Positions 1-64,000 of a stretch of DNA of 64,000 bases are shown piece by piece. Position 1 is the first letter of the stretch, and each line of letters opens with the position of its first letter. The stretch spans positions 28,272,001 through 28,336,000 of the forward strand of contig OX442314.1 of the NCBI GenBank assembly GCA_949358305.1, given 5' to 3'. Source of the stretch: Strigamia acuminata. Its lineage: Eukaryota. The notes under the pieces were generated by a model. The model was not told the origin of the DNA. It worked only from the letters and a program-made list of their open reading frames with translations, and ran no database searches. A program made the position numbers and the translations under genes.

Positions 1-19
1 AGTAATAAAAATTAAATAC

Positions 20-514
20 CTGTCTTATCTTTATGTGTTGTAAATTGCTTGAAATGTTGCTTTTCATCCAGAAATCCGTATAATTCTCAACATTGATTGC
101 TTCAGAAATCATTCCTTTCAGTGGTAGATAACAAAGAAATAATATTTGAAAATCGCCTTTTCCTTTCGAACTTTCATCTAGTTTTTGCCAGTAGTCGGAC
201 AAAGAATTGGTATCGAGGCCAAAGTACATCAGTTCCGGGAATGTCAGTTCACCTATTGGAACATATTCAATTTCAACTTTGAAATGTCCAGCAATGTAGT
301 ATTGAATTCTTTCCATTGTTTGATAACAACAGACGGTGAAACAGACGATCAAAACAACTAACCATACCGCACGGATGAAACCACTCTTTTTTTTGTTGAA
401 AACATTGTCAATAAACTTCAAACTATCTTTGCCTGACAAGGAAGTTTGCATTTCTTGATGCACAAACCGACGGATATGGCTTCGACGAAACCTAAAAGCA
501 TTCACTACAGTCAT
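20..514 (-). CDS. First coding exon of DEG/ENaC-like channel paralog A (gene continues off the left edge)
   Basis: ATG at 514, open 495-nt exon ending at CAG|GTATT, same length as exon 1 of copies B and C. Hand translation MTVVNAFRFRRSHIRRFV...IRAVWLVVLIVCFTVCCYQTMERIQYY...LTFPEL shows a TM1 and the post-TM1 FP motif. Missing from the ORF track because the frame runs off the window. Confidence 0.85.
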
Positions 515-869
515 TTTGCATCAAAATCTACCGTGATAATGAGAATGACAACCTTGGACAAACTCATATTAACGCTCAACCTACAATTTTTAATTATAGT
601 TTACATTTCTGTATGAAAATCAATTGGTGTCTTTTGCATAAAGAAATCAATAAATATAAATAATTCATTTCTTTTAAAATTCAGCTGCATTGAGAACATG
701 AATTGAAAATTCTCAGAGTTGATTTTTTTTTATAGTCAGTACATAAATAACTAAGAAACTGTATTTCTTCGAATTAAAGTCGTCCTCGGTTAAAAGTCAT
801 GACAAAAATTCAGTTTGTGGAATACAAGTCACTGTCGATTCAGAATTTCACAAAAACAATTACTTACTG

Positions 870-933
870 GTTCATGTAATTTCTTCTCTTTCTCGGGTCC
901 CTCGCGATTCATTGTAACGAGGTTCGACTGTAT
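870..933. mobile_element. Terminal remnant of a pogo/Tigger-like MITE
   Basis: Ends ...aacgaggttcgactg|ta (reverse complement CAGTCGAACCTCG); absent from the homologous upstream flank of copy B (about 25690). Confidence 0.4.
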
Positions 934-2403
934 ATCGTACAAGTGAAACACAAAATTTTATTAATTATAGTGAGTGTGTAGATACGTAATGTAGTCAGTG
1001 ATCGATATGTTTATCAATAATTCAAATTTAAATTTAAATTTTTTTCTATCAGAAACGTAAAAAGTAATAATTATACGCTGAGGTGCATATTTTAATTTTG
1101 TCACAAACATTGGAGATAATTATACAATATCATAATTATTAGTTTTACACACGAGAGAGATCGGCACCACCCATCTCTGCTCAGTGCTCACCTCCCAGTC
1201 AGCCAATCCCGTTGCTCCATCTATTTCCACCACCAGACCGCGCGAAATTCAATTTCGCCATTTGTGGTGCATGTTTTTTTATCGCCGTTAACACGTGTCG
1301 TATTGATTGAAAACAACTATTCAAGGTAAAATCCATTTTTTGATTATATTTTCTATTTTTTTTTTCATGATGTTTCACAATTTTTTTAATGAAATATTCG
1401 TTTCTTTGATGTTGTATGCAATTTCATTTCGATTTTTGAAAAAACATTAGATTTTTTTAATCAGTTTACGAATACATTAACGTGGGTGAAACTCGCAACG
1501 AAACGGATGATAAATCAGCTCCAGTAGAACTACCCCCAAAAGAGTCGCCACAGTTACCAACATTATCATCTCCGGTTATATTGAAACCTTTATTACCGTT
1601 GACAATGTTGCCTGTAATCAAGGACATTTAAGTGTAAATTATTATCTCTAGACAAACTAAAGCCGCTGAGTGGATTAATGTTGTTAATTTTGGCCAAGAG
1701 TTCAGCCAAGAGTGTTGTTGTGTATAACTTGAATGATTATAAACTCACATGACACTTAATAGTTTTATGTAATCTCTAAACCAAGTCTAGTGACATGTCT
1801 AAAAAACTTGACTTGATGACATGCAAATAAAATGGCGACTGCCAGGTAATAGTTTAATTTATCCTGTGTGGATACTTCTATAACATGAAAGATGCCGATC
1901 GCGACTGGCGTAAACACAAAGATGGCGCATACTTTTATTTACTGCCCTTTCGTGGCATTTGTTTCGAGGGTATGCCAAAAACGTATGCTCATACATATAC
2001 GCTGAGCATGTGCAATGACATTCCTACGTTTTCGCTTTTTAATGCATTTAATCAGCAGTTCCTCTCTTTTCTGAGCCTTCCTAATCGCGCAACTCGCCAT
2101 TCAGTTCGTAAAACATCTACTGTGAAAAAAATTTCAAAATAGAATAAGCTTGAAGTTTTTATTTATCTGAAAGTGTGCCTAGAGCCTATGAATAAGAGGC
2201 ATTCTATCTTATTAATTATATCTGTTCCACAAGTGCCAATATTGTGCTAAGTCGAATAATTAAAACAAAGTGATTACAATGTTCAAGTTTTAAAAAAATA
2301 AATCTCACTCGCACTTAAATGTTAACAATTTTTAAAAGCTCTTTCAATTATAAAAAATTGTGAATATTTCAAAATAAAAAAGTAAACTTATTCAATAAAT
2401 AGT

Positions 2404-2404
<1 letters not shown>

Positions 2405-2434
<30 letters not shown>

Positions 2435-3720
2435 TTTGATCGCACTCCAAAGGAGTAAAAAGAAATGAGACACAAGTATGATACAATGATACAATGATAC
2501 AATATTGTATCATTGTATCATTGTATCATTGTATCATATGATACAATGATTATTGAACTGATAATAAGTGACGATGTAGACGCCGATGGAAATGGCGGCA
2601 ATGAGACGCACACATAGCTGACGAACATTCAAGGGCAGAGGAACGAAGCTCGATGGGGAGATTGTTCCAAGACGAGAAACAACGAAATGGGTACGATTTC
2701 GACAAATATGCAGTGATATGCGTGGCAGGTTCAAACATGTGTCTACGAGTGGTGCGAACGAAGGCCTCCGGGTGGTATTGGTTGGTGATGAAATGTGCGG
2801 GATGAGCAGGGTCGCGGAGAGCATCACACAATGATGACAAATCAAAGAGGAGCAGTAGGTTGACCAATGACAATATCTTATGTTTTCTGCAGTGCGGTGT
2901 GATGTGGTCGTACCTCGGGATTTTAAAGGCGAAACGAAGCACGAGGTTATATGCAGTAATGAGGGGGATTTTAAATCTATGAGGGGACGAATTCCAAATC
3001 GGGGAAGCATACGTGATTTTAGGATGAATTTTGGTTTTAATATACGTTGACAATTCAGGCTGGGACAAAACTCGACGGAGTTTGTTAACAATGAAGCCTG
3101 ACCGGGAGAGGAATTTTGTAAGGAGAGATATGTGTGGGGCAAATGTCAAGTGGGGGTCTAAGGTAAGACCAAGAATGGAAACCGAGTCGGTGGGGTTGGA
3201 GGACCGAGCATTAGGAACTCGTTTGAAAGTGACAATATTGGTTTTAGAGGGGTTGAGGCACATATCATGAGACGTATACCAGTCAGTTAGAATGGAGATG
3301 TCGGCTGAAAAGAGGTCGGAGGAAACGATATTAAGGTTTGATGGAGTCGTGCGGGACAGAAAATTGTCATCAACGAACGAACGAATGCTGGAAGTCAGTG
3401 GAAGATCCAGAACAGGATTGGAGACAATGTTGTACAGCAAAGGTCCGAGCACAGAGCCTTGGGTCACACCACGGGTAGAAGGAAACACAGTCTTTTTGGG
3501 GTCAGAGGCAATTTGGCATGACCGGTTGGAGAGGTACGACGAAAACAGTGTCAGCGGGATAGGACCAATGGAGAGCTTTTCCAACGAAGAGAGGGTATGG
3601 GAGTGAGACGGGGTATCAAAAGCCTTGGATACATCAGTTTTCGCAATGTGAACATGACGATGGGAGTCACAGCCACGAACGATTACGAAGTAAAGAGTAA
3701 AGATGAGCTTCAGGGCGTAA
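2405..3720 (-). mobile_element. 5'-truncated non-LTR retrotransposon (LINE; CR1/L2/Jockey-like) with RT C-terminus and (TAAA)n tail
   Basis: ORF 2550-3764 has RT motifs DVSKAFDT, GVTQGSVLGPLLY, FVDD and LGLTLD..LTF..HI. The (ATTT)n run at 2404-2437 is the 3' tail. Host flank homology resumes at about 3721 (compare 42703-42790). Confidence 0.85.
2478..2548. repeat. Inverted 8-bp microsatellite (ATGATACA)n/(TGTATCAT)n forming a palindrome
   Basis: atgatacaatgatacaatgatacaat|attgtatcattgtatcattgtatcat read directly, centred at 2503/2504. Confidence 0.85.
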
Positions 3721-4391
3721 ATAGCATAAATATAATGTGACACTAAACAAACATTAAATACCATACGTCTAAATTGATCAAGTTAACAACGTTTTTGAGT
3801 CAATGAACAGAAGAAGAAAATTCAATCAAAAGATGAAGAAATATGGAAATATACAAGTTAATAATTACGGTAATAAGCATTCAATACTAGTATAGAATTA
3901 CTAGGTGCATTCAGATTGATTAAGCAAAGACTTGAAATTTACTTTCATGAATAAAAAGGTAAGTTTATAGACAATTACTGACACAACTGCTTGCTTAAAG
4001 TTAATCAAAATAAATGGACTAACTTAAGCAAAATATGATTTAAAAGTACCATATCTGGATAGAAAAACGAGGTTATCAACTTAGTGCAGTCAAGCAGATT
4101 TTTCTGAACCAATTTGAACTACTAAAATTTTAAATGATTAGACAAGCATTAATATTCTAAAAGTTTCTTTAAATATTAAACAGTTTAAACAACATTCTAG
4201 TTTTGTAGACACAATTCAGTGAAGGGGGGGGGGTCCCCACTTCAAAATTAGTGTGTTGTACTAAAAATATAGTTATTTCTATCTACAAATTGTTTCAGTC
4301 AGTGCAACTACTAGATAAACAGTGTGTAAATAATTGATAATTAGTAATTGGAGAGCAGCATTTTACGTAACTTCAGATTTGATGCTCTGAT

Positions 4392-7300
4392 TTAGTATCT
4401 GGTTTTTTTAACTCGAGAATATGATGGGAAATGTGCTTTTATATTTATTCCGAGTACCATAAACTGATTTACTGTCTTTTGCAATAATTCTGGAATTGCT
4501 AGAATTGAAAGGCCAAGCATTAGTGCAAAAGAATTTCCAATATCGCAACACAGTCCAACTGCAGTGTAGGATAATATTTGTGTAATCTGTTCAATTATGT
4601 TATTCATTGGAATTAAACCAAGAACCTTGAGTGGAAGTAATTCAGGATGTTGAATGTACACATAAGTGTCAAATATTTGTTCTTCGCAAAGTGGATGGCA
4701 TCCACAGTCTTTCGTTACGTCAACTTTTATGGAATTCTTCATGAATAGTTGTAATGAAGAAATTGCTTCTTCAGCATTTGCACAGATATTATTTGTTACA
4801 TTATCCAAAAATGGTAGCCTAAAATTATAAAGACTTATTACAATCCGGTGCAGTAACTCATGATGCCTTCCCCTTCGACTTTCCCCATGGACCTCCTCCG
4901 AGTCCTCTTGAACCAGCCCGAAAGAATTGGCCACCTTTCACTCCCTAAGATGGGTATTTTTTGACCCAGATTCTGCGCATGCGCAAAATCCGGGTTTTAG
5001 GGAATTCCGAACATCTAGCAAATGGGGTTAGATTGTCTATTCATGTAGTGAACGCCATATGGACGTGGTGGACATGATTGACATTAGCGGAGCCTGCTGA
5101 TGATCATAATTTTTGACCTTTGGATTCCTAAGATGGGTCTTTTTTGACCCAGTTAAACTGAGTTCAAATTATAGAAAAACATAAAAAATTAAAAAAATTT
5201 CAACTGTGGTATAGTGTCTGGTGATGTTTCAAAGGAATAGTCACCAAAAATCAGATAAAAAAAAATTATTAAAATAATAATTTTTTTAAAACGGGGTCAC
5301 AAAATGACCCATCTCAGGGTTGGAAGGGTTAATGTTTGTAAACTTAGATTCTAATTTAACCAAGAACTTGAAAAAAAAATTAGAGATAGACACACGACAG
5401 TCTTATTTTGCAGTCTGATGTCACCCTGATTAATGGTGTAAGCCAGTGCAGCCCTGAATTGTGGGAAAGAATTTTTATTTCTAACTCTAGTACTCCTGGA
5501 CTTTGATGGCCCAAGTAGCAACATGCTCACATTCAAATCTGTAAAGAATTACGACTCACTTGCATCGAACAAAATTATGAATCATTTTTTTATAACAATC
5601 ATCCTGGCATCGTTTGTATTTGTCATGGTCAAGACAAGGTTGTGCTCGTAAATTTAATCGAACAATCTAAAAAAGAGCAAATGTATCAAGAGTTTATGTG
5701 TAATAAACTGATGTATTACTTTAATCATTTTAAATGTAATAATGACAAAGGTGTTATCTACAACATTTCTTCTACTTCTGAGAATTGATGGTATTTCAGC
5801 ATCATTTTGTCGAAAGTATATCTACAAAAGAAATTACAATTACCAACAATTTCTACATTTACACATGTAACTAAACATAACCGCAGTACAAGTACACCTG
5901 AGAAACCCGTCCATCTAAACAGTTTACCATTAACCATGACTTTCCCTGAAACTTATACATTACGTTACGTTTTCCACATACTCTCAGTGGTGAAAAATAT
6001 TATAAAGAACAGTCACCATAACCAATCTGTACTGAAGGACTATTACAGAATTGATCAAAACATACATGACGGCACACTGATCTGTTTAGTCTTGTAGTCA
6101 GTTTGATTAAGATCTGGAATAGCAGATATTGGTAGCAACTATTCTAACCAGATTTTTTGAATTGAATATTCCATTCTTTTATTATCATTTTTACCGTACC
6201 GAATACTTAAAATTGCAACAACATTTTTCAGTTCTCTTTTAACTGAATTGTAGCTAAATAATGGTCGAATGTAGAATCATATCTTAACACCATGATTCAT
6301 TACGTACTTTATTTTGTTATCTTTAAAAAATTATATGAAAATTGGTCATGACATGAACTTTGTTTTGACCAATATTCCATTTATTTGGCAAGAAGTTGTA
6401 CATTACTTCATACTCATGCTGATTACATATTTGACCTGCCAATGGTCGCAGACTAAAAAATATTAGTGAGCCAACTCCGGCAAATTGCAGTGGTGCTGCA
6501 ATAAGATAATGCTCGCATTAATATTTTATGTACAATTTATATAAAATGTCTATTTATCTACCGATGTCAGATTGAAAGCATGTTCCAGTTGGCATAGCTA
6601 TTTTACTCCATGTTACATTAGTTCTTACTCCCGCACCCTGAAAAAACATTTATGATCAACTATGATCAATCTAGGTTACGTTTGATGCACCGGTACAGCA
6701 GATCCTCAACTTAATGTAATGGTGTGAAATAAAGGAGTACTACTCAGTTTGATTGCTTGTTAACAAGTGGTCTTTATTATTTTCTCCTCAAACGGCTTTG
6801 TCATTGGCCTTGACATTACCGCCCTCTAGTGGGCTATTGCGACACTACATCCCTCCCCCCAATACATCTTTGAGAGACATTACAATACAATAAATTCGAG
6901 GAAAGACCATCAGATCACACAATACATAAAATATCATTAAAGATAGATTTTCACATCACATACAATTTCACTATTTCTTCTTTCCTCGAGACGTCGATAC
7001 AAAGTTCCCGTGCCATGCAGGTGTCGATCTTTGCGACTTCCGTAAAGCCACCGGTGGTTCAGCTTGTTGTGGCGGCTCAACATGAAGCATCAGCTCGGCT
7101 TGGGGTATCTGTTCTCTCTGGGGTCTCAATTCCTCATCAAGCAACGGCACAAGTTCAGTTTGGAGCGTCGGCACCAGCTCGACTTGGAGTGTCGGCTCCA
7201 TCTCCTCCTCCTCAGCCACCTCCCTCTCCACGACAACTTTCTCATCCATCTCCTCCTCATACTCCCGACCATTCCTCTCCTTCCCTCCTTCAGGTTGTCC

Positions 7301-10300
7301 ATGTATCCTTTTAAAGAAAGAAGCGTGCCAAACGACAGTTTGTGTCCCTCTCCTAGTTCCAATCTGGGATCCTGCTATCGATATTATCTTAAATGGTACC
7401 AAGTCGTACAGGGTGGTCAATTTGTTCATCTTTTTTCTCTTGATTAAACTAAATTTCCCATTGCCAAATTGTGTTCCTTCACTTGTCTCTTTTCATCTGC
7501 TAACGTCTTCATCTTCATCTTCCTTTCTTCATCTCTTTTTCTCACCAATTCATCCTCTTGTAGTGCGAATGTTTGCGGTAATCTGGTTTTTATCGGTCGC
7601 CTAAACAACAATTCGGCCGGTAGAACACCTGTCGTCGCATGCGGTGTTGCCCTATAATTCAGCAGGAATTCACCAATTTCTTTATGCCATCTCCGGCCCT
7701 CTGTCACGGCCTCCAAGATGGCTTTGTTTAAAGTCCTCATAAAGCGTTCCACTTCACCATTGGCCTCTGGCCACAATGGCGTCACACGCTAATGTTGTAC
7801 TCCCATGTCCTTTAAAAATTCAGCAAACTCGCCTGATGAAAATGGCGGCCCGTTGTCCGACTTAATAGCCTCCGGAATACCCAATTCCTTAAAACGTATA
7901 ATTGTATTACTTGCTATTTTCTTATTTTGAAGCAATCCCTAGTACAAAACTTGCAACCATTGTGGAAATCGCTGAAATAAAGTGATTAAAGGCACTGTTG
8001 TGACGGTATACAATGGCTATAAATGCTTATTTTTTCACCGGAAAGCACTGTTACGCCATTATGGTGGTATTTAGGCTATATTTGCTGTAAAACTGATAAA
8101 CGTCTGAAATAAAGTTATTTATGATGTTTCAAATACAAAGATGTTCGTTCATTAGGAATAAACACTCATTTTTACATGACACTAAAGTATCACGGCGTAA
8201 TTACGAAGAGTCGTCTGCTAAACCCGCATTTGTCAATGCTCCATGCTGCCACTAGATGGCGCGATTGCAAATTAGAGGTAAATTCGAATACAAACTTGAA
8301 GACCTCATGATTAAGTATAAACATACAAGATGTTTCGTTTAAGACTCCCCAGTCAATTTCCAGAATAAGTATATGTTTTTTTAAAAAACCAAGCAGATTA
8401 TTCTATAGCAAAGTTCGGATGACGAATCCAATGGTGTAATCATATTTCACGCCAGACATGCAACAATGCACTTTTCATTTGCTAAATCGTTAGCTGGTTA
8501 AGATAGAGCAAAATTTCCAATTACAAAGTTGTAGAGCACCATCAAATTAGTACTATCCAACTTATCTTACAAGGGGAGAGCACCAATAAGCTATCACAGA
8601 TTGTTGTAATATTAAACAAGAAGGATTGTTAGATCATGCTGAATGAGACCCTAAAATAATTTCATTCCATAAACAGCCAACAATGCAAACAATGAGCTGA
8701 AAGTTGGCACTATTTTGTCTGTGTATACATCAAATCTGAGCAATCAGGCCTAGTGTATGAATACTGTAAACAACAGTTGCTAGGTAAAAAATAGTTCCAA
8801 GATCCAAGTTCAATTTTATCATTTGAGATTCAATGATGTCATTTCCTCTTTTGATATCACATGACATATGACATCAGAACTTTGTTCAACAACATGACTG
8901 TCTTCATGAAGACAATAATAGTTTGTAGTGGTGGTCCAGTGGTTAAGGCAATGGACTAGGTATCTTTCCACACAGGTTCAAATCCTGTTGTGTGTGAAAA
9001 TTTTTACATTTATTTTTTGTTAAATTTTAGCAGTTATTTTAATGTTTGTAATTTTATATTTGTTTTCAGAAAATTTTAATTTGATTAATTTTAATTTTTT
9101 AACAAATATAAAATTACAAACATTAAAATAACTGCTAAAATTTAACAAAAAATAAATGTAAAAATTTTCACACACAACAGGATTTGAACCTGTGTGGAAA
9201 GATACCTAGTCCATTGCCTTAACCACTGGACCACCACTACAAACTATTATTGTCTTCATGAAGACAGTCATGTTGTTGAACAAAGTTCTGATGTCATATG
9301 TCATGTGATATCAAAAGAGGAAATGACATCATTGAATCTCAAATGATAAAATTGAACTTGGATCTTGGAACTATTTTTTACCTAGCAACTGTTGTTTACA
9401 GTATTCATACACTAGGCCTGATTGCTCAGATTTGATGTATACACAGACAAAATAGTGCCAACTTTCAGCTCATTGTTTGCATTGTTGGCTGTTTATGGAA
9501 TGAAATTATTTTAGGGTCTCATTCAGCATGATATAACAATCCTTCTTGTTTAATATTACAACAATCTGTGATAGCTTATTGGTGCTCTCCCCTTGTTAGT
9601 CATCTTAAGTTAATTTTTTCATTTTAAAATGAAAACAAATCAGTTAAAATAAAGCCAGCCATTGTGGCAAAAATTAAATTTCGACTGCAAAAGTACTGAA
9701 TTTCTTCAATAAATGCATTCAAATTTGCATTATTATGCAAGTAAACAAGAAAAACCACTGTATTTTTTTAATGCCTAAATTATTTTATTTTGTAAGAATA
9801 AAAGTTTTCAATTTGCTGATGTTTTCCTTTTTTTAAAAAAAAACAACAGTTAACTTAAGGTGACTAAGATAAGTTGGATAGTACTAATTTTATGATTCTC
9901 TACAACTTTGTAATTGAAAATTTTGTTCTATCTCGACCAGCTAATGAGTTAGCGAATGAAAAGTGCATTGTTGCATGTCTGGCATGAAATTTGATTACAC
10001 CATTGGATTCGTCATCCCTACTTTGCTACAGGATAGTCTGCTTGCTTTTTTAAAAAAGCATATACTTATTCTGGAAATTGACTGGGGAGTCTTAAACGAA
10101 ACACCATGTATGTTTAATCAAGTGAATGAATTATTTTAAACATTAATATAAATATATATTAATATCTGACATTGTTGAATACAATGTAACTTCCATTTTC
10201 TGCGGAATAGAACATTTGATGATCAAACAAATCATTCGAATGATCTGATTGGTGGAATCCATTTCCGGTCCTGGGTATCCAGTTTCAGTTATAACCGGAT

Positions 10301-13300
10301 TAGCATAATCTGCATTATGCTCCCCCGTATCCACTTCCAGTATTACGGGATTGGTGGGATTCACGGAAAGATCAAATTATTGACACCCACAAAACAATTG
10401 AAAAAACCCACAAAAGTATTTAATTCCAATTATACACCAATTATTCACACACTATTTTTATTTATTTTTCCACCAATTCTAGTTATCAACACCCCAAAAA
10501 TATTTATTTCCACACTGTTTACTTATACACTATTTCTCTTGATTTTGCCACCAAATATTAAACATCCCCTAGTTTTAAGTTTGCATGTCTTATAGAATGT
10601 TGGACAAGTACAAGTGGCTTCATCCCATTTGTCCCCAGTCATGGTTACAAACCAGAGGGAGTGTACGTTTGTCGGTAGGTATCGAATCGGCGCCAATTTT
10701 GAAGTTGGGTCTGCCTCAAACTCAAGTATGTGCCAATGTCTTGTTCACGCAGACAATGACCAACATGCCACCCAACAAAACGATTCAAGTACTCCTCCTC
10801 AAAGTAATCCTGAAAATCAACAACACTTGTATCCGGTCTCCACTTCTTCAACAATAGGCCTTTTGCTACGTCGAACCTGCAGATATGGCATTGAATAGAA
10901 ATGCAAAGTCATCTTTAGTTTCTGATTTCACAACAGCAATGTAGGTAGGATGAAACGTACGATTCGCATCTGAGCACCCCGCAACCAACACAGGAAAGCC
11001 CTGCCACAAAAGCTTGTATGTCGCATCGGTTTGAAGTGTTGAACACTTTTCCTGTATGGCTAGCAATCGTTTTGTGGTGTAGCAGAACCGAAAATAATTA
11101 TCCCTTCCATCATCGTCGAAAACGTCATGAAAACGTTTGGAAATCGATAAAAAGTCTTGTAAACGTTTTGGGAAAAATAATGGAATTTGGGGGTTACATT
11201 CAAGGATTTGGGGACAAAATCAATATGTGTGCATTTAAATATTTTCGGTGTTTTGGAAAATATAAATAGGGTGTCGATAAATACAACCCATTCATGGAAC
11301 CCATGTTCCAATTGGATAAGTGGCCAAATCACTTAATCCAGTCCAGGGTATATAACTCCTGACAACAGGAAGTTAGTTAGTTGTATTTGTTTTCTGCACC
11401 ACACTACAGCTGTTCACACCCACGACTTGAAGCCTGCAAGGAGTATCCCCGAAGAAGTTAAGCAGAAAATTATAAAACTGCACCAGAATGGCGTCACACA
11501 ACCTATATTAATTCTGCGCAAGCTTCCTGCAAGGCGTTCGTTGCACTCCATGTGAGCCGATTTTTTCGCTCGGCCAGCTGCAACAAAGAATTGAAGCCGA
11601 TTCTACGAGGCCACTTAGTGACGATGACGCGTTTATACTGCAACAGGGATTTAAAATTGGCGACAATGATGAAGACTGCTGGTTTAGGATTTGTTACACA
11701 GCAAATCGGTTGTTACAAATTAGTTTTAAATGCGAGATGTTGCAAGCGGATGCAACATACAAACTAAACTGGCATGGTTTTCTCGTTCTAATTGCAAGCT
11801 GTTCTGATGGACATCGCGTTTTCCATCCACTTTGTGTAGCTGTCTGCAATGCAAGTACAAGACCGCTGAAGACTTTGCATTCATATTTCGAGCCTTGTCG
11901 AATAAACCCGCGACCGTTTTAGGTGATTGTGCAGTAGCAATCACTAACGTGAGCAATCTGGTGTTTGGGGCTGACACCGTACAAGTCTATTGCTGGGCCC
12001 ACGTAATACAGAATGTTGATTTTAATATAAATAATTTTAATTTTTTAACAAATATAAAATAACAAACATTAACTTTACTGCTAAAAATAAATAAAAAATA
12101 AAAGTAAAAATTTTCAACACACTATTGTTGCCTTCATGCAGGCAGTCATGTTGATGAACAAAGTTGTGATGTCATATGTCATGAGATATCAAATTACTTG
12201 GGTTCCAGAGTAAGGTTTGAACAGGCTAATCACCAAGTGTAGTGCTACACTTGACTTTTTTACTCAGTCTATTTGCATGAAAAATGAACTCCCACAGCCA
12301 ACAAAGTTCTACTTTGGCAATGTCATTGTTATTTAACTCTAGCTTAAAGAGCAAAATGCTTTGAAATGGTTAAAGAACTACTTGTAATTGTTATCTCACA
12401 TAATTAATTTTAAAATTTTAAAATAGCTTATTAGCGCTCTCCCCTTGTCAGATGATTGGTTAAGTGTTGGTCACTCAAAAGGAACATGGAATGCGTTAAT
12501 GTGAAAAAGTTCGCTGTGACGCCATCTGTTTCTTTGCAGCATTACACAGACTGCTACAATTGGAAACAAACTAAACCATGTGTGATTATCCGGTCAGCTG
12601 AAAATGTGAAGTCACCCCGAATGGACAGCCTTGTTTAAATGACAACCCTATTGACACATATCTACGTCAGGAGGAACGAAAAAGCTGGCGCCAATTTGAG
12701 ACATACATCCAGTCAAGAAATTGTTTGTGGCATGTGAGGATTGCTAACAATGAATATGGTGTCGCTTTCTGTTGTGTAGCTAGTTGTGGTTTTGAGGAGA
12801 TAAGCCAGTGACGAGCCATCTTAGATGAGGGTCAAGACAAAAGTCGTCTTTTTAATACTCTACTTTTACAAGGGAGGTGACTACTGGTGCGTCACAAACA
12901 AAATGGGTGTAACAAACCCCTTGTTACACTTAACAATAAGCTTATGCATAATCTCGCAATCATGTGATTGGATGCAGAATGCTGGGTGCATTCGTACTCA
13001 ATCCTTAATATTGGCGCCCTATTAAAACACTGGTGCCAATACTGTTTAATTTACTGTCACGTCTGGAACTCAAGTTGATGTTTTTCCATGGTTGACTAAT
13101 TAATTTGCGCAGTTGTTAAGTTCGCGCAAATGGGTCGCAGGCTCGTGAGAACGTTCGTAACAATGCCGCCGCGCAATATGGACGGTTGGCGGTAAAACGC
13201 TCTCAACTCGCTGTTATTACAACTAATATTTTTACGACAGGTTACTCTACTTACAGTTGATGTTGTTTGTAAGAATAAACGTGCACTGGGTCAAACTTCA

Positions 13301-16300
13301 ACATGGGTGGAGAATGATAGCCAGGCATGGTAAAATATAGGAAAAGGCATTAGGTTTGCGCAATAGGACTAGTTTAGGATGAATGCGGTGTTTAGGCGCA
13401 AAGAGAGAGAGAGGTTTGACATTCTCGTTCCACTGAACCAGGTGTTGGCAGTTCAGATGGAAGAGGAGAAGTGTGGTTATTGTGGTCAGCAAAGCTATAA
13501 GTAACCTCCTGGTCAGGTGATCAGAGGGCCAAACTATTTGTGTGAATAATTATTTATAAGAGGAGGGGGAAAGTAGAATTAACTGTGATTGTTGGAAATA
13601 AATGAGATGCGCAAGAAGCTTCATGCGCATATATTGTTAGAATGAGTCAGCATCAATGAGTCATTTAGGTTAAATAACATAGGAAATAATATATAAGATG
13701 TTGGAAGAGTTTAACTAATAAGAAAGAAAGGGGTAAGGTAAAAGAAACATGATGCGCAAAGAATTATTTGCGCCCATTCAAAGTAGAATAACTTAGGAAC
13801 ACTGAAATGAAATAACAGAGAGAAAAAGGTAGGAATAATATAAATTAAGAGAAATTAGAATGGGTTGTGAAAACCATGCCCATGACATCCCCCACCCTTT
13901 AAACTTTAATTACTTTGTTTGTAATTAAGGCAAAAAGAGAGAGCATGCGCACTCAAACGATACAATCATAATCAAAATAATCAAAAATAATACAATGAAA
14001 TTATAAATAATCAAAAATGAACATGTAACCAACTAAAATTACTGGTATAACTCAAAAAGTATTAAGAACAATTCAATATTCTTTTGACAAGTGACAATGA
14101 CATGACATGGACGATACGGGAGGACATGTACTTAAAGAGTTATGGGTCAGACATCACATGGACAGACTAAAAGGGACTCAAATCAATGATATTTTCATAA
14201 AATAAACAATAATAAAGGCATACCAAACCTAGAACATCAAATCATCAGAAATAACCATAAATGAAATTATAATGAATGAATTCTCGACCCGAGAATGAAA
14301 ACGAAAAAATCGTACTTGATGGTTTAGGTTGATGGCTATCACACTGAAAATCAGGATAAATGATAAAATTAAACAAAATAAATGAATGCACTTCAAAATA
14401 AAAGTCTTAATTGTTCGCTAACAGTCTTTTCGAAGCACAAAATCATAATAACTAAAATTAAACACTTCACAACGTTGAATTATCACTGTGATGAAACTTA
14501 TTTGCGCAAAAAACACTTACTGTTTCTAGCAGTTTGTAGAATATTAACACATATGAACACAAAGTTATTTGTTGAACACAAAATTTACGGATTTGAATTT
14601 GGCGGTCCATCGCTGAGTGATAACCCACGTGATTTTAGCTATCCTCAAATGGTTTCTAGATGGGCCGGGATCCGTAAATGTTTCAAGGTATTGGAGGCAA
14701 TGTTGACCACTATTTTCTGGGCCTTCTCACATGTGGTGGCCCCCCCGAAGGTTGATTTCAATTACAGTGGTCGAAAATCATCTCACCATACCTTTGAAAG
14801 ATCAAATCCAGGAATGGTTCCGTTTCAGTGGGTGGTATGCGCAAATCGGCATAGGCCAATGAGCGAAACAATTGCTTCTGCATATTGTTTGACATACCAA
14901 ATTACACACACACTCGGGTGCCCTGCATGAAATTGCAAATAATTCCAGATGCTGGCAAAGGCTGGGCATCAGCTCGAGTGTGACGGTCGATTAGAAAGTC
15001 ATCCCAACCATGTGGTCCTTGAAAGACACTAACAGCTGGGGCAAACATTGCATTGTAGGAAGCGGTGCTCTATATTTCTTTGTTGTTGTTGGGCAGCTTT
15101 CTTTGCAACGAATTTGGCAGCTTGTTTATCAGCAAACTGTCTGTATTCTGCCAATTGTACTTTATCAGTTGCGTTCTTGATGTCTTGTGGTCACTGTTAC
15201 TCTTCATTCTTTATGCGCAAATACTCCATGGCTCTGTTGTTGGTGTGGTGAAAACACTACAGGTGACTAAGATACTGCGCAATGGGATTTGCGCGTATGT
15301 AATCGGTCCAGGTGTCGATTTCGAAATGCTCACTGTGGGGTTGTTATAACACGGTGATGCCGTGACAACTCGTGGAACCTGTAGATGAATTCAAGTTATT
15401 AATTGCACTCGTTACTGGTTTAAGTGGTTATTGAGGTCGTTGAGGGCACACGATGATCATTGGAGAGCACATTCGTTCTTGTCGCCTATGATGGAGCCAA
15501 ATGATCCTTCAACAGTGCCGGCATTTGTGCACTTGACAATGGTCCTTTGGTCGTTGTTGATTGCTTTTAGCCAACGGATGGACTGGTTAATAATCTCGAT
15601 CTCGATTTGCTGCACATCTGTGATTTCCGCAGATAGTAGATTCAATTGCGCAACCATTGTTCCAAGCGTTGTTTTTCCAGGAATGTATCTGGCACAAGTT
15701 CTGAATGTTCATTGGCGATGTCCTTGGTCCAGTTACAAGCAAAGGCGACATTGGGAAAGTGTTCATGTATTTTTGCCCAATTTGATCATTCGGATTGATG
15801 TTGGCCATGTTGGTTTCCGCTCGAATGTGCCTATTTGCTCAACGACATATTTATATGTGAACAATAAATTCAACCACACATCACAATCGTTATTCACGAG
15901 ACACAAACAGAACACGCACACAACGTATAAAATATGTAGTTTGAAGAATAATCACACATTTCTCAGCGCGAACGCATCAAGAAATTCTTATGAACTAATA
16001 GTTGTTATCACATGCACATATGTGAGGGGAAAATCATAAACAAGTTGTTGTTGAGATTAAATTTCTATAGTTTAGTATAGAAGAGAAACTTCTAGTGAGA
16101 AGATGTAGAAACTCAAAGAATGTTAAACTGTGAGAGTTGCTTACCACATAGTTAAGTTTAGTCAGTTTAACTTGTGCTTGGAAACATAAAACATAAAAAC
16201 ATAAAACGAAAATAATTTTTTGCGAAAATGAAAACTGCGCATAGTGCATCACATTCGGTTTTTTTTTTTTTTTTTTTTTTGTATTGATATAAATATTTTA

Positions 16301-18109
16301 AACAAAATACTCGGTAAGGCTTTTTGGTTGTTGTAGCGCCGATGCTGTCGGTGGTATGGGCCCGAATCCACCGCATTTTCCAACTGTCTGTCTCTAGCAC
16401 TGGTTTTTGCTTGACGATGTCCAACCCGAGGTACAAAGTTCAACCCCATCCAAGATGACATTAACACGGGCTTAGGGGATGGGATTTGGACGTACACATT
16501 AGGTCCATTTGATCATCGGGTGGTGCTAGACATGATATTACTGACATTGATGTAGTAGTTGAACTCATGTTGGAATCAATGGAAATTAGTTAAGATGATG
16601 AAACAATGGGCAAGGGAAATAGTTCAAAAACAAGAGTAGGAAAGATTTAGTTACTTTGGTAACATAGAAGAAATAAATCAAAGTCCACGACGTTGGATTA
16701 TCGTCGCGGGGTTTTGCGCAATTTACAACACAAACACATAGAAGTTTTTAAGTTATTAAAGAAATATTTGCCCAATTGTAACACTTCAATAATCCGCAAC
16801 ACTGAACCGGCACCTAAACCGCCATATTGTTGAGCAACGAAAGTCTGTTGACACTACAACACTCGGTTGACGTCGCCGGGTCCAGTTGTCGTCGCCGGGT
16901 CCAGTTATCGTCGTGATTCGTCGGTGGTATTTCCAATCATTCTCATGAAATATCCTTGTCCCTAATTTAATCAATGCAAAAGTCAGAGTTCTATAATTAC
17001 GCCATATTGCATCTAGATGAAATTCAGGTTCAGAAATGCAAGCAGTCAGTCTCCGTGGGTATGCAGAGAAGCCATATTCATCTTTGTATCACAGTGGTCA
17101 AAGTTGCGGCAGATGGCTCAGCAGATTGAACTGAAGGACTCACATTGGTCTGGCTCAGATGAAGCATCAACGACTGTGGGTGGACTCAACACACTCAAAA
17201 TGGTGGTGGTATCTGGAATGTTTAGATCTTTGGACATCACAAGTATTAATCACAGAAATAATGACGATTTCGTAGCTGTCCTTAAAGTTCAGGCATCAAT
17301 GCAAACAATGGATCACATACCAATGCTGTTGGGTGCTCCAATACAATTGCTGAACTTGTAAAACTGTTTGCTGATGTTAAAAGGCGATAACACATTACCT
17401 TAACACGGCACACAACACCAAACACACCTGACAAACGGTAGTTCAATATAGTGTTGCTCTAACCAGGATAGTATGCGCAATTGAAATTGCGCTTTAAACA
17501 AGGAATGATAATCGTATATTCATGCTGCCTCTGCTGACACAAAGATCCGAAGGCAAGGTACCACTTGGCACCTTGCAGTAGTGTTTGCATACACTATAAG
17601 CCCCAGAAGTGACCTCAGATATGGAATCCTTAGTAGCAAAGTTCAGTGTTCCTCACATTTATGGCACAAAGATTCAGAGAATGGCGTACTGGATTCCAGT
17701 CCAGATCCATAGCAAACCAACTATTGTTTAGAAATAAGATGTGGGTGGTCTGAAAGGATACCTAGGTGACAGCTGGGTACTTCAGTTGGTTTGTTTGCCC
17801 AAATGGGGTCTCTTGATGCACAATGAGTAGAAACAAAGCTGCGCAGTAAAATCATGACCTGCCGCATCCCTGACAGCACATGGAGTACAGTAGACTTTTA
17901 ATTCAAAGTGAAACACCCAAATGCACGTCACAATGCTGATGGTCACCCTGAGCTGGAAGCCTATGATGGTGCTTACAGATTGTTTAATACTATGAATGAT
18001 TGGTAATAAACACTTGGAAAATAAAGGTGAAAGAATAAATTAAACAATAAAAACGATAAAACAATTAGAAACAAAGATAAACAAAAATATAGGTGGGTAG
18101 CACTATTTT

Positions 18110-18144
<35 letters not shown>

Positions 18145-21100
18145 GTTAAGAATGATATTGAAAAGATGTGAAATAAAATATTAAAGAAACAAAAACAGAA
18201 TGATTTAAAGTGATATTATAGTATTATGGTCCACTAACAATGATATTAGGGCTGACTAATTTAAAGGATCTTGAAAATTTCACTTGTTTGCAAGTCTGAA
18301 GCCATATTTGGATGTTATTTTCATATTGGCAGACAGGGGAATTAATTAATGACTATTTTTACAAATTCTATTCATGAAAATGGGGAAAAACTACATCATA
18401 TTTTCTTATGCATATCAAAATCTTGCGCGCTTATTTCAAATTATTCTAGATCTAAAAATAATATTTGAATAATTAAATATAGTGTTATCTCACGTGACCA
18501 TGGATCTGAATTCTGGGCATTGATGATTTCAGCGGCGCTTGTCAAGAGTTTGAAATGTGCATGTTCGGCTGATGAAATTTGTTCACTTCCTGTCCATTTC
18601 CTTTTAAGTTTTCCTTTTCACTTATCCTTTCTCCTCGTGGATGACCTTTTGATGATGTTCTTGGCATTAAAAGTTTATCTTTTTGGTCTTTCCTGACTAT
18701 AAGTTCTTGCACAATGATCCACATTAATTGGTGAACTCGGAAAAAAGGAATGATGAGGGATTTAGTCTTTGACTTGATGTCAACTGTCCGACAGGAGTAG
18801 GAATTCTAATTCTTCTTTGTCCTGCTAATGTATTTATCATCACTGGGGGTGATGTATTCAGTTCCAGTGAATTTTGAAGTTCTTCAGGCGATTCTATCAT
18901 AATGTGCGCATCCAATAAAGTGATCAAGTCTACTGGTGACACCTCTGATTTATCCCTGGCAATAGACTAATTAGGTTTCATTTTAGTGATTTTACTCACC
19001 AATTTGTCACAAATAGGAGTTTTCAAATCAATTGTCCATGAATTGTTTGTTTGATGAGATCAGGAACAACAGTCTCCAATGACTAGTCCAGACTCATTCG
19101 CATCCCTGCAAATGGAGTCATGTAAAGGCATCATTTAACGTTCCTTTCGGTTGCGCAATCTATCGAAAAGTTGTTTAGACATGGCACAGGTTTGAGCACG
19201 AGGATCAAGCAGTGCAACACAAAAAATGTCTGTGCACATAATCTTGATGTATGGTGCCTTGTTCTGTTGCGGATGTCTTCTCACAAATTCAATGATTAGC
19301 TTTGATGTTAATAGATGTCAGTTGGTTTTAAATCTTGTGATGAAGAAAATTCCTTTGATGAAAACTTCACAAATCCAACATCATCCAGAGCAGTTAGTTG
19401 GTTCCTTATGAATAGAAGACTAACACTTTCTCTGGAAATAAGGCTATGTGAATTAGACATTTTAAGAACAAATTTACAATTATTGGGTTCCTTAATCCTA
19501 GCACTAACAATTTCATTATTAGACTAAGAAATAAAGTTAGATTCAAATTCAATAATTCTAGCACTAGCAACTAGGTCAAGAATAGAATCAAAGTCACTGA
19601 TATTTAAAGTCAAATTCAGGAAAAATCAAAGCAGAATTTAAAAATTAAGATTAAAAATCAAAATTAAAAATTAAAATTAACAAAGTTCAAATTCAGAAAT
19701 GAGATTAATAACTTTATACTCCCTAGGAGTTGAGATTAAACATGATGAATGTTGATTGGACACTGTGATACTTCACTATTTCTAGAAAATGATGAAGTTG
19801 ATAATTAATTCATACTTCCCAGAGTTGCTAAACAGTGCCCTCGAATGATTGAGGCTATTGGGTCCTAGTTTGGCTCTCTAAGTTCACAATTCCTGGTTGG
19901 GTGCTTCCTTCCTTCCTTTGATCAAGTCCTAGAAGTAAATCTCGCAGAAAGGAAGAAAATACTTTAAACTAAGAACACTGTCCAACTCCTGGGAAAGTTG
20001 CAGAGTTAGAATCCCTCTTCAGCTGCAGCACTGTGGGATTTCTAATCTCGGCTGACAAATGTCTTTTAATCAGTGATCTTCTTGGGCTCGAGCAGCAAGA
20101 GATCAGGTGATGATGGAACATGTTCCCGGGTTTCTAGGAGTCTTGCGCGTGTTGGATCCGGTTGCTCCCTTCTTGGGTTGTCCATGCTGATCATTGACTT
20201 CCAATTGCTGGATTTATCCGGATGTTGAGTGTATTGTTGACTTCCAGAGGTAATGGTACCGGTCGTAACATTAAAAACTGCAACTAACTGTTTCAATAGT
20301 GGCGCAAGGCATCTAGATCTGGAGAACATGGGCAGGTTTGGTCTCTTCACCTCCTTCAACTCTTCAACAGGTTTAGTTATGATTGTGTTCCCCGGTGGCG
20401 TCATAATTGCACGGATTTGTTGCGCCGTGACAATTAGTACCCTGGTTTGATAATCAAAATTATTTAGAGTTGAACAATCATACGTACTTCCTGTTAGGAG
20501 TCCATTTTCAAATGATGTTGAGTGGCCTTGTTCCCTAATGAATCCATGTGGGGATCCACTTCCATGAAGCTGGGTAGTTTCAGGAATTTGGAGGGCTTAA
20601 GCCTTGTTGGAAAATGTTGCGCAATTCTTCCATAAAAATTCCGAGTCTGTGTGAAAGTCCGCTTACGTCCTTGGCAAGGTTAAAACTTCAGAAAATGGTG
20701 TTATTAAAGATGAATACCCTGGTGCATGTGCAATCCTCTCCATTGTAATCGGTATGCTGACACTGTTCAGTATGGGTGTAAAGTTATTCAATGTCACTAA
20801 TGGCGTCGAGGTATTTTTTGCGCTATCACGTGAAGGGCGGACATCTTGTCTTCTTCTTCATTTCAAACTCTTACCAATGCAGCAGAAATCCAAGCTCATC
20901 AGAATCTAAAAAGACTACGCAATAGGCACTGAGACACTAGGTGCTCAGCGCCGTTGCTTTCCAACCGACTCAACATGATAAACAATGAAAAATAATAATA
21001 ATATAAACTAAATATGATAGGAAAATATACTAGTGTTTCTCACGCTTGTATGCCTATGTAAGCAGCGAATCCTGTCAGGCTCGCCAAGTTGTCACGTCTG

Positions 21101-24100
21101 GAACTCAAGTTGATGTTTTTCCATGGTTGACTAATTAATTTGCGCAGTTGTTAAGTTCGCGCAAATGGGTCGCAGGCTCGTGAGAACGTTCGTAACAATG
21201 CCGCCGCGCAATATGGACGGTTGGCGGTAAAACGCTCTCAACTCGCTGTTATTACAACTAATATTTTTACGACAGGTTACTCTACTTACAGTTGATGTTG
21301 TTTGTAAGAATAAACGTGCACTGGGTCAAACTTCAACATGGGTGGAGAATGATAGCCAGGCATGGTAAAATATAGGAAAAGGCATTAGGTTTGCGCAATA
21401 GGACTAGTTTAGGATGAATGCGGTGTTTAGGCGCAAAGAGAGAGAGAGGTTTGACATTCTCGTTCCACTGAACCAGGTGTTGGCAGTTCAGATGGAAGAG
21501 GAGAAGTGTGGTTATTGTGGTCAGCAAAGCTATAAGTAACCTCCTGGTCAGGTGATCAGAGGGCCAAACTATTTGTGTGAATAATTATTTATAAGAGGAG
21601 GGGGAAAGTAGAATTAACTGTGATTGTTGGAAATAAATGAGATGCGCAAGAAGCTTCATGCGCATATATTGTTAGAATGAGTCAGCATCAATGAGTCATT
21701 TAGGTTAAATAACATAGGAAATAATATATAAGATGTTGGAAGAGTTTAACTAATAAGAAAGAAAGGGGTAAGGTAAAAGAAACATGATGCGCAAAGAATT
21801 ATTTGCGCCCATTCAAAGTAGAATAACTTAGGAACACTGAAATGAAATAACAGAGAGAAAAAGGTAGGAATAATATAAATTAAGAGAAATTAGAATGGGT
21901 TGTGAAAACCATGCCCATGACATTACATACAATAACAACTAAATTTACTTTTGAGTGATATTTGTCATTAGTGCTCAAAATTTTATTTGGTTTATAAACC
22001 TTTCGTGATTGGACGATATGTTGTGTGTATTATGATGGGCCCACACCTGCGTAATATTGCGATTTTGAAGCACGTTTCCGCGATGTTATTCAGATGTGAA
22101 CCCATCTTTAGCGGAATACTTACCAAAGTAGCAGCGTTCATTACTAGTTTATCCATCACAGGCGTTTGGAATCGCCACACATCTTCTATTGATGGTTTTT
22201 TATGATTTATAGTCATGTTCATTAAATTGATAAAATGAATCTTGCATTCATTCATGCCTATTTCTTTAGCATATGTGCGCCTGTATTTAGTCATTAAGGG
22301 TCCATCCATACATGCAATTAAATTGGGTAAATACAATGTGTGATTTTCTTGAATGATTACCACATATCTTGTCGGCTCACTCATATATAATGCAATTCTT
22401 TCTTTGCTCACATAAATTGCCAATATTGCAGAAGTAAATATAAGAATTAAATTCAATGTAGATTGCAGTAGAAGTTTTTTTTGTGGCTGCTGCATCACAC
22501 CTCGTGAATCACCTTTCTTTTTGTCGATGACCAAACGCATTTGCTTAGTAGTTTTCTTTTTTATGCTCGCTTTAAGTTGAGCAGGTCTGATGTATTTAGA
22601 CAAGATGAGAAGAAACATTTGTGCAATTTCAATTAAAGACAGAAGAGAAAATCCCAAAGAGAATCCCAAATTGCCTCCAAAATCGATCAATAAGTTTGGA
22701 ATGGTGTAAATGTAGGTTTCTGTCATTCTGACAAACAATTCTTCCAATACTTTAAGATTGAGACTTGTTAGACCTTTGCCATTTGGTTCATCTTGAAAAT
22801 CTAACATAAAACATAATAATTTTGAGAATGATGCATAAAAATAGAAGATATTATAGTTTAACTTGTATCAGAATAGAATATAAACAAATAAACATTCCGT
22901 TCACAAGGTCTCAAGCAACCACATTCAAACGATGGTAGTGTAGTTATTTCATGGAAATATGCTTCTTCATACATTTCAGCCACAATTGATTTGTTTGACT
23001 CTAAACTGCAATCCATCAAAGTTTTGCTGGACATAAAGGGGAACCTGGTAAGCCAAAAATCAATGAGTTTATCAATATTTAGATGTTGCATGCAATTAGA
23101 CCTGCATCGTTGAGGAGTTTTTTTCCTCACACAATCTTCGTAGCATTGGGTTTCCTTTTTCTTATCCGGTTCACAATAGGGATATCTCGAAGGTAAAAAT
23201 TGATACTACAAAAAAACAAATGCAGCATTACTATTGTTGGTGCTCCATCACAATAAACAAGATTGAAAAACTGGTATCTAGTATATTCAAACGTACCGTA
23301 CCGCCCCGTTTAAACGCCCGGGCGTTTAATTCTTTTTTTTAGCCGCCGCCCCCGGCGGCTATTTGAACTAAAATGAACCGGGCGCTTAACCAAATAAAAA
23401 GTGCCAAATTAGTTTTCGGGAAAATAAATGGTCAAAAACAGATTTCGTAGGCGCCAAAACGATGATTTCCCAGAAGAAATGAAGCAATTGAACAGTAAGA
23501 TGTTAATATATTTTACCGACGGGAAATAGTACCGTCATACATAACGTATTCGGCACTTTCGGTACGTTATCTGATCGTAATTTAACAATTACCCGGCGCC
23601 AATTTGAACCCCGGCGTTTATACGGGCCAGGCGCCTATAAACTTTTGTGGCGATGACTGCCAGGCGCTAAAACGGGGCGGGCGCTTGAATGAACCCGGGC
23701 GTTTAAACGGGGCGGTACGGTATACACTTTTGTAATGCACTACAAATTTCACAATATCTGCAACAGGTTAATTGAGCTTACACTTCGAATGAAAAATTGC
23801 ATATCAGATTCAATTCCTGACGCCACTGAGAAAGTATATTGGTAAGTCATGACGCCAACTACCGCTGTCATCTAATATTCAAGTGTGTAAAAATAAAAGT
23901 CTAAGTTACAAACTCCAATAAAATAGTAAAAGATGAAATTCTTACCGAAATCTGTGGGTTGACACAGTTGGTGCTATTCGTTTTAAAAAGCAAGTGTAAT
24001 TTCATGTTTAGTGCTAATTTTCGATCTGTAGAATTAGCCAAAAATATTAAACCTTCAAAATTATTTTATTTTGTTTTTATTTCTAACCAGAATTAAAGAC

Positions 24101-25342
24101 CAAAGATCGTCCAGTTACATCATTTCGATAGCTTAGTGAAATTTCTGTGTTATCCTTTCTAGAAATTCCTTCTTTAATTGTTGTTTCATGCAATACAGTT
24201 TTGCCCTGAAAGATTATACGATTATAGATGTAATTCAGCAGATTACTGTATACATATAGAATACACACTACACATACATGTGACGCCAATAATCAAGTAG
24301 AGGGCACCTGTGCCGGGTACGATCTAGACTTGGCTTTCAGGTTATACTAGTTAGTATGTCTCTATATTAAAATGCTTTCACCAAATGTATGTATGTACAT
24401 ATGACTTACAACTTTTAATGAATTTATCACACAAGTCAGACATAAACAGACCAATGGCCCTGAGATAAGCCCTAGCCTACATGGGGTGATCTGACCCAGC
24501 AATGAAGTGGAGAGGTTTGAGTAGTGCAGGGAGTCCTGTTGTGGACAAGGAACAGGGATGTGAATAATTTTCATTCCCCATATTATAAAAAAATTATGGC
24601 ATCATGTTCATGAATTTACTATCATTTACTGTCATTTACTGTCAGCAGTGTCATGTACTACTAACACTTGTTTTGCCTTATTTTTTAATAACAATTTTTA
24701 CTTATGGTGACAACTGTAGGATGCTGGGCTTCAGCATCACAGTGACCAATCCTCTGGCATCCCTTCATTAAAAACTAACAATTACAAGAACAGTTTCATA
24801 ACAACTAATATCCGATCCAGTAATAAGAAAATAATAAGATTAAATACCTGTCTTATCTTGACGTGCTGTAAATTGCTTGAAATGTTGCTTTTTAACCAAA
24901 AATCTGCATAATTTTCAATTTTCACAGCTGCAGAAATCATGCTTCTCACTGGCAAAATACATTGACGTAATCTTTCGAGTTTGTCTTGCATTGAAGAAAC
25001 TTCTTCCATTTTTTCCCAGTATTCGGACAAAGATCCGGTATCGAGACCAAATAACCTAAATTCTGCGTATGTCATTTCACCTATTGGAACATATTCAATT
25101 TCAACTTTGAAATGTCCATCAAAGTAGAATTGGATTCTTTCCATTGTTTGGTAACAACAAATGGTGCCACAAACGATCAAAACAACGAACCAAACAGCCC
25201 GGACTAAACTTCGCTTTTTTTTGTTGAAAACATTATCAATAAACTTCAAACTATCATTGCCTGACAGGGAAGTTTGCATTTCTTGCCGTACAAAACGACG
25301 AATATGACTTCGACGAAGCCTAAGAGCTTTCACCACAGTCAT
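4392..25342 (-). CDS. Double-domain DEG/ENaC-like channel, paralog B (11 exons, about 867 aa)
   Basis: Hand-spliced exons (all GT-AG, phases consistent): 25342-24848, 24205-24088, 24025-23946, 23871-23782, 23205-22863, 22800-22124, 6637-6562, 6495-6407, 5821-5720, 5666-5560, 4818-4392; total 2604 nt with no internal stop found. Motifs: TM1 (AVWFVVLIVCGTICCYQ), Cys-rich thumb (CYEDC...CGCLRPCE), TM2 (YTIPNLLIDFGGNLGFSLGFSLLSLIE), second TM1 (LILIFTSAILAIYVS...YMSEP...YLPNLIAC), TGTCF, second thumb (CQDDC...RCKLPFL...CGCHPLCEE), second TM2 (YTAVGLCCDIGNSFALMLGLSILAIPE). Every exon length matches copy C. Confidence 0.85.
4935..5328. mobile_element. piggyBac-like MITE remnant in intron 10 of paralog B
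   Basis: Right end gacccatctcagggttggaaggg|ttaa; degenerate inverted copy on the left (cctttcactccctaagatgggt...tgaccc); absent from the homologous intron of copy C (about 44170). Confidence 0.55.
6715..7890 (-). mobile_element. Truncated Ty3/Gypsy 3' end: integrase C-terminus, PPT and short 3' LTR
   Basis: Integrase text SDNGPPF...TPLWPEANGEVER...YRATPHATTG (7444-7890, with a stop). PPT at 6850-6860. LTR 6715-6849 (135 bp, TGTA...TACA). Confidence 0.8.
8570..9595. mobile_element. Foldback element: 495-bp inverted arms, 36-bp spacer, TTA target duplication
   Basis: tta|caaggggagagcacc ... ggtgctctccccttg|tta; arms 8570-9064 and 9101-9595 with one mismatch noticed. Empty site (cttatcttagtcatc) at about 52074-52088. 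Confidence 0.9.
8925..9005 (+). other. tRNA-derived (SINE-like) segment with Pol III A and B boxes; mirrored on the minus strand at about 9160-9240
   Basis: A box TGGTCCAGTGG (8932-8942), B box GGTTCAAATCC (8975-8985), T5 run at 9001-9005. No convincing cloverleaf or anticodon arm. Confidence 0.55.
10580..11330 (-). pseudogene. Decayed MULE (Mutator-like) transposase
   Basis: Fragments LQTDATYKLLWQGFPVLVAGCSDANRTFHP and DFQDYFEEEYL..FVGW lie in different frames. Confidence 0.75.
11400..12760 (+). pseudogene. Second decayed MULE transposase, interrupted by one arm of a foldback-family element
   Basis: LQADATYKLNWHGFLVLIASCSDGHRVFHP, LGDCAVAITN and YCWAHV, with frameshifts. Confidence 0.75.
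12030..12447. mobile_element. Diverged single arm of the 8570-9595 foldback family
   Basis: Similar to 9090-9310 (ttttaattttttaacaaatataaaat...gtcatatgtcatg) and has the same terminus gctctccccttg; the tRNA-like block is missing. Confidence 0.7.
13055..21922 (-). mobile_element. Non-autonomous Ty3/Gypsy-derived LTR element (8868 bp)
   Basis: 833-bp LTRs at 13055-13887 and 21090-21922 (TGTCA...TGACA), apparently identical. TSD TTAC. PBS TGGCGAGCCTGACAGGA (21070-21086, tRNA-Arg-like). PPT at 13888-13896. Interior has no long sense ORF; protease relic APYIKI..VALLDPRAQTCAMS at about 19070-19260. Confidence 0.9.
23296..23720. mobile_element. MITE with CCGTA-type TIRs and TA duplication in intron 4 of paralog B
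   Basis: ta|ccgtaccgccccgtttaaacgcccggg ... cccgggcgtttaaacggggcggtacgg|ta; absent from copy C (about 48525). Confidence 0.9.
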
Positions 25343-26229
25343 TTTGCATCAAATTCTACTGTCATAATGTGAATGACAACCTCGGACAAACGCGTGTCAA
25401 CGCTCAAACTATAATTTTTCAAACTATAATTTTTAATTATAGTTTACATCTGTTTGAAAAGTAATTGGTGTCTTGTGCATAAAGAAATCATTAAAATAAA
25501 TAATTCATTTCTTTGAGACTCAGCTGTTAGCGTGGGGATATGAACTGAAAATTCTCAGGATTGGTTTTTTTTTATAACCAGTACATGAATTACTAAGAAA
25601 CCGTATTTCTTCGAATTAAAGTCGCCCTCGATCACAAGTCGTGATAAAAATTCAGTATGTGGAATACAAGTCGCTATCGATCCTAATATTCAAATATACT
25701 ACCATTTTGAAAAATACTTGAAAAACATAGCGTGTAGTACAAAGTAAAAAGCACAATTTTATTAATTTTAGTGTGCATAACGTGTATTATAGCGTGTATT
25801 ACAGACGTATAATTTACTCAGTGATCGGTTGTTTATGAAATTTTAATGAATTTTTTTTCTGTCAGAAAAGTTGCAAGTAATAATTATACGTTAAAGTTCA
25901 TGTTTTAATTTTGTCACAAACATCGTCGCTAATTATATAGTGCATGCACGCTATATAAATAAATTGCAAAACATTATTAAATATTCAAAAAAATATTCTC
26001 AGTATATGTAAATGAAAAATATTTCCAATAACAACAACGATCTCAACAGTATGCATTCACAGGAAAAGTGAAAAAGTGTTTAGTATGAACGGGTAGTGAG
26101 ATAAAAAAAAAAAAAGGCCTGGTTAAATTCAAAAGTTCTATTTAAATATATTTAAGATTTCTGTTTTAACGAATAGTTGTGATTTGCAGAGCATTTGATA
26201 AATTACAATTATATAATATAAAAATTTGC

Positions 26230-26951
26230 TAACTAATGGCTTGGGGATGGTTTCCCGTATGGATATTGGTCCAAATCATCAAATTAAGGATCTCATGGGC
26301 CAATATACTTATAAAAAAATAATGTGCTTCCATTTGCAGATGATAACCTGTCTTTGACATGGATATTTCAGCAGGATAATGATCCTAAGCATAAAGTCAT
26401 TTCGGTTACTCAGTGCTTACAAACCCATCACATTTAGGTTTTGACTTGGCCTGCACAATCGCCAGATCTAAATCCTACAGAAACAGTGTGGAATGATGTT
26501 GAGAAAGCAGTAAAAGATGCAAAACCTGCAAATTTGCCGAAATTATTTGACATTATCTATGTGAAATGGGAAAACATTCCTCTCGAACGCTGTATTAGTT
26601 TAGTTCGCTCAATGCCTCGTAGGTGCGCTGCGGTTATACAGAATTTTGGTTATCCAACAAAATATTGAATAGATTATTCAAATAAACAATGAATTTCTGA
26701 AGAAACCGGGTTTTTTGTGCTTTTTTGAATGTGCTGCTAAACTATTGTGTAGCAACAATTTGTACACAAACACTAAAAATTATTATTGATAATTACAAAG
26801 TATGATTTGTTTAAATGTTTTTGCATTTTCTAAAAGCAGAATTTAATGCCAAATTCATATTTTGTATCAGAAAGACTTTTTGTTAAAACACAAAATAGTG
26901 CAAATGACACTACTACCGGTAGTAGTGGTGCTAAACTTTTGGCCACCACTG
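26230..26951 (+). mobile_element. Decayed Tc1-like element, 3' part with right TIR
   Basis: FQQDNDPKH...WPAQSPDLNPTETVW with stops; terminus aaacttttggccaccactg|ta; duplicated at about 52685-53404. Confidence 0.8.
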
Positions 26952-27071
26952 TAAATTCACTGCTTACCGGTAGCTAAAAACTTACCTCGCGATATGATAA
27001 GTGATGATTAACGGTAGTCCGCCATCCGCCATCGTCACAAGTGTTTTTCTTCCGTTTTTGATCTACTAACT

Positions 27072-28661
27072 TGTGACGATTACCTTCTGGAGATAGCAAT
27101 TGCTAAACTAAAGTGTGAACTATCTGTGTGAAAATGTAAAATATGCAAACCTGATGTTTTCTCAAAACATATAACATTTATTCCGGTTTGAACCTTATAT
27201 AAATACTATGCCTACAAGTGGCTAAAATGACGAGAAGTTAAACTATACAGTTGTTTGGCAAAAGCCCTGAAATAATATCATTTGAAGGCTTCAGTCATGC
27301 AATAAGAATTTGTAACGGTCTTATTGCTGTGACGTAAAAGATGTCATCTATGAATGGCTTTGGCTTCTAAATGGTCCGGGGTTTGGTTCTAAAAGGCGTG
27401 TAAATGGTTAGGCTGGGTGGGTTATATCCGAGAGGTGCGGTTGACTTTTCTGTATCGTCACACACATCGCATCGCAGATAATTGTTGTAATCAATAATTA
27501 CCGCGAGATGTAACAATGTGAGAATAAATATTCATATTAATTCTATAGAATTAATCATGATATTTTAGAGTCACAAACTTAACTAAAACTATGAAAATAA
27601 GTAAAATATATTAAAATAGCGCCGAGCTATTTTTTGCCCCGAGTGCAATCAACATCTAAGTTAGACTTAAATGTTCCGTCAAACCAATAACGAATTGAAT
27701 CGAAATATCTCGCAGGAAAGGTTATCCATCGCCGGGAAATTACTCCACTCGGTCCTGGCTGGCGGGAGAGTAACCGGGAAATTACTCCGCGTCGATTACT
27801 CTGATAATGCGTCTGTGAAATATAAATACTCCACTCTAGATTCTACATTACCAATGCGTCTGTGAATTTTACTCCACTCTAGATTCTGCACTCTACAACG
27901 GAATGTTGGCATGAAGCTGGAGGGAGTGCGTCTGTGGGTTGTACCCCACTCTAGATACTACACTTAAATGTGTCTGTGAATTACTCACTCTAGTTACAAC
28001 ATTTCTACAACGGAATGTTGGCATGAAGAGGCGGGCAGTGTGTCTGTGAGTCTTCTACCCACTCTAGATACTTACACTAAATACAAAGTATTTCTACAAC
28101 GGATTGTCGGAACGCAGAGAAGTATAATATGTGCTCAAGTAATATCAGTATCAAACAAAAACAGAACAAGAGCGAGCTATATCCGTTTTGCAGGGGGATA
28201 TATACTCGGTGAGGAGAATAGCTGTTCAGTGATCCAATGGGATCACTGGGCAGTCAAATCCATCCAATCCTAGGTCATAGGAAGTGGATACTCAGGACAT
28301 AGTCTTCTACTAGGTCCAAAACAGGAACTGGATACGCAGGACACATTTTGGATTAAGTCCCTTTGACTATAATCCAAAAGGAGTCCAACTCACAGTGGGT
28401 GATGGGGGGTGACTTCACCAGGTGTAGAGTTTGCACATAATTCAATAGAATTATGTGACAAATAAATCAACTAGCATTTGAACATCCAAAAGTATTTAAA
28501 AGTGTCTAAAGTTGCAGTGGAATAAAATATAAATAGTAATTTATATTTTATTCACTCAAAAATTGTCGAAATTTGAATTTACCGCTAAAACGCATCAGCG
28601 CCATCTATTGGTGAAGTAATCGTCCTATACTAACAAAGTGCATGACAGTGTAACCGTCACA
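27072..28661 (-). repeat. 3' LTR of the Gypsy element
   Basis: Direct repeat of 39472-41061 (offset 12400); internal subrepeats (CACTCTAGA; TCTACAACGGAATGTTGGCATGAAG) at about 27820-28110. Confidence 0.95.
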
Positions 28662-29317
28662 AGTCCCCCTTAAATATATGTTAATACCTGTATTAACATA
28701 CTATTTATTCCGAATATCTTGAGGATCAAGACCACACTGTCATCTAGGGGACTCGAGCTGTAATCCTTGGTAAGCAAAAACCTTTATTTTATATCTTAAT
28801 AGTATAAATAAAGAGTATTTCTTAATCAAATGCTTCAAAAAATATTTATTAAGGTTATAAAACTTTCAATTATCAATAATAGCTTCCATCTCTCTTTACA
28901 GGTGGACTTACAACTGCATCAAGAAAAGGCGATAACTTAAACTAACATCAAACTCTTGTACCAAACAAATGATTAATAAAATTTAACAATTATTTTCACA
29001 AAACTTAACTTCTCACTGGAAATATAATGATTTGCAAAATAACACTTTACACGTTAAAATTCAAGTATTAAAATTAGTATTCATTTAAACAAACTCACAT
29101 TGACTCGTAATCAAATTTTAACAAAATTGTTAATTTAAATATTAAAGATCTTTGAATTATTCACAAAAACGGCATAAAATACACCTGAACCTGACTAAAT
29201 CTTTGTTTCAACTCGGGTCAAGAAATGGAGATGGAGAAAATGGACTCGTTACTTCTGGTCTTGCCTTAAAAGGGAAGATATCGGGAAAGTAACGGATCCC
29301 GACATCGTTGACGCTTT

Positions 29318-30961
29318 CTAGTCCAACTCTTCATCCTCAATAAATCCTTCCATGGATGTAACAACTTCCGAGACGGCTGCGGGTGGAGAATTAAGTTGAA
29401 TAGCTACCAATTCCGGTACTACATCTGTCTCAACGTCATGGGCCAGGGGATTCAGGAGCATTCTGTGTTGTTCCTCGGTGAATACTTCCAGGGGATCAGG
29501 CCCTCCTAACGGAATGGTGTTAGCGCTGGTTGGCTCGGAGAAAACCAAGTGATGGTCGGGTAAGCCGGAGTGCCATCCCTCACGAATCAACGGGTGTGCT
29601 GCTGCTGAGACCTGTTGCAAAATCTTACACCAAATAAAAGAGCGAGTTTGAAAAGATTCCGGCCGGGATGGATGGAAAATCCATTGGATCACGGCCAGTG
29701 GCACGCTCAAATCTGGAATTCGGTCGTTTGAAATCGACACACTAATACGCTTAGCTGCTTCCAATAAAATTGGGAAATAATGTTCCACTTCCGCCTTAGT
29801 TTGCTCCGTGAGCGACATGTCTGGTCTCGGCATATATGGGTGGACCAGTAAAATAACCGGTTCAGCAGCGTGGCTTGCTTCTGGGAGCGGGATAGTCGCT
29901 ACAATCATGTTGTTAGTCGACGTTCCCGCTGGAGAAGCGGCGGCTTGTGGACCAGAATCGGATGCAACCGGCGGAGAATCAGACGCAATAACTGACGTTG
30001 GAAGGTTTTCTGCCGAGGCAACTGGAGTTCCATCAATCGCAGGGGTGGGAGTTTCCGGCTCGCGTTGTGGCTCCGTAAATCCTCCTCGTGGAGTCGAGGT
30101 GCTGGACATTTGTGCCGGGTCTACATAAATAGCCTGCTCCGGGCCCTGGTGGATGAGGCCACATTCGCGACACATCGCCCAATTGCGTGCTGTCGGCGTA
30201 CTTAGCCCCTTGACGATAAATGGAAGAATTTCTTCATTCCACATGCTGGATATGGCAACGCGCTTACCACCGTGACAGTTCACGCAGACTACGGCGTGAA
30301 TGCCGGATAACAAGGACGACAACCATCCGCATCCTGCGCACAATGGGCAGAACATCAGCTTCGACTTTGGCATGATGTTAGTCCCCAAGGCGGCAGCTTC
30401 CATATCTCGAAATACGTGTTCTCTTCGCTGCTTCCGGTAACTTGGCAAATTTAGCTCCGATATCGAACGAGCTTGCGATGTTGGGCGGGTCAGCGCTTCG
30501 GATGAAGATGCCAACGTGGACTTGGTGGGTCCTTTGGATTTGCCAGTCTTGCCTCGACTAGCGGTATCACGCGGATTTCGTGGTCGGGCAAACTGCCTGC
30601 TGGTAGCTGGAGGCGGAGCTTCTTCAACCGATTCTTCTTCTTGTGAGAAGTCATCTTGGCGCCGTCTCCTCGAGGCAGAACGGGAGTATTGTGACGAGTC
30701 GTCAGAAAAATCCCAATTCGGCGCATCATAGGTTACAACACGCTGACTAGCTTGACGGCCTCTGGAAGGACGCGAGTCGGTCGGGCTAACACCCATGGCG
30801 GTCCTAATTCGTGGCGGTACGAGATCCGGGTTATCACGGGCCCAGTTGGCGACGAGCTCGGGGTCAGAGGAGGGATTAACAAAGCGATAATCCGTCTCTT
30901 CCGATTCTTCTGGATCCCAATGCACGTACTGTCGCTTGCTAGCACGACCTCGGCGACTCAT
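29318..30961 (-). CDS. Gypsy accessory ORF3 (547 aa), Cys-motif protein of unknown function, not env-like
   Basis: Uninterrupted ATG-initiated ORF between pol and the 3' LTR. R/S-rich N-terminus; CPLCAGCG, CVNCHGG and CRECGLIH motifs; no obvious signal peptide or TM anchor. Confidence 0.85.
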   Translation of the reverse strand: MSRRGRASKRQYVHWDPEESEETDYRFVNPSSDPELVANWARDNPDLVPPRIRTAMGVSPTDSRPSRGRQASQRVVTYDAPNWDFSDDSSQYSRSASRRRRQDDFSQEEESVEEAPPPATSRQFARPRNPRDTASRGKTGKSKGPTKSTLASSSEALTRPTSQARSISELNLPSYRKQRREHVFRDMEAAALGTNIMPKSKLMFCPLCAGCGWLSSLLSGIHAVVCVNCHGGKRVAISSMWNEEILPFIVKGLSTPTARNWAMCRECGLIHQGPEQAIYVDPAQMSSTSTPRGGFTEPQREPETPTPAIDGTPVASAENLPTSVIASDSPPVASDSGPQAAASPAGTSTNNMIVATIPLPEASHAAEPVILLVHPYMPRPDMSLTEQTKAEVEHYFPILLEAAKRISVSISNDRIPDLSVPLAVIQWIFHPSRPESFQTRSFIWCKILQQVSAAAHPLIREGWHSGLPDHHLVFSEPTSANTIPLGGPDPLEVFTEEQHRMLLNPLAHDVETDVVPELVAIQLNSPPAAVSEVVTSMEGFIEDEELD

Positions 30962-32267
30962 TGCATCTTCAAGAAAATATAAATTTTATTTGAGAACATG
31001 AATCAACCGTCGGAAATTAATTTAATTTCAAATTAAATTAATTGTCGACCAACAACTGGATTAATTTCATAATTAATTCTTAAGTTCCCTTGTTAGCGTG
31101 TTTCCTCCATTTGTCGAATAATTATTAAGATTAATAATTATTCTCGACTTGGCATATAATTTCATTTTATCGTTTAACACAATATCGCTGATAAAATATT
31201 CAAATTAGTGTTTATTTAATGAAATAAACCTAATTTTTGTATCTACACGACATAATAACTAAAAAACATATAAAAATATTAAAAAAAAATATTTTTGTAA
31301 GTGTTTTTTAGCATCCGACAATAGTCATTTTACATGGTTTTAATTGTACGAATAATTCCACAATTCGTCCGAGTAAATAATTTACTACCGACATCTGGTG
31401 GCGTTTGCCCCTATCATACACGTGACTTGTTAACCCATGTCTGCTCACCAATTTCCAAGGAACTTAAGAGATATTTTATCTTTCAAAAAATAAACACTTA
31501 CTAACTAGGTGTAGTCCTAGAAGGGTATACTTGGCTAGTTTAATGTCTAGCTTCACGTATTTGCGAGGGCTGTTCGGTTCCGGCGATGTTGGCCGATAAA
31601 AACGTTGTGCGGCGCGTGCGAATTCTAAGTCCGCCGTAATGAACGCTTAACCAAAATAAATGTTGTCAATTAATGTCAAAATATTATAAATTTTGACAAA
31701 ATATTGCTTAAATGTTTACCGGGAATTCACTTAGTGAGTTCGTGAAAGGCTTACTCGCGATTTTGTCCACGAGATGGTTTCGATAATCAGCGTCGTGTCG
31801 ATAATTTCTGAATTTGAACTGATATTTGTCAAATGAAAAAATCAGTAAAATAAACGATAAGTGTTCAAAATCATCTAGATTTTAACTCACTAAATTTCAG
31901 CGAAAATCCGTTAAAGCGTCGAAGGGTCGAGAATAATCCTTGATTTCAGTCCAGTACAAAACTTGGCGAACAAGTGAGTGATAATCTCAAACCAGGGGTT
32001 AAGGGGAGTTTCGAGGAGTAATTTGATTGGTTTGTAATTACTCATCTCGAAGTTTCTATTAACCCAAAGGGGGAAACACAGTTTCAAGTAAATGTTTACA
32101 CGTAGATTAATTTGAATACAATCAGCTTGTGTAAAAAATAACTCAAACATTTGTTAAATTTTATCCACATCAAAAAAAAATGTTTTTAATTAATAAAATT
32201 TAACAATTCTTCGTGAATATGATTGGAAATATTTATTTAAAATAAAATATTTTCAATATATTGTGTC

Positions 32268-35200
32268 CTAACCCAACTTGACTTGTTTTAGACAATTTAC
32301 GAGTTGTACAAAATCGGTCACGTATTTTGTGTTCGGCTTGGGTCTACGTTTAGACTGTCGAACGGGAGATGGAAATCTTTTCCTCTTTTTGGATGAATTT
32401 TGAGGAGTTTCGTCCTCTTTAGAAGAAATCTGAGAAGTTTCCTCCTCTTTCTCTTCAACTAAATCCTCTGTTTCCATGGACACAGGTTCATTTATTAATT
32501 CTGAAGAATTAATAACCTGACCTGCCATCCAATCTGGAGTCGGGTGTGATTCGTTGGTACCGACTTTCTGATCTAATGTCCATTCCTCAATCGGGTAACT
32601 TGGGATATAAGGCATTAAATCCTGTATGTTGATCGCTTTTGCTTTCGTGTTATCAGAAAGCTTACGTAGTGTGTAGGAACCTCCGCCGAGAACAGCCGTA
32701 ATTTCCCAAGGTCCATCACGTTTCTCAGCGAATCCTGCCGAAATCCCTTTATCTTTATTTGATAAAATATGTGTGGCTTTCCACACGAGATCTCCTTTGG
32801 CAAATTGACAAATATAATATTTGTCTTTATGTAGTCGATCATGCTTTTCGTAATTCGATTGAATTTTCCGATGCATTTCGCTGTGTGCACGTCTAATTAC
32901 GTCTAAAATACTATAGACATAAGCTTCGGGATTCTCTTTGTCGAATTTGATGGCGTGTTTAGTAATACGCGGGTCAAATGGCAAAGGGACGATTCTTCCC
33001 GTATTAAGAATCATCGGTGAACAATTTGTTGCCTCGGACTTAGCGGTGCGCATCGCAAAGGCAAAAGAATTTAAATATTTTGGCCAGTGGGAGTGAATGT
33101 CCGAGTATAAAGCTAACATCATTTTTAAAGTCCTGTTAGCCCGCTCTGTAATATTAGCGGCAGCGTGATATGGGCTAATGTGAGCAATATCTACGTGATT
33201 TTTTCGACAAAAATCATTAAATATTGTTGACACGAATTGTTTGCCGTTGTCGGAGATTATCTTTTTTGGATATCCCCAACGGTGGAAAACTTCGCTCATT
33301 TTATTAACGATGCATTCACTTGATGCAGTCGCTAGTGGGAAGACTTCAATCCATTTTGTACAATTATCAATGATTACTAAAATCCATTTTAATTGTGAAC
33401 GACCGGCTGGTTTTGGTCCCATCAGGTCAATGCTTACAGTCTCCCACGGGTTGGTCATGTTGTGAGGTGTATAGCTTGCCCGATGCTTTTGGTGTTGGCT
33501 AGGTTTGTATTGTTGGCAATGAGTGCAACTGCGAACGTAGTTTCGAGTGTCTTTGCTCATTCTAGGCCAGAAATACATCTGTTTTGCTCTATCTAGGGTT
33601 TTGCTCATGCCAGCGTGTCCTGTAAGTGGGTGGCCATGGCATGCGAATAATGCACGTCTCACGAGAGAGCGTGGAATTACCGCCTTAAACCCGTTGCCAG
33701 AGTCGTTTAACTCTTCCTCATCGGTCGGAGCAAAATAAATTAGCATAACACCTTTATTTTCTTCCGGTTCGTCGAGAGTGTAGCCACGAATCGCGTTTAA
33801 CCAATGTTTATCCGTGACACGATTTTTTAATTTTTCGTCTCCTTTTAGGTAAACAAGGATTTTACTACATGCTGGATCTTTAAGCTGCGCTTCGATAATT
33901 TCGTCTCGCGTCGGCGGAACTACTTTTAGGATATCTGTTAGCGCAGTGTGTACATTTTCGTGATTACAATTGTGGACATCTATATGTCTGCAATTTTCTC
34001 TTGTACATCCTTCTTCCTCCCCCTTTTCTCCAGAATCATGAAATCTAACTGGATTATATGATTCTGAGAAAAAGTCTAAACTAAGGCCAACATTTGTAAG
34101 AAAATGTTTGCGCTCAGTTTCCGTCACTTGTAAAGATGCACACCTGTTTCCATTCCAAGTTGGATAGAAATGGGTGATCTCCTCTGGTTCGATATAATCA
34201 TAATCCGGAGTGTCTAGTGCAGACAGTGGAGCGCGTGATAATGCGTCCGCTACTTGGTTCATTGCGCCGCGTCTAAAAATAATTTTAAACGCGCCACATT
34301 GTATTTTGACGGCCCAACGACCAAACCTTCCGGATGGTTCCGGCGTACTCATCAACCAGCTAAGGGCTTTAGCATCGGACTCGAGAGTGAAAGTCGTGTA
34401 TTCTATATATGGGCGAAATCTCTCGATTGCCCATACAACGGCCAAACACTCCAATTCCGGCGTAGAATACCTTACTTCGGCCCCGTGCAACACTCGACTG
34501 GCGTACGCGACTGCCTTTGGAACCATGATTAATTTCTGTTTCTTTTCACAGAATAACTCGACATCTTGGCAGAGTACTGCACCTAAGCCTGAATGAGAAG
34601 CATCTGTCAAAATGACAAAAGGCTTATTCATATCTGGCATGTGGAGAAGGGCCTGGTCCTTGTCACACAAAATATCTTTGATAGTTTCGAATGCAGTTGT
34701 TTGTGGATCATCCCACACAAACTTTGCTTGATCATGCATAATATTGGTCAATGGACGAGCAATATTTGCGATGTTAGGAATAAATTTTCGGAAAAAATTC
34801 GCAAGTCCTACAAATCTTTGAATGTCTTTAGAGCAAGTCGGTTTGGGAAAATTCCTTACAGCCGAGACTTTGTCAGGGTCTGGAAGAAGAGATCCCTCCG
34901 AAATTAAATGGCCTAAAAATCGTAATGATGTTCGACCAAATTTTGACTTGTCTTTATTGATAGTTAGATTCGCGGCATCCAACTTCTCAAGTACGTCTTT
35001 AATATGTAATAAATGATTTTCCCATGTGTCGGAAAAAATAATTATATCGTCTAAATAGACCAGAGCATGTTTATATAAAGAGTCACCCAATACGGTAGTC
35101 ATGAGGTGTTGAAAAGAACTAGGTGCATTACAAAGACCAAATGGCAATCTCTTGAATTGAAATTTGCCTTTTGGGGTGTAAAAAGCAGTTTTGCTCTTAT

Positions 35201-36548
35201 CCTCCTCCTCCATTTCCATTTGATGATAACCTTTAGTTAAATCAATGGATGTAAAGTACTTGGCCTGATTAGTATGGTGAATTAATAGGTCAATACTTGG
35301 CATTTGAATTGCATCAACTTCTGTGATCGCATTCAACCAGCGGTAGTCGATACATAATCGATACTTCCCGCCGGGTTTAGCCACTATGACGGGGTGACTT
35401 ATATAAGGGCCAGTGGCAGGTTCGATCAACCCATCGGCCTCCAACTCCTCGACCAATTCCGTCATAATCGCCTTCTTGGCCGGATTGTACATTCTATATG
35501 GCTGGTGTTTCCAAGTAGCACCAGGTTTAAACTTGATGCTGTGCTTGGCCACCTTCGTACAGCCCAGTTGGTCTCGAAATACGTTTTTTAATTGTACAAG
35601 AACGTTTACGAGTAACTGTTTTTCTTCCGCCGAACTGTTGCAGCCTTCGACGAGTTTTTCTGCCCAGTCCGGTGAAGTGGGAGTTCCTTCACCTTGGAGA
35701 CCCAAAGTCTTAATGCTTGCTAAGCAACAGTTAAGTTCAGTGGTCTCGTACGGGGCTGTCCATCCGGGCATGTCATCACAGGTGAACACTGCTCGTCGGG
35801 GATTAGGGTTTATCCCCGTTCTACGCATAAAATTGTGACCCAAAATCAACCCACATACATTCTTGTGTAGAATTATGAAGGTCATAGGTGTAACTCTCCT
35901 TTTATCGGCCCATTTGACACAAAGACAAACTTGACCGATAGGTCGGTGATCTATTCCGACCGCGCAGACACGCATTCCCCGGGGACATTCTTGTATGAAT
36001 TCCACCGGAATTTCCGTGTTTGAGAGGAGTTGTACTCCAATAAAACATTGGGTGGCTCCAGAGTCCATTAGTGCGTTGTAATCCAAACCTCCAATTTGGA
36101 CATTCATACGCGGATCATCTTTGCCACCATTAATTAATTTGCTATTGCAAAGTTTGCCAAGCAATACTTTTCGTTCTTTCTTGTTCCATTTTTCAAGTTT
36201 AAGAAGTTTTCTTAACTTGAAAACCTTGGGTACAAGCGGTTTCTTGGGTGCATTCCAGCTTCCACTGAAAATACTCAAATTTTCTAGTTGGTCTGTCATG
36301 ACTTTTAAATTTTCATCGACACCGCCACTAGAGCTGCTAGTCTTTCGACAGACAGGTACTGCTTCGTAAGAAATGACCAACGATGGTGGTTTATTCTTCG
36401 AATCATCGACATAAGGTACTGTGAGATGACTAGGCTTATGTCTTAATTTAAATTCATCTTTTCGTAAAAATAAATCATTTGACAATTCCGAGAAAGGAAA
36501 CAACTCTTTAAGCGGGGGTTGGGCAACTTGAACAACCCCCTGAATCAG
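32268..36548 (-). CDS. pol: Gypsy Pol (PR-RT-RNaseH-IN), entered by -1 frameshift from gag
   Basis: ALMDSGA, LPFGL/YLDD, TDAS...ELECLA, HGHPLTGH...CTHC, DLMG...SDNG...E, GPW; domain order PR-RT-RH-IN. Confidence 0.97.
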   Translation of the reverse strand: MIQGVVQVAQPPLKELFPFSELSNDLFLRKDEFKLRHKPSHLTVPYVDDSKNKPPSLVISYEAVPVCRKTSSSSGGVDENLKVMTDQLENLSIFSGSWNAPKKPLVPKVFKLRKLLKLEKWNKKERKVLLGKLCNSKLINGGKDDPRMNVQIGGLDYNALMDSGATQCFIGVQLLSNTEIPVEFIQECPRGMRVCAVGIDHRPIGQVCLCVKWADKRRVTPMTFIILHKNVCGLILGHNFMRRTGINPNPRRAVFTCDDMPGWTAPYETTELNCCLASIKTLGLQGEGTPTSPDWAEKLVEGCNSSAEEKQLLVNVLVQLKNVFRDQLGCTKVAKHSIKFKPGATWKHQPYRMYNPAKKAIMTELVEELEADGLIEPATGPYISHPVIVAKPGGKYRLCIDYRWLNAITEVDAIQMPSIDLLIHHTNQAKYFTSIDLTKGYHQMEMEEEDKSKTAFYTPKGKFQFKRLPFGLCNAPSSFQHLMTTVLGDSLYKHALVYLDDIIIFSDTWENHLLHIKDVLEKLDAANLTINKDKSKFGRTSLRFLGHLISEGSLLPDPDKVSAVRNFPKPTCSKDIQRFVGLANFFRKFIPNIANIARPLTNIMHDQAKFVWDDPQTTAFETIKDILCDKDQALLHMPDMNKPFVILTDASHSGLGAVLCQDVELFCEKKQKLIMVPKAVAYASRVLHGAEVRYSTPELECLAVVWAIERFRPYIEYTTFTLESDAKALSWLMSTPEPSGRFGRWAVKIQCGAFKIIFRRGAMNQVADALSRAPLSALDTPDYDYIEPEEITHFYPTWNGNRCASLQVTETERKHFLTNVGLSLDFFSESYNPVRFHDSGEKGEEEGCTRENCRHIDVHNCNHENVHTALTDILKVVPPTRDEIIEAQLKDPACSKILVYLKGDEKLKNRVTDKHWLNAIRGYTLDEPEENKGVMLIYFAPTDEEELNDSGNGFKAVIPRSLVRRALFACHGHPLTGHAGMSKTLDRAKQMYFWPRMSKDTRNYVRSCTHCQQYKPSQHQKHRASYTPHNMTNPWETVSIDLMGPKPAGRSQLKWILVIIDNCTKWIEVFPLATASSECIVNKMSEVFHRWGYPKKIISDNGKQFVSTIFNDFCRKNHVDIAHISPYHAAANITERANRTLKMMLALYSDIHSHWPKYLNSFAFAMRTAKSEATNCSPMILNTGRIVPLPFDPRITKHAIKFDKENPEAYVYSILDVIRRAHSEMHRKIQSNYEKHDRLHKDKYYICQFAKGDLVWKATHILSNKDKGISAGFAEKRDGPWEITAVLGGGSYTLRKLSDNTKAKAINIQDLMPYIPSYPIEEWTLDQKVGTNESHPTPDWMAGQVINSSELINEPVSMETEDLVEEKEEETSQISSKEDETPQNSSKKRKRFPSPVRQSKRRPKPNTKYVTDFVQLVNCLKQVKLG

Positions 36549-36554
36549 TTTTTT
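36514..36554 (-). promoter_or_regulatory. -1 programmed ribosomal frameshift signal
   Basis: A AAA AAC (36554-36548) directly before the gag TGA, a 7-nt spacer, then stem GGGGGTTG/CAACCCCC. The -1 frame reads LIQGVVQVAQPPLKELFPF into pol. Confidence 0.85.
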
Positions 36555-38593
36555 GTCTCGTCGGGAGTGACTGACTCAGTGGCTGCTGGTAAATGCTTAA
36601 TTAACAGGTCAACCATGTTTTTCTGGAAGTCAGTAAATTTGGAGTCTAAAGTTTCTGACGTAACCCAATTTTGTTTGGGTCGTTTAAACTCGGGGTTGGG
36701 AGCAGAGTGGTTAAATCTTTTATTTGAATTTAACGAGTCTGTTTTCCCTGCTAATTTTTTGGCAAGGGCGGGACATTCTCTTTTAAAATGTCCAGGCTCG
36801 TGACAGAAAAAGCATTTTCCAGTAGTCTTTTCATACTGGGCGGCAAATAATCGCTCCATTGAACCATCGTCAGTTGAGTCGTCATTTTCCGACTCGTCTT
36901 CATTTTCAACTTCATCTTGAGTTTGCGTTAAACGTAGTGAAGTTTTAGATGGAAAAATCTTAGATTTTTCGTGAAGTTTGGGAGTAGGATGATTCTCTCG
37001 ATTATCGTACTCCAATTTTGCTGCAAGTTGAGAACTTTCAAACTTAGAGCGATTTGCTCCTACATATTGTAGAATGTCATCTACTGTAAAGTTACCATAC
37101 ATTCCTTGTGTACATAACGCCGTGAAACTTTCTTGAGTTAAATTGTCGAATAATTGCGCACGTCCAGTTTTATCACCTGGCGGCACTTCACCTTGTTCTT
37201 GCGTATAACGCAGAAGAAAACTATAAAGTGACTCGTCGGCTCGTTGTTTTACATTAAGAAGTCGCCTTTCTCTTGTAAGTGGAACGAGGTCGAAACAATC
37301 GAGAAAAGAGGCTTCGAAAGTTCGCCAACTGTTAAAAGTATGGCGTTGCTTATGGAACCAACGTTGTGCATGGCCTAATAGTCGTCCAGGTACAGCAGTG
37401 TGTACCATGTCGTCTAAAGGGATGCCTTTCCCGAGTGCGACAGCTTTGACGATTTCAAGGAATCGCGCAACCTCTGTCTGTTTCCCGTCAAAAATAGGAA
37501 TCTCGATTCCTTTTCCAAAATTCTGACTGGGATTACTCGGGCTTCGGATTTGACCAACTAAACCCTGAATAATTTGTTTTACATTTTCGTCCGACAAATT
37601 AGAAGCAGAGTTCGAATTGGGTGTAGACCGACTTTCTTGGTCTCTGGGTGGCGGATTTGGCTCTCCTCGAAAATTTTGGCGTCTATCAGGTGGCGGAGGA
37701 GAACGAGAATTATTACGTCGGTGGAAATTATTGTTATAATTTCCCCCTCCACCAGCGTGAGATTCGTCACTACTCGAGTTAGGATCGGAGTCACGAGGAT
37801 CACCAGGAGCTCCGGGAAATCGTTGATTTCTCGGCGGAGCTCGTCCACCTTGAGAGCGGGAATTTCTATAATTCCTAAAATCTCCATCAGATTGGGTGTG
37901 AGATTGAAAATTTTGATAATTTTCATTTCTCCCCCTTGGTTGGACCGACAGATTAGTTCGAGGCTGTGGAACTCTGAAAGAATCATTCAAATTCCCAGTG
38001 GGAGCGGGTAAAATATTATTTACAGCCGTCGCACTTGGTAAATTTCGGGAAATTGGCGCCGAAATATTTCCTTGTCCGGAATTTCCCATTCTTTCGGCCG
38101 AATTCGATCGCCAAGAACTAGTTGGTAACTGAATCGAAGGTTGAACAGATAGTGAAGAATTTAACTGCCCATTGTCGTCACGAGCAACATTCATTCGCCA
38201 TCCAGGCAATTGCTGGTAGCGATATGTGGCCGGCGAACGAGGGCCAGTTCGATCTACAGAAACACTTCGTTCGTTGGTTACAACTACATCGGGAGTAATT
38301 ACACGATTTCTCTCGTGATGATTATTCGCCGTGTATTGTTGAGCTTCACACAAAGAGGAAAACTGCGTCACTTCCAATTGGTAATGGCGACAGTAAACTT
38401 CTAAATCATGTGGGACTGATAGTGGATCCGTTCGAGAACTACCTGGGTTGGAAACGTCTCTAGGAACATTCTCTTCCCCCTGGCTTTCTAGATCAGACTC
38501 CACAATTCCTCTTGGTGTTTCACACATACCACCACGTCGTCGTGCTCCACGATTTCCTCGTGTTCCACGAACTCTTACAGGTCTACGGGCCAT
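36545..38593 (-). CDS. gag: Gypsy Gag with CCHC zinc knuckle
   Basis: First ATG at 38593 (MARRPVR); IPIFDG..., L.G.A..W...W..FE..F capsid-like region, CFFCHEPGHFKREC. Confidence 0.93.
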   Translation of the reverse strand: MARRPVRVRGTRGNRGARRRGGMCETPRGIVESDLESQGEENVPRDVSNPGSSRTDPLSVPHDLEVYCRHYQLEVTQFSSLCEAQQYTANNHHERNRVITPDVVVTNERSVSVDRTGPRSPATYRYQQLPGWRMNVARDDNGQLNSSLSVQPSIQLPTSSWRSNSAERMGNSGQGNISAPISRNLPSATAVNNILPAPTGNLNDSFRVPQPRTNLSVQPRGRNENYQNFQSHTQSDGDFRNYRNSRSQGGRAPPRNQRFPGAPGDPRDSDPNSSSDESHAGGGGNYNNNFHRRNNSRSPPPPDRRQNFRGEPNPPPRDQESRSTPNSNSASNLSDENVKQIIQGLVGQIRSPSNPSQNFGKGIEIPIFDGKQTEVARFLEIVKAVALGKGIPLDDMVHTAVPGRLLGHAQRWFHKQRHTFNSWRTFEASFLDCFDLVPLTRERRLLNVKQRADESLYSFLLRYTQEQGEVPPGDKTGRAQLFDNLTQESFTALCTQGMYGNFTVDDILQYVGANRSKFESSQLAAKLEYDNRENHPTPKLHEKSKIFPSKTSLRLTQTQDEVENEDESENDDSTDDGSMERLFAAQYEKTTGKCFFCHEPGHFKRECPALAKKLAGKTDSLNSNKRFNHSAPNPEFKRPKQNWVTSETLDSKFTDFQKNMVDLLIKHLPAATESVTPDETKN

Positions 38594-39451
38594 AATACTC
38601 AAAGAAATACACGTACAAAAGAAAAAATAAACTTTAACTGAACTAGCGTAAATGTAACACGCTTAATATTAAACTAAGAAATAATTTGAAAAAATACAAC
38701 CTTAGCTGCTGAAACTGAAGTGGCTTCGGAAAAACTGTCCTATTGCGTGGTCAAGAATGGTCCAAACGGGCACTGGTCACAAAGGCACAACTGGATGGTC
38801 GCACTGTCGAAAAGCAAGTGTGGCTGAATATTGGTTGTCAAACTAGCTTCCGGAAAATCTCCTTTGTCAAGACAGTCTGCTGTGATTGGCGATGTTGACA
38901 AATTCCTGATAATTTCTAATCCGAAATTCTCAACAATGTCACATCTGGATGACCTACTCCGAGCTGCATCGTGAGTGGTTCTCTTTGTCACATTCTTTAC
39001 TTTGTTAAAGATTAAAATAATAATCAAAAACATTGAAAACAGAACAATAGAAACTTGGTCAAGTTTTTAACCAGCAAAATAAAATACTTTAACTTTTTAT
39101 TTTTCAGTCAGCAGGATTTCTAGTCAAATTCGTTTTTTGATCAAAATTCAAGGTTTCGAAATTTTCCAGAATATAGCTGAATATTCTGGGAAACTCAATA
39201 AAATCATAATAGATTTTTCGTAAGAGATTCGGAATTATAATGAGTTTTTTTTCAAAATAATCCAAAAATTCGAATTCAGATATTTCCAAAAGATAATGAG
39301 AATTTTTTGAAAACAAATGGATATTTCACAGTAAATTTATAGAGAAAAATCGGAAATTTTCTAATTATAATATCTATATAAAATAATCAAGAAAATTCAT
39401 TTTTTCAATTTACACTTTGATCACAGAGTTCACTTCGATAAAATGCAACCT

Positions 39452-39469
39452 ATCTCGGTGGAACCTCCA
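39452..39469 (-). promoter_or_regulatory. Primer binding site complementary to the tRNA-Gln 3' end
   Basis: TGGAGGTTCCACCGAGAT, 2 nt from the 5' LTR; complements ...ATCTCGGTGGAACCT-CCA, the eukaryotic tRNA-Gln 3' end as recalled. Confidence 0.8.
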
Positions 39470-39471
39470 CG

Positions 39472-41061
39472 TGTGACGATTACCTTCTGGAGATAGCAAT
39501 TGCTAAACTAAAGTGTGAACTATCTGTGTGAAAATGTAAAATATGCAAACCTGATGTTTTCTCAAAACATATAACATTTATTCCGGTTTGAACCTTATAT
39601 AAATACTATGCCTACAAGTGGCTAAAATGACGAGAAGTTAAACTATACAGTTGTTTGGCAAAAGCCCTGAAATAATATCATTTGAAGGCTTCAGTCATGC
39701 AATAAGAATTTGTAACGGTCTTATTGCTGTGACGTAAAAGATGTCATCTATGAATGGCTTTGGCTTCTAAATGGTCCGGGGTTTGGTTCTAAAAGGCGTG
39801 TAAATGGTTAGGCTGGGTGGGTTATATCCGAGAGGTGCGGTTGACTTTTCTGTATCGTCACACACATCGCATCGCAGATAATTGTTGTAATCAATAATTA
39901 CCGCGAGATGTAACAATGTGAGAATAAATATTCATATTAATTCTATAGAATTAATCATGATATTTTAGAGTCACAAACTTAACTAAAACTATGAAAATAA
40001 GTAAAATATATTAAAATAGCGCCGAGCTATTTTTTGCCCCGAGTGCAATCAACATCTAAGTTAGACTTAAATGTTCCGTCAAACCAATAACGAATTGAAT
40101 CGAAATATCTCGCAGGAAAGGTTATCCATCGCCGGGAAATTACTCCACTCGGTCCTGGCTGGCGGGAGAGTAACCGGGAAATTACTCCGCGTCGATTACT
40201 CTGATAATGCGTCTGTGAAATATAAATACTCCACTCTAGATTCTACATTACCAATGCGTCTGTGAATTTTACTCCACTCTAGATTCTGCACTCTACAACG
40301 GAATGTTGGCATGAAGCTGGAGGGAGTGCGTCTGTGGGTTGTACCCCACTCTAGATACTACACTTAAATGTGTCTGTGAATTACTCACTCTAGTTACAAC
40401 ATTTCTACAACGGAATGTTGGCATGAAGAGGCGGGCAGTGTGTCTGTGAGTCTTCTACCCACTCTAGATACTTACACTAAATACAAAGTATTTCTACAAC
40501 GGATTGTCGGAACGCAGAGAAGTATAATATGTGCTCAAGTAATATCAGTATCAAACAAAAACAGAACAAGAGCGAGCTATATCCGTTTTGCAGGGGGATA
40601 TATACTCGGTGAGGAGAATAGCTGTTCAGTGATCCAATGGGATCACTGGGCAGTCAAATCCATCCAATCCTAGGTCATAGGAAGTGGATACTCAGGACAT
40701 AGTCTTCTACTAGGTCCAAAACAGGAACTGGATACGCAGGACACATTTTGGATTAAGTCCCTTTGACTATAATCCAAAAGGAGTCCAACTCACAGTGGGT
40801 GATGGGGGGTGACTTCACCAGGTGTAGAGTTTGCACATAATTCAATAGAATTATGTGACAAATAAATCAACTAGCATTTGAACATCCAAAAGTATTTAAA
40901 AGTGTCTAAAGTTGCAGTGGAATAAAATATAAATAGTAATTTATATTTTATTCACTCAAAAATTGTCGAAATTTGAATTTACCGCTAAAACGCATCAGCG
41001 CCATCTATTGGTGAAGTAATCGTCCTATACTAACAAAGTGCATGACAGTGTAACCGTCACA
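39472..41061 (-). repeat. 5' LTR of the Gypsy element
   Basis: Direct repeat of 27072-28661; adjacent to the PBS. Confidence 0.95.
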
Positions 41062-41921
41062 AACTGCTTGAGATAGCTCCATTCACAATACTCATTACGA
41101 GTTTGCTTGATTTTCTGCGCTGTTCATATTTAAAATTAAAATTATTTTTGAACTTTGAAATTATGTTTATCAAATTTTATGATGTAATTTTACCTGCGGA
41201 ATCGTTTCTGGGTGTTAGTCTTGTATAGTCTTGAATTTTGACCTCTCATTTCTTTGTTTTCAGCCGTGTTTAGAGACCAATCGTTCAAGCTTTCAAACCA
41301 AGGCAACCATTGCTTTTTCGATGACGTCACTTCTGCAAAGAGTTATAATATAAATATTTATTGATTATAAGAATTCCAATGTTTAAGAAAATTAATTAAT
41401 TAATTCTAAATATATTTATGACAATCTTTGCTCTCTACCGTGTATAATTCAAAATTTTATCATTTAACTTGAGAAATAACGAAATATCAGCTCTGTGATT
41501 GGCTGATTTTTTTATTTGACTAACAAGTAAGCGACTGGAACAACCTTCATTTTTAAGGTTTCTGGAAGTGCTGAATTGTAATTTAAATATATTCATAGTG
41601 TTTTAGAAGTGATTATGACCTGAAATCTCTATTTTTTTAATGACTATTCTCGCAGCCGGATTTATAACGGCTGTCTCGATGCTTGCGCGGATACAGCCTA
41701 CTCGTAAATTCGTGTGGTAGCAAGATTGCTAGAGAAGTATCAAATATACTTACACAACTGTATCGTCTATCGCTCCAATTTGGTTCAAAGTTGGCCTGAT
41801 GGTTGAAGTTTTGCTGTGTTCTGTTGTATAGTTTGGTAAGTTCTCTCCAAAGGTGGGAAATTCCCAAGGTTTATACAGTGGGGCCACGTGACTTCTCAGG
41901 GTGCCCACCTGCCCTTCAGGA

Positions 41922-42200
41922 GTTCAATTTTAATTTTATAAAATTTAATTTAACATTCAATTTTAATTTGGTACAATTTAATTTAACATTCAATTTTAAG
42001 ATGATACAATTTAATTTAACATTCAATTTTAAGATGATAAAGTTTAATTTAATATTCAATTTATTAATTTGATAAAATTCAATTTAATATTTAATTTTAA
42101 TTTGATAAAATTTAATTTAATATTTAATTTTAATTTGATAAAATTTAATTTAATATTTAATTTTAATTTGATAAAATTTAATTTAATATTCAATTTTAAT
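41922..42200. repeat. AT-rich 33-bp minisatellite
   Basis: Unit about TTCAATTTTAATTTGATAAAATTTAATTTAATA; translates as repeated IKFNLIFNFNL; paralogous array at 54380-54705. Confidence 0.9.
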
Positions 42201-43017
42201 TCTAGGCTACAATGTTTAAATTTGGTCTCATTATTACATCAATGCAAATTATTGCCTGAGAGTAGTAAAGCTTAAGTAATGTGAGGAATACATAGCACAA
42301 CGCACATGTACAAGTACAATTCTGGTCATAAAAAGGGGGGGAGGAAAGTCAGCAATAATTATATGTTTGCAATTAAAAATATGTATATTTTTAGAGCCTT
42401 TAGGCACTGTATCACTAATATGTAAGAACGCAGCTTAATATCTTATGTGTGGTCGTGAATATGACTCGATCCGGAAATTGAAATTGGAAAAATGTGATTG
42501 CAAATTTCAGTGGTGCTGCTACGTTACAATGGAAAAAAGAATGGCTTTAAGAATTGTAAATGTTCCAAAAATGTATGTGTAAATGTAAGCTTTACAGTTT
42601 TTGTAAAGTTATTGTAAAATTGAATTGAAATTCGAAAATTAACATGGTATTTACAGGCTTTGTATTAATGAAAGAGTAAATAAATTCAATAAGTAGTTTA
42701 TGATTAGCATAAATGTAATGTGACTCTAAAAAAACATTCAGCAAGTCTAAATTGATGAAGGAAACAACGTTTTTGAGTTAATTAACAGAAGAAGTAAAAT
42801 CTATCAAACGATGAAGAAATATACAAGTGAGTAATTATGTGTTTAAGATCATTCAATAAGGAATTACAAAGAGCATTCAAATTGGTTAGGCAAATACCTG
42901 AAGTTTGCTTTAATGAAAAAAGGTAAGTGAAAGGACTGACATAAGCCCCTTGCTTAAAGTTAATCAAAATAAATGGACTACTTGAGTAAAATACGTCGTA
43001 AATTACGTCATGTGCGA

Positions 43018-43479
43018 AATACATGGTCAAGCAGATTTTTCTAAACTAATTTAAACGCACCTACTTAAGTTTTAAATGATTAGACAGGCATTAAAATTCT
43101 AACTATTTCCCTACATTATATTAAAGAGTTAAAACTATTCTAGTTTTTCTAGAGGCAATACAAAGAAGTGTTAAACTGTTGGGGTGCTTGAGGCTTACGG
43201 AGGTGCCAATGTACCTGGCTAAAGTTGGTTAATTGGGGATTAAAATTTGATGACCCGGACTTCCACTCGAAACAATGGACATGGGGGTATGACGACTATT
43301 TCTGGGTATTGAAGGAACCAATCACGTTGCGGAATACATGGTCAAGCAGATTTTTCTAAACTAATTTGAACGCACCTACTTAAGTTTTAAATGATTAGAC
43401 AGGCATTAAAATTCTAACTATTTCTCTAAATATTAAACTATTCTAGTTTTTCTAGAGGCAATACAGAGAAGTGTTAAAC
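43018..43479. repeat. Local direct duplication of about 150 bp in the 3' flank of paralog C
   Basis: aatacatggtcaagcagatttttctaaac...gaagtgttaaac at about 43018-43176 and 43333-43479. Confidence 0.75.
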
Positions 43480-43638
43480 ACCAAAAACAAGGGTGTTGTA
43501 CAATAAAACTGTAGCTATTTTAACGTACAGATTGTTTCAGTCACTGAAACTAGATAAACACTGTGCAAGTTCAGAAATTGATAATTAATTATTGAAAACC
43601 TGCATTTTAGGTAACTTCCGATTTGATGCTCTGAATTA

Positions 43639-46600
43639 TTAGCATCTGGCTTTTTTAACTCGAGAATATGATGAGAGGTGTTCTTTTAGATTTATTCCGA
43701 GTACCATAAACAGATTTACTATCTTTTGCAAGAATTCTGGAATTGCAAGAATTGAAAGGCCGAGCATTAGTGCAAAAGAATTTCCAACATCGCAACACAA
43801 TGCAACTGCAGTGTAGGATAATATTTGTGTTATCTGTTCAATTATGTTATTCAGTGGACTTATAGCAAGAACATTGAGTAGATATGCTTTTGGATGTTGA
43901 AAGTGAATGTAAGTGTCAAATATTTGTTCTTCACAAGGTGGATGACATCCACAGTCTTTTGTTACGTCAACTTTTAAGGAATTCTTCATGAATAGTCGTA
44001 ATGAAGAAATTGCTTCTTCAGCATTTGCACAGGAATTATTTGTTACATTATCCAAAAATGGTAGCCTAAAATAATAAAGACTTATTATAACACGGTGCAG
44101 TAACTCATGGTGTCATCCCCTTCAACTTTCCCCATGGACCTCCTCCGAGTTCTCTTGTACCAACCTAAACAGACTCTTTAGTTAGGTTTGTAAATTTAGA
44201 TTCTAAATTTACAAATGACTAAAAAAAAGGACAATAGAATTTGAGATAGACACACGACAATCTTATTTTGCATTCTGATTGAATGGTGTACACTCCAGGT
44301 CAAATTTTTTTGACCACCTGATATTTTATAGAAGGACCAGTCTGATGGCAAAATTATTTTTGTATTTGAAATCTACATGTAAGATAACCCTAAATTCTAT
44401 AAAAATAGAAATAATAATGAGTCGATATTAACAATGAGAAGAAAATTTTGATTTTTTTCAAATTTTCCAAGTCAAATCTTTTTGACCAATCAAAATTTCT
44501 GCTAAAATTTTGCTCATATTCAAATTATATGTGATGCCTAATTTCCGTATCATCATATTACAGCCATTTTTGCTAGATAAACATGTATTCTATGACTATT
44601 ATCACTAAAGTAAGAGAATTAGTGGCAACTGGCAAAAGTTATCACAAACTCGCACAAGATATGAGTATTCCATACACTACTGTGCGGTACATGTGTTCAA
44701 ACGCATATAACAGACGTAAAAAGAAGTGTGGACCCAAAAAAAAATTGAATTGCCATGATAAACTGAGATTAAAGCGAGAGTTGCGCCAACTGCAGGCTGC
44801 GAAGAAAAGAGTAACCGCACCAAAACTCAAGAAAACATTAGAATTACCAGTCCGTGTGAGAACACTTCATCGGGAACTTAAAGCCCAAGGCTTTTGCTAC
44901 ACTATTGTGCAGAAAAAATTACCTCTAAGTGATAAACATAAACTCAAACGTTTGGAAATCGTTAAGGCCTGGATTCACAGGAATCATCCATGGACCTCAG
45001 CTATCTTTACTGATGAGAAACGCTTCCCATTCGATGGGCCAGACAATTTTGGGTCTTATATAGATGGCAATTCATCAATCCCACTAAGAAAAAAGCGACA
45101 ACAAGGTGGTGGCTCGATAATGGTGTGGGGCATGATGCAGCCAAATGGTATTCTTTATTTGGATCGACTACATGGACGTGTGAATTCACTTCAATACATT
45201 CAACTACTTGCTACATCAGTTCTACCCTTTCTCCTGACTCAATTTGGAAAGGAACTATTTTGGTTTCAGCAGGACAATTGTCCCATTCACACCTCAAAAG
45301 CAACAATGAAATGGTTCGGACAGAAGAAAGTTCCTGTTTTAGAGTGGCCTGCCTGCAGTCCGGATCTGAATCCGATGGAAAATGTGTGGCATTTGCTCAG
45401 CAACATTGTTTACGATGGACAGCAGTTCAATAACACTGATAACTTATGGAATTCTATCCTTGATGCCAGTGAAAAGCTGCAGATTGAGAAAACTGATGTT
45501 CTGCTTAATTTGTACAGCACTTTCCCACACAGACTCACCGAAGTGCTTGTGAACAAAGGCGGTGAGACGAAACACTAGTGTGTATCATCAAAATCAGTTT
45601 GTATGCAACAAGATTGCCATTTTTCTAAGATGGTCAAAAAGATTTGGCTTGGAAAATTTGAAAAAAAATCAAAATTTCCTTCTCATTGTTAATATCGACT
45701 CATTATAATTTCTATTTTTATATTGTTTAGGGTTATTTTACATGTAGATTTCAAATAAAAAATTAATTTTGCCATCAGACTGGTCCTTCTATAAAATATC
45801 AGGTGGTCAAAAAAATTTGACCTGGAGTGTAAGCCAGTGCAGTCCACACTCTCTGAACTCAGGGAAGGAATTTTTATTTTTAACTCTTAGTAGAACTCCT
45901 GGATGCAATTATACAGTATTACAATGTATTTTGAAATGCATTAAGTTTTACAATACACTTGATTGGCAATGCGTTTTCTAATACATTTTTGCATGCTATT
46001 TGTTACAAATAACAATACATTTTTGAAAATGTATTTTTAACTATTCACATTTCAGCTAAGACTAAATTAACGTTATGCCAATTCTGCAATATTCTCGTCT
46101 GGTTTTTTGCATAAAGCTCCACAAGTCCTGGATTTTGAGGGCCCAGCCGGCAACATGCTCAAATTCAATTGTGTGAAAAATTATGACTCACTTGCATCGA
46201 ACAGAATTATAAATATTTTTTTCATAACATTCATCCTGGCATCGTTTGTATTTGTCAGGGTCAAGACAAGGTTGTGCTCGTAAGTTTAATCGAACTGTCT
46301 AAAATAGAGCCAATGTTTCAACAGTTTATACAGTATGTAATAATCTGATTATTACTTTAAGCATTTTAAATGTAATAATGATGAAAGTGTTATCGACAAC
46401 ACTTCTTCTACTTCTGAGAATTGATGGTATTTGAGCATCATTTTGTTGAAAGTATATCTATGAAAAAAAATACGATTTACCGCAATTTCTACATTTATAC
46501 TCATAAGTAAAAATATGAGCAGTTCCTGTGTGCTATTTAAACCCGTGAAACAACCATCCATGTTCATTTACCATAACATGACTTTCCTTAAAACTAACAT

Positions 46601-49600
46601 TACCGTTGTTATGTTGTGTTTACCAAATACTCAAAGTGGTGAAAAAAATTTGAAAACTATTTGAATAATGAGTTAGTTGCCACTATTCTTGACAAAAGTG
46701 TTAATTGAAACGTGATAGGTGCATTAATTGACGTGTACACGAATTATACATTACTTCATACTCATGCTGATTACATATTTTATCCCGCAATGGTAGCAGC
46801 CTAAAAAATATTACTGAGGCAACTCCCGTAAATTTCATTGGAGCTGTAACATGATAATGCTCATATTAATATTGTAAGTAAAATTTATATAAAATGACAA
46901 TTTATGTACCGATGTCAGATTGAAAGCACTTTCCAGTTGGCATAGCTATTTTACTCCACGTTACATTAGTTCTTACTCCAGCAGCCTGCGAAAACATTTA
47001 TGATCAACTTTCAGTTAAATTACACACGTTTGTAGATTAAACAATTCTATTTATTATAAAGTGCAACCTGATTTTGAAACCTTCTCTAAAAATTAATTCT
47101 GTTTTGAATAGAAACTGTAACCCACGGTAACCCACTAAGAAAATAACATCCCAGAACAACAGAATTTTCTATTCTACATTCTGCCTAGCACATCCACTTC
47201 ATTAGTATAAATTTTATTTGGTTTATAAACCTTTCGTGATTTGATGATACGTTATGTGTATCATGATTTGCCCACACCTGCGTAGCATTGCGATTTTGAA
47301 GCACGTTTCCGCAATGTTATTCAGATGTGAACCCATCTTTAGCGGAATACTTACCAAAGTAGCAGCGTTCATTGCTATTTTATCCATCACAGGCGTTTGG
47401 AATCGCCACACATCTTCTATTGACGGTTTTTTGTTGTTGATAGTCATGTTCATTAATTTGATAAAATGAATCTCGCATTCATTCTTGCCAATTTCTTTAG
47501 CATATTCCCTCCTTTTCTTAGTCATTACGGATCCATCCATACATGCAATTAAATTGGGTAAATACAATGTGTGATTTTCTTGAATAATTACCACATATCT
47601 TGTCGGCTCACTTATATATAATGTGATTCTTTCTTTGCTCACATAAACTGCCAATATTGCAGAAGTAAATATAAGAATTAAATTCAATGTAGATTGCAGT
47701 AGAAGTTTTTTTTGTGGCCGCTGCACCACACCTTGAGAAACATCTTTCTTTTTGTCGATGACCAAATGCATTTGCTTAATAGTTTTCTTTTTTATGCTCG
47801 CTTTAAGTTGGGCAGGTCTGATGTATTTAGACAAAATGAGAAGAAACATTTGTGCAATTTCAATTAAAGACAGAAGAGAAAATCCCAAAGAGAATCCCAA
47901 ATTGCCTCCAAAATCGATCAATAAGTTCGGAATGGTGTAAATGTAGGTTTCTGTCATTCTGACAAACAATTCTTCCAATACTTTAAGATTGAGACTTATT
48001 AAATCTTTGCCATTTGGTTCATCTTGAAAATCTAATTTAAAACATAATAATTTTGAGAATTATTCATAAACATAGAAGATATTATAGTTTAACTTGTATC
48101 AGAATAGAGTATAAACAAATAAACACTCTGTTCACAAGGTCTCAAGCAACCACATTCATACGATGGCAGTGTAGTCGTTTCATGGATAAATGCTTCCTCA
48201 TACATTTCAGCCACAATTGATTTGTTTGACTCTAAACTGCAATCCATCAAAGTTTTGTTGGACATAAAAGGCAACCTGGTAAAATAAAAATCTATGAGTT
48301 TATCAATATTTAGATGTTGCATGCAATTAGACCTGCATCGTTGAGGAATTTTTTTCCTCACACAATCTTCATAGCATTGGGTTTCCTTTTTCTTATCCGG
48401 TTCACAATAGGGATGTCTCGAAGCTAAAAATTGATACTACCAAAAAACAAATGCAGAATTACTATTGTAGGTGATCCATCAGAATAAACAAGATTGAAAA
48501 GCTGATATCTGATGTACTCAAACTTGTACACTTTTGTGATGCACTATAAATTTCACAATATCTACAAATACAACAGCTTACACTTCGAATAAAAAATTGA
48601 ATTTCAGATTCAATTCCTGACATCACCATGAAAGTGTATTGGTAAGACATGACGCTAACTATCGTTGTCGCCTAATATTCAATTGTGTAAAAATAAAAGT
48701 ATAAGTTACAAACTCCAATAAAATAGTAAAAGATGAGATTCTTACCGTAATCTGTGGCTTGACACAGTTGGTTCTATTCGTTTTAAGGAGCATGTGTGAT
48801 TTCATATTTAGTGCTAATTTTTTATCTATAAATTTAGCCAAAAATATTAAAACCTCAAAATTATTTTATTTTGTTTTTATTTCTAACCAGAAGTTAAGAC
48901 CAAAGATCGTCCACTGACATCATTTCGATAGCTTAGTGAAATTTCTGTGTTATCCTTTCTAGAAATTCCTTCTTTAATTGTTGTTTCATGCAATACAGTT
49001 TTGCCCTGAAAAGTTGTACAATTACAGATGTAATTCAGCAGATTACTTATTGTGACCCCAAATGTCCTTTTTTTGGAATATGTTGAGAATAAGAAATTAA
49101 AGATTTAATTTGTTTGATGTGTTAAATGAATTGTTTTAAAGTCCCTTTAATTATTTGGAAATGCTGGAAGTGACTAATTTGAAGAATCTATTTATTTTAG
49201 TGTTTCTAACAAGTTATTGGATCTTTTCATTGTATAATAGTATTTAAAATAATTTATATTTGTTCTGCACCTGTTGGGCTTTTGACAAATTTGCACAAAA
49301 GCCGTTGCCACTGCCCTGGTAATTTCAGCTCTGGATTGGGGGGTTGCTGGGGCAAAACCCCAAATTGCAACGTTTCTAGGGCCAAAGCGTGCCGGGGCAC
49401 ACGCCACGCATGCGCACTGGCCGATTTTCCGGCCCAACTTGGAGCAATAAATCCGTTTATTGCTCACTCTTTGCATCTTCCTCACACCGTTCACATCAAC
49501 ACTGCTTTGTTCCAACTAAAACACTGTTTAGTCCGTGACAAGTGAATTTGCCAAGTTTCATCTTGATTTGTCTGAACAAACGTTCAGACGAATCCTTCCC

Positions 49601-50898
49601 GGACGCCGAAGACGAAGCGCAACGGACCGAACACTCGTTGTTTCCGCCGCCGCCTGAAGACAGACGTGCCAACGCCGTCGGAGACCGACGCCAGCCAAAC
49701 CGCCGAGCGAAGCAGAGCTAACGCCGCCGACGCTCGACCTGCCAACGACGGTAATTTACCGAGAAGAAGCGGACTTGAAAACCGGATTCGACAGTGCGAA
49801 CCACGCCAGTTGGATTCGTCAGTTTTCAACGGAGAATTTCCCAGTTTCGACTTGAGGGTTCACACCTCGTATTCTCCACTTCACCCTAGCTATCTAGCTG
49901 GCCACGATTCTGGCTCCGCAGCCGATTCAACCCGCGAAGTCTCACGATTTCGCACCCGTTTGTGCATTTGCACCAATTTTCATGGCAATCCGTTGCCGCC
50001 ATTTTCCAAACTTATTGTTTCCGCGCGCGCGAACAATTCCCTTGTTTTCACCCCTAGACCCCTAGACATAAAAGTAACAGCCAAACCCGATACAAAACCT
50101 AACCATAGCATTCAACAGCTTCCACAAGATGAATACCGGGACCTAATGCATTGTTTTACACAAGAGAGGTCATTTGTTGCTACTCTCTAACAGAGGAGCA
50201 ACTCTTTATTGTTTCTTTCCCTGGCGAACCCTTGCTAAAGGAAAAATATGGAATTTGCATGAAGACATCAGTGACTGTATTGGTAGCAATATAACCCTAA
50301 CTTTTATCATTACAAACTAACAATTACATGAACCATGTGGTGACAATACATAATATCAACATAATATCCCATCCAGTATTAAGAAAATAATAGGATTAAA
50401 TACCTGTCTTATCTTGACATGCTGTAAATTGCTTGAAATGTTGCTTTTTAACCAAAAATCTGTATAATTTTCAATTTTGACTGCTGCAGAAATCATTCCT
50501 CTCAGTGGCAAAATACAAACGTGTAATCTTTCAAGCATGCCTACCACTGAAGAATCTTCTTCCATTTTTTCCCAGTATTCGTACAAAGATCCGGTATCGA
50601 GTCCAAAGAACCTCATTTCTGGGAACTTCATTTCACCTATTGGAACATATTCAATTTCAACTTTGAAATGTCCATCAAAGTAAAATTGGATTCTTTCTAT
50701 TGTCTGGTAACAACAAATGGTGCCACAAACGATCAAAACAACGAACCAAACTGCCCGGACCAAACTTCTCTTTTCTTTGTTGAAAACATTATCAATAAAC
50801 TTCAAACTATCATTGCCTGACAGTGAAGTTTGCATTTCTTGCCGTACAAAACGACGAATATGGCTTCGGCGAAGCCTGAGAGCTTTCACCACAGTCAT
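43639..50898 (-). CDS. Double-domain DEG/ENaC-like channel, paralog C (11 exons, about 867 aa)
   Basis: Exons 50898-50404, 49005-48888, 48825-48746, 48671-48582, 48436-48094, 48031-47355, 46985-46910, 46843-46755, 46457-46356, 46298-46192, 44065-43639; lengths 495/118/80/90/343/677/76/89/102/107/427, identical to copy B. All introns GT-AG; same two TM1/thumb/TM2 sets. Confidence 0.88.
44291..45829 (+). mobile_element. Complete Tc1-family transposon with about 200-bp IR/DR-type TIRs in intron 10 of paralog C
   Basis: ta|cactccaggtcaaa ... tttgacctggagtg|ta; inner and outer GTCAAAT(T/C)TTTTTGACCA repeats in each TIR; empty site aatggtgta|agccagtgc at 5432-5449. Confidence 0.95.
44583..45578 (+). 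CDS. Tc1-like transposase, DD34E (331 aa)
   Basis: N-terminal HTH-like region, IFTDE, FQQDNCPIH, WPACSPDLNPMEN; 34 residues counted between the second D and the E. Confidence 0.95.
   Translation: MYSMTIITKVRELVATGKSYHKLAQDMSIPYTTVRYMCSNAYNRRKKKCGPKKKLNCHDKLRLKRELRQLQAAKKRVTAPKLKKTLELPVRVRTLHRELKAQGFCYTIVQKKLPLSDKHKLKRLEIVKAWIHRNHPWTSAIFTDEKRFPFDGPDNFGSYIDGNSSIPLRKKRQQGGGSIMVWGMMQPNGILYLDRLHGRVNSLQYIQLLATSVLPFLLTQFGKELFWFQQDNCPIHTSKATMKWFGQKKVPVLEWPACSPDLNPMENVWHLLSNIVYDGQQFNNTDNLWNSILDASEKLQIEKTDVLLNLYSTFPHRLTEVLVNKGGETKH
49051..50250. mobile_element. Probable LTR-derived insertion in intron 1 of paralog C
   Basis: Begins TGTGAC where homology to copy B breaks; GC-rich core; TGGCGAACC near the far end. 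No TSD or second terminus established. Confidence 0.4.
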
Positions 50899-50924
50899 TT
50901 TGCATCAAATTCTACTGTGATAAT

Positions 50925-51064
50925 AGAGAGGTTCTGCTAGAGCCGAAACGTCATCACTTTATGTGCTGACGTCATGGGGCGGAGCTAAGTTCCAAGTTGA
51001 GCGCGTGGCCTTGGTCGTTTACAACGTGTGATGGTGGGTCCAGACATCGTTGCAGAACCTCTCG
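50925..51064. mobile_element. 140-bp MITE with AAT duplication just upstream of the paralog C start codon
   Basis: aat|agagaggttctgc ... gcagaacctctcg|aat; absent in copies A (about 540) and B (about 25368). Confidence 0.85.
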
Positions 51065-51838
51065 AATGAGAATGATAACCTCGGACAAACTCGTGTCAAC
51101 GCTTAAACTATAATTTTTCAAACTATAATTTTTAATTATTGTCAACCAAATGTCCTTTGTTAACTGGGCTGGCCATCAGTCATAGAAGACCATGTTAAAA
51201 AATTTGATTTAAAGAATTATTTGTTGTAACAAAACAAATAATTTTATGATACACACTCTAATAAACCCTTGTTCCGATCAATTTTGATCACACTACTCAA
51301 AATTGATGTCCTTATTTAGGCTGCTAAATCGGAAAGCAATTTTTGGACAAACAAAATTTTATTTTGAAATATACTACCATTTTTAAAAATACTTGAAAAA
51401 CATAGCGTGTATTATGGTCACTACAGAGTAAAAAACACAATTTTATTAATTTTAGTGTGCATAACGTGTGTTATAGCGTGTATTACAGACGTATAATTTA
51501 CTCAGTGATCGGTTCTTTATGAAATTTTAATGAATTTTTTTTCTGTCAGAAAAGTTGAAAACAATAATTATACGCTAAAGTTCATGTTTTAATTTTGTCA
51601 CAAACATCGTCGCTAATTATATAGTGCAGGCGCGCTTTATAAATAAATTGCAAAACATTATTAAATATTAAAAAAAATATTTTTAGTATATGTAAATTAA
51701 AAAAATTTCCAATAACTACAACATCGATCTCAACAGTATGCATTCACAGGAAATGTGAAAAAGTGTTTACTGGTAGTATGAACGGTTAGTGAGATATAAA
51801 AAAAAGGCCTGGTTAAATTCAAAAGTTCTATTTAAATA

Positions 51839-52594
51839 CAGGGTTTTTCGTTTAAGACTCCCCAGTCAATTTCCAGAATAAGTATATGCTTTTTTAAAAA
51901 ACCAAGCAGATTATTCTATAGCAAAGTTCGGATGACGAATCCAATGGTGTAATCAAATTTCATGCCAGACATGCAACAATGCACTTTTCATTTGCTAAAT
52001 CGTTAGCTGGTTGTGATAGAGCAAAATTTCCAATTACAAAGTTGTAGAGCACCATCAAATTAGTACTATCCAACTTATCTTAGTCATCTTAAGTTAATTT
52101 TTTTCATTTTAAAATGAAAACAAATCAACTAAAATAAAGCCAGCCATTGTGGCAAAAATTAAATTTCTACTGCAAAAGTACTGAATTTCTTCAATAAATG
52201 TATTCAAATTTGCATTATTATGCAAGTAAACAAGAAAAACCACTGCATTTTGTTAATGCCTAAATTATTTTATTTTCTAAGAATAAAAGTTTTCAATTTG
52301 CTGATGTTTTCTTTTTTTTTTAAAAAAAAAAAACAGTTTACTTAACTTAACTAAGATAAGTTGGATAGTACTAATTTTATGATTCTCTACAACTTTGTAA
52401 TCGAAAATTTTGCTCTATCTCGACCAGCTAATGAGTTAGCGAATGAAAAGTGCATTGTTGCATGTCTGGCATGAAATTTGATTACACCATTGGATTCGTA
52501 ATCCCTACTTTGCTGTAGGATAGTCTGCTTGGTTTTTTAAAAAAGCATATACTTATTCTGGAAATTGACTGGGGAGTCTTAAACGAAACACCCT
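51839..52594. mobile_element. Intact Tc1/mariner-type MITE (same family as 8326-10108)
   Basis: ta|cagggtttttcgtttaagactcc ... ggagtcttaaacgaaacaccctg|ta; empty site tttaaatatatttaag at about 26141-26156. Confidence 0.9.
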
Positions 52595-52684
52595 GTATAT
52601 TTAAGATTTCTGTTTTAACTAATAGTTGTGATTTGCAGACCATTTGATAAACTAGAATTATGTAACATGAAAATTTTGCTAACT

Positions 52685-53404
52685 AATGGCTTGGGGATGG
52701 TTTCCCATGTGGGTATCAGTCCGAATCATCAAATTAAGGGTTTCATGGGCCAATATACTTATAAAAAAGTATTAGAGGATTGTTATGCTTCCATTTGCAG
52801 ATGATAAACTGTCTTTGACATGAATATTTCAGCAGGATAATGATCCTAAGCATAAAGTCATGTCGGTTACTCAGTGGTTACAAACCCATCACATTTAGGT
52901 TTTGACTTGGCCTGCACAATCGCCAGATCTAAATCCTACAGAAACAGCGTGGAATGATGTTGAGAAAGCAGTAAAAAATGCAAAACCTGCAAATTTGTTG
53001 GGATTATTTGACATTATCGAGGGGAAATGAGAAAACATTCCTCTCGAACGCTGTATTCGTTTAGTTCACTCAATGCCTCGTAGGTGTGCTACGGTCATAC
53101 AAAATGTTAGTTATCCAAAATAATATTGAATAGATTATTCAAATAAACAATGAATTTCTGAAGAAACAAGTTTTTTATGTGCTTTTTTGAATGTTGTGCT
53201 AAACTTTTGTGCAGCAACAATTTGTACACAAACACTAAAAATTACTATTGATAATTACAATATTGTATGATTTGTTTAAATGTTTTTGCATTTTCTAAAA
53301 GCAGAATTTAATGCCAAATTCATATTTTGTATCAGAAAGACTTTTTGTCAAAACACAAAAAAGTGCAAATGACAGTAGTAATGCTAAACTTTTGGCCACC
53401 TCTG
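52685..53404 (+). mobile_element. Paralogous copy of the decayed Tc1 remnant
   Basis: Colinear with 26230-26951, with additional stops. Confidence 0.8.
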
Positions 53405-54379
53405 TAAATTCACTGCTTAGCTAAAAACTTACTTCGCGATGTGATAAGTGATGATTAACTGTTGTCCGCCATCTTCACAAGTGTTTTTCTTCCGTTTTTG
53501 ATCTACTAATTGCTTGAAATAGCTCCATTCACAACACTCATTACGAGTTTGCTCGATTTTCTGCGCTGTTCATATTTAAAATTAAAATTAAAATTATTTT
53601 TGAACTTTTAAATTCCGTTTATCAAATTTTATGATGTAATTTTACCTGGAGAATCGTTTCTGGGTGTTAATCTTGAGTCTTGAGTTTTGACCTCTCATTC
53701 CTTTATTTTCAGCCGTGTTTAGAGAATAATCGTTCGAGCTTTCAAACCAAGGCAACCATTGCTTTTTCGATGACGTCACTTCTGCAAAGAGTTATAAATA
53801 TTTATTGATTATAAGAATTTCAATGCTGAATAAGATTAATTAATTAATTCTAAATATATTTATGACAATCTTTGCTCTCTAATGTGTATAATTCAAAATT
53901 TTATCATTTAACTTGAGAAATAACGAAATATAAGCTCTGTGATTGGCTGATTTTTTTATTTGACTAACAAGTAAGCGACTGGAACAACCTTCATTTTTTC
54001 GGTTTCTGGAAGTGCTGAATTGTAATTTAAATATATTCATAGTGTTTTAGAAGTGATTAGGACCTGAAATCTCTATTTTTTTTAATGATTATTCTCGCAG
54101 CCGGATTTATAACGGCTGTCTCGATGCTTGCGCGGATACAGCCATACAGCCTACTCGTAAATTCGTGTGGTAGCAAGATTGCTAGAGAAGTATCAAATAT
54201 ACTTACACAACTGTATCGTCTATCGCTCCAATTTGGTTCAAAGTTGGCCTGATGGTTGAAGTTTTGCTATGTTCTGTTGTATAGTTTGGTAAGTTCTCTT
54301 GTCCAAAGGTGGGAAATCCCCAAGGTTTATACAGTGGGGCCATGTGACTGCTCGGGGTGCCCACCTGCCCTTCCAGGAG

Positions 54380-54705
54380 TTCAATTTTAATTTGATAAAA
54401 CTTAATTTAACATTAAATTTTAATTTGATAAAACTTAATTTAACATTAAATTTTAATTTGATAAAACTTAATTTAACATTAAATTTTAATTTGATAAAAT
54501 TTTATGCAATATTCAATTTGATAAAATTTTATGCAATATTCAATTTTAATTTGATAAAATTTAATTTAATATTCAATTTTAATTTGATAAAATTTAATTT
54601 AATATTCAATTTTAATTTGATAAAATTTAATTTAATATTCAATTTTAATTTGATAAAATTTAATTTAATATTCAATTTTTATTTGATAAAATTTAATTTT
54701 AATTC
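54380..54705. repeat. AT-rich 33-bp minisatellite (paralog of 41922-42200)
   Basis: Repeated aatttgataaaatttaatttaatattcaatttt units. Confidence 0.9.
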
Positions 54706-55122
54706 AGCGTTTTTATGTTCAGCCAGTGGCTACAGCAACAATGCCTTTGAAAACTGTCACCAGGGAAATCGGAGTTGCATTAGGCGCCTACTGTAGTTGA
54801 AGGGTCTGACTAGGGTCGTAGTAGGGCAGGGGCAAAAGGTATGGAGGGAACTGACCCAGTTTGCAGTAAAGCAGGGGCAGAGGGGAAATAGGGCACATCG
54901 GATGCCAAAATTTCAAAAATTTGTCAAATTTCATTGAAATTTTGTACAAGATTTTCAAATATTGCTGAAAATTTATAAACGCTGGCAACACCACAACCCT
55001 TTTTGATGTCTTTCAGTTTATAGAAACGGTAAAAACTGTGTGGTGATCTCGATTTATTTCCTCGATGTTTTAAATAAATTTCACCACTAAAAATTATATT
55101 GTGTATTATTTTATTTCACATT

Positions 55123-56966
55123 AGAGGTTTTGCGATTGCACTTTTTTCAAACTTATAACTTATAACTTATAGCTATAAAAGTAAAAATCAACTTATAGAT
55201 TTGATCTATAAGTTGCCCTATACGTTGTCCTATACGTATAGTACGGGTTACAATAACTGGCGCTTATTCATTTCGCACTTATTCATTTCCCGCCAATTCA
55301 ATTGGGCATGCTTGATTTCCGCGCTTAGGCGATTTTTAAAATTGATTAAGCGCGGAATGGTGTATTTATTTCATTTCGTGCTCAGGTAGCTTTTAAACTT
55401 GATTAAGCGCGGAATGGTGTATTTATTTCATTTCGCGCTCAGGCAACTTTAGAAATTGCCTGAGCAATGAAAAAAGTGTATCAAATAATGACGTATTGCA
55501 TCTCGAGGTTCATCTAATTAAATAAGAATCATCAGAAGACAGGGTTTAAAATAAAAATGTGGAATTTTAAGTTACCTTGCTCAAAACACGTACGCACAGT
55601 TTTGTAAACAGGACAAATATAATTTAGATCTCTTTCATTGGAAACCTTAAAAATATAATTTTATTTATACATAAACTTCGAATGAGATTGATCTTACTTT
55701 ATGAATGCTTTTTTGAGTGAGATTAAAACAAAATATTAGCCAAAAACGTAACCAAAACTGCCACCCCTAAATATTAGCTTGAATTAATGGGCGAGAAGAG
55801 ATGGAATAAATTGCATTTTACTTTGTGCTTGATAGGAGTGTAGGCTTTGAATTCACCATCGCTCTCGCTGGTTTTACTGGATTTACCTGATTTACTCGAC
55901 CCGGTAATGCATTCTATGACCGAATCGTGTGAAACGATTTTGTTCGCAGGAGCATCTTTTTTTAGTAGCTTGGTCACAAGAAAAACAACAAATTAAAAAC
56001 TTGTATTGTTTTTGTATTCCGCGCTTATTCAGTTCGAACTTTTGTCCCAATTTCGCGCTTATTCAGTCTGAATTATTTCCCAATTTAGCGCTTATTCAGT
56101 CTGAATTATTTCCCAATTTCGCGCTTATTCAGTTTGAAATTATTTATCAATTTCGCGCTTATTCAGTTAACAATGTATACATTTCGCGCTTATCCAACAA
56201 TTGACTTGAACATTTCGCGCTTATTCATTTCGCGCCAGTTCAATTTACTGAAAACGGGTTTGTGCAAAAAAAATTATTCCGCGCTAATTCATTTCGCGCC
56301 AGTTATGAAACCCCGTATAGTACGTATAGGCCACGCATGCGCATTGGTCAACAATTGGTCAAAACCAGGCGCCATTTTGTTTAGCGATAGATCGCACAGA
56401 CACAAGGTGGGTTCAATGATAAAAACTTGATTACAAAATCGCTTTTTAACTGTGAACAAGTTAAAAACCGATTTTATAATCAAGTTTTTGATTATCTTGA
56501 GCACAAATCGGCTGCATTTGATCGCGCAAATGCGGGCGAACGTCGCCCGCATTCGATCGCGGAAATGCGGCCGAACTTCGCCCGCATTCGATCGCGCAAA
56601 TGTGGCCGAATATCGGCCGCATTTGATCGCGGAAATGCGGCCAAACTTTGCCCGCATTCGATCGAGGAAATGCCGTCGAACATTGCTTAGAAAAATAAAA
56701 ATAAATAAATGGATAAAAGAAAAGAATTAAAAAATTAGAAACAGTTTAACATATCATTTTTAGTTTTTGTGTTTATAAGTTATATGTTACAAAAAAATTC
56801 AATCGCAAAATGAATGAACTTATAACTTATAAATTATAACTTATAAATTATAACTTATAACTTATAAATTATAACTTATAACTTATAAATTATAACTTAT
56901 AACTTATAGGTCATGAATCTATAAGTTATAAGTTACACTTTTAAGAAGTGCAATCGCAAAACCTCT
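55123..56966. mobile_element. Non-autonomous DNA element with 3-bp ATT duplication and internal tandem repeats
   Basis: att|agaggttttgcgattgcactt ... aagtgcaatcgcaaaacctct|att; (TTATAAC/A)n subterminal arrays (e.g. 56818-56907); CGATCGCG-rich repeats at about 56505-56685. Confidence 0.8.
55245..56314. mobile_element. Nested Mutator-like MITE with 9-bp target duplication
   Basis: GTATAGTAC on both sides; imperfect TIR gggttacaataactggcgc / gcgccagttatgaaacccc; many TTCGCGCTTATTCA motifs. Confidence 0.75.
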
Positions 56967-57645
56967 ATTAGTGTGCCAAACTATGTCACGTGACTTGGGG
57001 GAGAATACTCCCTGAGCAGATTTCACCCCAAATTGGCTGGGGTGAACGGTAATTAACCGTTTTGGTGCAACAGATTCCTTTGTTGCACCAAATGGAGTTA
57101 ATTGCTCAGAGTTTCTGTGCAACTCAGAAGTTGGAACCCCAATTTTGGCACACTCTTGAATATACACTAAAACTAACAACACCTTGTCACTGCTACGCTC
57201 CAGAATCTCGCTGGTATTGATTGTGTTACAGTTCGTGTATTTTGAGACCTCTGCTTGCTTTGCCCATTGTGCAAAGCTAGCACCCGTTTGCGCCTTGCGT
57301 GAATTAGCAACCGCTAATTTACGCCTTTGAGAAGAAGTTAAGACTCCTCGTGAACCACCGCCATCGTGAGTGCGCGAACGCTCACCATCGTCATCGTACG
57401 AGAATTCCTTGCTCGCCGTCAACCATCGCCGTCGCAGGAGCCACCGAGAGCCACTCCGGAGTTCCCGCCACCGCCATCGTACAGTGAGTTAACGTGGAAG
57501 AAGACGAAGCCATTCCAACAACGAGCCATTGTTGTACACCCGTCGCATGTTGCATGTACCTGCTGTTACACGCCATTTGCCATTCTTTCATATTTCATTA
57601 TTCCGCGACACAGTCACATTTCATTATTTATTATATCCATTGTAT

Positions 57646-58260
57646 AAATTACCATTGATTTCCCATCCAAGCATGACCGCCAATGCCAAAATCGTTCGAA
57701 TTGTTTCGATTCCTGCCACTGGTGAATATGTGTCGGTGTAATCTTCGCCATATCTCTGGGTAAATCCTTTTGCCCTCTGGTAAGTCTGTAATTTCCCAGG
57801 TGTTGGTCTTTTTCAAACTTCCTAGTTCACTTGCAATTGCTTCTTTCCATTTTTCGGATTCTTTGCTGCTAATTGCTTCGTTGTACGTCCTGATTCCTCG
57901 TTTCCGCAAAGTAACGTGCTAGCTGCTATTTCGTCGATTTTCTCATCCGATGAATCTTCATCAGCATCTTGTGGTTGAGCTTTGCTGCTACGCAACTTCA
58001 TTTGCGTTGGCTCATAAACCTTTTTGACCGCTTCTTCCTTTGTCGGACGTCCACGCCTTTTCTTCGCAACTTCCGGTCCCGGTTTTGCTACTTCTTCATC
58101 ATTCTTCAATTTCTCCCCCTCGAAGAATAGCGTATTGCTGTATTCCGATCCCAATTTGTCCTCTTTGAAGACTGCATCACGTGATGTCAAAATTGTTTGT
58201 TTCTCTGGACACCAAAAATGATAAGTTTTCTCTCCAAGCTTGTATATCCAACACATACGC
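57646..58260 (-). mobile_element. Ty1/Copia pol fragment (integrase C-terminus to start of RT)
   Basis: TYHFWCPEKQTILTSRDAVFKED, TYNEAISS..SEKWKEAIASELGSLKKTNTWEITDLPEG, GFTQRYGEDYTDTYSPVA; frameshifted and internally deleted. Confidence 0.85.
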
Positions 58261-58344
58261 TTTCCAAATCACATTATACAAACATAGCAACTTAAAACTA
58301 ACACAATCTTTAGATATACGGTAACAAATTGTTAAAAATGACTT

Positions 58345-58800
58345 GGTTGGCAATCAGCCATAGAAGACCATGTTAAAAAAAATTTAATTTAAAGAATTAT
58401 TTCTTATAACAAATAATTTTATGGAATACTCTAATCTCCACACCCTTGTTATAATGAATTTTGATAACACGACTCAAAATTGATGTCTTTATTTAGGCTG
58501 CTAAACAGGAAAGCAATTTCTGGACGAACAAAATTTTATTTTGAAAAATACTACTGTTTTGAAAATTATTTGAAAAACATAGCGTGTATTCCAGGTGTAT
58601 AATTTAGTTAGTCATCGGTTGTTTATGAAAATTTTAAGAAATTTTTTTTTCTCTCAGAAAAGTTGTAAATAATAATTATACACTAAAGTTCATGTTTTAA
58701 TTTTGTCACAAACATCGTCGCTAATTATATAGTGTGGCACGCTATGAAAATAAATTGCAAAACATTATTAAATATTCAAAAAATATTTTCAGTATATGTA
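58345..58800. repeat. Orphan copy of the channel-gene upstream flank
   Basis: Colinear with about 51165-51695 and in part 25695-26010; no exon 1 found to its left. Confidence 0.75.
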
Positions 58801-59698
58801 ATCAACAGTTCAAAAATATACAAGAGAGTGGCGGCCTCTTGTAAATCAACTGGTCAAATTGTTCAATTCGTATTCAAGTTCGTAGCAACTTGAAGAATGT
58901 AAAATTTCTCGAGAAAAACTCACGCGGACACACAATTGATGGTTGCAAAAATTACACTAGCTGCATTCAAAATCTAAAATATTTTGTGTTTTACTTCAAT
59001 TTTAAACCAAAAATGACATCATTTCCTGTTTAAACCCATGTTAAAACTTAAAATACATTTAAATTAAAATTGTTATTTTGGTTTTTGAATGCAACTACTG
59101 ATTTTTATTCTCGTGGTTAAAACAAAGAAATAAAAAGAAGAATACAATACTTGTCATTCGAAATCGCCAATGACGTCAATAAAAGGAAGTTACAAAGATC
59201 AATAACTGAAAGTGGGTCAAATTCCAAAAATCAAATATCAAATCCCATTGAATCTCACAAAACACAGATATTTAAATTCAAAACATTAATTATTAATTTC
59301 AACACTAAAATGAATTTATCAAAATCAAAACAAACAACATTATTTTTTTTATCTTTCAAATTCTTAAATTTCACATACGTACAATGTACGCAAGCCGTAC
59401 GTACAATACAGCCAATAACACACACAACACTTCATTTCTTTCTTAATTTCTTCTTAATTATTTTCAGTATGTATTTTAGCTTATGAATTATGTGTGTCCC
59501 ATAAGTGTCATTATTGTGTTAAGTAGAATAATGAAAAGAATTTGATTACAACAGTAATTTCACCGAGTTACGGACGATGTTCAAGTTTTAAAAGATAAAT
59601 TTAACTCGAACTTAAATGTTAGCAATTCAATTCATGAAAAATAGTGAATTTATCAAAATAAAAGAGTAAATAAATTCAATAAGTAGTTTAAGATTAGC

Positions 59699-60719
59699 GG
59701 GCCGCTATTCCACGCGCGACATGGGTTGGCGCGACGTCGCGATCGTGGATACGTCCAACATTCGTTGTAGCGATGTCGCGCCAACCCATGTTGTGGTTAT
59801 TCGCTGTGGCGACGTCGCAACAACGGATAACCTGCGTATTTGTTGGCGCGACGCACATATTGGTTGGCACAACGTCGCTACAACGAATAACCACAACATT
59901 GGTTGGCGCGACGCACGTATTGGTTGGCGCGACATGGTTGATTTGTTCATGTATTTGTTTATTTACCTATTTACCTGTGTATTTTGTCCGCCACTCAAAC
60001 CAGAAGAATTTATACTTATATCTATTCTTAATGTGTGTTCTTATTCTTTTTACTCTAAAAATTACTTATTTTTGGCGAAAATTAGGTTTTCGTAGTTTTT
60101 GACCCATTTTAACAATTTCCTTGTCCAAAATGTTCGAAATTTGGTTTTTTGAGATTCCTAAATGGTTGCGTGGTAATTGCCACTTCATTTCAATCTAAAC
60201 ACCGTACTTTTCTGGGTCTTTTACCTCAGAAATGGTCGGTTTTGCGGTAAATTTGTTGCGCATGGCGATGAACCATGCAGCCAATCATTCCATTTTCTAC
60301 GAAAAATGTTTTAAAGTTGATTTTTATGGGTTTTTCGAATGGTTTGAGGTTTGTAACCAAAACATTCTATCCCAATTGTGTGTTTTTCGCAAAACTTTGA
60401 CAAAATGTTGGTTTTTTGTTGAAAAAAATGTCCAGTAAAGGGTTGGCACTCGAGCCGGCACGGTTTGAGTCATGTCGCGCCAATTCATCGCTGAAGGTTT
60501 GGGCAATGTCGCTCTTGTTCATACCGCCAATATCAGCAAGAGCGACATGTCGCGCCAATTCATCTTGCAGCACAAGATTTGTAGAACGTCGCTCTTGTTC
60601 ATACCACGCATATGAGCAAGAGCGACGTCGCGCCTGTGGATTTTTGCCGGCAGCAGCAAGATTGGTTGGTGCGAATTCGAATGTCGCGCCAACCCATGTC
60701 GGGCGTGGTACGTAACACC
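59699..60719. mobile_element. MITE with GG...CC ends, 8-bp duplication and TTGGCGCGAC subrepeats (Merlin- or Mutator-like)
   Basis: AGATTAGC at 59691-59698 and 60720-60727; inverted ccacg(c/g)cgacatgggttggcgcgac; empty site at about 42701-42710. Confidence 0.85.
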
Positions 60720-60960
60720 AGATTAGCATAAGTTTAATGAGACTCTAAACAAACATTCAGCAAGTCTAAATTGATGAAGTAAACAACGTTTTTGAGTCAA
60801 TTAACAGAAGAAGAAAATCTATCAAAAGATTAAGAAATATAGAAATATACAAGTGAGTAATTATGTGTTTCACATCATTCAATAGAAAATTACAAGGAGC
60901 ATTCAAATTGGTTAGATAAATACCTGACGTTTGCTTTCATGAATAAAAAGATAAGTGAAA
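60720..60960. repeat. Homolog of the channel-gene 3' flank, implying another unit to the right of the window
   Basis: Colinear with about 42702-42932 and 3721-3965. Confidence 0.75.
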
Positions 60961-60982
60961 GTATTGTGTTCTTTAAGTTGAT

Positions 60983-63900
60983 TGTTGTGGATATGTCGGA
61001 GTAAGAAGAAAGACGGCCATGTTGGTTAAGGAAATTAACATAAGTGATTTATTCAAAAAAGATAAAAATAGGTGGCGCTGAGAACAGCGCATCATAACAA
61101 ATAAAATGGTCGATTGACCAATGGAGTCAAACACTCCAACATCCCCTCTAATTGGGACAAACACCAATTACAAATTTAAAACTAACACAATAGGTCAAGT
61201 AAATTAGAAAGGTAATAAACAAATAACTAGTTAAACAATGTAATATACGGATTAATAAAAGATTAAATTTTAAACACAAATGGAAATAAGAATTATTCAA
61301 ATAAAAACACATGAAGAAACAAAACACAAATTCACTCGTTCACTGGATAGCCATAAAAGTCCGGTGGCTTTCTTGTGCGCACAGGACGTGGACTACGAGC
61401 AGGTGGAGGAGCAGAACTCGAGCCGGCAACAGCAGGCGGTGACGGCGCACGAGCAGGTAACTGAGGAGCAGGAACCTGAGCAGTGGTTTGTGGTGCAACT
61501 GTAGGAGCTGGTACGACAAGTGGAGCAGGTAAAGTCGGTGGAATGTTCATATTTGCAGGTGGAACTATCGGTTCTGGAATGGGCAACAAAGAAAGAAGCG
61601 AACTTCCGCAATTCTTCCCCTCAATATGAGGCAATTTAGCACCATCCGAGCGCGGGCGCAACTGATCCACGTGACGGCTCCAAACAACGTCCAATGCGAC
61701 CTCGATGTCGTACGTAGTTGAGGACGTTTTACGACAAACAATTCCAGGAACCCAACGTTTGGTGCCTCGATAATCACGAGCGAACACCAAGTCGTTTACT
61801 TCGAAATGTCGTGGCGTTTTGGTTTGTCCAGTGTCGGGCAACAACCTCGGGTTTAAAAGATGCAACCTGGAGCGCATTTCCCGATTTGTAAACGCCAAAG
61901 CAGCTGAAATGTTAGTTGTGGCATGCGGAGTGGAGCGATATGAAGCAAGAAAATGCGACACAGCGTCCGACAACGAAAAACTTACAGCCAACAACTTGTC
62001 AACCTGATTTTTGAAGGTTTTCACAAATCCTTCGACGGCACCATTTGTTGCGGGGTGGTACGGCGGCGAAAGAGTGTGACGAATACCGTTGACAGCCAAA
62101 AATTTACGAAATTCTTGTGACGTGAACTGAGGTCCATTGTCGGTGTGGAAATGCAACAGCAATCCATGGGACTCGAACCAAGACTTCACAATATGAGGCA
62201 ATTTAGCACCATCCGAGCGCGGGCGCAACTGATCCACGTGACGGCTCCAAACAACGTCCAATGCGACCTCGATGTCGTACGTAGTTGAGGACGTTTTACG
62301 ACAAACAATTCCAGGAACCCAACGTTTGGTACCTCGATAATCACGAGCGAACACCAAGTCGTTTACTTCGAAATGTCGTGGCGTTTTGGTTTGTCCAGTG
62401 TCGGGCAACAACCTCGGGTTTAAAAGATGCAACCTGGAGCGCATTTCCCGATTTGTAAACGCCAAAGCAGCTGAAATGTTAGTTGTGGCATGCGGAGTGG
62501 AGCGATATGAAGCAAGAAAATGCTACACAGCGTCCGACAACGAAAAACTTACAGCCAACAACTTGTCAACCTGATTTTTGAAGGTTTTCACAAATCCTTC
62601 GACGGCACCATTTGTTGCGGGGTGGTACGGCGGCGAAAGAGTGTGACGAATACCGTTGACAGCCAAAAATTTACGAAATTCTTGTGACGTGAACTGAGGT
62701 CCATTGTCGGTGTGGAAATGCAACAGCAATCCATGGGACTCGAACCAAGACTTCACGACAGCAATGGTGGCAGCAGCTGTGGTGGTAGACATCGCGCGCA
62801 CTTCACACCATTTGGATTTTGCGTCAACGGCCAGTAGAAACATCGAGTTGTGGAAAGGACCAGCAAAATCCAGGTGCACTCGACCCCACACCTGATCAGG
62901 GACAGGCCATTTAACGGTGTTAGTCTTTGGGGGAGCGGGCAGGCTTCGCTGGCAAACATCACAACTTTTGATCGTGCGCTCGATATCTGCAACGATTCCA
63001 GGCCACCAAACCGTGGCGCGAGCCAACGATTTAGTACGGACAATACCGTAGTGACCAGCGTGGAGTTCGATGAGAACCGTGTGACTGGTATGGTCTCGCC
63101 AATGTAACTAGGGGACTAATAACACTGGGTAGGGACGCATACATCACGTAATAATAACGAGACTCCCACAATATTGGTTGGTTGGCCTTTATTGTCGTTG
63201 TCTAGGGGTATGGGGAATCCTGCTACCCGTTGCAGGGGTGCTCGAAGGCACGCCGCACCGGCAACCGACCCGTCACACACTGGGCATGAGTCCAATGTGT
63301 GACGTGGTCGGTTCAACTTTACATTCATGCTGTACTTACCTACAGCCCGCAGTGACCACTCATGGAGGCTGTATTGGGTGGAGAACCCAGATACTGAGCA
63401 TCGCTGTGGTGAATGGGAAGGAGATGCAGAGTCCTCACAGCCGGGACAACCTTGTCCCCTCGATGACTACAACTGGAACTCTTACCACACGACCGTCCTG
63501 GTCGGTGTCCGCACTCTCTCTACATCTCCTCCCACACCACTCCGCTCCCTCCTTCCCCCGGGCTAGATCACTTTCCCCAATCAGGGGGTGATCTTGGGGC
63601 CGCACGGTGGTGTGTGGCAGTGACGTGGGTCACCCCAGGTGGCCAGACGGTCACAACCGAGCGCTGAACAGCAGAAGGAATCACCAATCTGTCAGATAAA
63701 AATAAAAAAATTGTCGTAAGTAGAAAATGATTCACGGTGCTTGAAATATAAATTCAAGTTCGATGATTTCGATTCCCATCCAGTTCGAACGTGGTGCAAT
63801 ACGGATTGCAGAACCTCGTCAGCTGCTAAAGCAGCTTTCAATGAAGCGGTGGACATTGGAAAATCTGTAATGGAGGTCGAAAATATCGAATTAATTCCAA

Positions 63901-64000
63901 TGTCCAAATCCTCTTTGCCATCAACAACTGGTTGCGGATTCCGGGACAAGCCGTCAGCGACAGCATTGTCTGCAGCGGGCACGTGCTCGATAACGTAATC
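60983..64000 (-). mobile_element. Decayed Ty3/Gypsy element: RNaseH end, integrase, PPT and 159-bp 3' LTR (continues off the right edge)
   Basis: NAVADGLSR, LHAGHYG...WWPG...CDVC, HLDFAGP, TDNGPQF, PYHPATNG. LTR 60983-61141 (TGTTG...CAACA); PPT 61142-61148. Confidence 0.9.

What the first reader, a model, noticed from the sequence alone, without database searches (positions are those of the whole stretch)
22124..22800. Natural two-subunit DEG/ENaC concatemer: TM2 of one subunit runs into TM1 of a second inside a single exon
Seen: exon 6 (22800-22124; also 48031-47355) encodes a DEG/ENaC TM2 (YTIPNLLIDFGGNLGFSLGFSLLSLIE), a Lys-rich linker of about 40 aa with no stop, and then a new TM1 with its post-TM1 motif (LILIFTSAILAIYVSKERIALYMSEP...YLPNLIAC). 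Downstream exons supply a second Cys-rich thumb and a second TM2. Both complete paralogs share this, so it is not a merger of two neighbouring gene models. Known: DEG/ENaC/ASIC subunits have two TMs and assemble as trimers. Inference: a 4-TM covalent heterodimer cannot fill a trimer evenly. It may recruit a third free subunit, form linked pores (3 chains, 2 trimers), leave one domain outside the pore, or be cleaved in the linker. I do not know of a characterised example but cannot search the literature.
Basis: partly seen in the sequence, partly recalled or inferred. Interest (0 to 1): 0.92.

Follow-up and report, generated by a model that had tools for sequence, protein, structure and literature searches.

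The report
Two ion-channel subunits in one chain
Two intact gene copies in a likely centipede genome each join two different DEG/ENaC ion-channel subunits into one predicted protein chain, an old arrangement shared by many centipede genes that would likely fix two of the three positions in a channel normally built from three separate subunits.

Summary
Confirmed. One open exon (22800-22124; paralog 48031-47355) encodes a DEG/ENaC TM2, a basic 42-residue linker, and a second TM1. Both genes give 11-exon, 867-aa models with canonical splice sites. A profile built without window sequences finds two full-length modules in each. It is a family: 18 of 32 hits span the same junction, 17 of them Strigamia maritima proteins, mostly 20-30% identical. 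First and second modules form separate clades, and 4 of 5 introns correspond between modules, pointing to one old fusion of tandem paralogs followed by whole-gene duplication. Module 1 keeps the pore-gate Gly-Gly. Module 2 usually replaces the gate glycine with Asn/Ser, as alpha-ENaC does. Best guess: the chain fills two trimer positions and a module-1-like subunit fills the third (inferred, about 50%). Three-module chains occur separately in shrimps and a midge. No RNA or functional data were available. Nine literature searches found no natural multi-module DEG/ENaC described.

The parts
22124..22800 (-). Gene A exon 6, the fusion exon: end of module 1, linker, start of module 2
22598..22714 (-). 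Gene A module 1 TM2 (aa 405-443) with gate Gly-Gly and G-F-S belt
   Evidence: Pfam ASC 404-453
22472..22597 (-). Gene A basic linker (aa 444-485), predicted cytosolic; donor-like GT at 22512 and 22500
22397..22471 (-). Gene A module 2 TM1 (aa 486-510)
   Evidence: hydropathy, HMM 4-104, Atlas on the paralog
24848..25342 (-). Gene A exon 1: ATG, N-terminus, module 1 TM1
22863..24205 (-). Gene A exons 2-5 (24205-24088, 24025-23946, 23871-23782, 23205-22863): module 1 extracellular domain and Cys-rich thumb
6638..22123 (-). Gene A intron 6, 15,486 nt (369 nt in gene B), with mobile-element insertions
4392..6637 (-). Gene A exons 7-11 (6637-6562, 6495-6407, 5821-5720, 5666-5560, 4818-4392): module 2 extracellular domain, thumb, TM2 with Asn at the gate position, stop
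47355..48031 (-). Gene B exon 6, the fusion exon (TM2 47945-47829, linker 47828-47703, TM1 47702-47628)
48094..50898 (-). Gene B exons 1-5 (50898-50404, 49005-48888, 48825-48746, 48671-48582, 48436-48094): module 1
43639..46985 (-). Gene B exons 7-11 (46985-46910, 46843-46755, 46457-46356, 46298-46192, 44065-43639): rest of module 2
20..514 (-). Exon 1 of a third paralog, running off the window end; 72% aa identical to gene B exon 1

Best explanation
These genes encode, in one reading frame, two different complete DEG/ENaC modules joined by a short basic linker, predicted to make a four-TM chain that likely fills two neighbouring positions of one trimeric cation channel, with a third, module-1-like subunit likely supplied from outside the chain. 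Shown: the gene structure, two full modules, the family, and the pore-motif asymmetry. Inferred origin: two tandem paralogs of one ancestral gene fused, so that the last exon of one and the first exon of the next became exon 6. The fused gene was then duplicated whole many times in geophilomorph centipedes. Inferred function: the fusion fixes a heteromer with one module 2 per pore. Module 2 (Asn/Ser at the gate Gly, Ala/Ser at the next Gly) would act as the single alpha-ENaC-like subunit, and Gly-Gly subunits would fill the other two places. The third subunit could be a single-module paralog, module 1 of a second chain, or a module-1-only splice form. A sensory role is a guess from the nearest solved relatives, the centipede antennal channels BRTNaC1 and PDPNaC1.
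For: Two full-length modules per chain. The junction is matched in one stretch by 18 of 32 hits: 17 are S. maritima proteins and 1 is a 241-aa protein from a 1154-base ENA contig. The distance from G-x-S to the post-TM1 motif is 65-99 aa and Lys/Arg-rich in all 22 junctions measured. On the careful tree, first modules form one group (11 rows, 87/91) and second modules another (7 rows, 97/91; P0006 module 2 sister at 88/76). Four of five introns lie at matching alignment columns (172/175, 217/217, 320/326, 374/374) with equal phases. Purifying selection between A and B: dN/dS 0.61, p=0.001. Across the junction in two DNA runs, 23 of the 40 listed variants are synonymous (22% expected; p=1e-6), 0 create a stop, and no indel is listed. 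AF2 model of the S. maritima relative P0014: pLDDT 71, pTM 0.64, two modules linked by helices; module 2 aligns whole to BRTNaC1 (Z 20.9, 328 aligned, rmsd 4.9) and module 1 to ENaC beta (Z 11.4-11.8). Gate Gly-Gly is present in 12 of 12 first modules and is replaced by Asn/Ser in 6 of 7 second modules, plus P0038. Alpha-ENaC has Ser at both positions where gamma has Gly. These positions match PDPNaC1 Gly375 (gate) and Gly378 (selectivity) (PMC12714832, passages). Engineered ASIC1a two-subunit fusions give currents in oocytes (PMC4529235, passages).
Against: No transcript of the window genes was seen, and the relatives are automated gene models. Module 2 alone shows weaker constraint between A and B (dN/dS 0.68, p=0.11), and the linker sequence is near neutral (0.92). 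Module 1 support on the tree is moderate (87/91), long branches meet, and in the quick tree P0006/P0013 module 2 and P0010 module 2 fell elsewhere. One second module keeps Gly-Gly (P0005), and 2 of 7 keep the next Gly. The structure is of a stand-in 25% identical to the window protein, and the relative position of the modules could not be inspected. Engineered fusions also gave cleavage products, so their currents may come from fragments (PMC4529235). The alpha-ENaC parallel is an analogy from motifs only. Several loose ends suggest some genomic copies are interrupted in this exon.
Confidence: 0.52

Rival explanations
1. The chain is self-sufficient: three chains build two linked trimers (M1-M2-M1 and M2-M1-M2), or two chains build one pore with a spare module left outside.
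For: It needs no partner. Engineered two- and four-subunit ASIC1a fusions conduct when expressed alone (PMC4529235, passages). Module 1 of a second chain has the Gly-Gly pore needed for a third position.
Against: A pore with two module 2s would put two Asn at a gate whose radius is 0.39 A in closed PDPNaC1 (PMC12714832); this steric argument is inference. Linkers of 25-55 aa with a helical prediction may be short for bridging two trimers (inference).
Confidence: 0.25
2. The gene is a polyprotein or mixed-isoform locus: the modules work as separate subunits after cleavage in the linker, an internal start, or use of the donor-like GT in the linker. Co-expression, not covalent linkage, is what is selected.
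For: A GT at the same offset in both genes scores 5.0 and 4.4 (true donors 4.5-9.2) and would give a 481-aa module-1-only protein. Met463 is shared by A and B. The linker sequence is unconstrained.
Against: That isoform stops in exon 7 of 11 and is a likely decay target (established NMD rule). Linker acceptors score at most 4.5, below all true acceptors (6.6-12.1). Seven of 22 measured junctions have no Met in the linker interior. There is no R-x-x-R site in aa 440-490, and the linker is predicted cytosolic.
Confidence: 0.13
3. Module 2 is a non-pore accessory: a tethered extracellular sensor or trafficking module whose TM2 no longer lines the pore.
For: It has lost the otherwise invariant gate Gly in 6 of 7 copies and has no pre-TM1 His-Gly segment.
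Against: Module 2 keeps Asp-x-Gly, the G-x-S/C/T belt, the thumb cysteines and the full fold. The same substitution occurs in the pore-lining alpha-ENaC. PDPNaC1 conducts without His-Gly (PMC12714832).
Confidence: 0.08
4. Artefact: two adjacent genes or pseudogenes that only look fused.
For: Multi-ASC database entries are often merged models (my general knowledge), and P0019 and P0023 among the hits look like such merges.
Against: The junction lies inside one exon in both copies. The window has no Ns. The frames are intact and under purifying selection. The same junction is present in 18 divergent relatives.
Confidence: 0.02

Closest known systems
Centipede antennal DEG/ENaC channels BRTNaC1 (PDB 8YMR/8YMW, heat-activated) and PDPNaC1 (PDB 9JF7, proton-dissociation gated), Scolopendra subspinipes mutilans
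   Same: Best PDB sequence hits for exon 11 (E 2e-7, 7e-5), among the top hits for exon 6, and best fold matches for the P0014 model. Same compact module size, and PDPNaC1 also lacks His-Gly.
   Different: They are single 421-431-aa, two-TM subunits, and PDPNaC1 is a homotrimer (PMC12714832, PMC9974506). Here two modules, 17% identical to each other, share a chain, and the second has an altered gate.
Heterotrimeric ENaC (alpha-beta-gamma)
   Same: Fixed heteromer with an asymmetric pore. Alpha has Ser where gamma has Gly at both TM2 positions, matching the module 2 versus module 1 pattern.
   Different: ENaC subunits are separate genes and proteins with large finger domains. The likeness is an analogy, not orthology (not tested on a tree).
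Engineered ASIC/ENaC concatemers (e.g. ASIC1a 2x, 3x, 4x fusions, PMC4529235)
   Same: Head-to-tail covalent subunits with an intracellular linker, reported functional in oocytes.
   Different: They are laboratory constructs that keep the full tails. Here the fusion is natural, heteromeric, old and expanded, with a short linker.
Natural tandem-repeat channels: K2P (2 pore domains, dimer), two-pore channels (2 repeats, dimer), Nav/Cav (4 repeats) (recalled, no call)
   Same: A subunit gene duplicated and fused so that one chain supplies several pore positions.
   Different: There the repeat number divides the four-fold pore. Two modules do not divide a three-fold pore, so a partner, a spare module or linked pores are required.
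Uncharacterised S. maritima UniProt models (T1ITA9, T1J963, T1IPM9, T1ITL7, T1JD34, T1JEH2, T1JF12, T1IP81, T1IT41, T1JD59, T1JEG4, T1IYF0, T1JF29)
   Same: Same junction. Those placed on the trees share the module order (T1ITA9 and T1JF29 were not on the trees). T1ITA9 is 64% identical over exon 6.
   Different: They are listed as uncharacterised proteins and many are truncated. None of the searches found them described as two-module channels.

Membership tests
DEG/ENaC (ASC, PF00858), per module | ASC profile match along the whole module | tested here: met
   Pfam hits on exons 1, 6 and 11 (above the curated cut-off for 4 of the 6 such exons); full-length custom HMM domains; Atlas
DEG/ENaC (ASC, PF00858), per module | TM1 - large extracellular domain - TM2 | tested here: met
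   Hydropathy peaks at aa 45-63, 424-442, 486-504, 816-834; fold of the relative P0014
DEG/ENaC (ASC, PF00858), per module | Cys-rich thumb | tested here: met
   Cys clusters at aa 272-362 and 701-770 in both genes, aligned to the profile
DEG/ENaC (ASC, PF00858), per module | G-x-S belt in TM2 | tested here: met
   G-F-S in module 1, G-L-S in module 2
DEG/ENaC (ASC, PF00858), per module | Gate Asp-x-Gly-Gly | tested here: inconclusive
   Met in module 1; Asn replaces the second Gly in module 2, but alpha-ENaC departs there too
DEG/ENaC (ASC, PF00858), per module | Pre-TM1 His-Gly motif | tested here: not met
   Ser-Gly in module 1 and nothing in the linker. PDPNaC1 lacks it too (PMC12714832), so it is not strictly defining.
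Canonical DEG/ENaC subunit (whole chain) | One ASC domain and two TMs per polypeptide | tested here: not met
   Two domains and four TMs. The chain is therefore filed as a variant built of DEG/ENaC modules, not as a canonical subunit.
Canonical DEG/ENaC subunit (whole chain) | Assembly as a trimer around one pore | not testable with these tools
   The full chain plus a partner exceeds the size limit of the complex tool; needs cryo-EM or subunit counting
Canonical DEG/ENaC subunit (whole chain) | Voltage-independent cation current, amiloride block | not testable with these tools
   Needs electrophysiology
BRTNaC1/PDPNaC1 centipede clade | Grouping with these channels on a tree | not tested
   Their sequences were not in the script box; only best-hit and fold evidence

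The most novel reading that the evidence does not exclude
Arthropods have repeatedly hard-wired DEG/ENaC stoichiometry by gene fusion. Centipedes carry a large family of two-module chains that act as pre-assembled two-thirds channels with one alpha-like pore module and an open third seat, which a variable partner could fill to make a combinatorial sensory receptor. Decapods and a midge carry three-module chains that would be whole trimeric channels in one polypeptide, the three-fold counterpart of Nav/Cav.
Probability: 0.4. Interest if true: 0.92.

Novelty: new variant of a known kind. Interest (0 to 1): 0.8.

Why it matters
DEG/ENaC/ASIC channels are described as trimers of separate two-TM subunits, and covalent versions appeared in my searches only as laboratory tools. 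A natural, old, expanded family of two-module chains with a built-in pore asymmetry poses a symmetry puzzle (2 into 3) that can be tested directly in oocytes and by cryo-EM. It shows which linkers evolution tolerates, and it exposes an overlooked candidate sensory-receptor family in centipedes. It also warns that multi-ASC database entries should not all be dismissed as merged gene models. The three-module chains in shrimp would be natural single-chain trimers.

Tried and rejected
No genome is held for this window, so copy number and free single-module partners in this species could not be counted. Run search: no RNA holder listed. The two listed runs cover introns and behave as DNA contigs, so they say nothing on splicing or expression, and summed depth was not used as copy number. 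Word-index protein searches: exon 6 against longer proteins gave none of 1761 candidates; near lengths gave only P0001; the family alignment gave 3 of 7929. No other myriapod with the junction was found, which is weak evidence only. Pfam and PDB phmmer miss the second TM1, which I put down to low sensitivity given. Complex prediction of P0014 module 1 with module 2: no answer (0.07, mark 0.34, alignment not used), not used either way. The AF2 model of the shrimp three-module protein was too poor to use (pLDDT 42, pTM 0.31). A third module up- or downstream of genes A and B was sought and not found, and an in-frame stop lies 3 codons before the ATG. Furin-type cleavage in the linker was rejected (no motif). 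Hits P0019 and P0023 were set aside as probable merged models, and P0017 (midge) may be one too. Earlier findings of the scan: nothing by sequence, and two unrelated Naegleria notes by words. The careful tree left out 13 of 47 rows as gappy, long-branched or near-duplicate: P0030_M1/M2, P0021_M1/M2, P0010/13/15/24_M2, P0018 Mb/Mc, P0023 and both gene A modules. No test_one_clade was run.

Full report
Observation. The minus strand carries two complete paralogous genes, A (25342-4392) and B (50898-43639), and exon 1 of a third (514-20). Each complete gene has 11 exons with GT-AG introns of matching phase and gives an 867-aa protein without internal stops; A and B are 86% identical. Exon 6 (22800-22124; 48031-47355) is open in one frame only. 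It encodes the end of one DEG/ENaC module (TM2, aa 405-443), a Lys/Arg-rich linker (aa 444-485), and a new hydrophobic helix followed by a post-TM1 motif. The window has no Ns.

Two complete modules. Pfam ASC hits exon 1, the TM2 part of exon 6 and exon 11, but not the second TM1, and a PDB search with that part alone finds nothing. More sensitive tests do find it. A profile built from 17 modules of related proteins, with the window and its closest relative left out, matches the exon-6 ORF at its C-terminal end (HMM 314-372, iE 2e-11) and then at its N-terminal start (HMM 4-104, iE 4e-14). The same profile gives two full-length domains in each spliced model (aa 46-443 and 488-843). The ESM Atlas places aa 100-225 of the exon with ASC clusters at 0.95. 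Both modules have a Cys-rich thumb, and the chain has four hydrophobic helices. The two modules are only 17% identical.

It is a family. A profile of the two exon-6 proteins against 1.84 billion representatives gave 32 hits, 18 of which match TM2, linker and TM1 in one stretch. Seventeen are Strigamia maritima proteins and one is a 241-aa protein from a 1154-base ENA contig that appears to end at the same intron (inference). The nearest, T1ITA9, is 64% identical over exon 6, so the window is likely from a geophilomorph centipede (inference). The others are about 20-30% identical to each other. The distance from the G-x-S belt to the post-TM1 motif is 65-99 aa and basic in all 22 junctions measured. 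Most of these are automated models and many are truncated.

Origin. On a careful tree of 34 of 47 module rows, first modules form one group (11 rows, 87/91) and second modules another (7 rows, 97/91, with P0006 module 2 as sister at 88/76). All Strigamia-type rows group at 97/97, apart from shrimp, millipede and midge rows. The quick tree of all 47 rows agrees in the main (98 and 84) but places three second modules elsewhere, and long branches meet, so support is moderate. Four of five introns of module 1 lie at the same alignment column (within 6) and phase as those of module 2. The simplest reading is one old fusion of two tandem paralogs, in which last exon and first exon merged into exon 6, followed by whole-gene duplications (inference). 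A separate Strigamia clade (T1IZL2, T1IU28, T1ITG7, T1IL99) has re-amplified one module into chains of two or apparently three similar copies.

Selection. A versus B gives dN/dS 0.61 overall (p=0.001), 0.53 for module 1 (p=0.006), 0.68 for module 2 (p=0.11) and 0.92 for the linker. Contigs of two DNA runs laid on the junction show 56 variants, of which 40 are listed: 23 are synonymous (22% expected, p=1e-6), none makes a stop (chance 0.12), and no indel is listed. Some loose ends suggest interrupted copies. So the frame is kept while the linker sequence drifts.

Structure. The spliced window protein could not be folded, so the relative T1JD34 (791 aa, 25% identical per module) stood in. It gave pLDDT 71 and pTM 0.64, with TM2 continuing as a helix, a short linker helix, then a long second TM1. 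Its second module aligns whole to BRTNaC1 (Z 20.9, 328 aligned, rmsd 4.9) and PDPNaC1 (Z 19.6, 313 aligned, rmsd 3.3), and its first module aligns to ENaC beta (Z 11.4-11.8). How the two modules pack could not be read from the output.

Pore asymmetry. All 12 first modules keep Asp-x-Gly-Gly-Asn. Six of 7 second modules have Asn or Ser at the second Gly, and 5 of 7 have Ala or Ser three residues on; P0038 adds another Asn/Ser case. These are PDPNaC1 Gly375 (lower gate, equal to cASIC1 Gly436) and Gly378 (selectivity) (PMC12714832). Human alpha-ENaC has Ser at both positions while gamma has Gly. I infer that module 2 is the one-per-pore, alpha-like subunit. The window's module 1 also has Ile at the degenerin position (position recalled), where relatives have Ala, Ser, Cys or Thr.

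Mechanism and rivals. Best: the chain fills two neighbouring seats and a Gly-Gly subunit fills the third (0.52). Single-module centipede paralogs with that motif exist (T1JAY0), and a donor-like GT shared by both genes could give a 481-aa module-1-only form, though with an early stop. Rivals: self-assembly into linked pores or with a spare module (0.25); separate subunits by cleavage, internal start or splicing (0.13); module 2 outside the pore (0.08); artefact (0.02). Engineered ASIC1a dimers conduct, with cleavage products also seen (PMC4529235). Nothing about assembly, gating or expression was tested here.

Elsewhere. Three-module chains appear in Penaeus vannamei (1001-aa ORFs on five Logan contigs of 3.4-4.0 kb plus RefSeq XP_069977668; middle module reduced), in Halocaridina rubra (aligned module by module, 26% identical) and in Polypedilum vanderplanki. 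The rows kept on the tree fall outside the centipede group, which suggests separate fusions.

Literature. Nine searches listed no paper on natural multi-module DEG/ENaC proteins; the library lacks most subscription papers. Seen: PMC12714832 (abstract, first of nine text parts, passages); passages of PMC9974506, PMC4529235, PMC5203786, PMC8438182, PMC7067487, PMC10507113 and PMC4244043; a term search with no hits in PMC3583452. The Strigamia genome paper has no hit for ion channel, sodium channel, degenerin or amiloride. The insect PPK survey notes 46 of 578 proteins with three to five predicted TMs without comment in the passages read. Its supplements and those of PMC10507113 were not read and may list such proteins.

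Verdict. A real feature and a new variant of a known kind. The architecture is well supported at DNA and family level; the assembly model is inferred. Interest 0.8.

Noticed in passing
P0030, P0033-P0037 (Penaeus vannamei), P0021 (Halocaridina rubra): Homologous three-module DEG/ENaC chains (three TM2 motifs) in two shrimp lineages. Five Logan contigs of 3.4-4.0 kb carry the 1001-aa ORF unbroken. Candidate single-chain trimer; the Penaeus middle module has a much reduced extracellular domain. The fold attempt failed.
   Followed up: partly
P0017 (Polypedilum vanderplanki KAG5672929.1): 1460-aa protein with three complete pickpocket-like ASC modules and short linkers; could be a merged model.
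   Followed up: partly
P0002, P0003, P0016, P0018, P0029 (S. maritima): A clade in which one Gly-Gly module is repeated in chains of two and apparently three similar copies.
   Followed up: partly
window 22687-22689 and 47918-47920 (aa 414): Module 1 has a bulky Ile at the degenerin position (position recalled), where relatives have small residues; in other family members such residues favour opening (recalled). A Val variant is seen in the DNA runs.
   Followed up: no
window 27069-41062: Gypsy-type LTR retrotransposon between genes A and B: 1594-bp LTRs 99.9% identical, open gag and pol (RT, RNase H, integrase), and an extra 555-aa ORF at 30985-29318 with no Pfam match.
   Followed up: partly
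window 13055-13888 and 21090-21923: Identical 834-bp TG...-type repeats inside intron 6 of gene A, likely the LTRs of a recent insertion; they help explain the 15.5-kb intron.
   Followed up: no
window 44289-45831: Tc1/mariner element with inverted ends and an open 333-aa transposase in intron 10 of gene B.
   Followed up: no
window 2550-3782; 61332-63107: A non-LTR-type reverse transcriptase ORF, and an integrase fragment with a 568-bp near-perfect tandem duplication.
   Followed up: no
window 46100-51200: Many variant contigs at 90-99% identity over the whole gene in two DNA runs suggest further close paralogs in this species; not a copy count.
   Followed up: no
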